The position numbers were made by a program, and so were the translations under genes. Positions 1 through 64,000 of a DNA stretch of 64,000 nucleotides are shown in pieces. The notes under the pieces are model-generated. The model was not told the DNA's origin and ran no database searches. It saw only the letters and a list, made by a program, of their open reading frames with translations. Numbering within the stretch: the first letter of the stretch is position 1; the number at the start of each line of letters is the position of its first letter. The DNA is from Candidatus Bathyarchaeota archaeon (GTDB lineage: Archaea > Thermoproteota > Bathyarchaeia > Bathyarchaeales > Bathyarchaeaceae): positions 4,436 to 68,435 of the forward strand of contig JARRMB010000008.1 in NCBI GenBank assembly GCA_037386325.1, written 5' to 3'.

Positions 1-133
1 GAAAAAAGGTGTACTTGTATTAGATGCGGGAAGGAATGTTGTTCGATTTTTACCACCTCTAGTTATCGATCAAAAGCAAATCGATAAAGTAGTTAATGTT
101 CTGGATGAGGTCATGGAGCAGGAGAATAGATGA
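1..133 (+). CDS. argD: Acetylornithine / LysW-lysine aminotransferase, C-terminal end (5' part lies outside the window)
   Basis: Frame starting at nt 2 reads KKGVLVLDAGRNVVRFLPPLVIDQKQIDKVVNVLDEVMEQENR*. This matches the conserved G-x-NV(I/V)R-x-LPPL-x-I C-terminus of class III ArgD/LysJ aminotransferases. The TGA stop overlaps the next ATG (ATGA). Confidence 0.6.
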   Translation, partial: KKGVLVLDAGRNVVRFLPPLVIDQKQIDKVVNVLDEVMEQENR

Positions 134-1251
134 ACAAAGAGTATGCAGTCAATTTATTGACTCGCATGATTAAAATTTATAGTCCATCAGGAAATGAAGA
201 AGAAATTTCTGTTTTCTTAGCAGAAGAGATGAAAAAACTAGGCTTTGTTGTTCATAGAGACAAGGTGGGAAACGTCATTGGAGAAATTGGAAATGGAAAC
301 CCCGTTGTTCTATTATGTGGACATATGGATACAGTAGAAGGAGAAATACCAGTTCGCATCGAGGACGGACAATTATATGGTAGAGGTTCAGTGGATGCAA
401 AGGGTCCTTTGGCTGCAATGATTGTAGCTGCATCCAAATTTGTGAAATCTAATTATCCAGGAAAGATTCTAGTTGTTGGCGTTGTTGATGAAGAAAAAGG
501 AGGAACAGGAATCCAACATTTTGTAGAAGAGGGCATCCAACCTGATTACGCTATTTTTGGTGAACCAAGTGGATTAGAAAAGGTTGTTTTTGGTTATAAG
601 GGAATTTTAACAGTTAAAGTTACAGTTGAAACACCTTCGGGTCATTCTGCTGCTCCTTGGCTTTTCGATAATGCCATTGAAAAGGCAATGGACTTTTGGA
701 AGCAAATAAATAGGCTTCATTTACGTGAAGAGAAGTTAAAGAGTCGCTTTTACTCCATTACTTCGTGTTTAACTGGAATAAAAGGTGGTAACACTTCTGG
801 TTCATTTATTCCGTCTAATTGTGAAATACTTGTTCAACTTCGTATTCCACCTCAGTTAACTCCTGAACAAGTTTTTGAAGAGGTAAAACGAAAGATCGAC
901 AGATACAAAGCAACTAATCCAAAAGTTACAGTTACTTTAGAACAAATGGACGTTGCTAAAGCATTTGAGGCAGATCGCAGATCTGTTATTGTCCGTGCAC
1001 TTGCATGGGGAATAAGGAAAACGACACTAAATTATGCTTCTTTCTCAAGAAAAACCGGTACAGGAGATATGAATGTTCTAGGTAATGCTTTAAAGATTCC
1101 AGTAGTGACATATGGACCAGGAGATTCAACTCTGGATCACACACCAAATGAACACATCGATATCCAAGAGTATACAGATAGTATAGAAGTTTTGAAAAAA
1201 ACATTAACTAAACTGCCGGATTTTGCTAAACGTAGAGCAAAAAATAATTAA
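130..1251 (+). CDS. lysK: M20-family deacylase: acetylornithine deacetylase / [LysW]-lysine hydrolase
   Basis: 373 aa. N-terminus is IYSPSGNEEEIS...LLCGHMDTV...GRGSVDAKGPLAAM, typical of M20 ArgE/LysK. Translationally coupled to the upstream aminotransferase. Confidence 0.75.
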   Translation: MNKEYAVNLLTRMIKIYSPSGNEEEISVFLAEEMKKLGFVVHRDKVGNVIGEIGNGNPVVLLCGHMDTVEGEIPVRIEDGQLYGRGSVDAKGPLAAMIVAASKFVKSNYPGKILVVGVVDEEKGGTGIQHFVEEGIQPDYAIFGEPSGLEKVVFGYKGILTVKVTVETPSGHSAAPWLFDNAIEKAMDFWKQINRLHLREEKLKSRFYSITSCLTGIKGGNTSGSFIPSNCEILVQLRIPPQLTPEQVFEEVKRKIDRYKATNPKVTVTLEQMDVAKAFEADRRSVIVRALAWGIRKTTLNYASFSRKTGTGDMNVLGNALKIPVVTYGPGDSTLDHTPNEHIDIQEYTDSIEVLKKTLTKLPDFAKRRAKNN

Positions 1252-1661
1252 TTTCGGTAAGTTGGTAGCCTAATCAAATGTAGTGTCACTCCACCCGCAA
1301 TTACGAATAAAATTATCTGAACTAACAATATGTGTATTATGAAAATAGATGAGACAGTAATTGAAGCCCATAGTACGATAATTGCAAAGATTTTCGTTTT
1401 TATTGGTATACCTTTCCCTTCTCTGTAATTTCGGATATATTTTCCAAAATACTTGTTGTTTAGTATCCAGTGAGTCATTCGAGTCGAACTTCTCAGATAA
1501 CAAGCTAAAGAAAGAAGTAAAAATGGAGTTGTGGGTAATATAGGTAAAACAATTCCAATAGCTCCAAGAACAAGAGAAATAGTTCCAAGAACAAAAAAGA
1601 ATCCCCGAACAATCTTTTGGTGAGCACTTGTTTCCTTGGTTGTTTTGAGTTCCTGTCGCAT
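1248..1661 (-). CDS. DUF454 / YbaN-family inner membrane protein
   Basis: 137 aa. Has the GxxGxxLPxLPTTPFLLL motif followed by further TM helices, as in YbaN. The overlapping 1270..1683 ORF in another frame looks like a shadow. Confidence 0.7.
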   Translation of the reverse strand: MRQELKTTKETSAHQKIVRGFFFVLGTISLVLGAIGIVLPILPTTPFLLLSLACYLRSSTRMTHWILNNKYFGKYIRNYREGKGIPIKTKIFAIIVLWASITVSSIFIIHILLVQIILFVIAGGVTLHLIRLPTYRN

Positions 1662-1745
1662 GATGGACTGAGGTTTTTGTCAATATTAAAATATTTTCTT
1701 TTGTGGTAAACTGTTTTATTTTGGGTTTGCTTCCAGATATTTACG

Positions 1746-2585
1746 GTGAATTATGTGAAGGCTGCTTTTCAAGGCGAACTTGGAGCATACAGTGAGATGG
1801 CAGTTTACAATTTTTTTGGTCAAAATATTGAGGTTAAACCTTGTAAAAGCTTCGACGATGTCTTTGAAAATGTAAAAATTGGTAAAGTCAATTACGGAGT
1901 TGTTCCAATTGAAAATTCAATAGAAGGCAGCGTAAACCGAACTTATGATCTTTTTTTGGAATACGACCTGAAAGTCTGTGGTGAGATAATAATTAGAGTC
2001 AGTCACTGTCTAATTGCTCACAAGAACAGCAAACTAGAACAAATAAAAACGGTGTTCAGTCATCCTCAAGCTTTAGCCCAATGTCGAAAATTCTTAGAGA
2101 AACATAATTTGAAGGCAATATCCACTTTTGATACAGCTGGCAGTGTAAAAATGATCAAGGAAGAAAAAATGATGGACTCTGCTGCCATCGCCAGCGAAAG
2201 AGCTGCACAAATTTATGATATGACCATATTGGAACGAGAAATAGAAGATGTAAAAAATAATTCTACTAGATTTTTTGTTCTAGATAAACAAGATTCACCA
2301 TATTCAGGAGAAGATAAAACTTCGATAATCTTTGCAGCTAAATCGATTCCTGGAGCATTGCATAAAGTTTTGAAAGAGTTTGCAGATAGAAACATAAATT
2401 TAACTAAAATTGAATCTCGACCAACAAAACAAACACCATGGGAATACCATTTCTATTTGGACTTTGAGGGACATCGAACTGAAACAAAATGTCAGGAAGC
2501 ATTGAAAAACATAAAAGACAAAACATTATTTATAAAAATATTAGGTTCATACAAAGCAGCTGAAAAAACCCAAATTAAACTTTAA
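1746..2585 (+). CDS. pheA: Prephenate dehydratase
   Basis: 279 aa. GELGAYSE...YGVVPIENSIEGSV catalytic domain plus a C-terminal ACT domain (NLTKIESRPTK). GTG start in the ORF track. Confidence 0.9.
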   Translation: MNYVKAAFQGELGAYSEMAVYNFFGQNIEVKPCKSFDDVFENVKIGKVNYGVVPIENSIEGSVNRTYDLFLEYDLKVCGEIIIRVSHCLIAHKNSKLEQIKTVFSHPQALAQCRKFLEKHNLKAISTFDTAGSVKMIKEEKMMDSAAIASERAAQIYDMTILEREIEDVKNNSTRFFVLDKQDSPYSGEDKTSIIFAAKSIPGALHKVLKEFADRNINLTKIESRPTKQTPWEYHFYLDFEGHRTETKCQEALKNIKDKTLFIKILGSYKAAEKTQIKL

Positions 2586-3451
2586 AAATTGCCCATAATT
2601 CTATACATCGCTTTGTAAGCATTTTCATATTCAGGATCTAGCTCTTTCAACCGTTTTTTAACTTGCCCCATCTTAGAAGCAAAACCTTGGCAATCTTTAT
2701 TTTTGACTAACTGAAGCCATTCTTCAATTTTATTCAAGAAAATATTCTCAATTTTTTCTATCTCAGGCAGACTCATATGTAGATTCGAATAGAAAGTCTG
2801 CTCCTCAGAAGAAACAGCTTCAACCAAAGTCAACAATAATTTGTATGTTGCTCCACCTACAGATTTTGCCTCTGAAAAATCATTTCTGTCTCCAAGAGTA
2901 TCACCAGCAACTAAACCAACAAAATGAGGAAAACCTAAAACTAAGGACATTAACATATCATGCTTTTTTGGAGTCATAACAGATACAGAGGCACCCCGTT
3001 CTTCTAACCATCTTTTGAATTTCTTAGCAAACTGTATTTCATTTTCTTTTATCGGAGTTAAAACATAATTTTGACCTACAAGATTTTTTGCTCCAGGACC
3101 AAAAACTGGATGAGTTCCTAAAGTTATTGCACTCTTTACATGTTTATGCATAAGATTTAGAGGAATTTCTTTGATCGAACTAATATCCATAATAACCTGA
3201 TTTTGTTTTACATAAGAACCGATCTCAGTTAATACTGTATCTAGACTATCCAATGAAACACATAACAAAATCCAATCAGCATCTTCTAGAGCTTCAACAT
3301 TGTTATTGGCTAAATCAACATCAAACTTATTTTCTAAAGCTTTGAGTTTATTTTTAGTTCTGCTTGATACAACTACAGAAAATCCTTCTTCATGAAAATA
3401 TTTTGTGAACCATTGCCCCATTTTTCCTGCGCCAATAATTGCTACTCTCAA
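2582..3451 (-). CDS. tyrA: Prephenate dehydrogenase
   Basis: 289 aa. N-terminal Rossmann motif IIGAGKMG and the THPVFGPG motif typical of TyrA. Confidence 0.8.
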   Translation of the reverse strand: MRVAIIGAGKMGQWFTKYFHEEGFSVVVSSRTKNKLKALENKFDVDLANNNVEALEDADWILLCVSLDSLDTVLTEIGSYVKQNQVIMDISSIKEIPLNLMHKHVKSAITLGTHPVFGPGAKNLVGQNYVLTPIKENEIQFAKKFKRWLEERGASVSVMTPKKHDMLMSLVLGFPHFVGLVAGDTLGDRNDFSEAKSVGGATYKLLLTLVEAVSSEEQTFYSNLHMSLPEIEKIENIFLNKIEEWLQLVKNKDCQGFASKMGQVKKRLKELDPEYENAYKAMYRIMGNF

Positions 3452-4521
3452 GGTAGAGCCTCACACAACGTCTCCAATCCTCTTTTGATTTTGTCTTCTC
3501 CACAAGTTAATGCTATTCTAAAGTATTGTTTATAGTCTCCAAAAGCAGTTCCTGGAGCAATAGCCACACCCTTATCTAAGAGGTCTAAAGCAAACCGTTC
3601 TGAATCCAAATTTTCAACTTTAGGGAATAAATAAAATGGCGCATCAGGACGAGAAAATTGCATTTTTGTCTTTGAAAGAACACTGTAAGCCGTATCGGCT
3701 CTAATCTTAAACGTTCTTCGTATATTATCTGCAATCCTTTTTCTAGATTCCAAACCCTTTAAGGCACCATATTGGATAAATGCCGGAACACAAGTTGTGG
3801 TAATCTGATTAAATTTAATCATCTTCTTTGCAAGGTCTTTTTCAACAATTGCATATCCTATTCTCCAACCAGTCATCAAAAATGATTTTGAAAATCCACT
3901 CACCAATATATTGCCTTCCCCAAAATCTAAGATAGATTTGGTTTTAACAAAACTAATATCAGAATACACTTCATCGGATAAAATGGTGACACCTTTGCTG
4001 TTAGCTATTTCAACAATTTCTCCAAAAATTTTTTCGTCAAGAACTCTGCTTGTTGGGTTATTGGGACTGTTGAGTATTATTAACTTGGTTCTGTCATCAA
4101 TCAATTTTTCAAGTTTTTCAATATTTGGTTTCCAATCAGATTCAATGTCACTATTTAATGTGCGGAAGTCTATTCCAAAATTTTTTGCTTGCAATTCATA
4201 ACTGGTCCAATGAGGTGAAGGAACAACAATATTATCACCTTTCTTTAATAGAATAGACATTAAAGAGAAAATTGCCCATTTTGAACCTGTAGTTACCACA
4301 ACATTGTCCAAAGAAACGTTGTGAATACTTGCCAGTTCTTCTCGTAATTTCTTTTCTCCAGCAGCAGAGGAATATTTCGTCTTTCCTTGTTTCATGGCTT
4401 CATAGGCTGCTTCAATTATTTCAGGTGGTGTTGGTAGATCTGGATCACCTAGATTAAATTTTATGATACTTTTTCCTTGATTCTCAAGTTGTATCGCTTT
4501 TTCGCTTATTTCATATAACAT
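3448..4521 (-). CDS. Class I/II PLP aminotransferase (aspartate/aromatic type)
   Basis: 357 aa. NSPNNPT, SDEVY and SGFSKSFLMTGWRIGY (PLP-lysine region) motifs. Sits inside the aromatic amino acid cluster. Confidence 0.85.
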   Translation of the reverse strand: MLYEISEKAIQLENQGKSIIKFNLGDPDLPTPPEIIEAAYEAMKQGKTKYSSAAGEKKLREELASIHNVSLDNVVVTTGSKWAIFSLMSILLKKGDNIVVPSPHWTSYELQAKNFGIDFRTLNSDIESDWKPNIEKLEKLIDDRTKLIILNSPNNPTSRVLDEKIFGEIVEIANSKGVTILSDEVYSDISFVKTKSILDFGEGNILVSGFSKSFLMTGWRIGYAIVEKDLAKKMIKFNQITTTCVPAFIQYGALKGLESRKRIADNIRRTFKIRADTAYSVLSKTKMQFSRPDAPFYLFPKVENLDSERFALDLLDKGVAIAPGTAFGDYKQYFRIALTCGEDKIKRGLETLCEALP

Positions 4522-4592
4522 GGCTACTCAACATCCAGAAACTATTGGAATTAACTTTTTTTAAAGAGTGTTTAATTGTGCTTTAAATCTTA

Positions 4593-4898
4593 TTATTCGG
4601 CACCTTGAACGAAGACACTTAATGCAATTATTTCTTTGAAGATAGCTTCAACCTTTTGTGGATCAAGTCCAGATTCTAATGCTTTTGACATTATATGTAA
4701 GTAAACTTCATCTTCTCTTCTGCGGTCTTTAACCGAAATTCCAAGTTCACGTTTAACATTTCCTATGTCTTTACACAAATCCATCCGTTCTTTTAATAAA
4801 AGAACAATTTTTTCATCAATAACGTCAATCTTTCGTCTTATCGTCACAATATTCTTCAATAACTTCAACTCCCAAAACTTTTGGTATAAAACCTCCAC
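4593..4898 (-). CDS. Chorismate mutase (AroQ type)
   Basis: IRRKIDVIDEKIVLLLKERMDLCKDIG...DRRREDEV is the AroQ helical signature. The listed start overlaps aroC by 74 nt. An internal GTG or TTG just upstream of TIRRKID is the more likely start. Confidence 0.8.
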   Translation of the reverse strand: MEVLYQKFWELKLLKNIVTIRRKIDVIDEKIVLLLKERMDLCKDIGNVKRELGISVKDRRREDEVYLHIMSKALESGLDPQKVEAIFKEIIALSVFVQGAE

Positions 4899-5964
4899 GA
4901 ATTAGATGATCTACTAAAATAGAAGCAACTGCGGCTTCAACAACTGGTACAGCTTTTGGAACTATACAGGGATCATGTCTACCACTTATGGTGATAGATG
5001 TTTCCTCATTTGTCGAGATATCAACCGTCTTTTGTTTTTTCGAAATTGATGGAGTAGGTTTAACTGCTAATCTAACTACTAAAGGCATTCCTGAGGATAA
5101 TCCCCCTAGAATCCCACCACAGTTGTTGGTTATGGTTTCAATTTCACCATTTTTAACAGAATATAAATCGTTATTTTCTGATCCACGTAATTTTGAAGCT
5201 TTAAAACCTAATCCAAATTCTACACCTTTTATCGCAGGTATGTCAAAAAGCATTTTTGCAATATCAGCATCGAGAGAATCAAATATAGGTTCTCCAACTC
5301 CAACAGGTAGGTTTAAAGCAATACATTCGATAATTCCTCCAAAGCTGTCTCCTTCCTTCTTTGCTTTCAAAATATTATGCACCATCTCCTTTGATAGATC
5401 AAGGTCGGGACATCTTACAGAACTTTTGTAAGTATTTGTTCGAATATTATTGATAGACAAATCTTTCTTAAGTTTAACATTTCCAATCTCAGACGTATAG
5501 GCTAAGATTTCAACACCAAAGAAATCTAGAAGTTTTTTAGCTACAGCACCGGCTATAATAAACGCAACAGTTAATCTACCTGAGAATCTTCCCCCTCCAC
5601 GGTAATCTGCAAATCCCATATATTTAATTCTAGCAGGATAATCTGCGTGTCCAGGTCTAGGCTTATCTTTAATCAAATCATAATCGGAAGAGATTACCGA
5701 TTTATTCCATACCAAAGCGCAAATTGGGGCACCTGTAGTAAAACCCTCATAAATCCCAGAAAGAAGCTCAACAATATCTTTTTCTCTTCTTGAAGATACA
5801 ATTTCTTGATTAGCAGGTAACCTTTTGTCAATTTCATTCTGAATATCACTTTCAGCTATAGGAAGACCTGCTGGACATCCATCGATCACTACTCCAATAC
5901 ATCTACCGTGACTTTCACCGAAACAGGTTACAACAAACTCTTTTCCTATCGAGTTAGCTCCCAA
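4825..5964 (-). CDS. aroC: Chorismate synthase
   Basis: 379 aa. FGESHG...GHADY...GGGRFSGR...GRHDPC motifs. Confidence 0.95.
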   Translation of the reverse strand: MGANSIGKEFVVTCFGESHGRCIGVVIDGCPAGLPIAESDIQNEIDKRLPANQEIVSSRREKDIVELLSGIYEGFTTGAPICALVWNKSVISSDYDLIKDKPRPGHADYPARIKYMGFADYRGGGRFSGRLTVAFIIAGAVAKKLLDFFGVEILAYTSEIGNVKLKKDLSINNIRTNTYKSSVRCPDLDLSKEMVHNILKAKKEGDSFGGIIECIALNLPVGVGEPIFDSLDADIAKMLFDIPAIKGVEFGLGFKASKLRGSENNDLYSVKNGEIETITNNCGGILGGLSSGMPLVVRLAVKPTPSISKKQKTVDISTNEETSITISGRHDPCIVPKAVPVVEAAVASILVDHLIRGGFIPKVLGVEVIEEYCDDKTKD

Positions 5965-7225
5965 TCAAGTTCACTCCTAAAACTTTCATATCATTAAAGA
6001 AGTTTGGATAGGACTTATTTATGCATTCAACATTTTGAATTTTTGTTTTTCCTTTGACTCCGAGAGCGGCTACAGCACAAGCCATCGCTATTCTGTGGTC
6101 ATTATGAGAATCGATAATTGTACCATGTAAATCAGATGAACCTGTTATGATTAAACCATCTTCTTTTTGTGTTATGTTAGCTCCCATTTTTTTCAGTTCT
6201 CTATACATTGAATCAAGTCGATCTGATTCTTTGTACCTGAGCCTATGGGCATGAAAAATTTCCGTTGTTCCATGAGCATAACAAGCAAGGACAGCACATA
6301 TAGGAACTAAATCTGGGATATCTTTTGCATCTATATCAACCGCAGATAATTGATTTCCCTCAAAAGTGATAAAATCATTTCCTACAGTTATTAATCCCCC
6401 CATGTCACCTAATATTTCCAATATTGCAATATCACCCTGAGATGTGTTATAATTAAGATTCTTTACTGTAATTTTTGATGAAGTTATTGCTGCTGCAGCA
6501 AAAAGAAAAGCTGCTGAAGAAAAATCTCCTGGAACAACGTGATCACAAGGAGAATAATTTTGGTTTGAAGGAATCCATAATTTAGAAAGATTGGGATTAA
6601 TCGATCCTTCTAACCCATGTTCAACTAGTACTTCAAGTGTCATTTCTACATATCCTTTAGATTCTAAAGGAGTGGAAATAGATATTTCAGTGTCTTTTTT
6701 TGCCTTTGGACAAGCAAATAATAATCCAGAAATAAACTGGGAACTTATATCACCTCTAATGGAAGTTCTTCCACCATTGATTCCTCCCCCACAAACTGAA
6801 ACCGAATTTTTATTAACAGTAGATTCTGCACCTAGGTCCTGTAGACTTCTAAGAAGAGGGGTAATAGGTCTATTCTCAAATGAGGCCCCAAATAGGAAAC
6901 TAGATGGACCAGAGGCAAGAGCTGCAACAGGAATCATGAACCGAAGAGTTGATCCAGATTCCCTACAATCTACAACATCAGATGGAGTTGTAACTGATTC
7001 TTGACCATAAATTGTCCAATAATTTTCATTTATTTCAGTTTTTACACCAAAAGCATTTACTGCTCTTAAAGTAGCCTGCGTATCTTCTGAAACTAATGGA
7101 TTCAATACTTTAGATACTCCATTTGAGAGTGATGAAGCAATTAACATTCGATGAGTATACGCTTTTGAGGGAGGAGCTGAAACAGAACCACTAATACTTT
7201 CCGTTTTCCCAATTACGATATCCAT
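5954..7225 (-). CDS. aroA: 3-phosphoshikimate 1-carboxyvinyltransferase (EPSP synthase)
   Basis: 423 aa. PPSKAYTHR, ESGSTLRF and DHRIAMA motifs. Confidence 0.95.
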   Translation of the reverse strand: MDIVIGKTESISGSVSAPPSKAYTHRMLIASSLSNGVSKVLNPLVSEDTQATLRAVNAFGVKTEINENYWTIYGQESVTTPSDVVDCRESGSTLRFMIPVAALASGPSSFLFGASFENRPITPLLRSLQDLGAESTVNKNSVSVCGGGINGGRTSIRGDISSQFISGLLFACPKAKKDTEISISTPLESKGYVEMTLEVLVEHGLEGSINPNLSKLWIPSNQNYSPCDHVVPGDFSSAAFLFAAAAITSSKITVKNLNYNTSQGDIAILEILGDMGGLITVGNDFITFEGNQLSAVDIDAKDIPDLVPICAVLACYAHGTTEIFHAHRLRYKESDRLDSMYRELKKMGANITQKEDGLIITGSSDLHGTIIDSHNDHRIAMACAVAALGVKGKTKIQNVECINKSYPNFFNDMKVLGVNLIGS

Positions 7226-7231
7226 ATTTAT

Positions 7232-7930
7232 CTACCCAACTATTCTTGCTTTCTCGGTATTAATACGAGTCTCAATTATTTCTCCCTCAAGTTTCGTCCA
7301 AGATTCTTTAACCGAAGTCACTTTTTTCTCTGGAACTATAGCACAAACTGCTGGCCCAGTTCCAGAAAGACCAGAGGCAAGAGCCCCTGCACTTAAGGCA
7401 TCTATTGCAGGTGATGGATCATATCCCAACGTTGATGAGTATATCAATCCGTTCAGAGTTAAAGCTGCCCAATAATTTCCTTTCAAAGCCTCATTATATG
7501 CAACTTTAACAACAGAAGCTACACTCTTTATACGAGTAATGTTTGATTTTATTGTATAATTCTTTTCTGAAGGAACATAAAATAAAACAAATGGTTTTTC
7601 AGTCAGTTCGAAGCGTTTGACAATTTTCCTTTGTATATTATCAGTTATCACTATTCCACCAAAATATGATGCGCTGGCATCATCAAAAGCACCCGTTATG
7701 GAAACTTTTGCGTCTAATGCACTATCAACACCCAAATTTACGATTAACTGATCATCTAAATTTTGTTTTAAGGCAGCAATTGTAGCCAAAGCAATAGCAT
7801 TCGCTGCGGCACTACTACTTTTCATTCCTCTTGCTACAGGAATTGTAGAAACTGTTTCAACTTTAACGCCATACTTTTTTTCTAAACCAAAATAGCATAA
7901 AATTCTATCAACAGAGTAGCTTTTGTCCAC
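7232..7930 (-). CDS. aroK: Archaeal GHMP-type shikimate kinase, major C-terminal part (gene appears frameshifted)
   Basis: IPVARGMKSSSAAANA (GHMP motif II), TGAFDDASASYFGG and GLSGTGPA. The expected N-terminus (MNAKAEAISHGAATIINAIATGKGAAIGVDLWTK) is encoded at 8022..~7915 in a different frame. It starts with a TTG that overlaps the aroE stop (TTGA). Confidence 0.85.
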   Translation of the reverse strand: MDKSYSVDRILCYFGLEKKYGVKVETVSTIPVARGMKSSSAAANAIALATIAALKQNLDDQLIVNLGVDSALDAKVSITGAFDDASASYFGGIVITDNIQRKIVKRFELTEKPFVLFYVPSEKNYTIKSNITRIKSVASVVKVAYNEALKGNYWAALTLNGLIYSSTLGYDPSPAIDALSAGALASGLSGTGPAVCAIVPEKKVTSVKESWTKLEGEIIETRINTEKARIVG

Positions 7931-8018
7931 AAATCAACGCCTATAGCTGCCCCTTTACCTGTTGCTATTGCATTAATTATTGTAGCCGCACCATGAGAAA
8001 TTGCTTCGGCTTTCGCAT

Positions 8019-8885
8019 TCAAGGAGCTGCCCTCTTTTTATTAAGTTGGTCTAATATAGCGGTTCTCATTACCTTAATGGGGGCTTGATAACCAGTCCAG
8101 ATTTCAAAAGCAATAGCTCCTTGATAAATTAACATTTCAAGTCCAGAAACAATCCTTGCACCAACAGCCTCAGCATCCTTTAGTAATCTTGTTTTTGTTG
8201 GATTATAAACGATATCCATTACATCCAAATCAGAACGTAGGTATTCAGAGGGGACTGGACTTTTTTCAGCGTCTGGATTCATACCCACTGAGGTAGCATT
8301 AATTAATAAATCCGCTGTTGATAATTCTTCCATAAGAACATTAGGGGAAAGAATCCGAGCGTTAATTTTAATTCCTGAATTTTTTAGCATTTCTGCTAAT
8401 TTTTTTGCTTTATAAATGGTTCTATTGAGAATAACGAGCTCTTTAACATCTTGGCTTACCTGATGGGCTATTGCTTTTGCTGCACCCCCAGCTCCCAAAA
8501 GCACAAGTTTTTTCTTTTCGGGGTAAATTTGATTTTCTTTCAGTGCAAGTGTTACACCACTTCCGTCAGTGTTGTAACCAATTAGCTTTCCTTTTTGATT
8601 AGAAACGGTATTAACTGCATTGATAGATTTAGCCACACTATCCAAGTTATCCAAATATTTGATAACAGCATTCTTGTGAGGCATAGTTATGTTTAATCCC
8701 CGAATTCCTAAACTCTTTGCACCCAAAATTGCTGCCTTCAAGTTTTGGACCTTAACTGTGAAAGCTACATACACAAAGTTTAAATCTAATTCCTCAAAAG
8801 CTGCGTTATGCATGACTGGGCTAAGCGAATGTTTTATTGGATCACCTATTATTGCACAGATGTTTGTTTTTCCGTTTATTCTCAT
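8019..8885 (-). CDS. aroE: Shikimate dehydrogenase
   Basis: 288 aa. IGDPIKHSLSP, NITMPHK and GAGGAAKA motifs. Confidence 0.9.
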   Translation of the reverse strand: MRINGKTNICAIIGDPIKHSLSPVMHNAAFEELDLNFVYVAFTVKVQNLKAAILGAKSLGIRGLNITMPHKNAVIKYLDNLDSVAKSINAVNTVSNQKGKLIGYNTDGSGVTLALKENQIYPEKKKLVLLGAGGAAKAIAHQVSQDVKELVILNRTIYKAKKLAEMLKNSGIKINARILSPNVLMEELSTADLLINATSVGMNPDAEKSPVPSEYLRSDLDVMDIVYNPTKTRLLKDAEAVGARIVSGLEMLIYQGAIAFEIWTGYQAPIKVMRTAILDQLNKKRAAP

Positions 8886-9569
8886 TTATTTTAGCCCCAA
8901 AGTCTCATATGCTAGATTCATTTCTTGAAGAGTCAATTGACCTTCTGCAGTTTTTCGTTTTTTATCAAGAGAGGCAAATGTAAAATAAGCACCAAACAAA
9001 GGAGACACTAATCTGGAATGTTTTCCAAATTCACCCATTGCAAAACAAACTATTTTGATTTTCTTAGAAGCCTCAGAAATAAAATTCAATATTAATAGAT
9101 TATCTTTCATATTTTGAGCGGTTGTTATTATCTTACAAATATCAGCTTGCAAAACAATCATTTCATTAAGAATAATATTCAATTCGGATAAAGAAGGCGT
9201 GTTTATAAAATCATGGTAAGAAACAATAACTTTTGTTCCATGTTCATGTAAGTTAGAAATTAATTTTGCTTGATTCTGAATTCCAAGATCCACATCAACA
9301 TATTCAAACCCGTTTTTAGCTGCTTCAATCAAAATATTTTGACGTTCAAACTCACTTCCAGAAAATGTACCATGTTGTTCTACAGATTTATTAGTAGCAA
9401 TTAAGGGTATTTTTGTGTAAGAAGAGATTTCATTTACACGATTGAATTCTTCTAGATAATCCAACCTAATTTCAATAAAATCAGGATTTAGAGTTTCAGC
9501 TTTTCGAATTAAATTAATACATTCGTCAATAGTTTTTGATGGAAGTGATAGGCAAACTCTGATTGTCAA
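8886..9569 (-). CDS. aroD: 3-dehydroquinate dehydratase, type I
   Basis: 227 aa. Type I AroD length and layout (D..E.R.D early, ..SYHDF.. later), in aro cluster context. Confidence 0.85.
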   Translation of the reverse strand: MTIRVCLSLPSKTIDECINLIRKAETLNPDFIEIRLDYLEEFNRVNEISSYTKIPLIATNKSVEQHGTFSGSEFERQNILIEAAKNGFEYVDVDLGIQNQAKLISNLHEHGTKVIVSYHDFINTPSLSELNIILNEMIVLQADICKIITTAQNMKDNLLILNFISEASKKIKIVCFAMGEFGKHSRLVSPLFGAYFTFASLDKKRKTAEGQLTLQEMNLAYETLGLK

Positions 9570-10636
9570 CGTTCAATCACAGCTTCTTCTTTAACTAAGG
9601 TTCCAAAGTGTCTACCGCCCATTTCTACTCTCGCTAGAATTTCGTCTCCTTTTTTCAGGTTTGTAACTGCTTTTGAACCGTTAGGAGTAACTAAACGTAT
9701 TGTTTCTGCATTTTGTGTAATTAATTTCAAAGTTCTGTTTTCATACTCAGCTTCAATAAGTAACATAGGTCTCCATTCAATTTTTGCTCGGGCTACATTT
9801 GTTAGTCGTAAATTACCTTGACGATCAACAACTAGGGCTTCTTCACCACTTTTCAATTCAGATAAATATCTGGTTCTAGTTGGAGAGGTCAAAGTATACA
9901 ATGATAGGGGACCTGCATTGACTCTGAAAGGCCGGGTTTCTACGTATGGGCTTTCATGAACTTCAGCCTGAACTAAAAAAAGTCCAGACGATTGGCAACC
10001 CAAAAGAATCCCTTCTCCAGGTTTCATTAATTCACATGTATCTATACAGATTCGAGCACCAGTTCCAATCTCCTTAATCTCGGAAACTTTGACAGGAACC
10101 AACTTAATGGTAGTAGGCGGTTTCTTGATAAATTCTGCAGTTTTTTTAAGCTCTTCAGAGCTGTCAGTTTTTAAAACTACCCCATCTGATCCAAGTTCTA
10201 ATGTTTCTAAAGCAACCTTGGCTTCTTTGACATTTGAAACCTCTGCAAGCAATTTAATTTTTCCTCTAGTTTTGGCAATGAGATTCTCTAAAGGAATTAT
10301 CTTCCAATCTGGAGTTCCAACTATAATGTAATCAATCTTTAAATTAGCTGCTTCTAAGGCTGTTGTTTCATCCTTTTTGCTATGAATATTAATTTTTAGG
10401 GCAACAGTTTTTCCTTTATTTTTTAAGATTTTCAAAGTTTCAGGATTGAATGTTTTGAGGACAATAATATCTGATTCCTCTGATTCTGAAGCAACTTTCA
10501 AACCAAACTTTTTTGCACTGATCAAATCATCTAGATTAACCAATATTACATCGCAAGTTTGAACCGCAGATTGGAACAATTTGTTTTTCTGATTTTCTGA
10601 AAGGTTATTGCTAACTTCGATCCAAAGTTCTTTCAT
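9566..10636 (-). CDS. aroB': 3-dehydroquinate synthase II (archaeal, aroB')
   Basis: 356 aa. Starts KELWIEV... Length and layout match the archaeal DHQ synthase II family, and it lies directly downstream of ADH synthase. Confidence 0.9.
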   Translation of the reverse strand: MKELWIEVSNNLSENQKNKLFQSAVQTCDVILVNLDDLISAKKFGLKVASESEESDIIVLKTFNPETLKILKNKGKTVALKINIHSKKDETTALEAANLKIDYIIVGTPDWKIIPLENLIAKTRGKIKLLAEVSNVKEAKVALETLELGSDGVVLKTDSSEELKKTAEFIKKPPTTIKLVPVKVSEIKEIGTGARICIDTCELMKPGEGILLGCQSSGLFLVQAEVHESPYVETRPFRVNAGPLSLYTLTSPTRTRYLSELKSGEEALVVDRQGNLRLTNVARAKIEWRPMLLIEAEYENRTLKLITQNAETIRLVTPNGSKAVTNLKKGDEILARVEMGGRHFGTLVKEEAVIER

Positions 10637-11367
10637 TAAGATTCACCAAGAATTTTCATAGCCTCAGAAACTGAAAAATTCTTATGAACAATAGCGGAAA
10701 GTGCTTTAATCATCTTAGTTGGTTCTTCATATTGGAATACATTTCTACCAATAGAAAGACCTGCTCCCCCTGCATTTATTGATTCTTTCACCATCGTCAA
10801 AACATCTAAACTAGTTTCGGCTTTTGGTCCACCAGCAATAATTACTGGGACCGGACAAGATTCAACAACATTTTGGAATGTTTCTATATCACCGGTATAA
10901 TTTGTTTTAATAATATCTGCGCCCAGTTCAGCTCCTAATCGGGCAGCATGAGCTACAACATCAACTGCATGAGAATCTTTGATTTTTGGTCCACGAGGAT
11001 ACATCATAGCCAAGAGAGGAATACCAAAGTCATCACATTCACAAGCGACATTGCCCAATGTTGATATCATCTCTGCTTCATGATCAGATCCAATATTAAC
11101 ATGTACTGAAACAGCATCTGCACCCAATCTTATTGCATCGATGACAGAACAGATTTGTACTTTGTTATTTGGATCGGGACAATGCACAGAAATTCCAGAT
11201 AGATGAATGATTAGTCCCGAGTTTCCCGTGTTAACCTTTTTTGCTATACCTCTATTGATAAGAACTGAATCAACATCTCCGAGTAGTAATTTGTCAACTA
11301 TTGCTTGCATATTTTCTAGTCCCTTTACTGGTCCTATGGTCACACCATGATCCATTGGAACAAACAC
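10636..11367 (-). CDS. aroA': 2-amino-3,7-dideoxy-D-threo-hept-6-ulosonate (ADH) synthase (aroA'), N-terminus missing
   Basis: [15 protein letters not shown]...MMYPRG...AHAARLGAELGADIIKTNYTG...IAGGPK closely resembles the M. jannaschii MJ0400 family as I recall it. The roughly 12-25 residues normally ahead of ...RLxRIF are absent. Upstream, the frame runs into a repeat copy and a TAG. Confidence 0.9.
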   Translation of the reverse strand: MFVPMDHGVTIGPVKGLENMQAIVDKLLLGDVDSVLINRGIAKKVNTGNSGLIIHLSGISVHCPDPNNKVQICSVIDAIRLGADAVSVHVNIGSDHEAEMISTLGNVACECDDFGIPLLAMMYPRGPKIKDSHAVDVVAHAARLGAELGADIIKTNYTGDIETFQNVVESCPVPVIIAGGPKAETSLDVLTMVKESINAGGAGLSIGRNVFQYEEPTKMIKALSAIVHKNFSVSEAMKILGES

Positions 11368-12401
11368 TGTTCTGTTATCATTTTGGAAGATACTCTGTAA
11401 AAAAGGATCGCCCCCAGACTAGACTTGATCGTATTATGCCCCAGCGCAATAAATTTCACGCCATCAAGTACCGGATCTTTTCGTATTCTTCCAACAACGG
11501 TACTCATTCCTTTGCCTTCCATACGATCAAGTCTAGTCTGAGGGCGATCCTTTTCCCAAGTGACTATAACTGGCTTTTCTGGAGCTGACGGAAGCCGTAG
11601 TTTTTGAGGTTCCCCAACGAAGTTTTCCATAGCTTCAGCTACATCTGTAGGTTCAGCTTTTTCTCGTGTCTCAACAAAAACAGCTTCCATGTGACCATCA
11701 ATTGTTGAAACTCTGTGACAACTCGCTGAAACCTTAAAATCTGCAGGTTTTGATGCTGTTCCAAGTATCTTTTGTGTTTCTGACTCAAGTTTGGGTTCTT
11801 CACCGTTTATGAATGGGATTACATTATCAACAATATCCAAAGAAGCCACACCTGGATAACCAGCACCCGATATAGCTTGCATCGTAGAGACTATAAGACT
11901 CCTTATTCCAAATACATCTTGGATCGGTTTTAGTGGTAAAGTAAGAACAGTTGTGCTGCAATTTGGATTTGTAACAATTGCCCCATCCCACTTCCTTTTT
12001 CTCCGTTGTTCATCTATAAGGCTAATATGATTACAGTTTATTTCTGGATTCAACATTGGAACATCAGGATCCATTCTATGTGAAGATGCATTACTTACTA
12101 TAACATAACCTGCTTTGGCGAATGCTTCTTCAACAGTTCCCGCAACTTCAGAGGGTAAAGCGGAAAAAACAATATCAACATCTTCAACTGCACTTGGATC
12201 TATATCAACAACTTCTATAGAAGCTACATCATCAGGAATTGGAGTAGTTTGTCTCCATCGAGACGCCTCACCATATGTTCTTCCTTTACTTCGTTCTGAG
12301 GCCGCCAAAGTTGTAACTTGAAACCATGGATGCCCATCTAATAATTGGACAAAAATTTGCCCAACATTTCCTGTTGCACCTAATACAGCTGCTTTTAACA
12401 T
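11340..12401 (-). CDS. asd: Aspartate-semialdehyde dehydrogenase (C-terminus replaced)
   Basis: LGATGNVGQ Rossmann motif, NPNCSTT active-site Cys, DRPQTRLDR and ALGHNT. After HNT the expected IRGAAG... tail is replaced by the reverse complement of the gene's own DRPQTRLD codons. Confidence 0.9.
11401..11434. repeat. Left arm of a 34-bp inverted repeat (33/34 match) at the asd/aroA' junction
   Basis: aaaaggatcgcccccagactagacttgatcgtat. The reverse complement of 11521..11554 differs only at 11414. Confidence 0.9.
11521..11554. repeat. Right arm of the 34-bp inverted repeat (inside asd, coding DRPQTRLDR)
   Basis: atacgatcaagtctagtctgagggcgatcctttt. An 86-nt loop (11435..11520) separates the arms. 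Confidence 0.9.
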
Positions 12402-12403
12402 TT

Positions 12404-13699
12404 TCAGTCACCATTTAATGCGTTTCCTATTAAGTTTAGGACCTTCTCTTTTTGCTCCCATTCCACAAACAAGAGTATACTGGACGTGATAGTCATTAAT
12501 CCAAATATATTAATAGAATTCAATCTTAATGCTTCAGATATTCTACCTGTAAGACCAGGAGTTTTTTCTAAACCAACACCTTTGATTGTGATGAGGGCTA
12601 ATTGTGGTCTAACAGACATAGCTAATGTTTCCTCATGAGTTATTGTTATTTGATGAAGCTTTTCTAAAAGAATTTTTGAGTTAGAATTTTCGGAAATGTA
12701 GAGAATCATTGAATCATAATTCAAAGATAATCCTAATAATTCTGCATAACATTTCACTGTTTCAGTCAATTCTTCTATAACTTTTGGATGAGAAGAGATA
12801 CGCTTTCCAACAACTGTAACTAACATGGTAGGAGTGGAACTTGTCAATTCAACATTCAATTCATTTGATAAAGATCCGTTGATTAAAGTTCCCTCTGCAT
12901 TCAGATTACCATGGCTATGCTTAATTACTCTAACTTTGATGGAAGCATCTTTGTAGCGTAGAGCTTTCCTGTGTATGAATTTTGTACCCGAATCAGCCAA
13001 TCCAATCAAAGTGCCAACATCGATCTCCGGAAGACGCTTTGGACAATCGATAATCTTTGGATCTGCTGACATAATACCCTCGGCATCAGTAACTAAAATA
13101 AGTTCATCTGCCTCTAAGGCCTTAGCCAAAATAAAAGCTGTTGTATCACTTCCACCCCGTCCTAGTGTAGTGACTCGATTATCTTTTGTTCTACCAATAA
13201 AACCTGCAATAACAGGAATGATACCCTTTTCAACAATAGGAAGAATATTCTGCTTAGCCCGCATATAACAAAGGTCAAGAATTGGATTAGCATCAGAAAA
13301 TAGATCATCAGTTATTATAGGCCATTCTGGATCATGTGGATCAACATATCGAGAGTTAACACCTTGGGCTTTTAAAGCAGCAGCTATAATTCGGATACTA
13401 GTTCTCTCACCCATCGCCAGAATCTCATCTAAATCTTTCTTATGCAACTTTCCATTAGAACTATTTCTAGCAGCATGAAATAGCGTATCAGTTGTTTTAC
13501 CCATAGCTGAAACAATAACAGCAAGCTGGGTACCCTTTTTTGCTTCTTCAGCAACTGCAGTAACTGCTCTCAATATCCGTTCATGGTCTGAAAGACTGGA
13601 ACCTCCAAACTTGACCACAATTCGTTTTTGATGAATGAATTCATTATTTTCTTTCATAAAACTAAACTCTCCTAAAGCCCAGAAAGCTAAAAACTTCAA
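12404..13699 (-). CDS. lysC: Aspartate kinase
   Basis: VVKFGGSSL, GRGGSDTTA and C-terminal ACT-like repeats. The likely true start is the internal M (MKENNEF...) at 13657. Confidence 0.9.
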   Translation of the reverse strand: MKFLAFWALGEFSFMKENNEFIHQKRIVVKFGGSSLSDHERILRAVTAVAEEAKKGTQLAVIVSAMGKTTDTLFHAARNSSNGKLHKKDLDEILAMGERTSIRIIAAALKAQGVNSRYVDPHDPEWPIITDDLFSDANPILDLCYMRAKQNILPIVEKGIIPVIAGFIGRTKDNRVTTLGRGGSDTTAFILAKALEADELILVTDAEGIMSADPKIIDCPKRLPEIDVGTLIGLADSGTKFIHRKALRYKDASIKVRVIKHSHGNLNAEGTLINGSLSNELNVELTSSTPTMLVTVVGKRISSHPKVIEELTETVKCYAELLGLSLNYDSMILYISENSNSKILLEKLHQITITHEETLAMSVRPQLALITIKGVGLEKTPGLTGRISEALRLNSINIFGLMTITSSILLFVEWEQKEKVLNLIGNALNGD

Positions 13700-13891
13700 T
13701 TCAACTAACTGAGCTTAAAAATAAAAGAAATAGCTAAAGCTATAGAATTGCCAAGAAGTCATTGCTGAAGTCGTCGTGGGGCGATTCATAGGCCCAATTT
13801 CCTTTAACTTGAAAAAAGAAATGTTTTCTTATATAAAAGATTATCGTAGCAAACAAAAAAGGAGATAATCCTACTATGAAAAAACTAACTA

Positions 13892-15256
13892 TTATTGAAT
13901 CGTCTTCCTAAGATAATTTTTTATCTCAGCAACACTTTGGAAACCATATTCAATTTTATTAAAATCTTTCCTCAAGTCAGTTACATCTTTCCTAACTTCG
14001 GAGGGAATTCTGTTACCTTTTATGATATCTAATATCAATGAGCACAAAGATTCTATATCATCCGCTTTGAAGCCTCTGCGTGTGATATCTTGAAAACCTA
14101 TTCTTAAACCCGATGGATCACTGCGATTATGTTGATTATCATAAGGAAGAAGATTCTTATTTACAATTATATTAGCATCCTCAAGGCTAAAAGCAAGTTT
14201 TTGACCCCCACCATAATCTTTAACATCTACAACTATTTGATGAGACATAGTAAATCCATTCTTTTTACCCAAAACATTTACACCGTTTTCAAACAAACAC
14301 TTAGCTGCTGTTTGAGCATTCTTAATGGTTTGTTTTGCTAATTCTTTTCCATAAATTTTCATTTCAAGTGCAGCCAATCCTAGAGCAGGAAGTCTACCAA
14401 GATGAGTGTTAGAGGCGCTTAATGGAAAAACAGCATGTTGGACCTTTTTTATCGCTTTCTTAGTTCGTTCATCTTCACAGTTCGCAAGAATGACACCACC
14501 TTGTGGTCCAGGGAAAGTTTTATGGGTTGATGCAGTTATGAAGTCTGCACCTTCTTTAAGTGGATTTTGGAATTCACCTCCTGCAATCAAACCGAGGACA
14601 TGAGCAGCATCATATGCTACATATGCACCAGTTTCTTTGGCAACCTTTGCTAATTCCTTAACGGGATGGGGAAATGGGAATACGCTACCCCCAAAGGTTA
14701 CTATTCCAGGTCTTGCTGCGTCAATTATTATTGCAGATTTTTCTGAGTCTATATTTAGTTCATTTATATCATAAGCGTGATTAATAGTCTCTAATCCTAG
14801 AACTCTTCCAGCAAGTCCAGAGTAATCGTGAGTAATATGAGCCCCAGCACTTAGCGGTAAAACAACCATACGATTGTTTTTTGTCGCTAAAGATATTCCT
14901 TTGAATGTTGCTAAGTTTGCATGTGTTCCAGAAACAAGTCTGACGTCAGCCCAATTACAGTCGAAAAGATTTTTCATCAAGTCTGTTGTGAAATCTTCAA
15001 TTTGGGTCATGTATTTTTGACCTTGATAATGTCTTGCTTTTGCGTGTCCTTTGAGGTCGTTCTCCCCTTCTGCGTATCTTGATTCTAAATCGTTTGATAG
15101 ACTTAGCATTTCTTCTACTGCAGGAGACTTAAGACCCTCACTTGCAATGAGGTTAATGCACTCTTTTCCTCTATATCTTTCATGATTTTCATTTGCTTCA
15201 ATTAAATTACTAGCTATTTCAAGAAAGTTATCTTCCACGGCCCGTTTTCCTCCCAA
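13892..15256 (-). CDS. glyA: Serine hydroxymethyltransferase
   Basis: 454 aa. INLIASEG, VSGTHANL and TASTHKTFPGPQGG (PLP lysine) motifs. TTG start. Confidence 0.9.
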   Translation of the reverse strand: MGGKRAVEDNFLEIASNLIEANENHERYRGKECINLIASEGLKSPAVEEMLSLSNDLESRYAEGENDLKGHAKARHYQGQKYMTQIEDFTTDLMKNLFDCNWADVRLVSGTHANLATFKGISLATKNNRMVVLPLSAGAHITHDYSGLAGRVLGLETINHAYDINELNIDSEKSAIIIDAARPGIVTFGGSVFPFPHPVKELAKVAKETGAYVAYDAAHVLGLIAGGEFQNPLKEGADFITASTHKTFPGPQGGVILANCEDERTKKAIKKVQHAVFPLSASNTHLGRLPALGLAALEMKIYGKELAKQTIKNAQTAAKCLFENGVNVLGKKNGFTMSHQIVVDVKDYGGGQKLAFSLEDANIIVNKNLLPYDNQHNRSDPSGLRIGFQDITRRGFKADDIESLCSLILDIIKGNRIPSEVRKDVTDLRKDFNKIEYGFQSVAEIKNYLRKTIQ

Positions 15257-15432
15257 ACAATTCCCTCAGGGCATTTTGTTGCTTTTTGAGCACTGCCTGA
15301 CTTATTTAGATTTCTTTGGTGTACAACGCCATCATTCATTTTATCGAAAATAGATTTATGTGAAGGTTTATTTTGCAAATATATCTGATTCGTAATTAAG
15401 ATTTTGTCTTCACAAAGTTTTTCAATATTCAT
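15214..15432 (-). CDS. Hypothetical small protein (doubtful)
   Basis: 72-aa ORF with no recognisable motif. It overlaps the glyA start by 43 nt. Confidence 0.2.
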   Translation of the reverse strand: MNIEKLCEDKILITNQIYLQNKPSHKSIFDKMNDGVVHQRNLNKSGSAQKATKCPEGIVWEENGPWKITFLK

Positions 15433-15445
15433 AATCCTGATTTAT

Positions 15446-15604
15446 ATGGTGCAACATTTGAGTAAGAAAAAACTCCATTATGGAGTTCGACTAACTATTG
15501 ATCAATTAAAGTATCTCAAAACTGTTGGTAAACCTTCAGAGTGGATACGTGACGCAGTTGAAGAAAAGAAAAGACGAGAAGAGAAAAAAAGAGTGACTCT
15601 ATAG
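15446..15604 (+). CDS. Ribbon-helix-helix (CopG-like) small DNA-binding protein
   Basis: From the ATG at 15446: MVQHLSKKKLHYGVRLTIDQLKYLKTVGKPSEWIRDAVEEKKRREEKK. This gives a beta-strand / helix / helix RHH pattern followed by a basic tail. Confidence 0.45.
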   Translation: MVQHLSKKKLHYGVRLTIDQLKYLKTVGKPSEWIRDAVEEKKRREEKKRVTL

Positions 15605-15860
15605 ATAAATTAGATAATAATAAAATTTTAGAAATTATAAAAATAATTTTTTCTATTTTAATTGCCTTGATTAAAACTTTTTTGCAAATCTCAAAAGGAA
15701 AAGTTATTTTACTGTTTTAATTAAATTAATTAGTAGATTAAAAAATTCTATCTGAAAAAGATAACCGCTAAAAAAGTGTCGGATTCATCATATATTGATT
15801 ATTTTATTCCGACATATTTTTATACTGGATTGGTGAAGTCATCACGTCGAGAGTGATATT

Positions 15861-17306
15861 ATGTCGGACTATGACGGAAAAAGACCTGAAACAAAACAAG
15901 AATTTATTGAGTTACTTATTAATGCCAAGAAAGAGGAAAGAAAATTAAGAAGAAATCGAGGCAATAGATCAACGAAACCGACAATTAAAGGCACCTCGGA
16001 AATATTGGGAATTCATCGTGATACTTTATATCAATGGATGAGAGAATTTGATGTTGATTTTTCGGATATAGACGATAAAAAGTCTCTTCCAGAAATTACG
16101 AAAAAAGAAGAAACTACTTATCTTATCGGTGAAGCCTTGATGGGTGAAGGAAATGAAATTGCACACGTTGATTTACTAATTGGAGACAAGAGCGGTCCAA
16201 TTGGTGCTGCATTTGCAAATGGTTTATCAAATCTATCGGTCGGACACACCCCACTTCTTGCAGTAGTTCGTCCGAATCTTCCACCTAAACCGCATACACT
16301 TCTGGTACCAAAAGTTACTGTAAAAAATATGGATGATGCGGGAAAAATTTTTGGTCCGGCTCAGGCAGCCGTAGCTAAAGCCGTAGCCGATTCTGTTGAA
16401 GAAGGTGTTATTCCAAAAGATAAAGTTGATGAATGGGTAATTATCTGTAGTGTTTTTATCCACCCTCAAGCGAAAGACTATCGCAGCATTTACCATTATA
16501 ATTACGGGGCAACAAAATTAGCCCTGTCAAGAGCATTAGAGAATTATCCATCTTTAGATAAAATTATGTATGATAAAGATAGGGCAAAGCATCCGATAAT
16601 GGGTTTCAATGTCCCCAGATTATGGAGACCACCATACCTACAGATAGCTTTAGACAATCCCAACTTAGAAGGAGCTAAAAAGATCATACAAATGTTACCA
16701 GAGAGTGATAGAATAATCTTGGAAGTTGGAACTCCTCTTCTAAAAAAATATGGAGTTAATGTTATTCGCGATCTCAGAAAAATTGCAAAGGACTTGTTTA
16801 TTGTAGCAGATTTAAAGACGCTAGATGTAGGAAAAGTTGAGGTAGACATGGCCTATGAAGAGACAGCCGACGCAGTTGTAGTCGCTGGTTTAGCGACCAC
16901 GGAAACTATTGATAAATTCATAAAAGAAGCAAAAAGACTGGGAATTTATGCAATAATGGATTTAATGAATGTTGAAGATCCTATTAGTAAACTTCGATCG
17001 CTGAAAAAATTGCCAGATGTTGCTATTTTACATCGTGCAATTGATGCAGAAAAGACCGGTAAAACTAGATGGGAGATAATAAAAGAAATGCGACAGACAT
17101 TTCCTAACAAAAAGTTCCTAATAGCTGTTGCAGGAGGTATAACTCCCCAAACAGCACCGGAAGCTTTGTCGAATGGTGCAAACATCATTATTGTTGGACG
17201 ATACATTACGCAGTCAAAAGATGTTGAACGAGCAACAAGAGAATTTCTTAAATCAACCAGAGAGATGGCAGAAGATATAGACCTCTTTAGGGTACATGTC
17301 GAATAA
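15861..17306 (+). CDS. fae-hps: Formaldehyde-activating enzyme / 3-hexulose-6-phosphate synthase fusion (Fae-Hps) with an 88-aa N-terminal HTH extension
   Basis: From residue ~89, [29 protein letters not shown]...[12 protein letters not shown] is Fae. [14 protein letters not shown]...IVADLKTLD...VAGGI is the HPS/OMPDC-like barrel. The N-terminus contains [19 protein letters not shown], a Fis-type HTH. Confidence 0.9.
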
Positions 17307-17307
17307 A

Positions 17308-17331
17308 GAGGAAAAAACTTCCTCCTTTTTT
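17308..17331 (+). terminator. Hairpin plus T-tract downstream of fae-hps
   Basis: gaggaa (17308-17313) pairs with ttcctc (17319-17324). A T6 run follows at 17326-17331, directly after the stop codon. Confidence 0.4.
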
Positions 17332-17423
17332 CAGCTAAGTTTTAAATTTAGAAAAAACTGACAATGTTGAAAAGGTTATTAGTTTCATAAACTCTCAAAA
17401 ATTAAGTGGTCGGGTTTTAATTA

Positions 17424-18248
17424 TTGAGATATATTGATGCACATATTCATTTAGCAGATCAAAATTATTCACAGATTATTGAAGAAATAATTGAAGAAGC
17501 AAAAAATTCAAATGTTTTAGGTTTAATCGCTAATTCAACAAATCTGGAATCTAGTCGAAAAAGTCTCTGTTTAGCTGAGAAATATTCTGAATTTGTTTTT
17601 GCAGCTTTAGGAATTCATCCATGGAATACAAAGGAGCTAAAAGAAAATGAAGTCGATGATATTACAAATCTGATTTTGAGTAACCTAAAGTATGATCAAA
17701 GATTGATCGCAATTGGAGAAATAGGTTTGGATGCTAGTTATTCAGGAACGGGAGAACCCACAGAAATTCAAATTGATGTTTTTCAAAAAATGTTAAAATT
17801 GGCAGAGAAAACAGCGTTACCTGCAATAATTCATTCCAGAGGTTCAACAGAACAAATTATGAATATACTTCCATCATATAGAATCAAAAAAATACTTCTT
17901 CATTGGTTCAGTCAACCCCAAAGTTTAATTCCAACAATAATAGACCGTGGATATTTGATTTCAGAAGGACCAACAGTAGTTTATTCAAAGGGAATTCAAG
18001 AAATTGTTAAACAAATCCCATTAACCAATCTTCTTACAGAAACAGATGGACCAGTTCGTTTCAGAGGTCCTTTTAATAAAAAGTTAACTATGCCTTCTTT
18101 TATCCCCACGGTGGTTGAGACTATAGCGCAATTGAAGGGACAAGAAAAAAATGTTATTTCTGAGCAGATTTTTCTTAATTTCATCAATTTTTTTGGTCTT
18201 AGAGGCGTAAGGGATAAAAGGTATGATGAGGGGTCATTTCATAAATAA
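17424..18248 (+). CDS. tatD: TatD-family metal-dependent hydrolase
   Basis: 274 aa. YIDAHIHL start, GEIGLD and IIHSR motifs. Confidence 0.85.
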   Translation: MRYIDAHIHLADQNYSQIIEEIIEEAKNSNVLGLIANSTNLESSRKSLCLAEKYSEFVFAALGIHPWNTKELKENEVDDITNLILSNLKYDQRLIAIGEIGLDASYSGTGEPTEIQIDVFQKMLKLAEKTALPAIIHSRGSTEQIMNILPSYRIKKILLHWFSQPQSLIPTIIDRGYLISEGPTVVYSKGIQEIVKQIPLTNLLTETDGPVRFRGPFNKKLTMPSFIPTVVETIAQLKGQEKNVISEQIFLNFINFFGLRGVRDKRYDEGSFHK

Positions 18249-18276
18249 ATAAGTAAATGATTGGTACAGGGAAGGC

Positions 18277-18504
18277 TTGTTGAAAATGGCCAGAGTTCGA
18301 ACTCAAGTAAAAAAGATTGTTGATGAATTATTTGAAAATTATCCAGACGAGTTTACTACAGATTTTGAAAATAATAAAAAATTAGTAGAGGAATACACCA
18401 CCATTTCTTCAAAAAAATTGAGAAATAGAGTAGCTGGTTATGCTTCTCGATTAGCAAATACTGAATATGTTTCTGACTCTTCTGAAATGGAAGATGAAGA
18501 TTAG
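18277..18504 (+). CDS. rps17e: Ribosomal protein eS17 (S17e)
   Basis: MARVRTQVKK...DFENNKKLVEEY...SKKLRNRVAGY matches eS17. The probable ATG is at 18286. Confidence 0.85.
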   Translation: MLKMARVRTQVKKIVDELFENYPDEFTTDFENNKKLVEEYTTISSKKLRNRVAGYASRLANTEYVSDSSEMEDED

Positions 18505-18593
18505 AGGAACTATTTCAGAGATTAATCGTTTTTTATAATAAATTAATTCAGTGTAGTATTGGGTATAACATTTTTTTATTAAAATAGGATAAA

Positions 18594-18968
18594 ATGTTGC
18601 AAATGATTGACAATTACAGAAAAGGTTGGGCGACTCGTTACCTACGAGAGTCAAAGGCAGAGCTCATTGCAGCTAAAAAAACGCCTTACATGGCAGCAGG
18701 TTTTATTATTGAAGCACTAACAAAAGCTCAGGCTGCAATATACTATAGCTTAGGTGATCCAGCGTATATAGTTCCAATAATCCATGAAACCATGCATACA
18801 CAACAAAACGTTGAAGATCCTATTTTGAATTTTCTTGTTGAAATTGAAAAAACTCTTCAACAATTAGCGCAAAATCCTACAGCAGAAAATGAAAAAATGA
18901 TAGAACAAGTTAGTGACATAATTGATTATACTTCTGAGATAGTGGAGCTTCTCGGAGAAAATAGTTAA
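18594..18968 (+). CDS. Hypothetical helical protein (possibly HEPN-like)
   Basis: 124 aa, apparently all-helical. Weak resemblance to HEPN four-helix proteins (RYLRESKAELIAAK...ALTKAQAAIYYSLG). No clear R-x4-6-H motif. Confidence 0.3.
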   Translation: MLQMIDNYRKGWATRYLRESKAELIAAKKTPYMAAGFIIEALTKAQAAIYYSLGDPAYIVPIIHETMHTQQNVEDPILNFLVEIEKTLQQLAQNPTAENEKMIEQVSDIIDYTSEIVELLGENS

Positions 18969-18988
18969 TAGCCTTGAGATAATAAAAG

Positions 18989-19282
18989 ATGGCCGTTAAC
19001 ATTTTTTTGAAGTTTATTGGTACATTTCAAAAGCTGTCAGGAAAGAAATCTCTCAAGTTAACCTTTGAGGATCCAATTACAGTTAAAGAGGTTATAGAAA
19101 AACTCATAGAAATATTTCCAGGTAAATTCAAAGAAATATTATTAGACTCTCATCTTAATTATCTGCAACCAAACTCTTTGGTAATAATAAACGGAAAAGA
19201 AATTAGCGCATTAAGAGGGATAGAGACTGAAGTTGAAGATGGCTCGGAGATTGTCTTTGTTCCAATGGTTCATGGTGGATAA
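18989..19282 (+). CDS. MoaD/ThiS-family ubiquitin-like protein (SAMP-type), C-terminal GG
   Basis: 97 aa. Beta-grasp-like sequence ending ...VFVPMVHGG*. Confidence 0.75.
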   Translation: MAVNIFLKFIGTFQKLSGKKSLKLTFEDPITVKEVIEKLIEIFPGKFKEILLDSHLNYLQPNSLVIINGKEISALRGIETEVEDGSEIVFVPMVHGG

Positions 19283-19300
19283 AAAGACAAATTTGAATAC

Positions 19301-19516
19301 TTATTGATAGATTAAAAAGAAATAAACTATATTTCTAGGAAGATAACCTCTTATTTTGTCTTTTTTATGTTTTTCCTTAACCAGGCGGTTAACAAGTTTT
19401 TCCATCTCCAGTTCATATTCATGTTCTTGAGGAGGAGGTGGCAACTTTTCTAAATATTCTTTCAAAGGTAGATCTTTGGAAAAAGTTGACTGCTTCTGCT
19501 TTTTCTTTTCAGGCAT
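19301..19516 (-). CDS. Hypothetical small protein
   Basis: 71-aa Lys/Glu-rich ORF downstream of the GNAT gene. No recognisable motif. Confidence 0.25.
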   Translation of the reverse strand: MPEKKKQKQSTFSKDLPLKEYLEKLPPPPQEHEYELEMEKLVNRLVKEKHKKDKIRGYLPRNIVYFFLIYQ

Positions 19517-19598
19517 AGTAGTATATTCTGATTAATACCCAAATGAAATTGATGGTACTGTTTAAAGATTCAACAAAATATTTTTTGAGAAAAATTAA

Positions 19599-20096
19599 TC
19601 AAATTATAGTTAAAGGCAATTCCGCTGCCATAAGGAGGGCATCTTCTCCATCTGCATAATATTTTTTAAGAGTTTTAGCTACTTTAAAACCCAATTTTTT
19701 ATACAATTCTATTGCAGGATAATTACTTTCTCTAACTTCGAGATAGCATTCTTTTGCATTATAATTTACCATGGCTTTTGTTGCTTCTTGTATTAACTTG
19801 TACCCTACACCTTTACGGTGATATTCGTGAAGTACAGCAATTGAAATTACATGACCTTTTCGTGTAATTCCTAGTAACTTAAAACTTGGGATACCTGTTT
19901 CTATACGACACATAATATAGCCTATTATTTCATTATTTAGTTCAGCAACGATGAATGTTTCTGGAAATCGTTTATATAAATTCATAAAAAATAATGTTGA
20001 ATAATTTTCAGGTAGACATTTTCTGTTTATTCTTATTACTCCATCTAAATCTGAAGTTTTAAAGCGTCTTATTTCGTAAGTAGTCTTTAAAACCAT
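19599..20096 (-). CDS. GNAT N-acetyltransferase (RimI / archaeal Ard1-like N-alpha-acetyltransferase)
   Basis: 165 aa. IRRFKTSDLDGV..., the acetyl-CoA motif HRKGVGYKL, and LEVRESNYPAIELYKKLGF. Confidence 0.8.
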   Translation of the reverse strand: MVLKTTYEIRRFKTSDLDGVIRINRKCLPENYSTLFFMNLYKRFPETFIVAELNNEIIGYIMCRIETGIPSFKLLGITRKGHVISIAVLHEYHRKGVGYKLIQEATKAMVNYNAKECYLEVRESNYPAIELYKKLGFKVAKTLKKYYADGEDALLMAAELPLTII

Positions 20097-20315
20097 AAGT
20101 CAACCATACCTTTTTTTATCTTTCTGCCGAACTTGAAGAGTTAGAGTTGTTGTAAGTAAATAAAAGTAAATATATCTTTTTGTGGAGTATCACAACTGTT
20201 TGTAGATTACTTTCACTCACCTCTCCCTTCTATTCAATTGTATGTTACACCTTAGGGATTTAAAACTAGAATTTGAGAATTCAATATCATTAATCATAAA
20301 AATCTTAGATATTAG

Positions 20316-21272
20316 GTGAAATTAATGGAAGAAAGTGATTTAAAGAATTTACCAGGAGTTGGACCTGCAACTGCTAATAAATTAAAATCTGGAGGTTATA
20401 CGACAGCAGAAACACTTTCTGTGACTCCTCCAAAAGAGATTGCTGAAAAAACAGGAATTGGATTTAATACTGTTCTAAATATTGTATCAGCTGCAAGAGA
20501 AAAAATTGGTTTAGATTTTATGACAGCAGAAGATCTGTGGAAAAAAAGGCAAGACATGTTAAGGTGTACTACAGGATCAAAAAATTTAGATACCCTGATG
20601 GGTGGTGGAATCGAAACTCAAGCTATGACTGAATTGATAGGAGAGTATGGAGTAGGAAAAACACAGATATGCCTGTCACTTTGTGTGAGAGTTCAACAGT
20701 CAGAAGAAAAAGGGGGACTAAGTGGAAAAGTTGTGTATATAGATACAGAAGGAACATTTATTCCCGAAAGAGTTTTTCAGATAGCTGAATCTTTGGGATT
20801 TGATCCTCACGAAACTTTGGGAAATATATTTTTGGCTAGAGCTTATAACAGTAGTCATCAGGAACTATTAACAGAACATCTTTTCAAATTCTGTCCTGAG
20901 AACAATGTAAAATTGGTAGTAGTTGATTCAATGATTGGTCACTTTAGAGGCGAATATGTCGGTAGAGAAAATCTATCAGAACGTCAACAGAAGCTAAATA
21001 GTCAGCTTCATAAATTGCTAAGACTAACTGAAGCATATAATATTTCGGTTGTTATTACCAATCAGGTTCAAGCTAACCCAACAGCGTTTTTTGGAGATCC
21101 TAATAAACCAGCTGGTGGAAACGTCATGGCTCATGCCAGTACACATAGAGTTTATCTCAGGAAAGGTGGAAAAGGGACAAGACTCGCTACAGTTATCGAT
21201 TCTCCATATTTGCCTGAAGAGAAGACAAGATTTAAAATAACAGAAAAAGGAGTCGAAGACGCAGAAGAATAA
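20316..21272 (+). CDS. radA: DNA repair and recombination protein RadA
   Basis: N-terminal HhH (LPGVGPATANKL), Walker A GEYGVGKTQ and Walker B VVVDS. The probable ATG is at 20325. Confidence 0.95.
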   Translation: MKLMEESDLKNLPGVGPATANKLKSGGYTTAETLSVTPPKEIAEKTGIGFNTVLNIVSAAREKIGLDFMTAEDLWKKRQDMLRCTTGSKNLDTLMGGGIETQAMTELIGEYGVGKTQICLSLCVRVQQSEEKGGLSGKVVYIDTEGTFIPERVFQIAESLGFDPHETLGNIFLARAYNSSHQELLTEHLFKFCPENNVKLVVVDSMIGHFRGEYVGRENLSERQQKLNSQLHKLLRLTEAYNISVVITNQVQANPTAFFGDPNKPAGGNVMAHASTHRVYLRKGGKGTRLATVIDSPYLPEEKTRFKITEKGVEDAEE

Positions 21273-21278
21273 TAAAGA

Positions 21279-21307
21279 ATTGAAGTTTTATTCTCTAAAA
21301 CTTCAAT
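21279..21307. terminator. 12-bp perfect-stem hairpin between convergent radA and the JAMM gene
   Basis: attgaagtttta (21279-21290) is the exact reverse complement of taaaacttcaat (21296-21307), with a 5-nt loop. T-rich flanks on both strands. Confidence 0.5.
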
Positions 21308-21325
21308 CGAATTCTTTAAAAGAAA

Positions 21326-21757
21326 TTATGGTTTAATGGAAATAGGTATTTTTTTCACTATACCATCTTCCAACATGTAAGCACCGAAAGTATCTTCCTT
21401 TGTAGATAATATTAACCAAAGGGTTTCTTCCCATAATTTCATAAATTTCAAATCAATTTCTGAGGGAACAGAAGGCGCAGGGTGGGAATGAAATAAACCA
21501 ATAAAATCCAAACCTTCCCTCTCTGCTTGACAAAAAGCTTCAGCAATAATTGTTGGTTCAATTTCAAATTTTATGGGTGATTTTAACTGGTTTGGGGTAA
21601 TCTTCACTTTTTGTAAAATTACTTTGTATTCAGAATATTTTCCAAAAAGAATCGCACATGATTCAATCGGAAAAACTGCATTTGTTTCTTGTCTAAGCAA
21701 ATCAAGATGTTGTTGTTGCAATTCCAAAATCAAATTGAAAACATTCCAGGAATTCAT
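21326..21757 (-). CDS. JAB1/MPN/Mov34 (JAMM) metalloprotease
   Basis: 143 aa with a complete JAMM motif: upstream Glu (PIESCAILFG), then FHSHPAPSVPSEID. Confidence 0.8.
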   Translation of the reverse strand: MNSWNVFNLILELQQQHLDLLRQETNAVFPIESCAILFGKYSEYKVILQKVKITPNQLKSPIKFEIEPTIIAEAFCQAEREGLDFIGLFHSHPAPSVPSEIDLKFMKLWEETLWLILSTKEDTFGAYMLEDGIVKKIPISIKP

Positions 21758-21862
21758 TTCAGGGTTGCCGATTCAACTTTCAGTGACAAACTAAATTACA
21801 TTTTTAGAGATTAAATAGTATATTTTTATTGGTAAAAAAAGGTTAATAATAATTTAACAAAA

Positions 21863-22729
21863 TTATTCATTAGATTCTACGTTAAGTTTAGTATCGGTTA
21901 TCATTTTGGGATAGGAAACAAATGAATCATTTTTTTGTATATTTGATGATTTTTCCGATTTCTTTATTTCTTTTTCTGAATCAAGATTTGTTGGATGAAC
22001 TGTTTTAGTCTTTCCTGTTATTGCATCAATAACTAGAATAAGTTGTTTTTGAGATTTGAAATTTTTTACAACAACTTTGTACATTGGTTTATAGATTTCT
22101 GCGCGTTCAAAGACTTCAAATAATTCATGATGAATAGTCGAAATATCAGAAGGCCTCTGGATAATTCTGGATTTAAGAATTTCAACTTCTTTTTCGTCGA
22201 TCATCCGAATGTTTCCATAATTTCGATCAAAATTTGATAAAATTCTTTCCGGTTGCTCTTCAAAGGGTAGAAAAGGCAGTTCTTCAACTCCAACTTCTTG
22301 CCAATTCTTATCGAATATTATGTTTGACTTTAATTCAAACTTAAATCGACCACATCCGTTTAATTGAAGAATTTTACAGGGTACTTTAAGGTGTTTCTTA
22401 AGAGACTTTGGAGCAACCCTTTCACCGTAAATAGTAAGCTCTTGCATAGTCTCGTCTACTTTGATATTATGAACCCATTTTTTAGAATAAATAATGCTGT
22501 ATTCTCCGTCTATGAATATGTATGGCTCAAAGTATTTGTCAATTGAAACGATATGCACTTCTTCCGGTTTAGGTTTAACAAAAATAAATTTGGAGAAAAT
22601 TTGCGTCTTCATATTTTCTGCAATAGACCTTATAGTCTTTATATTGACACGAGGTTTGTAAACAATAATTTTTCTTTCAATTACTTTTTCAGGGATATCG
22701 ATGTTTTTCCACACTGGAGACGCCTTCAT
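21863..22729 (-). CDS. Conserved hypothetical protein (family copy 1; paralog at 59458-60251)
   Basis: 288 aa. Shares blocks with the 59.5-kb ORF: IDKYFEPYI, LPFLPFEE, EKEVEILKS, ELFxVxERA and KPMYKV. I recognise no known domain. Confidence 0.5.
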   Translation of the reverse strand: MKASPVWKNIDIPEKVIERKIIVYKPRVNIKTIRSIAENMKTQIFSKFIFVKPKPEEVHIVSIDKYFEPYIFIDGEYSIIYSKKWVHNIKVDETMQELTIYGERVAPKSLKKHLKVPCKILQLNGCGRFKFELKSNIIFDKNWQEVGVEELPFLPFEEQPERILSNFDRNYGNIRMIDEKEVEILKSRIIQRPSDISTIHHELFEVFERAEIYKPMYKVVVKNFKSQKQLILVIDAITGKTKTVHPTNLDSEKEIKKSEKSSNIQKNDSFVSYPKMITDTKLNVESNE

Positions 22730-23235
22730 GAATTATTTCTAATAAATTAGTTATCATTTATGAAGGCAAATTTTGGATTCTCAATTAATACTAAAAATCA
22801 AAAAACAATTGGAACATTGAGTTAGATAATAATGAACAAAGAAATAATTACCACAGAAAATTCACTTCAAAAGAATTCAATAAATTTTTTGACCTGCATA
22901 CCCTACTTTTCAAACTCCACTGGCACATACTCCTGACCATTGATTTGCTCCCAATCTTGTCAACTCATTTTTTTAGATTCGAGAATTAATTTTACTTATT
23001 ATCTATATTGAAAGTTCAATTTCGAATGTCGAAGATTCGGTTCTATAAATGAGCTTGCGTGGATCTAAAATATACTCCGCAAACAAGGAATTCAATTTAA
23101 ATTCTTTTGTAGTTTATTGTAAGTATTCATTATGTGCGCTAATCATGGCTTTTGAGTCAATAACCACTTTTCTAACATTGATCGTAGGACTTTCACTTCA
23201 GGACACCTATCTAACAGAATGTTGCGTTGTCTTGC

Positions 23236-23859
23236 TTAGATATTAAATTCTGGTCTATAAAGAGGAACTAAAACGTTGAGTTTAATTGAAGATCCATTAC
23301 GTTCGGGTTGAATGGGGTGAAAATCATATCCTTGGTTTGCTTCTCTGACTAACATCATTGTGAAATCGATAGGTAGACTAAGTCCTCCATGTTCCGCTTG
23401 ACCGTGAAGAAAGTTCCAAGTCCATGCACCATAAAACCAAAGCTCTTCGGGGGTAACAGATTGATTATCAAATAGTTGCCATAATGCGACATAATCAAAT
23501 CCCCAGCGTAATAATGCTAGTGATTGCTCGATTCCCTCATAGAATGAATGGTCTAATCCTTTTCCTTTTTTCTTAAAATATTTCAATTCAACTGCCATCA
23601 GTTCATTACCTTTACAGAAAATCATATCGATTTCTGGTTGAAGGGGAGGTATTAGTCTGGGGTCTATGTTAAGATGCTTCCCATACATTTCAAACCATTT
23701 TTCTTTCAATGATTTTGCTTGATATGGTTTTTTACAAACGTATATTCGATCGTATTTTTGAACAGGACTTTTATCAAATTGTCTTTTTAATTCTTCAGCT
23801 AGTGTGTGTTCCATTTTTCTTTTCATTAAAAGAACACCTGAACGATTCGTGGAATCCAT
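23236..23859 (-). CDS. Hypothetical protein with a PD-(D/E)xK nuclease-like motif
   Basis: 207 aa. PEIDMIFCKGNELMAVELKYFK fits the hhhD...(E)xK restriction-endonuclease-like core. Confidence 0.45.
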   Translation of the reverse strand: MDSTNRSGVLLMKRKMEHTLAEELKRQFDKSPVQKYDRIYVCKKPYQAKSLKEKWFEMYGKHLNIDPRLIPPLQPEIDMIFCKGNELMAVELKYFKKKGKGLDHSFYEGIEQSLALLRWGFDYVALWQLFDNQSVTPEELWFYGAWTWNFLHGQAEHGGLSLPIDFTMMLVREANQGYDFHPIQPERNGSSIKLNVLVPLYRPEFNI

Positions 23860-23933
23860 TCTTTTCTTTCATTTCTCAAAAACTTGGCTAACAATAAAGC
23901 TTCTTCGTAATTAAGGTTTCAAGAGTTTACAGT

Positions 23934-24131
23934 TTAACATGTTTTATTAATATTTTGTGCTTCCTTTCCAATAACAACTATTGGTTCATGACGTTTTTTT
24001 GGTATAACTGATTTAGTTTTTGATAGTTTATTTCTAGATTTTTCACATTTACAAACAGGACAAATAAAAATAGAACCATCTTTGGTTCGTTGTAATACCA
24101 TTCTTTTTTCACATTTAGGACAAAATTCCAT
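23934..24131 (-). CDS. Zinc-ribbon protein resembling the N-terminal domain and linker of TFS/RpoM (C-terminal ribbon absent)
   Basis: MEFCPKCEKRM...ICPVCKCE resembles the TFS N-terminal ribbon. The ORF stops at ...INKTC*, where the second (TFIIS-type) ribbon would begin. Confidence 0.5.
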   Translation of the reverse strand: MEFCPKCEKRMVLQRTKDGSIFICPVCKCEKSRNKLSKTKSVIPKKRHEPIVVIGKEAQNINKTC

Positions 24132-24205
24132 TACAATATCTTCCTTAACAGACTAAGTTGGGGTGTAATTACTCAATATTAATCTATTGAATTTGTACAA
24201 TAGTT

Positions 24206-24742
24206 TTATTCTTCTCGAGCATGCTTAAGTATATGTCCGGTCTCGGGTAAGATCAGTTTGGACATAACTAGTTTTACTGCTTGTGGGGAACCTGGGATAC
24301 AGAAAATAACTTTTCCATGATCTGTGATTCCAGCTAAAGCTCGGGTCATAATTGCAGCTGAACCAATTTCTTGATAACTTAACATTCTGAATAATTCACC
24401 GAATCCTGGAAGAGTCTTAATCATTAACGGTCTTAAGGTCTCTATGGTAACATCTGTAATGCTTACTCCTGTTCCACCACATACAATAATTGCGTCTATA
24501 TCTTCTGAACCAATAGCGTTACCAACATTTTTTCCAATCAGAACACGGTCATCAGGCAAAATTTGTTTTGAATTAACTTTTTGACCAGCATTTTTTAGTA
24601 ATTCAACAATTAGTTCACCTGAAGGATCAGTAAACTGCTCCTTTGAGTTAAGCTTCTGATAACGTGACGAGCTGCTTACAATAACAGCAAAACTGATTTC
24701 TTTGGGTGCATTAGTTTTATGCATAAAAGAAGATTCACTCAT
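24206..24742 (-). CDS. moaB: Molybdenum cofactor biosynthesis protein MoaB/MogA family
   Basis: 178 aa. IVCGGTGVSITDVT and PGFGELFR motifs. Confidence 0.85.
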   Translation of the reverse strand: MSESSFMHKTNAPKEISFAVIVSSSSRYQKLNSKEQFTDPSGELIVELLKNAGQKVNSKQILPDDRVLIGKNVGNAIGSEDIDAIIVCGGTGVSITDVTIETLRPLMIKTLPGFGELFRMLSYQEIGSAAIMTRALAGITDHGKVIFCIPGSPQAVKLVMSKLILPETGHILKHAREE

Positions 24743-25182
24743 ATCTTTGTCGCCTTTATTTTATGTATTACCTTTATGTTCTGAATGCTAGTGAACGGGT
24801 ACTGTCCATTTGCATCTTTTTCATATTGTTTTGTCATATCCCAAACCGTTAATAATGCTGTTGAAACCGATGCTAAAGCCTCCATTTCTACACCTGTTTG
24901 AGCTCTTGTTTTCACAGTCGCTGTCACTTCAATTCTAGAATTATCTAGAATTTTTAGTTCAACATCTATTCCAGTTAAAGGTAGAGGATGACAAAGCGGA
25001 ATTAACGAACTGGTATTTTTTGCTGCTAGAACTCCTGCAACCTTAGCAACCTCAAAAGGATCCCCTTTCTCAATTTTTCCATTTTTAACAAGCAGTATAG
25101 TCTCAGGTTTCAACCTGATTATCCCTTTAGCCGTTGCTTCTCTATATATTTCTGGTTTTGCAGTAATATCGACCATTGACAT
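24739..25182 (-). CDS. moaC: Cyclic pyranopterin monophosphate synthase accessory protein MoaC
   Basis: 147 aa. KGDPFEVAKVAGVLAAKNTSSLIPLCHPLPL and GVEMEAL motifs. Confidence 0.9.
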   Translation of the reverse strand: MSMVDITAKPEIYREATAKGIIRLKPETILLVKNGKIEKGDPFEVAKVAGVLAAKNTSSLIPLCHPLPLTGIDVELKILDNSRIEVTATVKTRAQTGVEMEALASVSTALLTVWDMTKQYEKDANGQYPFTSIQNIKVIHKIKATKI

Positions 25183-25215
25183 TGAAAATCATCTTATTTA
25201 ATATATAATCAAGCT

Positions 25216-25482
25216 TTATTTTGTTTCTTCCCAAAACTCCATAAGTTTTCTAATCATTATTGCCCTCGGGTTTTCGTCATTATACCGAAAAATACGGATT
25301 CTCCCGAATGTTTTATGACGAACTAATTTATTTTTTTCCAAGACTTTCAAATGCTGATTTGTCGTAGCATAATTTAATCCAACCCGTCTGGCAATTTCTG
25401 AAATATTTAATTCTCCTATTTCAGACAATATTCTGAGAATTTTCACCCGCCCCTTGGAAGAGAAAACATCCTCTATCGACAT
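25216..25482 (-). CDS. ArsR-family winged-helix transcriptional regulator
   Basis: 88 aa. RVKILRILSEIGELNISEIARRVGLNYATTNQHLKVLEKNKLV. Confidence 0.75.
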   Translation of the reverse strand: MSIEDVFSSKGRVKILRILSEIGELNISEIARRVGLNYATTNQHLKVLEKNKLVRHKTFGRIRIFRYNDENPRAIMIRKLMEFWEETK

Positions 25483-25494
25483 TTAACATAACCA

Positions 25495-26670
25495 CTATTT
25501 AGATAGAATTTTACTAAGTTCTTTTTCAAGATCAGATGCGGGTACCCTCGACAAACCAATTAGTGTAGTTTTTCCACGTTGCCCACTTCCTGAAGCTATT
25601 GTTTCGATGATTCCAGCAACAGAAAGTGCTCGAACATATTTCCAAATTTGAGTATGACCCCTACATTTCTCACCAAATTCTTCACATACCAAAGCGTAAG
25701 ATTCCTCCGCTTCGCCCATAGACATATACGCAGAATCATTCTGTTTAAAATGACGCGCTATTCCAATTAGAAACAATTTTTCATGTCTACTTAATCCGGG
25801 AAGCATGTCCTTTCGAACAACTGGATATACACTAGCAACTGCATTTCGAACACACTCAGGTGTAACTTCCTGCAATTCTGAAACATCTGCATATTTTCCA
25901 GCCCTCCATAATAGTTCGATTGAGTATCGGGCATTTCCTCCTTCCGATTTTCCTAGTTCAGCAATAATTGATAATGTTTGTTCAGGAATTGTCCCTGCTC
26001 TGAAAGCTAATTCAACTCGATCATTGAGTATATCTTCAAGTTGAGATTCGGAATAATCTTCTAACCGAATAATATTACGTTGCAAAGTACTTTTTGTGCT
26101 TTGATCCAAGTTTTCTAAATCTTCAGGTTGACGAAGAATACAGATTAATGATAATCGTTTTGGTGTACTAATTCGATCTTCTTGGATACGTGAAAGGTTA
26201 TAAATTGGGTCTGAACCTTCATTTTGTATTAGGGCATCTAGCTCATCAAGGGTAAGTATTAGATAAGTGTCTTTTTCATCCAAAATCTGCATCAGAGCTT
26301 GCAAGAGTTCCTCTGCAGAATATCCACGTCTAGGAAAGTTAGGATAGAACTTCAGAATAACCCTTTGGAGAATCATGAAAAAGTTACCTTTACTTTCCCG
26401 ACAGTTGATGTGAACATAATCAAGGTTAATTTTGTGTTCTTTTGCTTCTTTTATTATATTTAAACCAAAACGCTGGGAAAGAGCAGTTTTTCCAGTTCCA
26501 ATTTTTCCCATAATCAAAGCACGTTGAGTCATTTTTCCGGGATGTTCAATCGCAAAACGGAAGAACTGGTTTAAAAGATTAAGTTCAAGCTTTCTATGCA
26601 ACAGGGTTGATGGAACAAAGTTGATATCAAGTTTACTTTCATCTTTGAAAACGCTAGAATAACGGGGCAT
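25495..26670 (-). CDS. cdc6: Orc1/Cdc6 replication initiator
   Basis: 391 aa. Walker A GKIGTGKT, Walker B LDELD, and a C-terminal winged helix. Confidence 0.95.
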   Translation of the reverse strand: MPRYSSVFKDESKLDINFVPSTLLHRKLELNLLNQFFRFAIEHPGKMTQRALIMGKIGTGKTALSQRFGLNIIKEAKEHKINLDYVHINCRESKGNFFMILQRVILKFYPNFPRRGYSAEELLQALMQILDEKDTYLILTLDELDALIQNEGSDPIYNLSRIQEDRISTPKRLSLICILRQPEDLENLDQSTKSTLQRNIIRLEDYSESQLEDILNDRVELAFRAGTIPEQTLSIIAELGKSEGGNARYSIELLWRAGKYADVSELQEVTPECVRNAVASVYPVVRKDMLPGLSRHEKLFLIGIARHFKQNDSAYMSMGEAEESYALVCEEFGEKCRGHTQIWKYVRALSVAGIIETIASGSGQRGKTTLIGLSRVPASDLEKELSKILSK

Positions 26671-26965
26671 GTTTTGAACCTTTAGATTTTTAAAAAACAG
26701 TTATGGTTTTTGTCTCTTAAAAAGAATACTGAGGTCCCAGAATAGTGAAAATATAACGATTTGATTGCTTAATAATTGATAATACACCGTTAATTCAGCA
26801 TTGATTCCCAGCAAATTAAAAAATATTACCGAGATTCGCAAGTCATCAATTAAAAACTAAATATTGTTTTTTACAATTATAAAACGTGAACATAAATTTT
26901 TCATATATTTACCACTTTTTCGAAAAAGAATAAAACAACAAATCCTTTAGACAGAGGGAATATTT

Positions 26966-27466
26966 ATGAAAAAAGACAAAAACCAACTGAAGTATATGAT
27001 ACAAGGAATATATACATTAGTAATTTTTTTGTCAGAAGAAATTACATTAGAAATTGGAAAGTTAGGGAATCATAGGTTTCCCGAGGGTTATTACACATAC
27101 ACAGGATCAGCTTTGGGAAAAGGATCAACCAATTTAAAAAATCGTTTAAAAAGACATTCACGGAAAAATAAGCGTAAATTTTGGCACATCGATTATCTTC
27201 TAGCAAACGAAAAGTCATCAATAGAAGTAATAATAGCTGCTAAAACCAGTGAAAAGAAAGAATGTATATTGAACAACTTTCTTCAAAGATTAAAAGGAAC
27301 AATAGTTCAGGTTAATGGCTTTGGAAGTTCAGACTGCAAGAATAGATGTTCAGCGCATCTATTATTTTTTCCAGAACTAACTAAAAAAGAATTTTTAGTA
27401 AACAAAATTCTTGTTCATTTAAGTTCAGAAATGAAAATTCAAAATGTTGACGTTATTTACAATTAA
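26966..27466 (+). CDS. DUF123 / GIY-YIG-like (Uri superfamily) protein
   Basis: GYYTYTGSALG...LKNRLKRHSRKNKRKFWHIDYL is the DUF123 signature. Confidence 0.7.
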   Translation: MKKDKNQLKYMIQGIYTLVIFLSEEITLEIGKLGNHRFPEGYYTYTGSALGKGSTNLKNRLKRHSRKNKRKFWHIDYLLANEKSSIEVIIAAKTSEKKECILNNFLQRLKGTIVQVNGFGSSDCKNRCSAHLLFFPELTKKEFLVNKILVHLSSEMKIQNVDVIYN

Positions 27467-27626
27467 ACTTACAAAACATAAATCAATTTTAAAATAACCT
27501 CAAGAAGGACAAACTTAAAAAAACGAGTGAGGCTTGAATAAAATTTTAACTAGCAAATTATAATTGCTTTCAGCAATAAAATATTTTTAATCACTACTAG
27601 TTGCTACATTTAAGGAATAAAAAGAA

Positions 27627-28691
27627 ATGAATGAAACGGCTATTATTTACTCAAGAAAATACTTACAACACAAAACAGGAGTATATCATCCAGAATCTCC
27701 AGCTCGCCTCAGAGTAATTCTTAGAGAACTAAACAAGAGTGGTATCTTTAACAATGAAAGCTGCAAAATTGTAAACCCTGAACCTATCAAAATAAATGAA
27801 CTAGAAAAAATTCACTCTCGAAACTACATTCAATATATTAAAAAATTTTGTCAGAAAGGAGGAGGATTTTTGGATCGTTACGATACAGAAGTTTCTCTAG
27901 AAAGTTATGATGTAGCGCTCTTAGCTGCAGGAGGAACATGGAATGCAGTAAATACGGTGATGAACGGTATGTATAAAAATTCTATAGCTTTCATTAGACC
28001 TCCAGGACATCATGCAGGATCTGATTATGCGATGGGTTTCTGTGTTTTTAATAATGTTGCAGTGGCAGCTTCTCAACTAATAGAAAAATTCAATCTTAAT
28101 CGTGTCTTAATATTAGACATCGATGCGCATCATGGAAATGGTACACAAGAAATATTCTACAAGAACAATAAAGTATTATACATCAGTCTACACGAAGATC
28201 CCATTGAGTTTCCTTTAACAGGTTTTGCGACTGAACTGGGTGAAGATGAAGGGTTAGGATTTTCTGTGAATCTTCCTTTTCCTTATGGAACAGATGATAA
28301 AACCTATTTTAGAGGCTACAACGAAATTGTTGAACCAATAATTAGGCAATTTAAACCTCAGTTCATTCTTGTCTCATTAGGTTTTGATAATCATTATAGT
28401 GACCCAATTGGAAATTTAAAGTTATCAAGTGATAGCTATCTAAAAATTTTTGATTCTTTGTTGAATTTATCATCACACTTTTGTCAAGGAAAAATGGTAG
28501 CAGTCTTGGAGGGCGGATATAATCTCAGAATCCTCGGAAAACTTGCATGTGCAATAACCGCAAAAATGGCAGGAATTCCATATAAAATGAAAGATAAACG
28601 ACAAGGTTCAATTCTAAAAATACGCAAAGAAGGACAAAAAACAATTAACAAAATAAAACAAATTCAAACACCATTCTGGAAGTTGAAATAA
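27627..28691 (+). CDS. Histone deacetylase-family enzyme (AcuC / acetylpolyamine amidohydrolase-like)
   Basis: 354 aa. RPPGHHAG, GFCVFNN and DIDAHHGNGTQ motifs. Confidence 0.9.
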   Translation: MNETAIIYSRKYLQHKTGVYHPESPARLRVILRELNKSGIFNNESCKIVNPEPIKINELEKIHSRNYIQYIKKFCQKGGGFLDRYDTEVSLESYDVALLAAGGTWNAVNTVMNGMYKNSIAFIRPPGHHAGSDYAMGFCVFNNVAVAASQLIEKFNLNRVLILDIDAHHGNGTQEIFYKNNKVLYISLHEDPIEFPLTGFATELGEDEGLGFSVNLPFPYGTDDKTYFRGYNEIVEPIIRQFKPQFILVSLGFDNHYSDPIGNLKLSSDSYLKIFDSLLNLSSHFCQGKMVAVLEGGYNLRILGKLACAITAKMAGIPYKMKDKRQGSILKIRKEGQKTINKIKQIQTPFWKLK

Positions 28692-28767
28692 AAAATATTT
28701 CTTCAATAGAAACCTACGTTTTGCTAAAATGATTGTATTTTCTCAAAACATATGAAAAACAGATTAA

Positions 28768-29298
28768 TTACGGAGCAACAGTAATGGTTGTAACATTGCT
28801 TAGACTTATTCCGTAATCATCTACAACAGTTAGAATTATAGTATAGTTTCCAGCCTCATCATAAGAATAGTTTGTAGTTATTGCTTCAACTGGATTTTCA
28901 TCACCAAAATCCCAAATATATTTGGTAATATTTCTATCTTGATCTACATTCAAAATAGCATCAAATGTTATTGCATCACCAACCGTAGGATTTTCCGGAG
29001 TTATAGTAAAAGTTGGAATTGGAGCAGCCAGAAAAGGTGTAATGAATAATACCCAACACAAAACGAATGTCAGAAAAAAAGCTCCTATACCCATTGTAAG
29101 AATTTTTGTTGGTTGTTCTACTTTGTTTGTAAACCTCCATTTAAGAAGATAATAACTAATGAGATAAACTGCTAGGGCAATTGTTATTCCATTTAAAAGC
29201 GGATTTCCAGCTTTGAGGTTCACCAACAAGGTGGCTACCAATGCAGCAAGTATTCCAAAGCCGACTCTGCTCCAGTAAATTATATTTAAAGTTTTCAA
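28768..29298 (-). CDS. Membrane protein with a C-terminal PKD domain
   Basis: Three N-terminal hydrophobic helices, followed by WDFGD...YSYDEAGNYTIILTVVDD (PKD). Confidence 0.7.
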   Translation of the reverse strand: MKTLNIIYWSRVGFGILAALVATLLVNLKAGNPLLNGITIALAVYLISYYLLKWRFTNKVEQPTKILTMGIGAFFLTFVLCWVLFITPFLAAPIPTFTITPENPTVGDAITFDAILNVDQDRNITKYIWDFGDENPVEAITTNYSYDEAGNYTIILTVVDDYGISLSNVTTITVAP

Positions 29299-29594
29299 TT
29301 TGGATCCCGTGTTTGATGAACACCATAAAGTTTCAGTTGTGCTTTATCTTACTTTCGCTTTCTATGATATATTTCAGTTTAATAACAACATTGAAACAAT
29401 AAAAGCTAGATAAAAAAATATTTTCAAATAGAAAAATTCTAGAATAAGTCAAAAAATTACTCGGATAATATTTATTCACAAATAATTTGGAAAAAAGAAT
29501 TTAGAACTAGAACAATTAAGAAGGGAAAATGTGAATTAGTTGCAGTCCATTTATTAATTTTAAATCTGTTCCCCCGGATCTTGAGGAAAAAATA

Positions 29595-31331
29595 TTGAAA
29601 GAAACTCTGACAAGTTTTGACATAGCTGCAGCTTTAACCGAAATTAATCAATCTGCAGAAGGGGCGTACATAACTAAAATTTATCAAATCGACATAAAGA
29701 CTCTACTTTTCAAACTTCGGAAACCAAATGAACCAAAATTGCAGTTATTGATCGAAGCTGGAAAAAGGCTTCACTTAACATCATACGCTCATGAGATACC
29801 AAAAAAACCATCGGCTTTTTGCATGTCACTAAGAAAATATCTTGACAATAGTATTGTTAAAACAGTTAAACAACATGAATTTGAACGAATAGTAACTTTA
29901 CAATTAGGAACGCGACAAGGTGACTTTAGACTTATTTCAGAGCTTTTCGGTGGGGGAAATATCATTCTAGTTAACCCTGAAGGAATGATTCTGCAAGCGA
30001 TGACTTACAAAAGAATGCGTGATAGAAATATAATACGTAACGAATTATTTCAACAGCCTCCATCTATAGGAAAAAATCCAATTAACCTAAAACTTCAGGA
30101 TTTTCTGAAAATTAAAAACCTTGGAGAAATAGAGATTGTTAGAGCTTTAATTAAATTCTTAAGTATTAGTGGAACATACGCTGAAGAAATTCTTCTCCGG
30201 TCTAATATAAACAAGAAATTAAGTTGTAAAGAAATCACTGAAATGGATCTTAAAAAAATCTTTAATCAATTAGAGAGTCTTTTAAAAAGTATTGAGAATA
30301 GAAACCTAGAACCCTGTATAGTAAATGATGAAAACAATATTTGGATTGATGTGACTCCATTACCTCTAAAAAAATACGAAAATTTTACTCAGGAAAGTTA
30401 TAAGAGTTTCAACAGAGCACTCGACGATTATTTCGCGAAGATAACAAATGCTGAGATGGTGGAAGAAAGCAGTGAAGGAATGCAAAGTGAAGTTGCCAGG
30501 CAAAAAAGAATTTTAAAACGACAAATGATAGCTTTAGAGACCCTGAATGAACCAATTATTAAAAACAAAAAAATTGGAGACACAATTTATCTTCATTTTG
30601 GAGATTTACAATCACTTTTGCAAAAAATATTACAAGAAAAAAAGGAAGGAAAACCATGTATAGCAATAGAAACGCAATTACCAATGACCAAAAAACGAAA
30701 AAAAGATTGGTTTGAAAAATATAGATGGTTCTATTCTTCTGATAACTTTTTAATAATCGGAGGAAGGGACGCCACAACAAATGAGTTACTCATCAAAAAA
30801 CGAATGGACATCAAGGATATTGTCTTCCATGCTGAAATTGTAGGAGCTCCATTTGTTTTAATTAAAACAGAAGGAAATAGCCCACCTGAACAAACAATTA
30901 AAGAGGCAGCTCAGTTGGCAGCATCTTATTCGCGAGCTTGGAAAGAATCAGTCAGTGCAATAAATGTATATTGGATATATCCTAATCAAGTAACTAAAAC
31001 TCCTCCTTCTGGACAATCTCTTCAGAAAGGGTCCTTCATGATTCGGGGAACAAAAAATTTTGTTCGCGGAGTATCTCTAATAGTAGCAATTGGAGTAAAG
31101 GTGCAAGATGAACAAGTCATGATTATTGGTGGACCACCAACAGCTATTGCCCATCAGACAGGCGCTTTCGTTGAGGTTGTACAGGGAAGCCAAAAAAGCG
31201 GTAAACTAGCAAAACAAATAAGGCATCTATTATCAAAAAAGGTACCAGAAGATCTAAAGAGAAAGGTTACAGCTATTCCATTGGATGAAATACAAAGATT
31301 CATTCCATTGGGTAGAGGTAAAATAAAATAG
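29595..31331 (+). CDS. NFACT-family (Rqc2/RqcH, FbpA-like) ribosome quality control protein
   Basis: NFACT-N start (LTSFDIAA...KIYQ...), a central coiled coil, and NFACT-R/DUF814 (WFEKYRWFYSSDNFLIIGGRDATTNELL). TTG start. At 578 aa it may be shorter than usual in the coiled-coil region. Confidence 0.8.
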   Translation: MKETLTSFDIAAALTEINQSAEGAYITKIYQIDIKTLLFKLRKPNEPKLQLLIEAGKRLHLTSYAHEIPKKPSAFCMSLRKYLDNSIVKTVKQHEFERIVTLQLGTRQGDFRLISELFGGGNIILVNPEGMILQAMTYKRMRDRNIIRNELFQQPPSIGKNPINLKLQDFLKIKNLGEIEIVRALIKFLSISGTYAEEILLRSNINKKLSCKEITEMDLKKIFNQLESLLKSIENRNLEPCIVNDENNIWIDVTPLPLKKYENFTQESYKSFNRALDDYFAKITNAEMVEESSEGMQSEVARQKRILKRQMIALETLNEPIIKNKKIGDTIYLHFGDLQSLLQKILQEKKEGKPCIAIETQLPMTKKRKKDWFEKYRWFYSSDNFLIIGGRDATTNELLIKKRMDIKDIVFHAEIVGAPFVLIKTEGNSPPEQTIKEAAQLAASYSRAWKESVSAINVYWIYPNQVTKTPPSGQSLQKGSFMIRGTKNFVRGVSLIVAIGVKVQDEQVMIIGGPPTAIAHQTGAFVEVVQGSQKSGKLAKQIRHLLSKKVPEDLKRKVTAIPLDEIQRFIPLGRGKIK

Positions 31332-31392
31332 AATCTACTAGTTATTAAAAAAGTCAATTATTTAAAATAAAAAATAAAAGAAAAAGTAGATT

Positions 31393-31680
31393 TTATTTTT
31401 TAGTTTTTTTGGTGTAGCAATCCCAACATAATATTTCGCAGTTTTCTTGTGTAGGTTTTCCACCTTTTTCTGGACTAACAATCCAATGTGCTTCCCAACC
31501 TTTTTCACCATCTGGTGCCATGAAAGATTGTCCTCTTTTATTCCAATCAAGAACTCTCATGCACATAGAATTGTATTTATGTCCGTGTTCCACGATTAGG
31601 CATTCACATCTACCATCTGAAGCGCCAAAGGCTTTCTTTACTACTTCCTCTGGAAATTCAACCATTTCCTGATCCTCCAA
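31393..31680 (-). CDS. Small HNH-like zinc-finger protein with degenerate catalytic residues
   Basis: GRCEC...H.H...GWEAHWIVSPEKGG...NCEILCWDCY. The layout is that of small HNH nucleases, but HH is HW and the terminal C..CH is C..CY. Confidence 0.5.
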   Translation of the reverse strand: MEDQEMVEFPEEVVKKAFGASDGRCECLIVEHGHKYNSMCMRVLDWNKRGQSFMAPDGEKGWEAHWIVSPEKGGKPTQENCEILCWDCYTKKTKK

Positions 31681-31819
31681 TAAGTTTACAGCTTTTATCC
31701 AAATATCCTCTTTTAAACCTTATTGTGAAAAATATAAAAAATACAAAAACAAACAGAATTTAATATATTTTTAAAACTGGAATTAGAGTTGAAGAAAACT
31801 TTGTTTTTGAACAATTTTG

Positions 31820-33355
31820 TTAAAAACCATAAATCATTGAATATTTTTTATTGAGATAATTTAAGTAAGGTTCCACAGAGAGTTCTTTTCCTGTAATTAA
31901 TTCAATTAATTCAGGTGGATCATACAGATTTCCGTGACTATGAACATTATTTATCAACCATTGTTTAATATTTCCGAAATTCCCATTCATAATTTGAGTT
32001 CTCCAGTCTTGAATTTCAGTTTCCATATGCCCCAGAAGTTGTCCACTATAAATATTTCCCAATGCGTAACTTGGAAAATATCCATATGATCCACTTGCCC
32101 AATGAGTATCTTGCATTACCCCCTCAGAATCATTTTTAATTTGAACTCCTAAATATTTCATATAATATTCATTCCAAATCTGCGGAAGTTCATCAACTGA
32201 TATTTTTTCTAAGAAAAGATCTCGTTCAATATTGAATCTAATTATAATATGAAGACCATATGTGACTTCATCTGCCTCAATTCTAATCTTTGATGGCTTA
32301 ACATAATTGATAGCATAAACAAAATCATCTAAAGATATTTTAGAAAAAGTTTGACCAGTAAGGTTCTTAAATTTTGGAAAGAAATAATTCCAAAATTCCT
32401 TAGATCGACCAACAATGTTCTCCACAAAACGAGATTGAGATTCATGGAACCCCATTGAACAGGGATTTCCAATTGGTTGAAAAATCCAGTTTGACTTCAA
32501 ATTCTGCTCATAAATAGCATGACCACCCTCATGTAAGATAGAAAATACTGATGAAGCAAACTTATTTGGGTAAAAATGTGTTGTAATACGTACATCATCA
32601 TAATATCCAGTTGTAAATGGGTGTTCTGTTTCATCAATTCTACCTCCAGAATTACTTGTTTTTATATCATAGCCAATAAATTCTGCAAGTAACTCACCAA
32701 TTTTTTTCTGAATATCTATAGGTACTAAGCGTTCAAGAATTTTTGTTTCTGATTTTATGGATGTTGATTCACATTTTTTGATAAGGGAAACTAATCCGTT
32801 TTGGAGTTTGTTAAATATATTATTGATTCGTTCAGTAGTCATTTTTGGTTCGAAAATATCTAGGCATGCATCGTATGGTGTAGCTGTTTCTTTGACCTCC
32901 ATTAATATTTTAGCTGCTTGCTTCTTCAATTCAATAAGTTTTTCAAGTTCAGGTTTAAATTTTGGGAAATTTTTACTTGCTTTAGCTTTTTTCCAAATAT
33001 CAGTCGTTAAAGCTTCTTGTTTTGAGATTTCTACCACAAGATCTTCTGGAAGCTTTGTTTGCTCATCATAATTTTTTTGGATAAGAGACAAATTTCGTTT
33101 ATGAATAAGATCCAGATGATCATAATCGGGATGGGTTTTTGTCTTTTCAATTAAATGTTGAATCTCTGGATCTGTACTCATCCGGTGAGTGATTCGTCTA
33201 AGCATAGCCAATTGTAAACTCCGTATTTTAATTCCTTTAGGAGGCATCTTTGTTTCCATATCCCACCTAAGTATAGCAGCTGCTGTATGAAGAGAAATTA
33301 GATTTTTTGTTTTTTCTAGAAGTTTTTGATAACTCGGAATTGAAGATTCAATCAT
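31820..33355 (-). CDS. M32 carboxypeptidase (Taq type)
   Basis: 511 aa. HEGGHAIYE zinc site and M32-like length and layout. Confidence 0.9.
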   Translation of the reverse strand: MIESSIPSYQKLLEKTKNLISLHTAAAILRWDMETKMPPKGIKIRSLQLAMLRRITHRMSTDPEIQHLIEKTKTHPDYDHLDLIHKRNLSLIQKNYDEQTKLPEDLVVEISKQEALTTDIWKKAKASKNFPKFKPELEKLIELKKQAAKILMEVKETATPYDACLDIFEPKMTTERINNIFNKLQNGLVSLIKKCESTSIKSETKILERLVPIDIQKKIGELLAEFIGYDIKTSNSGGRIDETEHPFTTGYYDDVRITTHFYPNKFASSVFSILHEGGHAIYEQNLKSNWIFQPIGNPCSMGFHESQSRFVENIVGRSKEFWNYFFPKFKNLTGQTFSKISLDDFVYAINYVKPSKIRIEADEVTYGLHIIIRFNIERDLFLEKISVDELPQIWNEYYMKYLGVQIKNDSEGVMQDTHWASGSYGYFPSYALGNIYSGQLLGHMETEIQDWRTQIMNGNFGNIKQWLINNVHSHGNLYDPPELIELITGKELSVEPYLNYLNKKYSMIYGF

Positions 33356-33375
33356 TTTAAAACCATCTTTATTAT

Positions 33376-33888
33376 TTGACCCTCATTTCTACTATCCTAT
33401 TGGCATTGAATTACCTTTTAATATCTCTTCTTAAACTAAAAAAGCTGCAAACATTGAAGGTAACTGTTTTGAAAAAATGGAAAAAAATTGGAACACAACT
33501 TCTTTACAAGTCAAAGTTTGTATCAGTATTTAATGACAAGGTAATATTACCAAATAAACTGAAAATAGATTACACTAGAATTGAATTACAAGATTTTGTA
33601 TCTGTTATCTCAACTATTGAAGATAAAATTGTAATGATTGAAATTCTTAGATATCCTCAAAATTCTGTAAGTCTTGAGATTCCTAGTGGGCACGTTGAAG
33701 ATAACGAATCCACTGAAGAAGCTGCAGTTCGGGAATTGGAAGAGGAGTCAGGCTATAAAGCAGAAAAGATAACGAAAATAGGATATTTTTATCCATTATC
33801 GAGAAGCACACAACGTGCACATCCCTCCTACGATTATTGCACTCCAAAACTTTCTACTGAAAAGATTATTAGAAAAGTATTAATCTAA
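33376..33888 (+). CDS. NUDIX hydrolase (ADP-ribose pyrophosphatase-like), C-terminus looks truncated
   Basis: Nudix box GHVEDNESTEEAAVRELEEESGY. The likely start is the TTG at 33469 (LKKWKK...). The sequence after ...FYPLSRSTQR loses family resemblance and ends early. Confidence 0.7.
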   Translation: MTLISTILLALNYLLISLLKLKKLQTLKVTVLKKWKKIGTQLLYKSKFVSVFNDKVILPNKLKIDYTRIELQDFVSVISTIEDKIVMIEILRYPQNSVSLEIPSGHVEDNESTEEAAVRELEEESGYKAEKITKIGYFYPLSRSTQRAHPSYDYCTPKLSTEKIIRKVLI

Positions 33889-34070
33889 AAATGGATGGAT
33901 TGAAAATCAAATAAATAACGTAATAAGAGTATATTCAATTAAAATTTGTTAAGAAATATGATTAGTAGGAATTATTTTCAATAAATTAAGAAATAATTGT
34001 TGGAGGACTTGACATCAAAAGGCAATATTTATCGAAGGAAGACGTAGAGCATGTAGCTTTATTAGCTCAT

Positions 34071-34358
34071 ATGCAAATTTCTGAAAAAGAAAAAATTGTT
34101 TTTACAGATCAATTTAACGACATTCTCGAATACTTCAAAAAAATTGATTCAATAGATACAAAGGGTGTTAGTCCAACATATCATGTTTTGGAAATTAATA
34201 ATGTATCCAGGAATGATACTCCCAATATTTCATTAACTACCGAAGAAGCTTTACAAAACGCACCCAAAAAAGAAAAGAGAAAGAAGCTCTCAAAAAAGCA
34301 AAGAATATCGACAAAAAAATCGCTGAAGGAAAAAAAGTTGGAAAATTGGCTGGAATAG
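34071..34358 (+). CDS. gatC: Glu/Asp-tRNA amidotransferase subunit C (start and 3' end anomalous)
   Basis: Homology (LSKEDVEHVALLAHMQISEKEK...DTKGVSPTYHVL...EEALQNAPKKE) begins upstream at ~34029, with no canonical start codon between the stop at 33987 and 34071. After NAPKKE the frame becomes a Lys-rich out-of-frame reading of gatA. Confidence 0.75.
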   Translation: MQISEKEKIVFTDQFNDILEYFKKIDSIDTKGVSPTYHVLEINNVSRNDTPNISLTTEEALQNAPKKEKRKKLSKKQRISTKKSLKEKKLENWLE

Positions 34359-35599
34359 CGATTGCTGTAAAAGATGCTATTTGTACAAAAGGGATATTGA
34401 CAACCTGTTCTTCACGAATGCTTGAAAATTTTGTTCCCCCATATAATGCAGAAGTTATTGAACGTATCATCCAAGAAGATGGAATAATAATCGGCAAGAC
34501 AAACATGGATGAATTCGCAATGGGTTCATCAACAGAGACTAGTTATTTTGGTCCAACTCGCAATCCATGGGATTACTCGGCAGTTCCAGGCGGTTCTTCA
34601 GGTGGAAGTGCAGCATGCATCTCTACTGATGAAGCGATTCTTTCATTAGGAACTGACACTGGTGGATCAATTCGTTGTCCAGCAAGTTATTGTTCGGTTG
34701 TTGGTTTGAAACCAACCTATGGTTTGGTAAGTCGCTATGGACTAATAGCATATGCCAACAGCCTTGAACAGATTGGCCCTATAACCAAAAATGTTTATGA
34801 TTGTGCATTATTCCTATCAGTTATTGCAGGTCATGATCCCAAAGATAGCTCATCAGTTAAAGAATTACCCAAAGATTACACTAAATTCTTGAACAATAAT
34901 ATTGATGACCTTAAAATTGGTGTCCCAAAAGAATTTTTTGGAGAAGGAACAGACAAATCTGTAGAAAAACAGGTTTGGAAAGCAATTTATAAACTTGAAG
35001 AATTGGGAGCAAAATATGAAATTATTACACTTCCAACTCTTGAACAATCCCTTGCTACGTACTACATTATTGCAATGTCTGAAGCAAGTTCAAATCTGGC
35101 AAGATTTGATGGAATAAGATATGGTTATCGGATTGACAAAGATGATTCAGATTGGGCAACAGTATACGCAAAAGATAGAAGAGAGGGATTCGGTGCTGAG
35201 GTGAGACGTCGAATAATACTTGGAACATATGCTCTGTCTGCGGGTTATTATGATAAATATTATTTGAAAGCTCTTAGAGTTCGAACCCTCATTAGAAAAG
35301 ACTTTCAAAAAGTGTTTAAGAAATTTGATGTTATAATTGGTCCAACTATGCCGTTTCCTCCATTTAAAATTGGAGAAAAAATAGAAGATCCATTAGCTCT
35401 TTACAAGAGTGATGTGGATACAGTATCAGCGAATTTAGCAGGTGTTCCAGCGATATCAATCCCTTGTGGATTCACGAATAATCTTCCAATTGGATTACAA
35501 ATTATGGCACCATTACTCAGAGAAGATTTGTTATTACAGGTTGCATACACATATGAACAGAACACTGATTATAAAAATCAAAAACCTTCAATAGAGTGA
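34346..35599 (+). CDS. gatA: Glu/Asp-tRNA amidotransferase subunit A (N-terminally short)
   Basis: The amidase signature begins at once (LAGIAIAVKDAI...NMDEFAMGSSTE...GGSSGGSAA...GTDTGGSIR). About 33 further GatA-like codons (EKEALKKAKNIDKKIAEGKKVGK) lie upstream in frame without any start codon. Confidence 0.9.
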   Translation: MAGIAIAVKDAICTKGILTTCSSRMLENFVPPYNAEVIERIIQEDGIIIGKTNMDEFAMGSSTETSYFGPTRNPWDYSAVPGGSSGGSAACISTDEAILSLGTDTGGSIRCPASYCSVVGLKPTYGLVSRYGLIAYANSLEQIGPITKNVYDCALFLSVIAGHDPKDSSSVKELPKDYTKFLNNNIDDLKIGVPKEFFGEGTDKSVEKQVWKAIYKLEELGAKYEIITLPTLEQSLATYYIIAMSEASSNLARFDGIRYGYRIDKDDSDWATVYAKDRREGFGAEVRRRIILGTYALSAGYYDKYYLKALRVRTLIRKDFQKVFKKFDVIIGPTMPFPPFKIGEKIEDPLALYKSDVDTVSANLAGVPAISIPCGFTNNLPIGLQIMAPLLREDLLLQVAYTYEQNTDYKNQKPSIE

Positions 35600-35652
35600 A
35601 GTATTACGAATGATCTAGATCTTTACAAATAAACAAATCTTATGGTGGATCT

Positions 35653-36318
35653 ATGAACAAGCCTTATTTCCGTGAAATATTTGACCCCCAACTAGAAAAT
35701 CCAATTCTTATTGAAGGACTCACAGGTTTAGGAAATATAGGTTTGATTGCAGCAAGAAATTTAATAGAATTAACGGAAGCTAAAGTTTTTGCTGAATTAT
35801 ATGCACCTTATTTTCCAGATTATGTAATTGTAAAAAAGGATGGAACATGTCATCCTCCACGTTACCAATTTTATTCAGCTAAAACAAAGAATAATCATTA
35901 TATTATCTTGACAGGAATTTCTCAACCATCTATGGAAGACAGCTTAGCACACTATGACATATGTGATGAAATCTTAGACTTTGGAGAAAAATATGGAAGC
36001 AAATTCGTAGTCACAATCGGTGGAGTATCTACATCTAAACCAGCAAATGAAATCTATATTGCCGCTACCTCTGATGAATTAGCACAAAAATATGTAGACA
36101 AAGGAGTAAAAATTTACAGCGAAGGAAGAATTATTGGATCATCAGGTTTGTTGTTAGGACTAGCAAAAAGACGCGGTTGGAAGGGCATATGTCTGTTAGG
36201 AGCAGCAGCAGGTTTCGGAACAGAAAGACCAATTGCGCTTTCCCTCTTCAAAATTTTGGCAAACATTCTCGAAGAGAAGGAATTTCAAGAAAAAGATAAA
36301 AATTCTATTGATAAATAA
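35653..36318 (+). CDS. PAC2-family proteasome assembly chaperone (COG1938)
   Basis: 221 aa. PILIEGLTGLGNIGLIAA... start and overall PAC2 layout. Confidence 0.7.
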   Translation: MNKPYFREIFDPQLENPILIEGLTGLGNIGLIAARNLIELTEAKVFAELYAPYFPDYVIVKKDGTCHPPRYQFYSAKTKNNHYIILTGISQPSMEDSLAHYDICDEILDFGEKYGSKFVVTIGGVSTSKPANEIYIAATSDELAQKYVDKGVKIYSEGRIIGSSGLLLGLAKRRGWKGICLLGAAAGFGTERPIALSLFKILANILEEKEFQEKDKNSIDK

Positions 36319-36432
36319 AACAATTCCAATAAGTTATTAGTTTTAGAGCAAATACACTTAACGAAAAAACAAAGATTGAAAGAGAAAATCTCTTTCGCAG
36401 ATCGATATCTCATTTATTTAGAGAAAATGAAT

Positions 36433-36753
36433 TTATAACAGCATTGCTGGGATTTTGTTTGAATCTGTTAGTTGTAAAGCAATATTGACTTCATTAAAGT
36501 ATCTGATTACAGTTTTTCCTTTTTCAGTAATAGCATATCTAAGTTTTATTTTGTTTCTTTTCTTGTGTTTAATCTGTTCTTCTATTAGGTTTTGATTGAG
36601 AAGGAAATCCAAGTTTTGCTTTAGGACACTGCAGTTTACATTAGCTTTGTACATAATATGTGTCAGTTTTATAGGACCATTCTGGGCTATTACCTTTAGA
36701 ATGTCTATATACATCTCCATTTTTGATCTTCGCATAGATTTGACCTCTAACAT
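36433..36753 (-). CDS. Winged-helix DNA-binding protein (COG3432-like)
   Basis: RSKMEMYIDILKVIAQNGPIKLTHIMYKANVNCSVLKQNLDFLLNQNLIEE. Same family as 60781-61182. Confidence 0.6.
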   Translation of the reverse strand: MLEVKSMRRSKMEMYIDILKVIAQNGPIKLTHIMYKANVNCSVLKQNLDFLLNQNLIEEQIKHKKRNKIKLRYAITEKGKTVIRYFNEVNIALQLTDSNKIPAMLL

Positions 36754-37254
36754 ATGTTTTGTGCACGTTAAGGATCGATGATTTCATTTTTTAATACCAA
36801 AAAAATCATCCCACACCTTCACGTGAGTAGACAGCTTATTACTACAATTTCACCTAAAAACCTTGTTAAGTATCTTAGATATATCCTAATAATATAATTA
36901 ACAATAATTTTTGATTTTTTACGAAATATTCAAATCTTATATCTGCAAAAATTATCCGCAATAATTATAAATATTTACAAAAAAATGTCAAAAAATAATT
37001 TTTCTAAATTGTTAAATAGATATTAGAAATATTGAGATTCAATTTGAATTGATCAATTAAATAAGATTAACTCTCATTATTTCTATAAACTAAGTATCAA
37101 ACTAAAATATTTGGAGAAGAATTTTTGACATAAAATCAGATGTTAAAAAATATTGAAGGTGTAGTCGAAAAATTATATTGAGATGCCAAGTTAATTCTTG
37201 GTATCTGTACAAATGCTTTATTATTATCTAATGTTGTGTCATGAGTGAATTCAT

Positions 37255-38910
37255 TTGTCGATTATAGTTAAACTTAGAAAAGAATTCTCTTTCATTAAAG
37301 AAAATATTTTAATCAATACTATCTCGTTAACCATAATTCTCGTTACTGCTGCAATACCTTACACATATTATCCTAAATACGTCTTAGGATTAGGAGGATC
37401 TGCATCAATTGTTGGGCTTTTGGGATTTGCATCTTATGTAACACTTGCATTAGTGCAAATACCTGGGGGATATCTGGCAGATAGACATGGAAGAAGACGA
37501 TTAATTGTCATGATGACGTTTGCTATTTCGTCGACCTATTTCCTTTTCGCTATTGCTCCTAATTGGCAGTTTTTACTAATTGCAACAATATTACAAAACC
37601 TATTCATGATTTATCAACCAGCACATCAAGCACTTGTTGCAGATTCAACACCTCCAGAAAAGAGAGGACTAGGGTTTTCAATAATCAATTTGCTCCATTA
37701 TATTTCAGTTCCTTCACCCATAATTGCGGGTATTTTGGTTGTCCAGTTTGGATTGATTTCAGGAATGCAAATTGGATATCTCATTGTCTCTATTGCATTT
37801 TTTGTAGTTGCCATTTTGAGAATTCAATTCAAAGAAACTTTGAATAAGACTTTGGAACGAATACAGTTATCGAATATAATTAAAAGCCTTCCAAGATCGT
37901 TTGCAGAAAGTATTAAAGCATTAAAAGAATCCTCAAACCCAATGCTATTTCTTTTCATTAGTTTTGTGATCTACCATTTTGCGTGGTTTATGTGTTCAAG
38001 TTACTTAATTTTATATGCAACTGAGGTTGCAAATATTCCAGATTTCGAATGGGCAACCCTGTGGACGTGGTTTGCAGTAGTGAATATACTCGCGGCTTTA
38101 CCTTGCGGTAAAATCGTTGACAGATTTGGACGAAAAAGACCATTAACAATAGCGTGGTTTCTTTTTATCCCTGGTTTAGTTGGGTTTGTAATAGGAAACA
38201 TAATTTTAATTTCAGTGAGTTTACTTTTTTTGGGTGTTGCTTTGATTTTGGCAAACACCGCGTATCCTGCGTTAATAGCAGATTTTGTGGTCAGGGAGAA
38301 TCGAGGAAAGATAATTGGTAGCACAAACTTTTTCTTTAATATTTTTAGCGGTTTAGGTCAGCTCTTTGGAGGCTTTTTATATGAATACCTCTCCCCAGCT
38401 CTTCCTTTTATTTTTTCAGCAATTTTGTTTGTTCCCTGCTTTCTTTTAACATTGAGTTCATCAATTGTAAGTTTTCCATTGTGCAAAATTGTAGCAATTA
38501 AAACTCCATATATTCCAAGATTTTCAAGATCTATTAATTCTTGCAGATTTCTTATTCCCCCGCCAACTATTATGTCAATCTCAACAGTTTCAAGAAGTTT
38601 GTTTAATGAACCTAGGTTTATTCCATATTCTGTTCCTACTCGATCCAAATCTAAAACTATTATTTGTTTAACTCCCAAGTTTTCAAAGTTTTTAGCTGCC
38701 AAAAAAATATCAAGCTTGGAAAGAGATTCTGAATTGGTTAATATTTTTAGCGGTTTAGGTCAGCTCTTTGGAGGCTTTTTATATGAATACCTCTCCCCAG
38801 CTCTTCCTTTTATTTTTTCAGCAATTTTGTTTGTTCCCTGCTTTCTTTTAACATTGCTCCTCGGACACCATGGACAGCAACACCATTTAAAATGTCGATT
38901 ACAGGAATAA
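37255..38910 (+). CDS. MFS transporter; the native protein probably ends near 38455-38470, and the listed ORF is a read-through
   Basis: GGYLADRHGRRR (MFS loop 2-3 motif), a second DRFGRKR and about 12 hydrophobic segments in the first ~400 aa. Beyond R1 the frame reads the antisense of a HisA-like fragment, then a second copy of its own last TM segment. Confidence 0.8.
   Translation: MSIIVKLRKEFSFIKENILINTISLTIILVTAAIPYTYYPKYVLGLGGSASIVGLLGFASYVTLALVQIPGGYLADRHGRRRLIVMMTFAISSTYFLFAIAPNWQFLLIATILQNLFMIYQPAHQALVADSTPPEKRGLGFSIINLLHYISVPSPIIAGILVVQFGLISGMQIGYLIVSIAFFVVAILRIQFKETLNKTLERIQLSNIIKSLPRSFAESIKALKESSNPMLFLFISFVIYHFAWFMCSSYLILYATEVANIPDFEWATLWTWFAVVNILAALPCGKIVDRFGRKRPLTIAWFLFIPGLVGFVIGNIILISVSLLFLGVALILANTAYPALIADFVVRENRGKIIGSTNFFFNIFSGLGQLFGGFLYEYLSPALPFIFSAILFVPCFLLTLSSSIVSFPLCKIVAIKTPYIPRFSRSINSCRFLIPPPTIMSISTVSRSLFNEPRFIPYSVPTRSKSKTIICLTPKFSKFLAAKKISSLERDSELVNIFSGLGQLFGGFLYEYLSPALPFIFSAILFVPCFLLTLLLGHHGQQHHLKCRLQE
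38336..38454. repeat. 119-bp direct repeat, copy R1 (3' end of the MFS gene)
   Basis: Identical base for base to 38738-38856 by manual alignment. Encodes NIFSGLGQLFGGFLYEYLSPALPFIFSAILFVPCFLLTL. Confidence 0.95.
38455..38737 (-). pseudogene. HisA-like (COG1411, proFAR isomerase-related) protein, C-terminal ~95 codons only
   Basis: Minus strand: ...SLSKLDIFLAAKNFENLGVKQIIVLDLDRVGTEYGINL...DIIVGGGIRNLQELIDLENLGIYGVLIATILHNGKLTIDELN. Bracketed by R1 and R2. Confidence 0.75.
38738..38856. repeat. 119-bp direct repeat, copy R2 (sits inside the HisA-like gene)
   Basis: Identical to 38336-38454. Lies between the N-terminal and C-terminal remnants of the HisA-like gene. Confidence 0.95.
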
Positions 38911-38920
38911 TTTTCATCAT
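38857..38920 (-). pseudogene. HisA-like (COG1411) protein, N-terminal 21 codons
   Basis: ATG at 38920 or 38917, then MMKIIPVIDILNGVAVHGVRG, the typical family start. It then runs into R2 and a stop. Confidence 0.7.
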
Positions 38921-38954
38921 GATCTCATACAATAAGAATAGTTGATGATAAAGT

Positions 38955-40178
38955 TTGAATCTTTTGATCGTTGAGTATATTTCTGGAGGAGGATATTCTA
39001 ACCAAAAGCTTTCAGGAAACATCCTAAGCGAAGCTTACGGAATGTTACGAAATATAATCTCAGATTTCAAAGCATTAGGACATCAAGTTACAACTTTAAT
39101 AGACTCAAGATTAATAGCGTTTAATCCACCAAATGAAGCAGACAGAATGATAACCATTTCATCTGTCAAACAATTTTATACAAAAATAAAAGATATTTCA
39201 AAATCTGCTGATGCCGTTTATTTTATCGGACCTGAGTCAAATAATTTGCTTGAAAAACTTGTTGAAACTACTTCAAATTCAGACGTAAAATCGCTCAATT
39301 CTGAAATTAATGACATAAAAGTTTGTTCAAATAAGAAAAATATTTATGAAATAGCGAAAAAAATTGGATTAATAGTTCCAGAAACAGAAATAATAGATAG
39401 TCATGATAAATTTGAGAACATTAAGAAAATAATCAAAGATTTTGGATATCCCTTGGTGATTAAACCATTAATAGGGGTTGGTTGTAGTGGGTTAATTATT
39501 GTCAAAGAGAAATCAAACCTTTCTGATGCTATTTCGAAAGTATCAAAAGAATCTAATAATAGCCAGTTCATCGCTCAGAAATTCATTGAAGGACAACCTG
39601 CAAGCGTGAGTGTAATTTCTACAGGAACAAAAGCTGTATCTGTTTCATTAAACAAGCAATTTGTAAATCTAACAGATCCTTACAATGAACCTAAATATTC
39701 TGGGGGGGTTGTTCCATTAGATCATGAGTTAAAAAAGAACTCATTGAGGGATGCTAAACATTTGGTTGAAGCATTCAATGGTTTAAAGGGTTACATTGGA
39801 GTTGATATAATATTAACAAACGAGGAAGTAGTAATTATGGAAGTTAATCCTCGACTTACAACATCATATATTGGATTAAGAAAAATAGTAAATTTCAATA
39901 TAGCTGAAGCAATCACAAAAGCGACAATTCAAAGAAATTTACCGAAGAATATAGAAAAAAGAGGTTATTCATTCTTCTCAAAGGTTCAAGTTCCTCCAAA
40001 ATTAAAATTTCTTCGTGAAACATATCATATAAAGAACATTATATCTCCACCATTTCCAATTGAATTAAAAAAATCAGCAACTGCTTTGATTTCTACAACG
40101 TCATCAACAGAAAAAGGAACACAACAAGCATTTTACCGGACAAAAAAGCGATTGTTAAAAATTTATGGTGAAAGTTAA
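38955..40178 (+). CDS. ATP-grasp enzyme of the methanofuran/H4MPT cofactor cluster (MfnD / Orf5-like ligase)
   Basis: 407 aa. LLIVEYISGGGYS start typical of these cluster ATP-grasp proteins, with a central ATP-grasp core (GYPLVIKPLIGVGCSG...IMEVNPR). TTG start. Confidence 0.7.
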   Translation: MNLLIVEYISGGGYSNQKLSGNILSEAYGMLRNIISDFKALGHQVTTLIDSRLIAFNPPNEADRMITISSVKQFYTKIKDISKSADAVYFIGPESNNLLEKLVETTSNSDVKSLNSEINDIKVCSNKKNIYEIAKKIGLIVPETEIIDSHDKFENIKKIIKDFGYPLVIKPLIGVGCSGLIIVKEKSNLSDAISKVSKESNNSQFIAQKFIEGQPASVSVISTGTKAVSVSLNKQFVNLTDPYNEPKYSGGVVPLDHELKKNSLRDAKHLVEAFNGLKGYIGVDIILTNEEVVIMEVNPRLTTSYIGLRKIVNFNIAEAITKATIQRNLPKNIEKRGYSFFSKVQVPPKLKFLRETYHIKNIISPPFPIELKKSATALISTTSSTEKGTQQAFYRTKKRLLKIYGES

Positions 40179-40275
40179 ATGGTAAATGTTTTAGGTCTCG
40201 ATATCGGAGGCGCTAACATTAAAGCTGCTTTCCTAGAAACCAAAAACGCAAAACTCATAGAACATAAAGAATTAA

Positions 40276-41166
40276 TTGAATATTTATGGTGTCGGTGTTA
40301 CAATTACTGCCGAACTTTCAGATGCTTTTAAAACCAAAAAAGAGGGAATCAAACATATTCTAGAAACCATAATCGAAGTTTTTACCAATGTTCCGAAATT
40401 TATTGTGGATGTAGAAGCAAACCTCCTTTCAGTAGAAGATGCATTACAAAAACCGTACAGAGTAGCATCTGCGAATTGGGCTGCAACAGGTTGGATGATT
40501 TCAAAGTTAATCAAAAACTGCATCACGATCGATGTGGGAAGCACAACAACTAGTATTATCCCAATAGTAAATGGGAAGGTTTATGCCAAAGGTAAAACAG
40601 ATCTTGAAAAACTTCAGAATGGAGAACTCGTTTATTCGGGATCAATACGAACAAATGTTGCCACAATTAATAATTGGATTCCAGTTAATGGAATAAACAC
40701 TAGGGTGTCATCAGAATTCTTTGCTCAATCAGGTGACGTTCACATAATTCTTGAAAACATAATCAAAGACGATTACATTACTGAAACTCCAGATAATAGA
40801 GGAAAAACCAAGATAGAATCTATGGCAAGATTGGCGAGAGTTGTTTGCGCAGATATTGAAATGTTAACCGAACAAGAGATTACTGAAATGGCTAAATTCG
40901 TTTACGATAAACAGGTCGATCAAATCGCTGAGGGTTTAGAACAAGTTAGTAATAGAGTAAGGACTTTAACTCAAAATAAGTTAAAGTTAGTAGTTACTGG
41001 GTTAGGAAGAAAATTTTTGGCTAAGAAAGCTGCTGAAAAAATTGGTTTTAGAAATATAATAGATATGGACGAATATTTGGGGGATAAATCAGCAATCGGT
41101 TCAACATCTGTTGCTGTAGGACTGATGGTTGCAAGTAATTTGGAGAAACAAGATATAAAATGGTAA
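40276..41166 (+). CDS. COG1548 ASKHA-fold protein of the H4MPT/methanofuran cluster (hydantoinase-like); N-terminus in another frame
   Basis: VTITAELSDAFKTKKEGI... The expected N-terminus MVNVLGLDIGGANIKAAFL... is encoded from the ATG at 40179, directly after the ATP-grasp stop, in frame 0. The gene body is in frame +1. Confidence 0.75.
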   Translation: MNIYGVGVTITAELSDAFKTKKEGIKHILETIIEVFTNVPKFIVDVEANLLSVEDALQKPYRVASANWAATGWMISKLIKNCITIDVGSTTTSIIPIVNGKVYAKGKTDLEKLQNGELVYSGSIRTNVATINNWIPVNGINTRVSSEFFAQSGDVHIILENIIKDDYITETPDNRGKTKIESMARLARVVCADIEMLTEQEITEMAKFVYDKQVDQIAEGLEQVSNRVRTLTQNKLKLVVTGLGRKFLAKKAAEKIGFRNIIDMDEYLGDKSAIGSTSVAVGLMVASNLEKQDIKW

Positions 41167-41825
41167 CAGTATTGAAAGTTGGGGGAAGTTTAGTACAAGA
41201 TCCTAATATTTTAAAGCGATTATGCCATGAATTGAGTATCCTAGCCAAAGATTACAAAATTATAATCGTTCCAGGAGGAAGTAATTTTGCTGATACTGTA
41301 AGAGAATTTGATAAAAAATATAATATCTCATTTTCAATTGCACACAAAATGGCTATACTTGCGATGGATCAATATGGATTATTTCTCTCTGATTTGATGT
41401 CAGAGTCTTATGTTTCATATTCGCTTAAGAATGTAGTAAACAACAAAGAAGGAAATCTTCCAATTTTTTTGCCATCTCGTATAATGTTTCGTGAAAATCC
41501 TTTAGAGAATTCTTGGAACACAACCTCTGATTCGATAGCAGCATATATTGCTAATTTACTAAGTGCCGAGAAACTTCTAATAGTTAAAGACGTTGATGGA
41601 ATTCTATCTCAAGATCCAAAACAAAGTATTAACGCCAAATTGGTTAACGAGCTGACTGCTCAAGAATTAATTGAATGGAATATAACAACTAGTGTCGACA
41701 AATCATTACCTAAAATTCTTCTTCAAACAAAGCTAGATTGTTACATTGTTAATGGAAAATTCCCTAAGAGAATAAAACAAATAATGGAAAATAAGAAATC
41801 AGTATGCACACATATCATAATTTAA
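41160..41825 (+). CDS. Amino-acid-kinase-fold protein (COG2054-like; MfnE-type kinase candidate)
   Basis: 221 aa. VLKVGGSL...IIVPGGSNFAD...VKDVDGI are aspartokinase/uridylate kinase-fold motifs, in cofactor cluster context. Confidence 0.7.
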   Translation: MVTVLKVGGSLVQDPNILKRLCHELSILAKDYKIIIVPGGSNFADTVREFDKKYNISFSIAHKMAILAMDQYGLFLSDLMSESYVSYSLKNVVNNKEGNLPIFLPSRIMFRENPLENSWNTTSDSIAAYIANLLSAEKLLIVKDVDGILSQDPKQSINAKLVNELTAQELIEWNITTSVDKSLPKILLQTKLDCYIVNGKFPKRIKQIMENKKSVCTHIII

Positions 41826-42547
41826 TTTGAAGTAATATTATGAATTTCTTTTACAAACTCGACCACTTTTTCTTTTTCAAGTTTACCATTTAAACGATCA
41901 GTATTCGTACAAAGTGCTCCTCTAAAACCAATAATATCTGCACCTAAATTATATACAGACTCAATATCTTGTTTTCTTAAAGAACCAGCAAGAGCAACAA
42001 GTAAATTACGCGAGTGCGCTGAAATAACAAAATCTTTTAGTTGATTTATTTTAAAAAAATTAAACAGATTTGACTTTACATCCTTTATCTTGACATCAAT
42101 TAGAACTCCATCAGCGTTTGCTTTACAAGCTATATCCGGAAGTTTTAAAGGATTTATGCATCCAATTTTTTTATAATCCGCATAACCAGAAGCAATTATC
42201 TTTAACCTATTGTCATACTCTTTTACTGCCTGAACAACTTCAGCAAGTAATGTTATTGAATCTTGAAGACTTTTAACACCAAAAAGTCCAACCTTCACAT
42301 ACCTTACTCCAGAAACAGCTGCACCAAGAGCAGCAAGAGCAGCTGTTCCAGGTAGATTAGGCATATCACCAATGGTTGCACTTAATTCAATATTTTCGGG
42401 GATAATACCCTTGATCTCTTTAATAACTCTAGGAAAATTTGCACCTAGCGAACCTTCTTTTGGATTTTTAACGTCAATGATATGGGCTCCTCCCTCAACA
42501 CTTTCCATAGCTTCGTTTCGATTAACAACACTTACTAGCAATTTCAA
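41822..42547 (-). CDS. mfnB: 4-(hydroxymethyl)-2-furancarboxaldehyde-phosphate synthase (MfnB, DUF556/COG1891)
   Basis: MKLLVSV...GGAHIIDVKNPKEGSLGANFP...YVKVGL...LAGSL...GFRGALC closely resembles MJ1099-type MfnB as I recall it. Confidence 0.8.
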   Translation of the reverse strand: MKLLVSVVNRNEAMESVEGGAHIIDVKNPKEGSLGANFPRVIKEIKGIIPENIELSATIGDMPNLPGTAALAALGAAVSGVRYVKVGLFGVKSLQDSITLLAEVVQAVKEYDNRLKIIASGYADYKKIGCINPLKLPDIACKANADGVLIDVKIKDVKSNLFNFFKINQLKDFVISAHSRNLLVALAGSLRKQDIESVYNLGADIIGFRGALCTNTDRLNGKLEKEKVVEFVKEIHNITSN

Positions 42548-42791
42548 CGAGATTCATCTAATGTTGAATTTCTTCTAGATATAATTTAATCTTATGTCCT
42601 TCTGATTTTATCAATAAATTGCAAAAACCTTTTACAATGAAACTAGGAATCGATTTAAATTAAATAAATGGGTGAATTATTTCTGTTGTTAAATGTTTTT
42701 TAAATGTTCTAATAAGTGGACTTAAAAGGAAAACAACCGTTCTTATGATAGATAATTATGTTAAGCGATACCAATATTTTTCCAAATATAG

Positions 42792-43088
42792 GTGACTCGT
42801 TGGAGATGTAAATTTTTGCAAGAAGATGAAGCTGAATTAGATTATAAATTAAGAGGAAAAGCTTGGAAAGTTTATTGGATTCTTCTAAAAAATGGACGTT
42901 CAATGAGTGTCAGGGAAATAGAGAAAGCACTTAATTTTAGTAGTCCAAGTGTTGCACAGCATCATCTTGAGCAACTTCGACAAATAGGTTTGGTTCAAAA
43001 AGAAAATGTTGGTGGAAACTATGGTCTTGTTAGTGAAGTAAAAATAGGTGTTCTTAGGCATTTGGCGATTAAAACCGTTCTAGTGTAA
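42792..43088 (+). CDS. Winged-helix (ArsR-like) DNA-binding protein
   Basis: KVYWILLKNGRSMSVREIEKALNFSSPSVAQHHLEQLRQIGLV. Confidence 0.6.
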   Translation: MTRWRCKFLQEDEAELDYKLRGKAWKVYWILLKNGRSMSVREIEKALNFSSPSVAQHHLEQLRQIGLVQKENVGGNYGLVSEVKIGVLRHLAIKTVLV

Positions 43089-43297
43089 ATTTCAGAAGCG
43101 GAATAGTTAAAACGAATTTAAAAAATGAATGGTATTTGAAGGAAAACTAATTGTTGATTGTCCGAATAATTGTTCGGTGTGTCTTGAATCTTTATCAAAT
43201 TTTCCAGCTAAAACAACGTGCATAAAAGAAAATAATTACTAGACAATTTTTTATTAGATTAATTACCTAAACAAGTTATTACTAGGAATCTACCAAT

Positions 43298-43567
43298 TTA
43301 AGATTCCTTCATGTCAAGGGCGGGAAAGCCAGTTAGACGAATTTTGCATGAACAAGCATTACATTGGATTGTTAGTTCCTCTAATTCCTCGTCTTTTACT
43401 TTTTCATCAATTATAATATAAACTTCTTCAGATTCATCTTCTGGAGAAATAGTAACTCCACAGTTTGGACAGGAAAAATCTCCATTGCCTTCTATTTTTG
43501 TCAAATCAATTTCCGTAACTGCATTTTGCCCGTTCTTTTTCCCTTTTTTTGTGTGGGCGTCAGTCAA
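43298..43567 (-). CDS. Small acidic zinc-ribbon protein
   Basis: 89 aa with CPNC...CNAC cysteine pairs. Confidence 0.4.
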   Translation of the reverse strand: MTDAHTKKGKKNGQNAVTEIDLTKIEGNGDFSCPNCGVTISPEDESEEVYIIIDEKVKDEELEELTIQCNACSCKIRLTGFPALDMKES

Positions 43568-43666
43568 TTTTAAATCCTCATGATACAGAGAAAATGGAAG
43601 TTGTATTACTACCTTATTAAGATGTAGTTAAAAGTAAAACATCAAAAAATATATCTATTTTTAAAA

Positions 43667-44746
43667 TTATCTCGAAATAAGTTTTTTTATTAATTGAATA
43701 ATTTGCTTTCCCGCAGTACCATCACCAAATGGATTATTCCAGCGATGATGATTTTGGAGCATAAAATTTGATTTCTTAAAAATTTCATTAGGTTTCACTC
43801 CAGCTAAAATGTTTGCTCCAACATCTAAAGTTTCAGGTCTTTCAGTATTATCTCGTAAAGTAACGCAGGGTACACCTAGAATACAAGATTCTTCTTGAAC
43901 TCCACCTGAATCAGTGAGAATTAATCTAGCATTATTTTCAATCTGTAAAAAAGATAAGTAATCCAAAGGTTCAATGAGTTTAACAAACTTGTTTTTTAAT
44001 CCAAAAAGTTCCAATTGTTTTTTAGCCCTAGGATGAATAGGATAGATAATTTCAAAACCAAGTTCTTTTAATTTATCTAAGCCATCAATTATTTTACTAA
44101 ATCTTGTTCTATTATCAACATTTTCTTGTCGGTGAATTGTAACCAAAAAGTATTTTTTTCTTTCAAGCTTTAATTCATCAAGAATAGAAAACTTATTTTT
44201 TGACAGCTGCAAGTTTTGAAATACAGCATCAACAATGGTATTGCCAGTTAAGAATATTTTTTCTCTATCAACACCTTCCTGGAGTAAAATCTCTTTAGAT
44301 TTTTCAGTTGGGGAAAATAGATAAGTAGAAGAGTGATCGGCTAGGATTCGATTTATTTCTTCAGGCATATTTCTGTCATAACTTCTAAGACCTGCTTCTA
44401 CATGTCCAACAGGTATTCCCAGCTTAACAGAAGCTATAGCTCCAGCAAGAACAGTATTAGTATCGCCCTCAACTAGAACTACGTCGGGTTCTTCTTCTTG
44501 TAATATTTTTTCTATACCGATGAGCATTTTTCCAGTTTGTTCTGCATGACTACCTGGACCGATATCCAAATTATATTTCGCACTAGGTAATTTAAGCTGC
44601 TCAAAAAACACTTTGTCCATATTATAAGAATAATGTTGTCCAGTATGAAGAATAAAAAAATCTAAATTCAAAGCTTCACATTCACGAATAATTGGGGACA
44701 TTTTTATTATTTCAGGACGCGTTCCAAGAATTATCGAAATTTTCAT
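43667..44746 (-). CDS. wecB: UDP-N-acetylglucosamine 2-epimerase
   Basis: 359 aa. ILGTRPEIIKMSP, GDTNT and DSGGVQEE motifs. Confidence 0.9.
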   Translation of the reverse strand: MKISIILGTRPEIIKMSPIIRECEALNLDFFILHTGQHYSYNMDKVFFEQLKLPSAKYNLDIGPGSHAEQTGKMLIGIEKILQEEEPDVVLVEGDTNTVLAGAIASVKLGIPVGHVEAGLRSYDRNMPEEINRILADHSSTYLFSPTEKSKEILLQEGVDREKIFLTGNTIVDAVFQNLQLSKNKFSILDELKLERKKYFLVTIHRQENVDNRTRFSKIIDGLDKLKELGFEIIYPIHPRAKKQLELFGLKNKFVKLIEPLDYLSFLQIENNARLILTDSGGVQEESCILGVPCVTLRDNTERPETLDVGANILAGVKPNEIFKKSNFMLQNHHRWNNPFGDGTAGKQIIQLIKKLISR

Positions 44747-44771
44747 TTGATTAAGAATTCCTTCTTAGTTT

Positions 44772-45632
44772 CTATTCTTCCAGATGTCCTTTTTCCACAA
44801 GGTAAGCATAGAGTGCTTCTTCCCACGGTCGTGATTCTAGTTCATAGTTTGACAATTTTATACTTCTTAGTGCAGAAAATTTTGGTCTTTTCGCAAGACC
44901 ATAATTAGGATCAGCTTTCACCGGTTTCAAGATTGGATTTAATTCTAAAATTCGAAAGATTTCTCTAGCAAATTCATACCACGAACAAAAGCCATGATTG
45001 GTTGTATGATAGATCCCAAAAGGAAGTTTGTATTCCAAGATTCCGTTTAAAATTCTAGCAGCATCTTTAGTATATGTAGGACTCATCCACATATCATTAA
45101 CCACGCTTATTTTTTCATTATTATTGGCTTTTGTTATCATTGTTTCAACGAAGTTGCCTCCCTTTCCACTAGCTCCTGCAACTCCGAAAACACTTGCTAT
45201 CCGCAATATGTAGTATTTCGGATTTTGCCGAATGAAGTATTCTGCAGCTAATTTTGATATTCCGTAAGTGTTTAATGGAAAGGGCATATCGTCTTCAGTG
45301 TATGGTTCATTTTTGGATCCATCAAAAACATAATCTGTGCTAATGAAAACAACACTAGAATCAATCTTTTTTGATATTGAAGCTATATTTCTTGCTCCTA
45401 GAGCGTTAACTGAAAAAGTTTTCATTGGTTCCTTTTCGCACTGATCTGTTTTATGAAATGCAGCTGTATTTATAATAACGTCAGGTTGACCTTGTTTTAG
45501 AATCTGGCAACTATTGTAGTCTGCTATTTCAATATCTTGATGGTCCAAACCAGTAACTTCATGTTCTTTACTAAGAATTTTCATCAGATCGGTACCGAAT
45601 TGACCTGTAGATCCAATAACTGTTATTTTCAC
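44772..45632 (-). CDS. rfbD: dTDP-4-dehydrorhamnose reductase
   Basis: 286 aa. GSTGQFG, STDYVFDG and YGISK motifs. Confidence 0.85.
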   Translation of the reverse strand: MKITVIGSTGQFGTDLMKILSKEHEVTGLDHQDIEIADYNSCQILKQGQPDVIINTAAFHKTDQCEKEPMKTFSVNALGARNIASISKKIDSSVVFISTDYVFDGSKNEPYTEDDMPFPLNTYGISKLAAEYFIRQNPKYYILRIASVFGVAGASGKGGNFVETMITKANNNEKISVVNDMWMSPTYTKDAARILNGILEYKLPFGIYHTTNHGFCSWYEFAREIFRILELNPILKPVKADPNYGLAKRPKFSALRSIKLSNYELESRPWEEALYAYLVEKGHLEE

Positions 45633-46654
45633 AAAATTTCTCCATTAAGTTCGATTTCTCTGAGAAACTCTTTCATATTCAATAGATGTTTATACCATTT
45701 GACAGTTATCATTCTCGGATCATCAGGATTCAATTTTCCTTCATTTAACGCATTAAATACAGTCTTCGCACCTTTTTCGATAGAAACACATGGTTTAAAA
45801 TTAAGAGTATCTTTGATTTTTGTAAAATCGACTCGATAACTCCTTTCATCTGGATCTCCATACCATTCATAGTTAAATGGAATCTCAATTGATTCAGCAA
45901 CAAGTTTTGCCAAATCAAAGATTTGGATGTTCTGTTCGTTACTTCCAGTATTAAAGATTTGACCGTTAACTAAGTAATCCTCTGAATCGATAATTTTCAG
46001 GAATGCGTTCGATGTATCTCTAACATTTATGAAAGGACGCCATTGTTTTCCAGTTCTCATTATTGGAATTTTACCATTTTTATAAAAACCTAAAACCATA
46101 CCATTGATTGCAAGATCAAACCTCATTCTATGAGAAAAGCCATAAACAGTTGCTTGCCTTAGAACCGTAGGTGAAAAAGAGGAATCTGAAAGTGGCAATA
46201 TTTCTTTTTCAGCCAATAGACTAGCTTTTGCATATGTAGTCAATGGGTTCAAATCTGATTTTTCTGTTATTATTCCTTCTTGAAAGCCATAGACACTACA
46301 AGTACTGGCTAAAACATATTTTTTTACCCCTTTTTTCTTAGCGAGGTTTGCTACCCGAACTCTTCCAGTGTAGTTTATTTCTAAAGTTTTTTGCGGATCA
46401 AGTTCTCCACAAGGATCGTTAGAAAGAGAAGCTAGATCAAAGATTACATCTATTCGTTCAAGGATTCTGGGATTAAAAAAACGAATATCATCTTTTAAGA
46501 TAGTAATTTGATCTGATATTTCAGCTATTGAATCGGATCCAAAAAATAATCGATCAAGAATAGTTACATTGTAACCTTTTTCGAGAAGAATTCTAGATAA
46601 AATTGAACCTATGTAACCTGCTCCCCCAGTTACTAAAACATTCATTAAGTTCAC
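45629..46654 (-). CDS. NAD-dependent sugar epimerase/dehydratase (SDR family)
   Basis: 341 aa. VTGGAGYIGS and a YxxxK region (YAKASLLAEK). Confidence 0.85.
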   Translation of the reverse strand: MNLMNVLVTGGAGYIGSILSRILLEKGYNVTILDRLFFGSDSIAEISDQITILKDDIRFFNPRILERIDVIFDLASLSNDPCGELDPQKTLEINYTGRVRVANLAKKKGVKKYVLASTCSVYGFQEGIITEKSDLNPLTTYAKASLLAEKEILPLSDSSFSPTVLRQATVYGFSHRMRFDLAINGMVLGFYKNGKIPIMRTGKQWRPFINVRDTSNAFLKIIDSEDYLVNGQIFNTGSNEQNIQIFDLAKLVAESIEIPFNYEWYGDPDERSYRVDFTKIKDTLNFKPCVSIEKGAKTVFNALNEGKLNPDDPRMITVKWYKHLLNMKEFLREIELNGEIL

Positions 46655-46657
46655 ATT

Positions 46658-47215
46658 CTACTTATGTGGAGACCTAAACCAATCCCAAGGCTTACCTACT
46701 CGGGGGTCATTGTTTTTTCCATTAATTTCCTTGGGTACTATTGTTGGATCATCCCAGGGTACCCGAATTTCATCTGGATTTTTGTAATCATATAATCTAT
46801 TAACAAAATATACTAATAATGATGGTTTATTACCTAATGTTTTAGTTCCATGTAAATACTTTCCAGGAATTCTGACTATTGTTGGTTTTCTTCCAGTGAC
46901 AATTAGTTCAGCTAATTGACAGGTAGTTTCATCGAACGCACAAATTTTCATTGCCCCTTTTACTACTAGAAAATGATCTATTTGACCTCTAAGATGTTTA
47001 TGCCAAGCTCTAACAATATTCGGATAGCTAAAACTAATATTTGCTTGTAATATTGACTCATCTTCTAGGAAATCGCACCAATCCGTTCTTAGGGCTTCAA
47101 GAAAAAAGCCTCTTTCGTCTGGTAAAATATTAAGTTCATGTGTTTTAACTCCTTTAGGAGCATAGTTTTTCAAAGTTCCACCTCTGAGTAATCTCCAATA
47201 TGAAGTTTTAAGCAT
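46658..47215 (-). CDS. RmlC-like cupin (dTDP-4-dehydrorhamnose 3,5-epimerase-related)
   Basis: DERGFF...RAWHKH...G..H cupin pattern. The likely start is the TTG at 47173, which overlaps the upstream stop (TTGA). Confidence 0.7.
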   Translation of the reverse strand: MLKTSYWRLLRGGTLKNYAPKGVKTHELNILPDERGFFLEALRTDWCDFLEDESILQANISFSYPNIVRAWHKHLRGQIDHFLVVKGAMKICAFDETTCQLAELIVTGRKPTIVRIPGKYLHGTKTLGNKPSLLVYFVNRLYDYKNPDEIRVPWDDPTIVPKEINGKNNDPRVGKPWDWFRSPHK

Positions 47216-48237
47216 CCTATTCTATGATTTTTTGTTACCTTTGCATTTTTGCCTATTAGACTTTCTTCTAATCTATCTATTCCGTTAATTTGTGCATCTT
47301 CTAATATTACACTATATTGTATTGAACTTCCCACTATTTTTGTTCCATTACCTATGCTTGTATATGGACCAATGAATGAGTTTTCTATAATACAGTTCTC
47401 TCCAATTATGCTAGGTCCCCTAACAGTAGAATTAATTATTTGGCTGTTTTCATTAATAGTAACTCTTCCTTCGATTTTACTTTTTTCGATTATTCCATTT
47501 ATGTCTTGTTTTGTGTATTCATCTAGAACTTTCGCATTTGCACTAAGAATATCATCTTTCTTACCAGTGTCTAACCACCATGTGTTTAGAATTTCTGCTT
47601 TTACCTTTAAATTCATGTTTATCATTTGTTGGATTGCATCTGTAATTTCTAGTTCACCTCTCCATGATGGTTTGATTTGATCTATCGCTTCGAATATTTT
47701 GCTTGAAAAAATATAGATTCCAACTATCGCTAAGTTTGAGGATGAATCTTTTGGTTTTTCAACTAATTTAACAATATTTGCATTGTCATCCAGTGTTGCT
47801 ACACCAAACTTTTTTGGATCGTCTACGGGTTTTAGAAGGATTAAAGCATCCATGTTTCCTTTTTTGAATTTTTTTAAGTAATTAGTTAATCCTTGACCTT
47901 GTAAGTTGTCACCTAAACACATAATGAAGTCGTCATATCCAAGAAATGGTTGGGCTGTTTTAACTGCATGTGCTAATCCTAGAGGTTCCTGCATAATGTA
48001 GGTAACTTTAAAGTTCCATTCTGATCCATCGTTGACATATTCTTTGACATAGTTTCCGGTTTCTGGAGCGACTATTACTCCAATTTGATTAATTTTAGTT
48101 TCAGCTACTTGGTCTAAAACATAACCTAAAACTGGTTTGTTGGCTAGGGGTATTAATTGTTTGGCCAAAGTGAAAGTTAGTGGACGGAGTCTAGTTCCTT
48201 TTCCACCGCTTAAAATAAGAGCTTTCACAAATAGCAC
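47170..48237 (-). CDS. rfbA: Glucose-1-phosphate thymidylyl/nucleotidyltransferase (long form with C-terminal left-handed beta-helix)
   Basis: ALILSGGKGTRLRPLT..AKQL N-terminus and hexapeptide-repeat C-terminus. Confidence 0.9.
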   Translation of the reverse strand: MLFVKALILSGGKGTRLRPLTFTLAKQLIPLANKPVLGYVLDQVAETKINQIGVIVAPETGNYVKEYVNDGSEWNFKVTYIMQEPLGLAHAVKTAQPFLGYDDFIMCLGDNLQGQGLTNYLKKFKKGNMDALILLKPVDDPKKFGVATLDDNANIVKLVEKPKDSSSNLAIVGIYIFSSKIFEAIDQIKPSWRGELEITDAIQQMINMNLKVKAEILNTWWLDTGKKDDILSANAKVLDEYTKQDINGIIEKSKIEGRVTINENSQIINSTVRGPSIIGENCIIENSFIGPYTSIGNGTKIVGSSIQYSVILEDAQINGIDRLEESLIGKNAKVTKNHRIGCLKLHIGDYSEVEL

Positions 48238-48324
48238 CTGATTAAGAAATATTTAAGACATTTATTACTTCTTTTTGATATCCATCCTTTATCTATTTTA
48301 GAGAAATGCTAAATCTATTCTTTT

Positions 48325-48828
48325 TTATTCTATTTTCTTGAATTTCTCTCTTTTTGACCCACAAATCGGGCATACTTCAGGAGCTGAACCTTCAGCTGTA
48401 TTTCCACATACTCCACAGACATAATAATCAGTACTAGATAATTTTTTGCCAGCATTCAAAATTTTAATGGCATCTGAAAAAAGACCGGCATGAATCTGTT
48501 CAACTTTATTGGCTACGTCAAAACTCCAAACTGCTTTTTTATTTCCTTCAGTTTTAGCAATTTGAATATATTTTGGATACATTTCATTAAACTCAAAAGT
48601 TTCTCCAGAAACTGCTGCGTTCAAATTATCAATTGTAGATTTTATTTCATTCAATACATCAAGATGATTCAAAGCGTGTACTGTTTCTGCATGGGCAGCT
48701 GCTCTGAAGAGTTTTGCTACTTGTTGAAATCCCTCTTTATCAGCTTTATTGGCAAAAGCTAAGTATTTTCTATTAGCTTGAGATTCTCCAGAAAAGGAGT
48801 CTTTTAGATTCTTAGTGGTTTTTTCCAT
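48325..48828 (-). CDS. rbr: Rubrerythrin
   Basis: Ferritin-like EAxxH pairs (GESQANRKY..., AHAETVHA) plus a C-terminal rubredoxin CGVCG...CPICG. Confidence 0.9.
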   Translation of the reverse strand: MEKTTKNLKDSFSGESQANRKYLAFANKADKEGFQQVAKLFRAAAHAETVHALNHLDVLNEIKSTIDNLNAAVSGETFEFNEMYPKYIQIAKTEGNKKAVWSFDVANKVEQIHAGLFSDAIKILNAGKKLSSTDYYVCGVCGNTAEGSAPEVCPICGSKREKFKKIE

Positions 48829-48970
48829 TTGAAATTCACTATTTAAAATTAGAGTAGCTCTAGTTTAAAAATAATCCTGATCACGATTAGAAATATGATG
48901 AATATATCGATTTTAATAACATTGGTCTAAGTGGAATTTTGTTTTTTAAACAATTTTACAAATTCTGATA

Positions 48971-49427
48971 TTGATAAGTTTGATACATCTAATGATATTC
49001 ATAATACTTACATTTCTTTTAATGATATTTCCATCTGTTGCTAAAAATAGGAAAGAAAAAACTGCATTTCTTGATGATTTGGGTAAATCAAACGAAGATA
49101 ATTTTAATCTCCAAAAGTTGGAGACAGGTTTTGTATATTTTATGAGTTTTTTTGAATATATGGGTTCTAAAATCAGAATTTTTTTCTTTAGTTTTCATTT
49201 CAATTTCAATTATTCTGTGTCTAATAGCACTTTTTGATTCTTCTAAAATTAGTTTAAATGAGTTTTATAATTTAAAAATAAATGAATTGAGTGTATCAAT
49301 TTACAGTTTAATTGTTTTTATTTCAGTATTAATCATGATAGTCACTAATTCAATCGCTATTGGATTGACAACAAATATTTTATTAATGTTGTTCATGCAC
49401 GATTTTAAAGTTTATAAAAGAGCATAA
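48971..49427 (+). CDS. Hypothetical multi-pass membrane protein, split over two frames at a T7 run
   Basis: ORF 48971-49237 (first TM helix plus loop) and ORF 49152-49427 (three more TM-like segments) overlap around T7 at 49147-49153. Removing one T joins them into one ORF of about 150 aa. Confidence 0.3.
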
Positions 49428-49589
49428 TAAAAAACAGTTTATTTGTCAAATTGTTTGGATATTAGAGTAGTGGGTCTTTCATTTTTCATGTTTTTATAAG
49501 AATTGCGACTATTCCGAAAATAATTAGTTAGTAGTAAGACTTAATATTTAATAGTTAGTATTGATTTTAGTAAAGAGGGGTGTAACCCC

Positions 49590-49826
49590 TTGCAAAAGAA
49601 TTTGAAACCTCGAGGTTCATTTGCCCGAAAAATTATAACAATAGTATTCCTTCCAATCATTATTTTGATTTGGATGGTTGGGTGGACATTAACACAATTA
49701 GACAATTCTAATGGATCCATTGAAATTGAGACCAAGATTCTAGAAACTAATTCAAAATTTGGAATTTTTGAATCCAATTCTGAAAATGATGATGAAAAAA
49801 TCTCAAATTATCCAATTAGTGCCTAA
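49590..49826 (+). CDS. Small single-pass membrane protein (paralog A)
   Basis: Basic N-terminus, then TM segment IVFLPIIILIWMVGWTLTQ. Resembles the minus-strand ORF at 49876-50052. Confidence 0.35.
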   Translation: MQKNLKPRGSFARKIITIVFLPIIILIWMVGWTLTQLDNSNGSIEIETKILETNSKFGIFESNSENDDEKISNYPISA

Positions 49827-49875
49827 TTTTACAAAAGTCAAACGATCACTAGGGTCGCTTAATTGTTTAAAGTCA

Positions 49876-50052
49876 TTAGGTTGATTTTTTTACATTAGTG
49901 TTTCTATTTTGTTTAAAATTAATCGCAGAAAAAGTTTTCAAGGATTCTGTTCTTGATAGCACCCAACCAATTATCCATAAAGGAATAATTGCGGGCAATA
50001 AGAATACTGAAAAGAATCGATTCTTCGATTTACTACTAACAGATTTTTTCAT
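49876..50052 (-). CDS. Small single-pass membrane protein (paralog B; 58 aa, absent from the ORF track)
   Basis: Manual translation: MKKSVSSKSKNRFFSVFLLPAIIPLWIIGWVLSRTESLKTFSAINFKQNRNTNVKKST*. Shares the FLP.II.(L/I)W..GW.L core with 49590-49826. Confidence 0.35.
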   Translation of the reverse strand: MKKSVSSKSKNRFFSVFLLPAIIPLWIIGWVLSRTESLKTFSAINFKQNRNTNVKKST

Positions 50053-50295
50053 GCATTCCCCAGATTTATTAATTCTAAATTATTACTTCCAAATATTTGG
50101 ACATAAAAGATATACGATGTATTAATATGATTTAGACATTAAGAGATATATTTTATAGACATATGATTTTGAAAAGTTATTAGTTCATTTCATGTATAAA
50201 TATAAATCAAATTGCTTATTGAATAATTATTATCAGATTTTTGTCAATTATCTTAAATTCACTACTAAATTGATTGCTTTTCTTACAGATTAATA

Positions 50296-50667
50296 TCAGT
50301 TTTGTTCTGTTGAGGTAATGAGTTTTGTTATGTGTCCCATTAATTGATGAGAAGCATTTAAGATAGAATTTATATCATCATTAGAAACAGTTTTTCCATC
50401 AATTTGCAGGATATTTTGATAAAATGATGCAGATATTATATTTCTGCAATCAGTTGTTATCCATTTTAAAGTTACTTTATTATTTGTTGATGAACAACCC
50501 AACCAGCGCAGCTGACCAAACCATTTGTTACGCAAATTATCAACTATATTTTTTATCGATATATTTGGTGGAAGAAAAGTTTGCAACAATAACATATTTT
50601 GAGCTTTTGAATCTGCAGGTTTTGGTTTGATAATTTTTTCCATTACTAAATCGCTCGTAATAGTCAT
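50296..50667 (-). CDS. Hypothetical protein
   Basis: 123-aa ORF with no recognisable motif. Confidence 0.3.
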   Translation of the reverse strand: MTITSDLVMEKIIKPKPADSKAQNMLLLQTFLPPNISIKNIVDNLRNKWFGQLRWLGCSSTNNKVTLKWITTDCRNIISASFYQNILQIDGKTVSNDDINSILNASHQLMGHITKLITSTEQN

Positions 50668-50846
50668 ATAATTGGTTTCTTTTGAATGTTACTTTTTTGT
50701 AATATTTACATATTCTATTAATTTTAAATTTTTTTCTGAGTTTTTATTGACATAAGTTTTTAAAGAATTTGAATTAAAAGATTATGCCTAATCTCTTTGT
50801 TTAGTAATACCAGTAATTTTATAGATTGAAAACTGTTTAAGGTTAA

Positions 50847-51707
50847 ATGAGAGATAATAAAATTATGGCTGATGGTTTTTCTAAAATTCTAGTCACAGGA
50901 GGTGCAGGATTCATCGGTAGTCATTTAGTGGATCGTTTAATTAAAAATGGATATACAGTTCGGGTTATAGATGATCTTTCTACCGGAGAAAAACAAAATA
51001 TAGCTCACCATAAAAATAATGAATCCTTTCAATTTATTGAAGGGGACATTAGAGATTTTAATTTAGTGAAAAAATGGGTTAAAGACGTTGATGTAGTATT
51101 TCATGAAGCCGCGTTAGTTAGTGTCTCACTTTCGGTCGAAGACCCATTGCTTTCAAACGAAATCAATGTTAAAGGAAGTTTGAATTTACTCAAAGCATCA
51201 GTGGATGCTAATGTAAAACGGTTTATCTATGCATCATCTTGTGCAATATATGGAGACACAAAGGAACTGCCGATCATTGAAAATTTTTCCGGCGATCCGC
51301 TGTCTCCATACGCAGCTGATAAATTGGCGGTTGAAAAATATGCTAAAGTAATTAACGATTCATACGAGATTGAAACGGTCGGACTGCGTTATTTTAATGT
51401 TTATGGGTCTAGACAAAAATATGGACCTTATAGTGGAGTTATTTCAATTTTTATTAATAAACTTCTAGAGGATAAGGTTCCAACAATTTTTGGAGACGGA
51501 GAACAAACAAGGGATTTTGTTAATGTTAAAGACGTAATAGAGGCAAATATGCTTGCTTTATCTATATATTCTGAAGCTAGACCGGGAGACATCAAACATA
51601 GTTACGCTGATATTTCTAAAGCTCAAAAAATTTTGGAATATGAACCACAAATTCAGATTAGCGATGGACTAGAAAAATTAATACAATATTCATTGAAACA
51701 TAAATAG
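50847..51707 (+). CDS. NAD-dependent sugar epimerase (GalE/WbpP-like), apparently lacking an internal segment
   Basis: VTGGAGFIGSHL, SSCAIYG, YAADK and RYFNVYG motifs. ...VIEANMLAL runs straight into SIYSEARPGDIKHSYADISKA, skipping about 35-45 residues usually present. Confidence 0.8.
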   Translation: MRDNKIMADGFSKILVTGGAGFIGSHLVDRLIKNGYTVRVIDDLSTGEKQNIAHHKNNESFQFIEGDIRDFNLVKKWVKDVDVVFHEAALVSVSLSVEDPLLSNEINVKGSLNLLKASVDANVKRFIYASSCAIYGDTKELPIIENFSGDPLSPYAADKLAVEKYAKVINDSYEIETVGLRYFNVYGSRQKYGPYSGVISIFINKLLEDKVPTIFGDGEQTRDFVNVKDVIEANMLALSIYSEARPGDIKHSYADISKAQKILEYEPQIQISDGLEKLIQYSLKHK

Positions 51708-51734
51708 AATAGGTTGAAATCAAAACAATAAAAA

Positions 51735-52484
51735 ATGGAATGCAGTATAATTGGAAAAAAATCGAATGGATCTAAATGTTATATGTTAAATAAAATCAAG
51801 AATGAATTATTACTTTTGGGTGATTCTGAACGTGCAAATAAACTATCTAGTTTTTTTAAAACAGGGAAAGGAGAGTATGGAGAAGGTGATGTTTTTCTCG
51901 GAATTTCTGTACCTCAACAACGTAAAGTAGCAAAAAAATATACTGATCTATCTTTAGATCAACTTGAAAAACTCCTTAGTAGCAAATTTCACGAGTATCG
52001 ATTGACAGCATTAATTATATTGGTTCTCAAATATGGAAAAGCTGATAATTCAGGAAAAAAGGAAATTTTTGATTTCTATTTAAAAAATACAGAATTTATT
52101 AATAATTGGGATTTAGTTGATTTAAGTTCCCCAAAAATTATAGGCGATTTCTTAATCAATAGAGAAAGGTCCGTTTTGTTTGAACTGGTTAATTCAGATA
52201 ATTTATGGAAAAGGAGAATTGCAGTTCTAGCAACTTTTAGTTTTATTAGAAATGATGATTTTGTAGATGCATTAAGTATTTCAAGACTTCTTATTTCTGA
52301 TGTTCATGATTTAATCCATAAAGCAGTAGGTTGGATGCTCAGGGAAATTGGAAAAAGAGATGAAAATACATTAAGAAATTTTCTAAATAAATATTACAAA
52401 CAAATGCCTCGCACAATGCTTAGATATTCTATTGAGAAATTAAGTGAAAAAGAAAGGAAACATTATCTGAACAAACCACAGTGA
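51735..52484 (+). CDS. DNA alkylation repair protein (AlkD/AlkC-like HEAT-repeat glycosylase family)
   Basis: FLGISVPQQRKVAKKY, INNWDLVD, LWKRRIAV and AVGWMLRE motifs. Confidence 0.8.
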   Translation: MECSIIGKKSNGSKCYMLNKIKNELLLLGDSERANKLSSFFKTGKGEYGEGDVFLGISVPQQRKVAKKYTDLSLDQLEKLLSSKFHEYRLTALIILVLKYGKADNSGKKEIFDFYLKNTEFINNWDLVDLSSPKIIGDFLINRERSVLFELVNSDNLWKRRIAVLATFSFIRNDDFVDALSISRLLISDVHDLIHKAVGWMLREIGKRDENTLRNFLNKYYKQMPRTMLRYSIEKLSEKERKHYLNKPQ

Positions 52485-52604
52485 ATATGATTACAAGTTA
52501 AAAACATTTTAATCACAATTAATTTTTTTAAATTTTATGTTAATAGTTTCTAGATATATTTTTGAGGTGGTCAAAGGAATATATTCTCAGGAAATGATTC
52601 AAAA

Positions 52605-53117
52605 ATGAATATTTTAGAAGCAATAAAGAAAAGAAAAAGTGTTCGAAATTTCTTAGATAAACCGATAGAAGAGGAAAAGTTGAAAATTGTAATGGAAGCT
52701 GCTAGAATCGCTCCTTCTGCTAAAAATCGCCAGGAATGGAGATTTATAATTGTAAAAGACACAGAAGTTAGAAAAAAACTTGCTGAAGCAGCAAAAGGAC
52801 AAAAATTTGTGGGAGAAGCTCCAGTAGTAATTGTTGCTTATGCAATTGACGATGGATATGTGATGACATGTGGACAATTAAGTTATCCTATTGATGTTGC
52901 AATAGCATTAGATCATATTTCTTTAGCTGCAGTAGAGGTTGGTTTAGGAACATGTTGGATTGGAGCTTTTTATGAAGATAAAGTAAAAGAGATTTTAGGT
53001 ATCCCTGAGAAATATCGGGTTGTTCATTTAATGCCAATTGGTTATCCTGCAAACATGGATATTAAAGAAAAAAATCGATTGCCCATAAATGAAATTGTGA
53101 AAAATGAAAAATGGTAA
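52605..53117 (+). CDS. Nitroreductase-family protein
   Basis: 170 aa. AIKKRKSVRNF...APSAKNRQEWRFIIV. Confidence 0.85.
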   Translation: MNILEAIKKRKSVRNFLDKPIEEEKLKIVMEAARIAPSAKNRQEWRFIIVKDTEVRKKLAEAAKGQKFVGEAPVVIVAYAIDDGYVMTCGQLSYPIDVAIALDHISLAAVEVGLGTCWIGAFYEDKVKEILGIPEKYRVVHLMPIGYPANMDIKEKNRLPINEIVKNEKW

Positions 53118-53149
53118 AATAATTAAAATGTTTTAAACCAATATTTTTC

Positions 53150-54076
53150 TCAAAAGTTTATACTTTTGAATGTTTCATATATTGAGTTAGCTGCTTTTTT
53201 CAAATTATTTTTTTCTTGAACAGAAAGACTGTTGTATATTGATTGACCAATAGATTTTCCAAGTTTAATGGGAACACTTACAAACACTGGGTCAGAGATT
53301 CCTTCAATTAGTATTTCTGTAGCAATTGCCAATAGTTCATTAGTATCAAAAACCATTGATCGGACGATGTCTCTAAATGAAGCAGCTGGTCCATATTCTG
53401 TAGCTCCAATATTATCCAAAATAAATTTGGACACAAATTTTACGTAATATTCAATTTCTTGTTTATTTATTGATTTTCTTGTTTTTTCTAGGAAAAAGTC
53501 TAATGGTAAATTGTTAATGGTTATCGTGGACCAAAGAATTATTGCATCTATACCGTGCTCTCCTCCAACCCATCCTTTGATTTTGGAAGGAGGAATATTC
53601 AATAAATCACTTAATGCTGTTTTTAACCGCAAAGTTTCAAGATTTGTTCCGGTACCTATTACAAATTTAGCTCCAGAATATTTTTTGCAGACCATCGCCA
53701 TGGCATCAACTGGATTTGTTATTACTACATATTTTGCATTATGATTGTTTGGAGCTGTTGATTCAGATATTTGTTTAACAATTTGGCCGTTTTGAGTAGC
53801 CAAATCTCTTCTATTCATTTTTGTTCCAGGTGTCCTTGGTTTTCCAGCCGAAATAAGAATGATATCTGCTCCGCGAACATCTTCAGCGTTTTCGCAAGAA
53901 TTAATGGTTATGTCTAAATTATGACTTGAAGCTACATGTTTGAGTTCTTCGGCAAATGCTTTTGATAATCCAGGTTTTGTGTCGCATACTGTTATAGTAT
54001 TTACCAATTTTGAGCACATAATAGTATAAATTGTTGGTCGACCAACTCTTCCGGTCCCAATTTGAGCAACATGCAC
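53150..54076 (-). CDS. mdh: L-lactate/malate dehydrogenase family
   Basis: IGTGRVG, AGKPRTPGTKMNRRDL and GGEHG motifs. Confidence 0.85.
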   Translation of the reverse strand: MHVAQIGTGRVGRPTIYTIMCSKLVNTITVCDTKPGLSKAFAEELKHVASSHNLDITINSCENAEDVRGADIILISAGKPRTPGTKMNRRDLATQNGQIVKQISESTAPNNHNAKYVVITNPVDAMAMVCKKYSGAKFVIGTGTNLETLRLKTALSDLLNIPPSKIKGWVGGEHGIDAIILWSTITINNLPLDFFLEKTRKSINKQEIEYYVKFVSKFILDNIGATEYGPAASFRDIVRSMVFDTNELLAIATEILIEGISDPVFVSVPIKLGKSIGQSIYNSLSVQEKNNLKKAANSIYETFKSINF

Positions 54077-54141
54077 CTATTTTTCCTCTTATTATAGTTT
54101 AATTTATCTAGATTTAAGAGGATAGAGTCTTTGTTTAGGGA

Positions 54142-55329
54142 TTAATAATCATATTCGTCAGTTTTTAAATCAGGAAATGATTCCATACTAGGAGTAGAAC
54201 TGCCTTTTGTCGCTAATACTACTATAACTAGAAGTATTAGAGAAAAAGCAACAATTCCTCCCATCATTACCCATTCAACAGGTATAATTACGATTCTAGA
54301 TATGCTGCTATCTGAACCTATATAATTAGAATCTCCTGACCAATTGGCTCTTATAGAGTATATTCCTCCTGGTGGAGAATCCCAAATGTATGAGAAACGA
54401 CCCATAGTGTCAGTTTCTATTGTAGCAATTTGGTTAAGTATAGAACCATATGAACTAAAGTAAAGTGTGATATTTTCACCTTCAAGTGATGGCGATAAAG
54501 ATCCGATTATCTGAATTTCTTTTTGAGCAATTGCAAAGTTGGTCGAAGCAGATATTAGTAAAGAAGAATGCTGAGGTGTACTGTAACTTGAAAAAACTTG
54601 ATCTGGTGATGGATTTTGCTCAATTTGGTTTAAAGGTATAACTTGTGCGGAAGCTCCTTTAACTAGATCCGGACATTCTCCAACTCGCCATCCATATTCA
54701 AAATTCCCGGTAGTTTCTGCGATATAGTATGGTTTTTGTTCATATGTAAAATAGGAAACAGAAGTTCTAGCACTAGTTGGTGGTTCAGAAAGGTTTACTC
54801 CAACTGTCATGTGTTCTTCTTCTTCAAAAAGTAAAAGTGTTACATCTAATCCACCGGCTTTCATTATTGAAGCCGCTAAAAACGAGAAAAGATCACAATC
54901 ACCAATATTTTCTTTTAAGGTTTCTATTGGATATTTTTGAGGTGCACTTCCCTCATAGGGTATTTGATGTGTAATCATTAGTACTCCATTGGCAAAATCT
55001 TCGGAGTTATCATATATTGTCCAGAGATCCTCTGCTACTGGTTCAAGAGGTGATGGCGTTACAAATTTTGCTAAATCAATATTTTCATATATTTGGTGAT
55101 TTTGTCTTTGATAATATTCATAAAGAGTTTGGGTTGTTGAGATAGTTAATTGATATGTTTTTGATCCATTAGACTGAGTCTCTAATTCAAATGTTTGCTC
55201 AGTTGTCTGTGCAAAGGTAATATTTGACAGAAATATGATAATGATCAAGGGAGCACTTAAAGTCAGTATTTTTCGATTAAGATTTCTGGAAGACCAATAC
55301 TTAGTTTTGAGTTTAGAAGAGAGTTGCAT
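54142..55329 (-). CDS. Surface-anchored protein with a transglutaminase-like core and an Ig-like domain
   Basis: N-terminal signal/TM and a C-terminal TM anchor. GDCDLFSFLAASIMKAGG...EHMTV fits a Cys-His transglutaminase-like fold. The C-terminal part is beta-rich. Confidence 0.5.
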   Translation of the reverse strand: MQLSSKLKTKYWSSRNLNRKILTLSAPLIIIIFLSNITFAQTTEQTFELETQSNGSKTYQLTISTTQTLYEYYQRQNHQIYENIDLAKFVTPSPLEPVAEDLWTIYDNSEDFANGVLMITHQIPYEGSAPQKYPIETLKENIGDCDLFSFLAASIMKAGGLDVTLLLFEEEEHMTVGVNLSEPPTSARTSVSYFTYEQKPYYIAETTGNFEYGWRVGECPDLVKGASAQVIPLNQIEQNPSPDQVFSSYSTPQHSSLLISASTNFAIAQKEIQIIGSLSPSLEGENITLYFSSYGSILNQIATIETDTMGRFSYIWDSPPGGIYSIRANWSGDSNYIGSDSSISRIVIIPVEWVMMGGIVAFSLILLVIVVLATKGSSTPSMESFPDLKTDEYDY

Positions 55330-55628
55330 TAATTCTCAGAGTAACTAACGTTAAAGATTATATTAAATATTATGTCACAATAAACCATATATTAAAATTT
55401 AATTTTCAACCGATTGGAATCAATTAATTCCCAACCAGCATTATCCAGATTTTTGATATATGTTCGTTTTGGAAACATAGGTTAAATTTAATCTTACGAC
55501 TTAATTATCCGTGGGTAATATGAGATCTATAAACATCAAAAAGAAATCTAGGAAAGTAGAATGCATAAGATGGGATCCAATTGTTGCCCGGCTTGAGGAA
55601 TACAAACTGAAATTTGAATCTTCTTAAA

Positions 55629-56210
55629 TTATTCCTTTCTTATTTCAGGCTTTTGGGCATACTTAATCAAGAGATCCATTGCCTTTTTGGAGTTTAAATT
55701 TGTTATTTTTGGAAAAAAATGGATTTTTCCTCTCTCATTGATAGTTATTGTGGCTGCGATCGGATTATTAGATTTATTTACAGCAATTGGTTCGAAACTA
55801 CAATTTTTTGTATCCTTCCAGAATAATTCATTATCCCATTTTTTGACATTGTCAAAATATTCTGCAAATCTTTCAGACTTTTTATACACAGTTTTTCCCA
55901 AAAGCATTGGATTAACTTGGAGTTTTTGTGGAAAAGGTAACCACGAATAATTAAGTGGAATTTGTTTGAACAGAATTTTAAATGGTCTTTCCATGACGCA
56001 GAAAATTTCTTTGTTATCTCGCATAAAAAGGCGAGTGGCTCGTTTTAAAATTCCAATATTTTTAAAGAGAGTTTCCGGATAATCTTTTGGAAATGAAGTT
56101 AAGTCAATTATCAAAAAATCATATTTTTCTAAACCATAAAACGGTTCAATCCATTCAATATTATCAGCTTCTTGACTAGATAATGATCCGATAATGAGTA
56201 GTTTCTTCAA
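55629..56210 (-). CDS. Hypothetical protein
   Basis: 193-aa ORF with no recognisable motif. Confidence 0.35.
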   Translation of the reverse strand: MKKLLIIGSLSSQEADNIEWIEPFYGLEKYDFLIIDLTSFPKDYPETLFKNIGILKRATRLFMRDNKEIFCVMERPFKILFKQIPLNYSWLPFPQKLQVNPMLLGKTVYKKSERFAEYFDNVKKWDNELFWKDTKNCSFEPIAVNKSNNPIAATITINERGKIHFFPKITNLNSKKAMDLLIKYAQKPEIRKE

Positions 56211-56539
56211 CTAACAATTGACCCCATTTTTTAAAAAAAGGATATCTATTATTTTTAATTGTTTGCCATTTAAAATGAAATCACATTACCGTTTTTGATA
56301 TATTTCGATTTTTGATATAATTCGGCGATAAAAATAAGCATTATATTAAATCGCAATACATTGTATTTATAATGGAGTTGAAGATTTATGAAATTATTCA
56401 ATAAAATATTTACAAATCTCAAACAAAATAATGAAGTTTGCGAATTTGAAAGTGAATTAGAACAAGCCAGTTTATATAAAATGATTAATTTTGACTAAGA
56501 AATATTTTGTAACAAATAACAGTTATTTTAGGAAAATTT

Positions 56540-57022
56540 CTATTTTGTAAGTTTGTTTGCTTCAACAATCCATTTAGAAATAAGGATTATTGATATCCCA
56601 GTTTTTTCTGCTAAATGTTGCGGAGAACGTTTCGCAAGGTCCGCAATTGTTGTTACACCAGCAAGTTCAAGATCCATAGCGTTTTTTGGTCCTATTCCCG
56701 TTATTTGGGTTAAATTTGAAGAAATATTGATTTTTTGTTCTTCTCGATTTAATTCCTTTATTTCTCTACCAACGGAGTATGTTTTTGATGTGTAATTTAA
56801 ACTTGGTTTTGTTTTTCGTCTAATAATATAAGTTATGAATCCAATAATTGTTGCAAAGAAAATTCCATTGAATAAATTATTTGAAAAAAATGAATAAGGT
56901 ATTGAAAGATCTAATGTTTCAGTCACTATTATCCCCGGGGGTAAATCAATTAGAGAAGAGATTATACTAAAAATCACTAAAAATATTAAGAAAACAACTT
57001 TTGACAACATCTGATCTCCCAT
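56540..57022 (-). CDS. Membrane protein with a C-terminal helix-hairpin-helix domain
   Basis: Two or three N-terminal TM helices, then LTQITGIGPKNAMDLELAGVTTIADLA...LAEKTGIS (tandem HhH). Confidence 0.55.
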   Translation of the reverse strand: MGDQMLSKVVFLIFLVIFSIISSLIDLPPGIIVTETLDLSIPYSFFSNNLFNGIFFATIIGFITYIIRRKTKPSLNYTSKTYSVGREIKELNREEQKINISSNLTQITGIGPKNAMDLELAGVTTIADLAKRSPQHLAEKTGISIILISKWIVEANKLTK

Positions 57023-57129
57023 ATTAATGTATAGAGTTTTTTTATATAATTTTGTGGGTAAATTCTTGATTTTGAAAGATTTTTTGGGCAGAAATTTTAA
57101 TTATTTTTGGGTGAAAAAGAGACAACATT

Positions 57130-58056
57130 TCAAAATTTTTTGGAAATTTGTTTTTGATCATTAGATCTCCATGAATCTAGAATCTTAATAAGCGGTTGAC
57201 AATTAGATTTACTTAAAAACGAACGGTATACACTATTGTTTAATATGTTTTCTTGAATTTGCTTTGCCTTTGCGTCGTCATGGGTGGCCAAAATAATACC
57301 ATCTACATAATTAGATATTGCAACCATTGCTGCAAGTAAATTTTTTATTTCCGGACCAGGATTTGCTGCATAAAGTTCGATAAACAAAGGTTTATCAAGT
57401 TGTTTAGAAAAGTCAATTGCTAATGTTTCTAACCAATATGTTGTTGAATAGTATAAATCGTAAATTGGAACAATAAAAAAATCAACATATTTTTCCAATA
57501 GATGAAAGTCTTCACCAAATCTTTCTTTTCCAAAACACGGATCAGGTAATAATGTTATCGAGAAAATTTTTCCACAATCTTTCACCATTTTCGAGGCTTG
57601 CTGAATGAAGTCAGTTATTTTTTTAATTCTCCAATCGATCCAATCTAATTGACTTTTTTTAAATTCCGCAATACATCTATGACAAGTACAAAATTCTGAT
57701 CCAGGAAATCCTATACAGTCCAAATGGATTCCTTCAATTTGATTTTTTAAGGTTTCATTTATTAAATCAAAAAGAAAAGATTGATACTCTTTTACACTTG
57801 GACAGATATAGTCCCATAAAAAACGATGTTGTCTATTCGTTCTTATTGCATTACCTAATTTAGAAACAGGAATCCATTCTGGTTTTTTTCTTGCTGTTCG
57901 ATTATCTGCAAAACAGCTTATAATGTTTGTAAGATTTTTTGCAGGTTTGCAGATTTTTCCAGTACATGACTTAACATAATATGAAGCAAAATCAAACCCA
58001 GGTACAGATTTTGGTTTATTGGTCAATACACCTATTTTTATGGCTTTCACATCCAA
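57130..58056 (-). CDS. Hypothetical glycoside-hydrolase-like TIM-barrel protein (GHL10/DUF187-like)
   Basis: GIHLDCIGFPGSEFCTCHRCIAEF resembles the conserved DY.R.P...C.C..C..F block of family-10-like hydrolases. Assigned from memory only. Confidence 0.4.
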   Translation of the reverse strand: MDVKAIKIGVLTNKPKSVPGFDFASYYVKSCTGKICKPAKNLTNIISCFADNRTARKKPEWIPVSKLGNAIRTNRQHRFLWDYICPSVKEYQSFLFDLINETLKNQIEGIHLDCIGFPGSEFCTCHRCIAEFKKSQLDWIDWRIKKITDFIQQASKMVKDCGKIFSITLLPDPCFGKERFGEDFHLLEKYVDFFIVPIYDLYYSTTYWLETLAIDFSKQLDKPLFIELYAANPGPEIKNLLAAMVAISNYVDGIILATHDDAKAKQIQENILNNSVYRSFLSKSNCQPLIKILDSWRSNDQKQISKKF

Positions 58057-58225
58057 ATCAAGTAATAAATGTATTAATGATTATGTGAGTAATTTATAAA
58101 ATTCAAATTTATTATTGTTTGTTGAGATGATGTTCAAATAACATTAATATTTTTGGTGATTTAATTTCTTGAGCAAAACAATTGAATGTGAGTTATTTTA
58201 TTTACTTAGAAGAGCGTTTTATTAA

Positions 58226-59356
58226 TTGAAAAAGCATTTGATAATATCTATTTTTTTGGTTTCAATTTTGCTGTCTTCTGTTGTTGTGGCTTCTATTTTA
58301 TTGACTAATGATGATAGGATTAATGATTATTTTGTGGGGGTTTCTTTTGGTGGTGATTCGATTTCCAGCGCAAAATTACTTATTGATAGAGTTAAATCTT
58401 ATACTAATCTTTTTGTAATTCAATCTGGTCCAGCCAGTAAAAATGAAACACTGTTAAATGAAATATGCGATTATGCAGCTGACGCGGAATTATCAATTAT
58501 TGTTTATTTTGGAAAATTTGATCTTGATTGGCAACCTTTATGGCTTGATAAAGTGAAGGATAGGTGGGGTTCAAAATTTTTGGGAATATATTTTTTTGAT
58601 GAACCAGCAGGTAGTTTGCTTGACTCAATAGATGAAATGTGGAATATAAGCTTGGGTCCAATTCCTAATAACTACAATGAGATGGCAGAGTATTTTGTTG
58701 ATAGTTGGCAGAGTATGCCAGGATTAATAACAGTAAAGAATAGGTTAAGTTCTCCTGTGGCTTTCACTTCCGATTATGCGCTTTATTGGTTTGACTATTT
58801 AGCGGGGTATGATGTTGTTTTAACTCAGTTTGGTTGGAATCATAGCAGAGTTCAAGACATTGCTCTTATTAGAGGTGCAGCAAGATTACAAAATAAAGAA
58901 TGGGGAACTATTGTAACTTGGACTTTTGATGAATCCCCGTATTTAGAGGATGGAGAAAAAATGTATGAGGATTTGATGTTGGCATATAATAATGGAGCTA
59001 AATATTTTGTTGTTTTTAATTATCCGGAAATAAACGAGTATGGAATTCTTACAGATGAACATTTTTTAGCTTTAGAAAGATTTTGGAATAAAATTCAAGA
59101 TGGTTCAGAATATTCTCCAGTTGTTGCAGATTCAGTTTTGGTTTTACCTAAAAACTATGGTTATGGTATGCGTAGGATCGATGATACTATTTGGGGGTTA
59201 TGGAAAGCTGATGAAAAATCTTTTCAGATTTGGAACATTTCCAGAAAACTTCTTAATGATTATGGAACAAAATTAGATATAGTATATGAAGATTCCAATT
59301 TTACATTAAAAAGTAAGTATTCTAGAATTTTTTATTGGAATTCCACAATTTATTGA
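58226..59356 (+). CDS. Hypothetical exported protein
   Basis: N-terminal signal/TM (LIISIFLVSILLSSVVVASILL). 376 aa with no firm motif. Confidence 0.4.
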   Translation: MKKHLIISIFLVSILLSSVVVASILLTNDDRINDYFVGVSFGGDSISSAKLLIDRVKSYTNLFVIQSGPASKNETLLNEICDYAADAELSIIVYFGKFDLDWQPLWLDKVKDRWGSKFLGIYFFDEPAGSLLDSIDEMWNISLGPIPNNYNEMAEYFVDSWQSMPGLITVKNRLSSPVAFTSDYALYWFDYLAGYDVVLTQFGWNHSRVQDIALIRGAARLQNKEWGTIVTWTFDESPYLEDGEKMYEDLMLAYNNGAKYFVVFNYPEINEYGILTDEHFLALERFWNKIQDGSEYSPVVADSVLVLPKNYGYGMRRIDDTIWGLWKADEKSFQIWNISRKLLNDYGTKLDIVYEDSNFTLKSKYSRIFYWNSTIY

Positions 59357-59457
59357 TTTTATTTGTTAAAATTTTTGCAATAACAAAATGGTTAATAAAA
59401 ACTGGTGAATTTTAAGTAAAAATTTTGGATTCACAAAGAATATTATTGTAAAAAATA

Positions 59458-60251
59458 ATGTACAGCAAGGCGTTCCAATTGTCTAAATTAGCAAATGTGC
59501 AAGAAAAGATTGCTGAACGTAGAGTTATTCAAAATATCTCTTTTTAAAATCTAAACCGGAAGAGTCTGAAATTAATACAATTGACAAATATTTTGAACCA
59601 TACATAGTTGTCGATGGGATTTACAGTATTAATTTTTCGAAGGACTGGAGTCATTCTATCAAAGTCGATGAAGAGATGCAGAAACTCAAGGTTAGTAACA
59701 AAAATTTTGAACCAGAATTCTTAGACGATCGGGTTGATCTCCCCTACAAGATCCTCAATCTTCAAGGAGTTGGACGTTTCTTTCATGAAGAACGCAAAAG
59801 AATGGTTTTTGATGAAAAATGGAACGATGTAAGACTTGATTTACTTCCTTATTTACCGTTTGAAGAAGAAAAACAAGAAATTCTTAATGAAGCTGTTACT
59901 AAACAATTAACTAATGATTTAATAGCAGAAAAAGAGGTAGAAATTCTAAAATCAAAGATTTTCAAACGACCGACAGATGTTTCGATAATTCACAAAGAAT
60001 TATTTAGTGTCACTGAGAGAGCTTTGGTTTTTAAACCAATGTACAAAGTCACTGCAACTCATATTAAAAAACAAAAAAAGGTTACTTTTCAAATAGATGG
60101 AGTTAACGGAAAAATTTCTTCAGATCAAAATGAAAAACTGACTCTGGCAACAAAAGAAGGCTTGAGTGAAATAGGATCGAAAATTTTTTCGATTCTTAAA
60201 AATCAATCAAAAAAAGTTTACAATTTTGTTAAAAAAACAGGAAACAATTGA
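59458..60251 (+). pseudogene. Conserved hypothetical protein (family copy 2), interrupted by a frameshift at a T5 run
   Basis: The ATG at 59458 gives 29 codons, then TAA at 59545. The -1 frame continues LKSKPEESEINTIDKYFEPYIVVDG... into the listed ORF 59676-60251. Collinear with 21863-22729. Confidence 0.6.
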
Positions 60252-60780
60252 CTGCAAAAAATAAAGTTCAAAAAAACAAAATGAGATTTTCAGACTCTTT
60301 TAGAATGTAATTATTTGTGGAACAAAATTTAAAAACAGTATTTACCATATTAGATTCTGTTTTTTGTATCAAATATGTGGGGAAAAATGTTAAAGAACTT
60401 TGAGTCTCTGCGCAAACGCGCAAAAAATGAAGATTGATTCGGTTCTTGCACCTTGAAGGTGTTAAAACATTTTTATCCCACTCAACATTGTCATCTAAAA
60501 TTGAAATTTACATAGTTTATATTTTTTCTCAATAAATAAATATTTGAGAGTAATAAAAATGAGTTTTATATCTTCTAAGGAAAGAATCGGAAAAGAAGAA
60601 ATTATATAACATCATCAAAAGTTCAAATTTCAATTATTTCTTATTGATTCTATTTCCTTCTTAATATAGGAATAGAGTAAACCAAGATTTAATCTAAATA
60701 TTATTTTAATTACAAAATGAAGGTGGATTTTGGGTTCATAATCCATATAATAGATAACAATTCTAAGACAATACTGAAAG

Positions 60781-61182
60781 GTGATAGGTAGGTTGCATAA
60801 ATCGAAGCTCCAAATATCTATTGAAATTCTTTGTTGTTTATCTTCTAAAGGTCCTTTGAAATGTAAACAGATCAGTTACGAACTTGAGTTAAGCAAATCA
60901 ATTCTGATGGAGCATCTAAGTTTTCTTTACGAAAGAGGTTTAATAGGAGAGAATTTGAGTGAAGAAAAAACATACTATGTAACTGATAGAGGTTTAAATC
61001 TTATCAAGGTTATGGGACCAATGGTCAGAGAAGCGCAAAGAATAGAGATTCAAAATTTAGAAAGAATTTCTAGTGCAATCGCTGGAACAAAGTTCAAGGT
61101 TAAGAAAGTTGAAGAAAAGAAACCTAGATGGAAGCGTCTTCAAGATTTCATAAAAATTGATTTGACAAAATCAGACAAGTAA
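60781..61182 (+). CDS. Winged-helix DNA-binding protein (COG3432-like)
   Basis: KLQISIEILCCLSSKGPLKCKQISYELELSKSILMEHLSFLYERGLI. Paralogous to 36433-36753. Confidence 0.55.
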   Translation: MIGRLHKSKLQISIEILCCLSSKGPLKCKQISYELELSKSILMEHLSFLYERGLIGENLSEEKTYYVTDRGLNLIKVMGPMVREAQRIEIQNLERISSAIAGTKFKVKKVEEKKPRWKRLQDFIKIDLTKSDK

Positions 61183-61215
61183 AAGTTCTAAAATTTTTGT
61201 ATGACTATAAAATAG

Positions 61216-61695
61216 CTATATATCATTTGTAGCTTTTTTGTTGACTTCATTGGCAAGTTTTTTTCCTAGGGCTTTGGCTCTAGCTTCATCTATTTCCCAT
61301 GGATTTGAACGTCCTTTGGCTGTTTCCATAACCATTCCAGGTTTTATGAATGTTGGATTGAATACACCAATTATTCTATCTATGTTTTCTAATGTTATTA
61401 CTTGTCCACCTGTTCCTGTAGTGAATACTGCCATTGGTTTACCTATCATTTCGTGACGAAATACGTAAAGTCTGGTTAAAAGTGATAATATCTTTCCAGA
61501 CATTATACTAAAATGTGATGGAGATCCAATAGCATAACCGTCAGCTTCAATTACTTCTTGATTTGTCACTTCTTCGGTTCTTTTCAAGTCAACGGTAATA
61601 TCTTGAACTTGTTTTATTCCTTCAGCAATAGCTTTAGCAAGTTTTTCTGTTTGACCTGTAACGGTATCATAAATTATCAAAACTTTTGGTGACAT
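61216..61695 (-). CDS. Flavodoxin-like flavoprotein
   Basis: KVLIIYDTVTGQTEKLAKAIAEG N-terminus. 159 aa. Confidence 0.8.
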   Translation of the reverse strand: MSPKVLIIYDTVTGQTEKLAKAIAEGIKQVQDITVDLKRTEEVTNQEVIEADGYAIGSPSHFSIMSGKILSLLTRLYVFRHEMIGKPMAVFTTGTGGQVITLENIDRIIGVFNPTFIKPGMVMETAKGRSNPWEIDEARAKALGKKLANEVNKKATNDI

Positions 61696-61838
61696 AAGAA
61701 TAACTCTCCAATCAATAATTCATATTTCAGCAATATAAAAAAATAACGACACTATGATATAAGATGAATTATTTTGAGTGGATCTTATGTATTTTAAAAA
61801 AGAATTTAAAATAAGATACCGATTTTTTTAGTTCTAAC

Positions 61839-62282
61839 TTATTCTTTTTTTGGCTTAATTATTACTGCTGTACCATAGGCAGAAAATATTGTCGCAGTTC
61901 CATTCAGTATGTCACTTGTTTCAAAATCTGTTCTCACAATTGCATTTGCACCCACATTTTTTGCATTTTCAATTAATCTTTGCATTGATTCTTTTCTTGC
62001 TTTTTCTGCTTCAGAACTATAGGATGTTACTTCTCCACCAAACATTCCTTCTATTCCAGCCATAATTTTTCCTCCAACGCCTCTGGTTCTAACTGTCATC
62101 CCGTGAACAGTTCCTAAAGCTCTGACAATCTCATATCCAGGAATAGTAGAAGTTGTAACCACCATCAAATCAACATCGTTAGAAGAAGCATCCAAAGGAG
62201 CCCCACAATTTGGACAATATTGAGCATCAGAAGGTACTAGATTTCCACATTTTTTACATGAATTTCCAGACATAATAATCAC
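61839..62282 (-). CDS. YbjQ/UPF0145 (DUF74) domain protein with an N-terminal zinc ribbon
   Basis: CKKCG...CPNCG ribbon, then TTSTIPGYEIV...G.V.G....R.......GGE...Y, the YbjQ pattern. Confidence 0.8.
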   Translation of the reverse strand: MIIMSGNSCKKCGNLVPSDAQYCPNCGAPLDASSNDVDLMVVTTSTIPGYEIVRALGTVHGMTVRTRGVGGKIMAGIEGMFGGEVTSYSSEAEKARKESMQRLIENAKNVGANAIVRTDFETSDILNGTATIFSAYGTAVIIKPKKE

Positions 62283-62396
62283 AATAAGAAAAGGAGAAAG
62301 CTACTATTATTTTTTAATTTTGCTCCCCATTTTTCGGTTTTATTTGCGATATCTTTATTATTTTAGAATTTTACTGATGAAATTTAGGGTAAATAA

Positions 62397-62771
62397 ATGA
62401 AAATATTTCATTACAAAAATGTTAAAGCAGAAAACGCTGAAGGTGAAAGTTCGAAAGTAAAAATTAGATGGCTTATAACTAAAGAAATGGGAGCTGAAAA
62501 CTTCGCTATGAGAATGTTCGAAATAGAACAGGGTGGTTATACTCCGTTTCATATTCATAATTGGGAACATGAAGTCTTCATTTTAGATGGAGAAGGACTA
62601 TTAGTCGCTGAAGATGAAGAAAGATTGTTTCGAGCAGGCGATGTAATTTTCATTTCTCCAAATGAAAAACATCAGTTTAGAAATACTGGAAAAAGTTTAA
62701 TGAAGATACTTTGTTTGATACCTTATACAAAAGAAGAAACAGAAAAAATAAGTTCCTGTCAATGTAAATGA
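62397..62771 (+). CDS. Cupin-domain protein
   Basis: GGYTPFHIHNWEHEVFILDGEG...GDVIFISPNEKHQFRNTG (cupin motifs 1 and 2). Confidence 0.7.
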   Translation: MKIFHYKNVKAENAEGESSKVKIRWLITKEMGAENFAMRMFEIEQGGYTPFHIHNWEHEVFILDGEGLLVAEDEERLFRAGDVIFISPNEKHQFRNTGKSLMKILCLIPYTKEETEKISSCQCK

Positions 62772-62951
62772 GCTTAAATTCTTAAACAAGTCTGTTTTTT
62801 TGTTGTTTCTATCTTTTTCCAAAACTTATAATATGTTGATCAGACTATGCATGAATTAGTATTTGTTTATTTTTTGATCCAGATTAACGATTGACAGTAC
62901 TGTTTAATATTGAAAATAGATAATAGATTTGGTAAATAATGAAATGATTTG

Positions 62952-64000
62952 ATGCGGGGGATGAATATGGTTAACGATTCCTTTGATTTGGATAAATCTG
63001 TAATCGAGCTAGTCATGAATGATGATTTTTCAAAAAAGAAAAGTTTAGCTAAAAAAATTCGTAATATTGCAGAAAGAAAGGGAATTTATCCAGCAAGTAT
63101 TTATGAATTTTATATGGCTCGCGGCAGAGGTGAATTTAGTGGTTTTACGGTCCCAGCTATTAACATTAGAAGTTTGACTTATGATCTGGCTCGTGCAATT
63201 TTTAGAGTTGCCCAAAAAAATAATTCTGGGGCTTTTGTTTTTGAGATTGCAAGATCTGAGATTGGTTATACTGATCAAGCACCAATTGAATATGCAAGCA
63301 TGGTTTTAGCAGCAGCCATAAAAGAAGGTTACACTGGTCCAGTATTTATTCAGGGAGACCATTTTCAGGTTAAAGTTGATAAGTTCAAAGAAAATCCTAA
63401 TAAAGAAATTGAGAACTTGAAAACTTTAATTAATGATGCAATTTCATCAGGTTTCTACAACATAGATATTGATTCTTCAACGCTTGTTGATATTTCCAAA
63501 TCCAATCTAAAAGAACAACAACGTCTAAATTATGAAGTTTGTTCAAAGCTAACTAAATTTATTCGAAGTATTGAACCAGAAGAAGTTACAATTTCTATCG
63601 GTGGAGAAATCGGTGAAATTGGCACCCAGAATTCGACTCCTGATGATTTACATGCATTTATGGCTGGTCTCAAAGAAAAGCTTGACAAAAATTTAATAGG
63701 AATCAGTAAGATTTCGGTTCAAACAGGGACAACCCATGGTGGTCTTGTACTTCCAGATGGTTCAATTGCAAAGATTAATCTTGATTTTGATACTCTAAAA
63801 ACGCTTTCTGAAATAGCCCGTAACGATTATGGAATGGCTGGAGCTGTTCAGCATGGAGCATCAACTTTGCCTCCTGAAGCTTTTCATAAATTTGTTGAAT
63901 GCGAAACAGCTGAGGTACATTTAGCTACACAATTTCAGAACATGATTTATGAATCAGAACATTTTCCGGTTAATCTTAAAAAGAGAATTTATGAATGGAT
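62952..64000 (+). CDS. fba: Class II fructose/tagatose-bisphosphate aldolase, 3'-truncated by the window edge
   Basis: Open frame to the window end, so not in the ORF track. VPAINIRSL, FIQGDHFQ, FYNIDIDSS, HGG, and AVQHGASTLP motifs of class II aldolases. Candidate ATG starts at 62952 and 62961. Confidence 0.85.
   Translation, partial: MRGMNMVNDSFDLDKSVIELVMNDDFSKKKSLAKKIRNIAERKGIYPASIYEFYMARGRGEFSGFTVPAINIRSLTYDLARAIFRVAQKNNSGAFVFEIARSEIGYTDQAPIEYASMVLAAAIKEGYTGPVFIQGDHFQVKVDKFKENPNKEIENLKTLINDAISSGFYNIDIDSSTLVDISKSNLKEQQRLNYEVCSKLTKFIRSIEPEEVTISIGGEIGEIGTQNSTPDDLHAFMAGLKEKLDKNLIGISKISVQTGTTHGGLVLPDGSIAKINLDFDTLKTLSEIARNDYGMAGAVQHGASTLPPEAFHKFVECETAEVHLATQFQNMIYESEHFPVNLKKRIYEW

What the first reader, a model, noticed from the sequence alone, without database searches (positions are those of the whole stretch)
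38336..38920. Perfect 119-bp direct repeat brackets a fragment of a HisA-like cofactor gene and creates a 551-codon MFS read-through ORF
By manual base-by-base alignment, 38336-38454 (R1) and 38738-38856 (R2) are identical (119/119).

- The repeat encodes the last TM segment of the MFS transporter.
- The 283 bp between the copies is, on the minus strand, the C-terminal ~95 residues of a COG1411 HisA-like barrel.
- The first 21 residues of that family (MMKIIPVIDILNGVAVHGVRG) lie immediately beyond R2.
- The roughly 100 central residues are missing, and R2 sits exactly where they should be.
- The plus-strand MFS frame stays open through R1, the antisense fragment and R2, which inflates the ORF to 551 codons.

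An R-X-R structure with a co-located deletion could have three origins. It could be a templated-insertion or template-switch repair scar, in which a nearby sequence was copied into a break. It could be a Campbell-type integration of a 402-bp circle. Or it could be a chimeric assembly or amplification artefact. I see no transposase, integrase or short terminal inverted repeats.
Basis: partly seen in the sequence, partly recalled or inferred. Interest (0 to 1): 0.6.

Follow-up and report, generated by a model that had tools for sequence, protein, structure and literature searches.

The report
Misassembled repeat in a metagenome genome
The perfect 119-bp repeat, the broken HisA-like gene and the 551-codon transporter ORF are really in this deposited sequence, but they are almost certainly a sequencing or assembly error in a metagenome-assembled Bathyarchaeota genome, not a feature of the organism.

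Summary
38336-38454 and 38738-38856 are identical (119/119), and this is the only long repeat in the window. It brackets 283 bp that encode, on the minus strand, residues ~142-237 of a 243-aa HisA/HisF-related protein. Residues 1-20 lie just beyond R2, and the MFS frame runs on to 551 codons.

The interpretation as biology fails. Six same-species contigs from other assemblies (96-98% identical) are collinear with each other. The five that span this locus carry an intact 411-aa MFS gene facing an intact 243-aa HisA-like gene.

Across ~24 kb compared at DNA level, the window has eight private lesions of 82-355 bp. Several hit genes such as gatC/gatA and a shikimate-pathway kinase. The window has no homopolymer of 8 nt or more in 64 kb, where ~25 are expected. 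Nine of the eleven such runs in relatives lie inside the segments the window lacks.

Sibling genomes from the same NCBI submission show their own private deletions, an inverted insertion and a join to foreign DNA.

Best reading: sequence dropped out at homopolymer runs, the gaps were collapsed, and one gap was mis-filled with a copy of sequence from 402 bp upstream. The verdict is that this is not a real feature. The public protein MEJ2280541.1 is chimeric.

The parts
37255..38910 (+). 551-codon chimeric ORF (NCBI MEJ2280541.1, 'MFS transporter'). Only codons 1-400 are genuine MFS sequence.
   Evidence: ORF list; exact look-up in the protein collection; Pfam MFS_1 E 1e-46 on residues 28-262. 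Close relatives are 411 aa and align 1-400.
38336..38454 (.). R1, the native copy of the 119-bp segment. It encodes MFS residues 361-400.
   Evidence: Contiguous with upstream sequence in the alignment to L007 1-2895, L011 and L012.
38454..38455 (.). Junction J1. 98 bp of native sequence (L007 2896-2993) are missing: the MFS tail FRVHDPTIREV and stop, the spacer, and the 3' end of the HisA-like gene. There is no microhomology.
   Evidence: The native segment carries a T7 run in L007.
38455..38748 (-). X, an island of native sequence encoding residues ~142-237 of the HisA/HisF-related protein. It includes the 11-nt overlap with R2.
   Evidence: 98.3% identical to L007 2994-3287; Pfam His_biosynth 152-228/228; TIGR00734 154-221/221; protein alignment.
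38738..38748 (.). The 11 nt ttaatattttt shared by the native end of X and the native start of R. This is where the X/R2 join was made.
   Evidence: Both occurrences are present in intact L007, at 2777-2787 and 3277-3287.
38738..38856 (.). R2, the extra copy of R. It sits where 355 bp of native sequence should be (L007 3288-3642, HisA-like residues ~21-140, containing two T8 runs). It ends at exactly the same base as R1.
   Evidence: R2 is absent from L007, L011, L012, L010 and L014.
38857..38919 (-). First 20-21 codons of the HisA/HisF-related gene (MMKIIPVIDILNGVAVHGVRG).
   Evidence: Translation; alignment to residues 1-20 of the L007 orthologue.
38955..40178 (+). ATP-grasp gene, MfnD-like and below the family cut-off. 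It is intact and was used as the anchor for finding relatives.
   Evidence: Pfam ATP-grasp_3; NCBIfam MfnD_Meth 140 bits against a cut-off of 400; relatives.
40285..40286 (.). Neighbouring lesion of the same kind. 83 bp are missing (L007 5072-5154, containing an A8 run). This splits the 356-aa TIGR03123/MfnF-like gene into ORFs 40179-40331 and 40276-41166.
   Evidence: The 83 bp are present in L007, L008 and L009.

Best explanation
**Claim.** R-X-R is a technical artefact of how this metagenome-assembled genome was produced. It is not a rearrangement in the organism.

**Shown.**
- The native locus is A-R-T-X-C-B: an MFS gene facing an intact 243-aa HisA/HisF-related gene.
- In this contig, sequence is missing wherever the native genome carries an A/T homopolymer of 8 nt or more.
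- The missing stretches (82-355 bp) are closed up without Ns.

**Inferred.**
- Reads or k-mers containing such runs were lost, through a filter, the sequencing platform or a coverage-based contig update. That left coverage gaps at T (98 bp) and C (355 bp), with X (294 bp) as a small island between them.
- The gap to the right of X was then mis-filled with sequence from 402 bp upstream, which is mate-pair distance and about one short read in length.
- The fill was joined through the 11-nt overlap ttaatattttt. It ran until it hit the same dead end where the A-R contig stops before the T gap. That is why both copies end at the same base.
- The remaining gaps were abutted.

**Consequence.** The 551-codon ORF is a by-product.
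For: 1. **Intact relatives.** Six same-species contigs from other assemblies (L007 Logan; L008 and L012 ENA scaffolds; L009, L011 and L037 ENA k119 contigs; 96-98% nt identity to the window) show no indel over 6 nt where they overlap, apart from a 100-N scaffold gap in L008. L007, L011 and L012 carry the intact MFS (411 aa) and HisA-like (243 aa) genes. 24 further relatives also have a full-length HisA-like gene.
2. **Many private lesions.** The window has eight lesions, all net losses, in the ~24 kb that could be compared. They sit at 7914, 11401-11428, 30658, 33823, 34276, 38454, 38748-38856 and 40285. A ninth, near 51563, is seen by protein comparison only. They truncate gatC/gatA, a GHMP-type kinase in the shikimate operon, a NUDIX gene and an NFACT gene. 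Six of the eight are out of frame.
3. **Homopolymer signature.**
   - The window has 439, 206 and 93 runs of 5, 6 and 7 nt, but none of 8 nt or more.
   - Relatives have 11 distinct runs of 8 nt or more in ~28.5 kb, so ~25 are expected in the window.
   - Nine of those 11 lie inside the 1,294 bp the window lacks (binomial P ~2e-10).
   - At the other two sites the window alone has a substitution that breaks the run.
   - Seven of the eight lesions contain or abut an A8, T8 or A9 run.
4. **Same pattern in sibling genomes of the same NCBI submission.**
   - L010 lacks 85 bp and 153 bp at two A8 sites.
   - L013, 99.4-100% identical to the window, has a private 297-bp deletion. It ends in 313 bp of unrelated, clearly more GC-rich DNA.
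   - L014 has an inverted ~114-bp insertion and a 148-bp deletion.
5. **A second mis-fill.** 11401-11428 is an inverted copy of 11527-11554 and replaces ~104 bp of native sequence.
6. **Literature.** Local assembly errors, duplicated sequence at scaffold gaps and unsupported consensus are documented in metagenome-assembled genomes (PMC7111523).
Against: - No reads were available, so lack of read support at the three junctions is inferred, not shown.
- The step that removes homopolymer runs is unidentified. The study could not be found.
- The T segment lost at J1 has only a T7 run in L007 and T5CT in L011. A T8 in the window's own strain is therefore assumed.
- Junctions J1 and J3 have no overlap. 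De Bruijn assemblers cannot create such joins on their own. A scaffolding, gap-closing or N-stripping step, or chimeric reads, must be postulated.
- The lost sequence extends mainly to the right of the runs. I cannot explain this.
- No contig of exactly the same strain covers 38336-38920 (L013 stops at 38194). The comparison is therefore with strains 2-4% divergent.
Confidence: 0.72

Rival explanations
1. Library-level chimeras. The junctions existed in DNA molecules made in vitro. A polymerase stalled at homopolymer runs and switched template during whole-genome or PCR amplification. The assembler then faithfully used those chimeric reads to bridge regions that had no other coverage. This is still an artefact, but it arose in the test tube rather than in software.
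For: - The three junctions need real k-mers unless a gap-closing or scaffolding step made them.
- Microhomology of 5-11 nt occurs at several junctions: 11 nt at X/R2, AACAG at 7914, CACATC at 33823.
- There is one inverted templated insertion in the window and one in L014.
- L013 contains an inter-genome join.
- MDA chimeras prime at 2-21 nt of complementarity (PMC1855051).
Against: - In MDA, chimeras joining segments less than 10 kb apart are 337 inverted to 11 direct (PMC1855051). In the window, seven of the eight lesions have only direct junctions and one is inverted.
- Several junctions have no microhomology (J1, J3, 34276, 40285).
- Template switching does not explain why every run of 8 nt or more is absent. 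It also does not explain the two surviving sites, where the run is broken by a substitution.
- There is no information that the sample was amplified.
Confidence: 0.18
2. Real in vivo repair scar. In this strain a break or stalled fork at the end of the MFS gene was repaired by replication with serial template switches (MMBIR/FoSTeS-like). The copying order was A-R, a jump to X, a jump back to R through the 11-nt microhomology, a run to the break, then a join to B. This destroyed the HisA-like gene and extended the MFS ORF.
For: - The insertion is templated from 402 bp upstream.
- There is an 11-nt microhomology at one junction.
- Both R copies end at the same base, as expected if that base marks a break.
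- No same-strain contig shows the native arrangement at this exact site (L013 ends at 38194).
Against: - The locus is intact in every other contig of the species and genus.
- It would be one of at least eight gene-destroying lesions in ~24 kb, including gatC/gatA and shikimate-pathway genes, with otherwise normal 97-98% identity. Extrapolated to a genome, that is hundreds of lesions, which is not a viable cell.
- The lesions track a technical covariate, homopolymers of 8 nt or more.
- They recur as different private lesions in sibling assemblies.
Confidence: 0.05
3. Campbell-type integration of a 402-bp circle (R+X) by homologous recombination at R.
For: The R-X-R geometry, with a 402-bp period.
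Against: - X is not foreign. It is the native neighbour of R, in native order and orientation, 98% identical to L007.
- An excised native circle would contain T, which is absent.
- The recipient would need a prior 800-bp deletion joining R to B.
- No integrase or recombinase lies nearby.
- The same contig has eight other lesions without this geometry.
Confidence: 0.01

Closest known systems
Local assembly errors and collapsed or mis-filled scaffold gaps in metagenome-assembled genomes (Chen, Anantharaman, Shaiber, Eren & Banfield 2020, PMC7111523)
   Same: - The consensus differs from all independent assemblies.
- There is duplicated sequence next to a gap.
- Protein-coding genes are truncated or fused, and the errors have propagated into public databases.
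- Errors cluster within one pipeline's output.
   Different: - Here the gaps carry no Ns.
- They are tied to homopolymers of 8 nt or more.
- The duplicate is separated from its source by a 283-bp island rather than lying directly across the gap.
- Lack of read support could not be checked.
Chimeras from multiple displacement amplification (Lasken & Stockwell 2007, PMC1855051)
   Same: - Short-range rearrangements with intervening deletions.
- 2-21 nt of complementarity at many junctions.
- Occasional inverted copies and inter-molecular joins.
   Different: MDA chimeras under 10 kb are about 30:1 inverted, whereas the window's lesions are overwhelmingly direct. MDA does not predict the loss of every homopolymer of 8 nt or more.
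Templated insertions from microhomology-mediated break-induced replication or fork stalling and template switching (recalled from the literature, not read here)
   Same: A nearby sequence is copied into a breakpoint, with microhomology at a switch point and an accompanying deletion.
   Different: That is an in vivo event, normally single and heritable. Here it is one of many lesions that follow a technical covariate, and it is absent from all relatives.
HisA/HisF-related protein TIGR00734 (COG1411) in the cluster with ATP-grasp, TIGR03123/MfnF-like, MfnE-like and MfnB genes
   Same: The intact orthologues (243 aa) match TIGR00734 end to end. They sit next to the same neighbours as in other archaea.
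   Different: - The score of 153.5 is below the family cut-off of 179.85.
- In the window only residues 1-20 and 142-237 are present.
- The function of this family is not established. From memory I first took this gene to be MfnF. NCBIfam assigns MfnF to the hydantoinase-like neighbour instead.

Membership tests
Local assembly error / collapsed gap in a MAG | The structure is absent from independent assemblies of the same species | tested here: met
   L007, L011 and L012 (96-98% identity) and the more distant L010 and L014 all have one R and an intact 243-aa gene.
Local assembly error / collapsed gap in a MAG | The same contig or pipeline shows other errors of the same kind | tested here: met
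   Seven further lesions lie in the ~24 kb compared at DNA level, plus one seen by protein comparison. Sibling MAG contigs L010, L013 and L014 have private lesions and a foreign-DNA join.
Local assembly error / collapsed gap in a MAG | Errors follow a technical covariate rather than biology | tested here: met
   No homopolymer of 8 nt or more in 64 kb. Nine of 11 native runs fall in the missing 1,294 bp, P ~2e-10.
Local assembly error / collapsed gap in a MAG | The consensus at the junctions lacks support from any read | not testable with these tools
   No read data are accessible.
MDA chimera | Short-range junctions are predominantly inverted (337 vs 11 for under 10 kb) | tested here: not met
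   Seven of the eight DNA-verified lesions have only direct junctions and one is inverted (11401-11428).
MDA chimera | 2-21 nt of complementarity at the junction | tested here: inconclusive
   0, 11 and 0 nt at J1, J2 and J3. 5-8 nt at three other lesions and 0 at two.
MDA chimera | The sample DNA was amplified with phi29 polymerase | not testable with these tools
   The study was not identified.
In vivo templated insertion (MMBIR/FoSTeS type) | The inserted sequence is copied from a nearby template | tested here: met
   R2 equals R1, which lies 402 bp upstream, 119/119.
In vivo templated insertion (MMBIR/FoSTeS type) | Microhomology at the switch points | tested here: inconclusive
   11 nt at X/R2 and none at R1/X or R2/B.
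In vivo templated insertion (MMBIR/FoSTeS type) | The rearrangement is present in the organism's DNA | not testable with these tools
   Needs reads or PCR. Indirectly disfavoured: it is absent from all relatives and accompanied by many lethal-looking lesions.
Campbell-type integration of a circle | The segment between the repeats is extra DNA relative to the empty site | tested here: not met
   X is native sequence in native position and orientation. Native T and C are missing instead.
Campbell-type integration of a circle | A recombinase or integrase, or an attachment site, is associated | tested here: not met
   The neighbours are PAC2, HTH_45, MFS, ATP-grasp, hydantoinase-like, AA-kinase and MfnB genes.
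TIGR00734 HisA/HisF-related protein (COG1411) | The score reaches the curated cut-off (179.85 bits) | tested here: not met
   The intact L007 orthologue scores 153.5 bits and the window fragment 50.4 bits. They are related to the family but not certified members.
TIGR00734 HisA/HisF-related protein (COG1411) | Full-length barrel of about 221-243 residues | tested here: not met
   The window holds residues 1-20 and 142-237 only, in different frames. Relatives are full length.
Major facilitator superfamily (Pfam MFS_1) | The score is above the gathering threshold | tested here: met
   159.8 bits against 33.4. Only codons 1-400 are MFS. Codons 401-551 are antisense HisA-like sequence plus the R2 copy.

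The most novel reading that the evidence does not exclude
The rearrangement is real. In one Bathyarchaeota strain, replication stalled at A/T homopolymer tracts and restarted by serial template switching. That left clustered deletions and templated insertions, direct at 38738-38856 and inverted at 11401-11428, across tens of kilobases. This would be an archaeal counterpart of chromoanasynthesis, caught in environmental DNA, perhaps from dying or polyploid cells.
Probability: 0.03. Interest if true: 0.55.

Novelty: not a real feature. Interest (0 to 1): 0.1.

Why it matters
As biology it does not matter. The organism most likely has an ordinary 411-aa MFS transporter gene facing an ordinary 243-aa HisA/HisF-related gene, as all its relatives do.

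As quality control it matters modestly, for three reasons.
- A public protein record (MEJ2280541.1, 551 aa) is a chimera of a transporter, antisense sequence and a duplicated segment.
- Neighbouring genes in the same contig are truncated by the same process. These include the TIGR03123/MfnF-like gene, gatC/gatA, a shikimate-pathway kinase, a NUDIX gene, an NFACT gene and an epimerase.
- The complete absence of homopolymers of 8 nt or more is a simple screen. It could flag this whole series of genomes, and any pathway-completeness or pseudogene inference drawn from them.

Tried and rejected
- **Exact look-ups.** Look-ups of the window's own proteins in the contig index found nothing. Relatives were reached instead through a homology search and through 90% cluster members.
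- **Species representatives.** The one genome-contig scan gave only 54-58% identical Bathyarchaeota. These were useful for synteny but too distant for junction analysis.
- **JGI metagenomes.** A 30-nt pattern from the end of R found nothing. The protein-based scan gave only 70-79% relatives.
- **Finding the study.** Searches for the assembly accession, WGS prefix, SRA run and topic found nothing. The assembler and library method remain unknown.
- **Pathway decay.** I considered that the lesions reflect decay of the methanofuran/H4MPT-linked cluster. I rejected this because the same kind of lesion hits gatC/gatA, NFACT, NUDIX, shikimate-pathway and epimerase genes elsewhere.
- **Insertions in relatives.** I considered that the 'missing' segments are insertions in the relatives. 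I rejected this because they encode conserved protein cores. For example, HisA-like residues 21-140 are present in 24 or more relatives.
- **MDA chimeras.** I considered these as the cause and downgraded the idea, because the direct-to-inverted ratio is the opposite of the published one.
- **MEGAHIT k-mer size.** 119 is, from my own knowledge, a default MEGAHIT k, and related ENA contigs are named k119_. This is a lead only. A unitig assembler cannot place the same k-mer twice in one contig, and I could not tie the number to any step.
- **A wrong recollection.** My initial memory that the HisA-like gene is MfnF was wrong. NCBIfam puts MfnF on the hydantoinase-like neighbour.
- **Biased control.** A check that 10 long window proteins have the same length as their cluster mates is biased towards intact ORFs. 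It does not show that the rest of the window is clean. DNA comparison of 3-11513 found two more lesions.
Full report
**1. The observation.** The window carries two identical 119-nt segments at 38336-38454 (R1) and 38738-38856 (R2), 402 nt apart.
- The bases flanking the two copies differ, so the length is exact.
- No other long repeat exists in the 64 kb.
- The plus-strand ORF 37255-38910 is 551 codons. It is a public protein record, MEJ2280541.1, 'MFS transporter', from a Candidatus Bathyarchaeota metagenome-assembled genome, on a contig of 71,324 bp.
- On the minus strand, 38455-38748 encodes a fragment matching the C-terminal third of the His_biosynth barrel (Pfam positions 152-228 of 228, E 2e-18; TIGR00734 positions 154-221 of 221).
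- 38857-38919 encodes MMKIIPVIDILNGVAVHGVRG in a different frame.

**2. The native locus.** A homology search with the adjacent ATP-grasp protein, and the 90% cluster of the MFS protein, led to same-species contigs from other assemblies.
- These are L007 (Logan, SRR24270822), L008 and L012 (ENA scaffolds), and L009, L011 and L037 (ENA contigs named k119_). All are 96-98% identical to the window in DNA.
- They show no indel larger than 6 nt where they overlap, apart from a 100-N scaffold gap in L008.
- L007, L011 and L012 show PAC2, HTH_45, an MFS gene of 411 aa, then a convergent HisA/HisF-related gene of 243 aa. L007 continues with the ATP-grasp gene, a 356-aa TIGR03123/MfnF-like gene and an MfnE-like kinase.
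- A further 24 more distant loci also carry a full-length 243-aa gene.
- Writing the native order as A-R-T-X-C-B, the window is A-R-X-R-B.
  - It lacks T: L007 2896-2993, 98 bp. This covers the last 11 MFS codons, the spacer, and the stop codon and last ~6 codons of the HisA-like gene.
  - It lacks C: L007 3288-3642, 355 bp, HisA-like residues ~21-140.
  - It has R2 in place of C.
- The X/R2 join uses 11 nt, ttaatattttt, which occur natively at both the start of R and the end of X. The R1/X and R2/B joins have no overlap. Both copies of R stop at the same base.

**3. The locus is not alone.** Wherever the window could be compared at DNA level (3-11513 and 29969-42366, about 24 kb), it shows private net losses against all relatives. 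A ninth is seen by protein comparison only.

| Window position | Change | Consequence |
|---|---|---|
| 7914/7915 | 82 bp lost | GHMP-type kinase of the shikimate operon: 232 aa instead of 290 |
| 11401-11428 | ~104 bp replaced | by an inverted copy of 11527-11554 |
| 30658/30659 | 264 bp lost, in frame | NFACT-family gene |
| 33823/33824 | 123 bp lost | NUDIX gene |
| 34276/34277 | 187 bp lost | end of gatC and first 48 codons of gatA removed: 417 aa instead of 488 |
| 38454/38455 | 98 bp lost (T) | the finding itself |
| 38748-38856 | 355 bp replaced by R2 (C) | the finding itself |
| 40285/40286 | 83 bp lost | MfnF-like gene split |
| near 51563 | 37 codons missing | epimerase; protein comparison only |

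An organism with this density of disrupting deletions, including in the only route to Gln-tRNA in archaea, would not be viable. Yet the retained sequence is a normal 97-98% identical to relatives.

**4. The lesions follow a technical covariate.**
- The window has 439, 206 and 93 homopolymer runs of 5, 6 and 7 nt, and none of 8 nt or more.
- Same-species contigs from other assemblies have 11 distinct runs of 8 nt or more in ~28.5 kb. About 25 are therefore expected in 64 kb.
- Nine of those 11 runs lie inside the 1,294 bp that the window lacks (binomial P about 2e-10).
- At the other two sites the window alone has a substitution that breaks the run (A8 to GA7 at 39356-39363; A8 to AAAACAAA at 41618-41625). 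All other relatives keep A8.
- Seven of the eight lesions contain or abut an A8, T8 or A9 run in the native sequence. Two begin exactly at a T8. C contains two T8 runs.
- The exception is T, which has T7 in L007 and T5CT in L011.
- All breakpoints lie within 183 bp of a run, which is roughly one to one and a half short-read lengths.

**5. The pattern is specific to one data producer.** Contigs of sibling genomes in the same NCBI submission show their own private lesions.
- L010 (GCA_037386505.1) lacks 85 bp and 153 bp at two A8 sites. Its only A8 sits exactly at the edge of one lesion.
- L013 (GCA_037386525.1) is 99.4-100% identical to the window over 35058-38194.
  - It has a 297-bp deletion inside the MFS gene that the window does not have.
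  - It ends in 313 bp of unrelated, clearly more GC-rich DNA.
- L014, from the same genome bin but only 84% identical, has an inverted ~114-bp insertion in the MFS gene and a 148-bp deletion in the ATP-grasp gene.
- The six contigs from other assemblies have none of this.

**6. Mechanism.**
- *Shown.* Sequence around homopolymers of 8 nt or more is absent and the gaps are closed without Ns. Two gaps contain short copies of nearby sequence, one direct (R2) and one inverted (11401-11428).
- *Inferred.*
  - Reads or k-mers containing such runs were lost. That left coverage gaps at T and C, with X as a 294-bp island between two runs that lie 343 bp apart.
  - The gap to the right of X was filled with sequence from mate-pair distance upstream. 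The fill was joined through the 11-nt overlap and extended until the same dead end where the A-R contig stops before T. This accounts for the identical right-hand ends of R1 and R2.
  - The residual gaps were abutted.
- *Not explained.* I could not identify the responsible step. I cannot explain why losses extend mainly to the right of the runs. Nor can I explain why R is exactly 119 nt, which is a default MEGAHIT k value from my own knowledge and also about one read length. These are leads only.
- Published descriptions of local assembly errors in metagenome-assembled genomes fit the general picture (PMC7111523).

**7. Rivals.**
- *Library-level chimeras* remain possible (about 0.18), because de Bruijn assembly alone cannot invent junctions with no overlap. 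However, the published MDA spectrum for short-range chimeras is 337 inverted to 11 direct (PMC1855051). That is the opposite of what is seen here, and it does not predict the homopolymer rule.
- *A real in vivo template-switch scar* fits the local geometry but none of the context (about 0.05).
- *Campbell-type integration of a 402-bp circle* is contradicted. X is native DNA in its native place, T is missing, and there is no recombinase (about 0.01).

**8. Comparison with what is known, and verdict.**
- The genes themselves are ordinary.
  - The MFS_1 transporter scores well above threshold.
  - The HisA/HisF-related protein matches TIGR00734 end to end but scores below its cut-off.
  - It sits in the conserved cluster with MfnB, an MfnD-like ATP-grasp gene, a TIGR03123/MfnF-like gene and an MfnE-like gene.
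- The R-X-R structure belongs with local assembly errors in metagenome-assembled genomes.
- It is not a real feature of the organism, and interest is low.
- The practical yield is threefold. One public protein is chimeric. Several neighbouring genes in this contig are falsely truncated. The absence of homopolymers of 8 nt or more is a quick screen for the affected genomes.

Noticed in passing
window 1-64000: No homopolymer run of 8 nt or more anywhere in 64 kb of 33% GC sequence (runs of 5, 6 and 7 nt: 439, 206 and 93). Same-species contigs from other assemblies have about 0.4 such runs per kb.
   Followed up: yes
window 7914/7915: 82 bp are missing relative to L037 (3678-3759), starting exactly at a T8 run with 5-nt microhomology AACAG. 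This truncates a GHMP-type kinase in the shikimate operon to 232 aa, against 290 aa in L037.
   Followed up: yes
window 11401-11434 and 11521-11554: A 34-nt inverted repeat (97% complementary). 11401-11428 is an inverted copy of 11527-11554 that replaces about 104 bp of native sequence (L037 87-190, containing a T8 run).
   Followed up: yes
window 30658/30659, 33823/33824, 34276/34277: Three further private deletions relative to L011: 264 bp in frame (NFACT-family gene), 123 bp (NUDIX gene, CACATC microhomology) and 187 bp. The last removes the end of gatC and the first 48 codons of gatA, leaving 417 aa instead of 488.
   Followed up: yes
window 40285/40286: An 83-bp deletion containing an A8 run splits the 356-aa TIGR03123/MfnF-like gene into ORFs 40179-40331 and 40276-41166. 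The 83 bp are present in L007, L008 and L009.
   Followed up: yes
window 50847-51707 (near 51563): The SDR/epimerase protein (286 aa, MEJ2280556.1) lacks 37 internal residues compared with its closest relative P0264 (323 aa). This is probably another lesion of the same kind. It was seen at protein level only.
   Followed up: partly
window 23236-23859: This hypothetical protein is 207 aa, while most 90% cluster mates are 238 aa. It is identical over the first 207 residues. One ENA member is also 207 aa, so it is unclear whether this is a lesion or a natural variant.
   Followed up: partly
window 39356-39363 and 41618-41625: At the only two native A8 sites where the window is not deleted, the window alone has a substitution that breaks the run (GAAAAAAA and AAAACAAA). 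This may mean the assembly passed through on error-containing reads.
   Followed up: partly
L013 2682 and 2840-3152 (GCA_037386525.1, JARRLZ010000232.1): A sibling-genome contig of essentially the same strain has a private 297-bp deletion inside the MFS gene (window 37740-38036). It also ends in 313 bp of unrelated, more GC-rich DNA, so it is an inter-genome chimera.
   Followed up: yes
L014 688-801 and 2081-2087; L010 9250 and 10138-10143: Other sibling-genome contigs carry an inverted ~114-bp insertion in the MFS gene, a 148-bp deletion in the ATP-grasp gene, and 85-bp and 153-bp deletions at A8 sites. GCA_037386525.1 holds MFS loci of two different species (99% and 84% identical to the window), so the bin is mixed.
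   Followed up: partly
L008 1131-1230: An independent ENA scaffold of the same species has a 100-N gap covering native R(+25) to X(+48), which is 240 bp in L007. The same AT-rich gene-end region is hard to assemble in another data set.
   Followed up: no
L003 7225-7957: In a more distant Bathyarchaeota genome (MFD09779.bin.2.126) the HisA-like gene is split into overlapping ORFs of 159 and 109 aa. This looks like a frameshift, possibly a sequencing error.
   Followed up: no
window 15861-17306 and 38955-42547: The contig encodes a bifunctional Fae/Hps. It also encodes a cluster of MfnB, an MfnD-like ATP-grasp gene, a TIGR03123/MfnF-like gene, an MfnE-like kinase and a HisA/HisF-related gene. 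In relatives L001, L002 and L004 a 401-aa ORF (not run against any family library) lies between the MFS and HisA-like genes. This is the H4MPT/methanofuran-linked gene set in Bathyarchaeota.
   Followed up: partly
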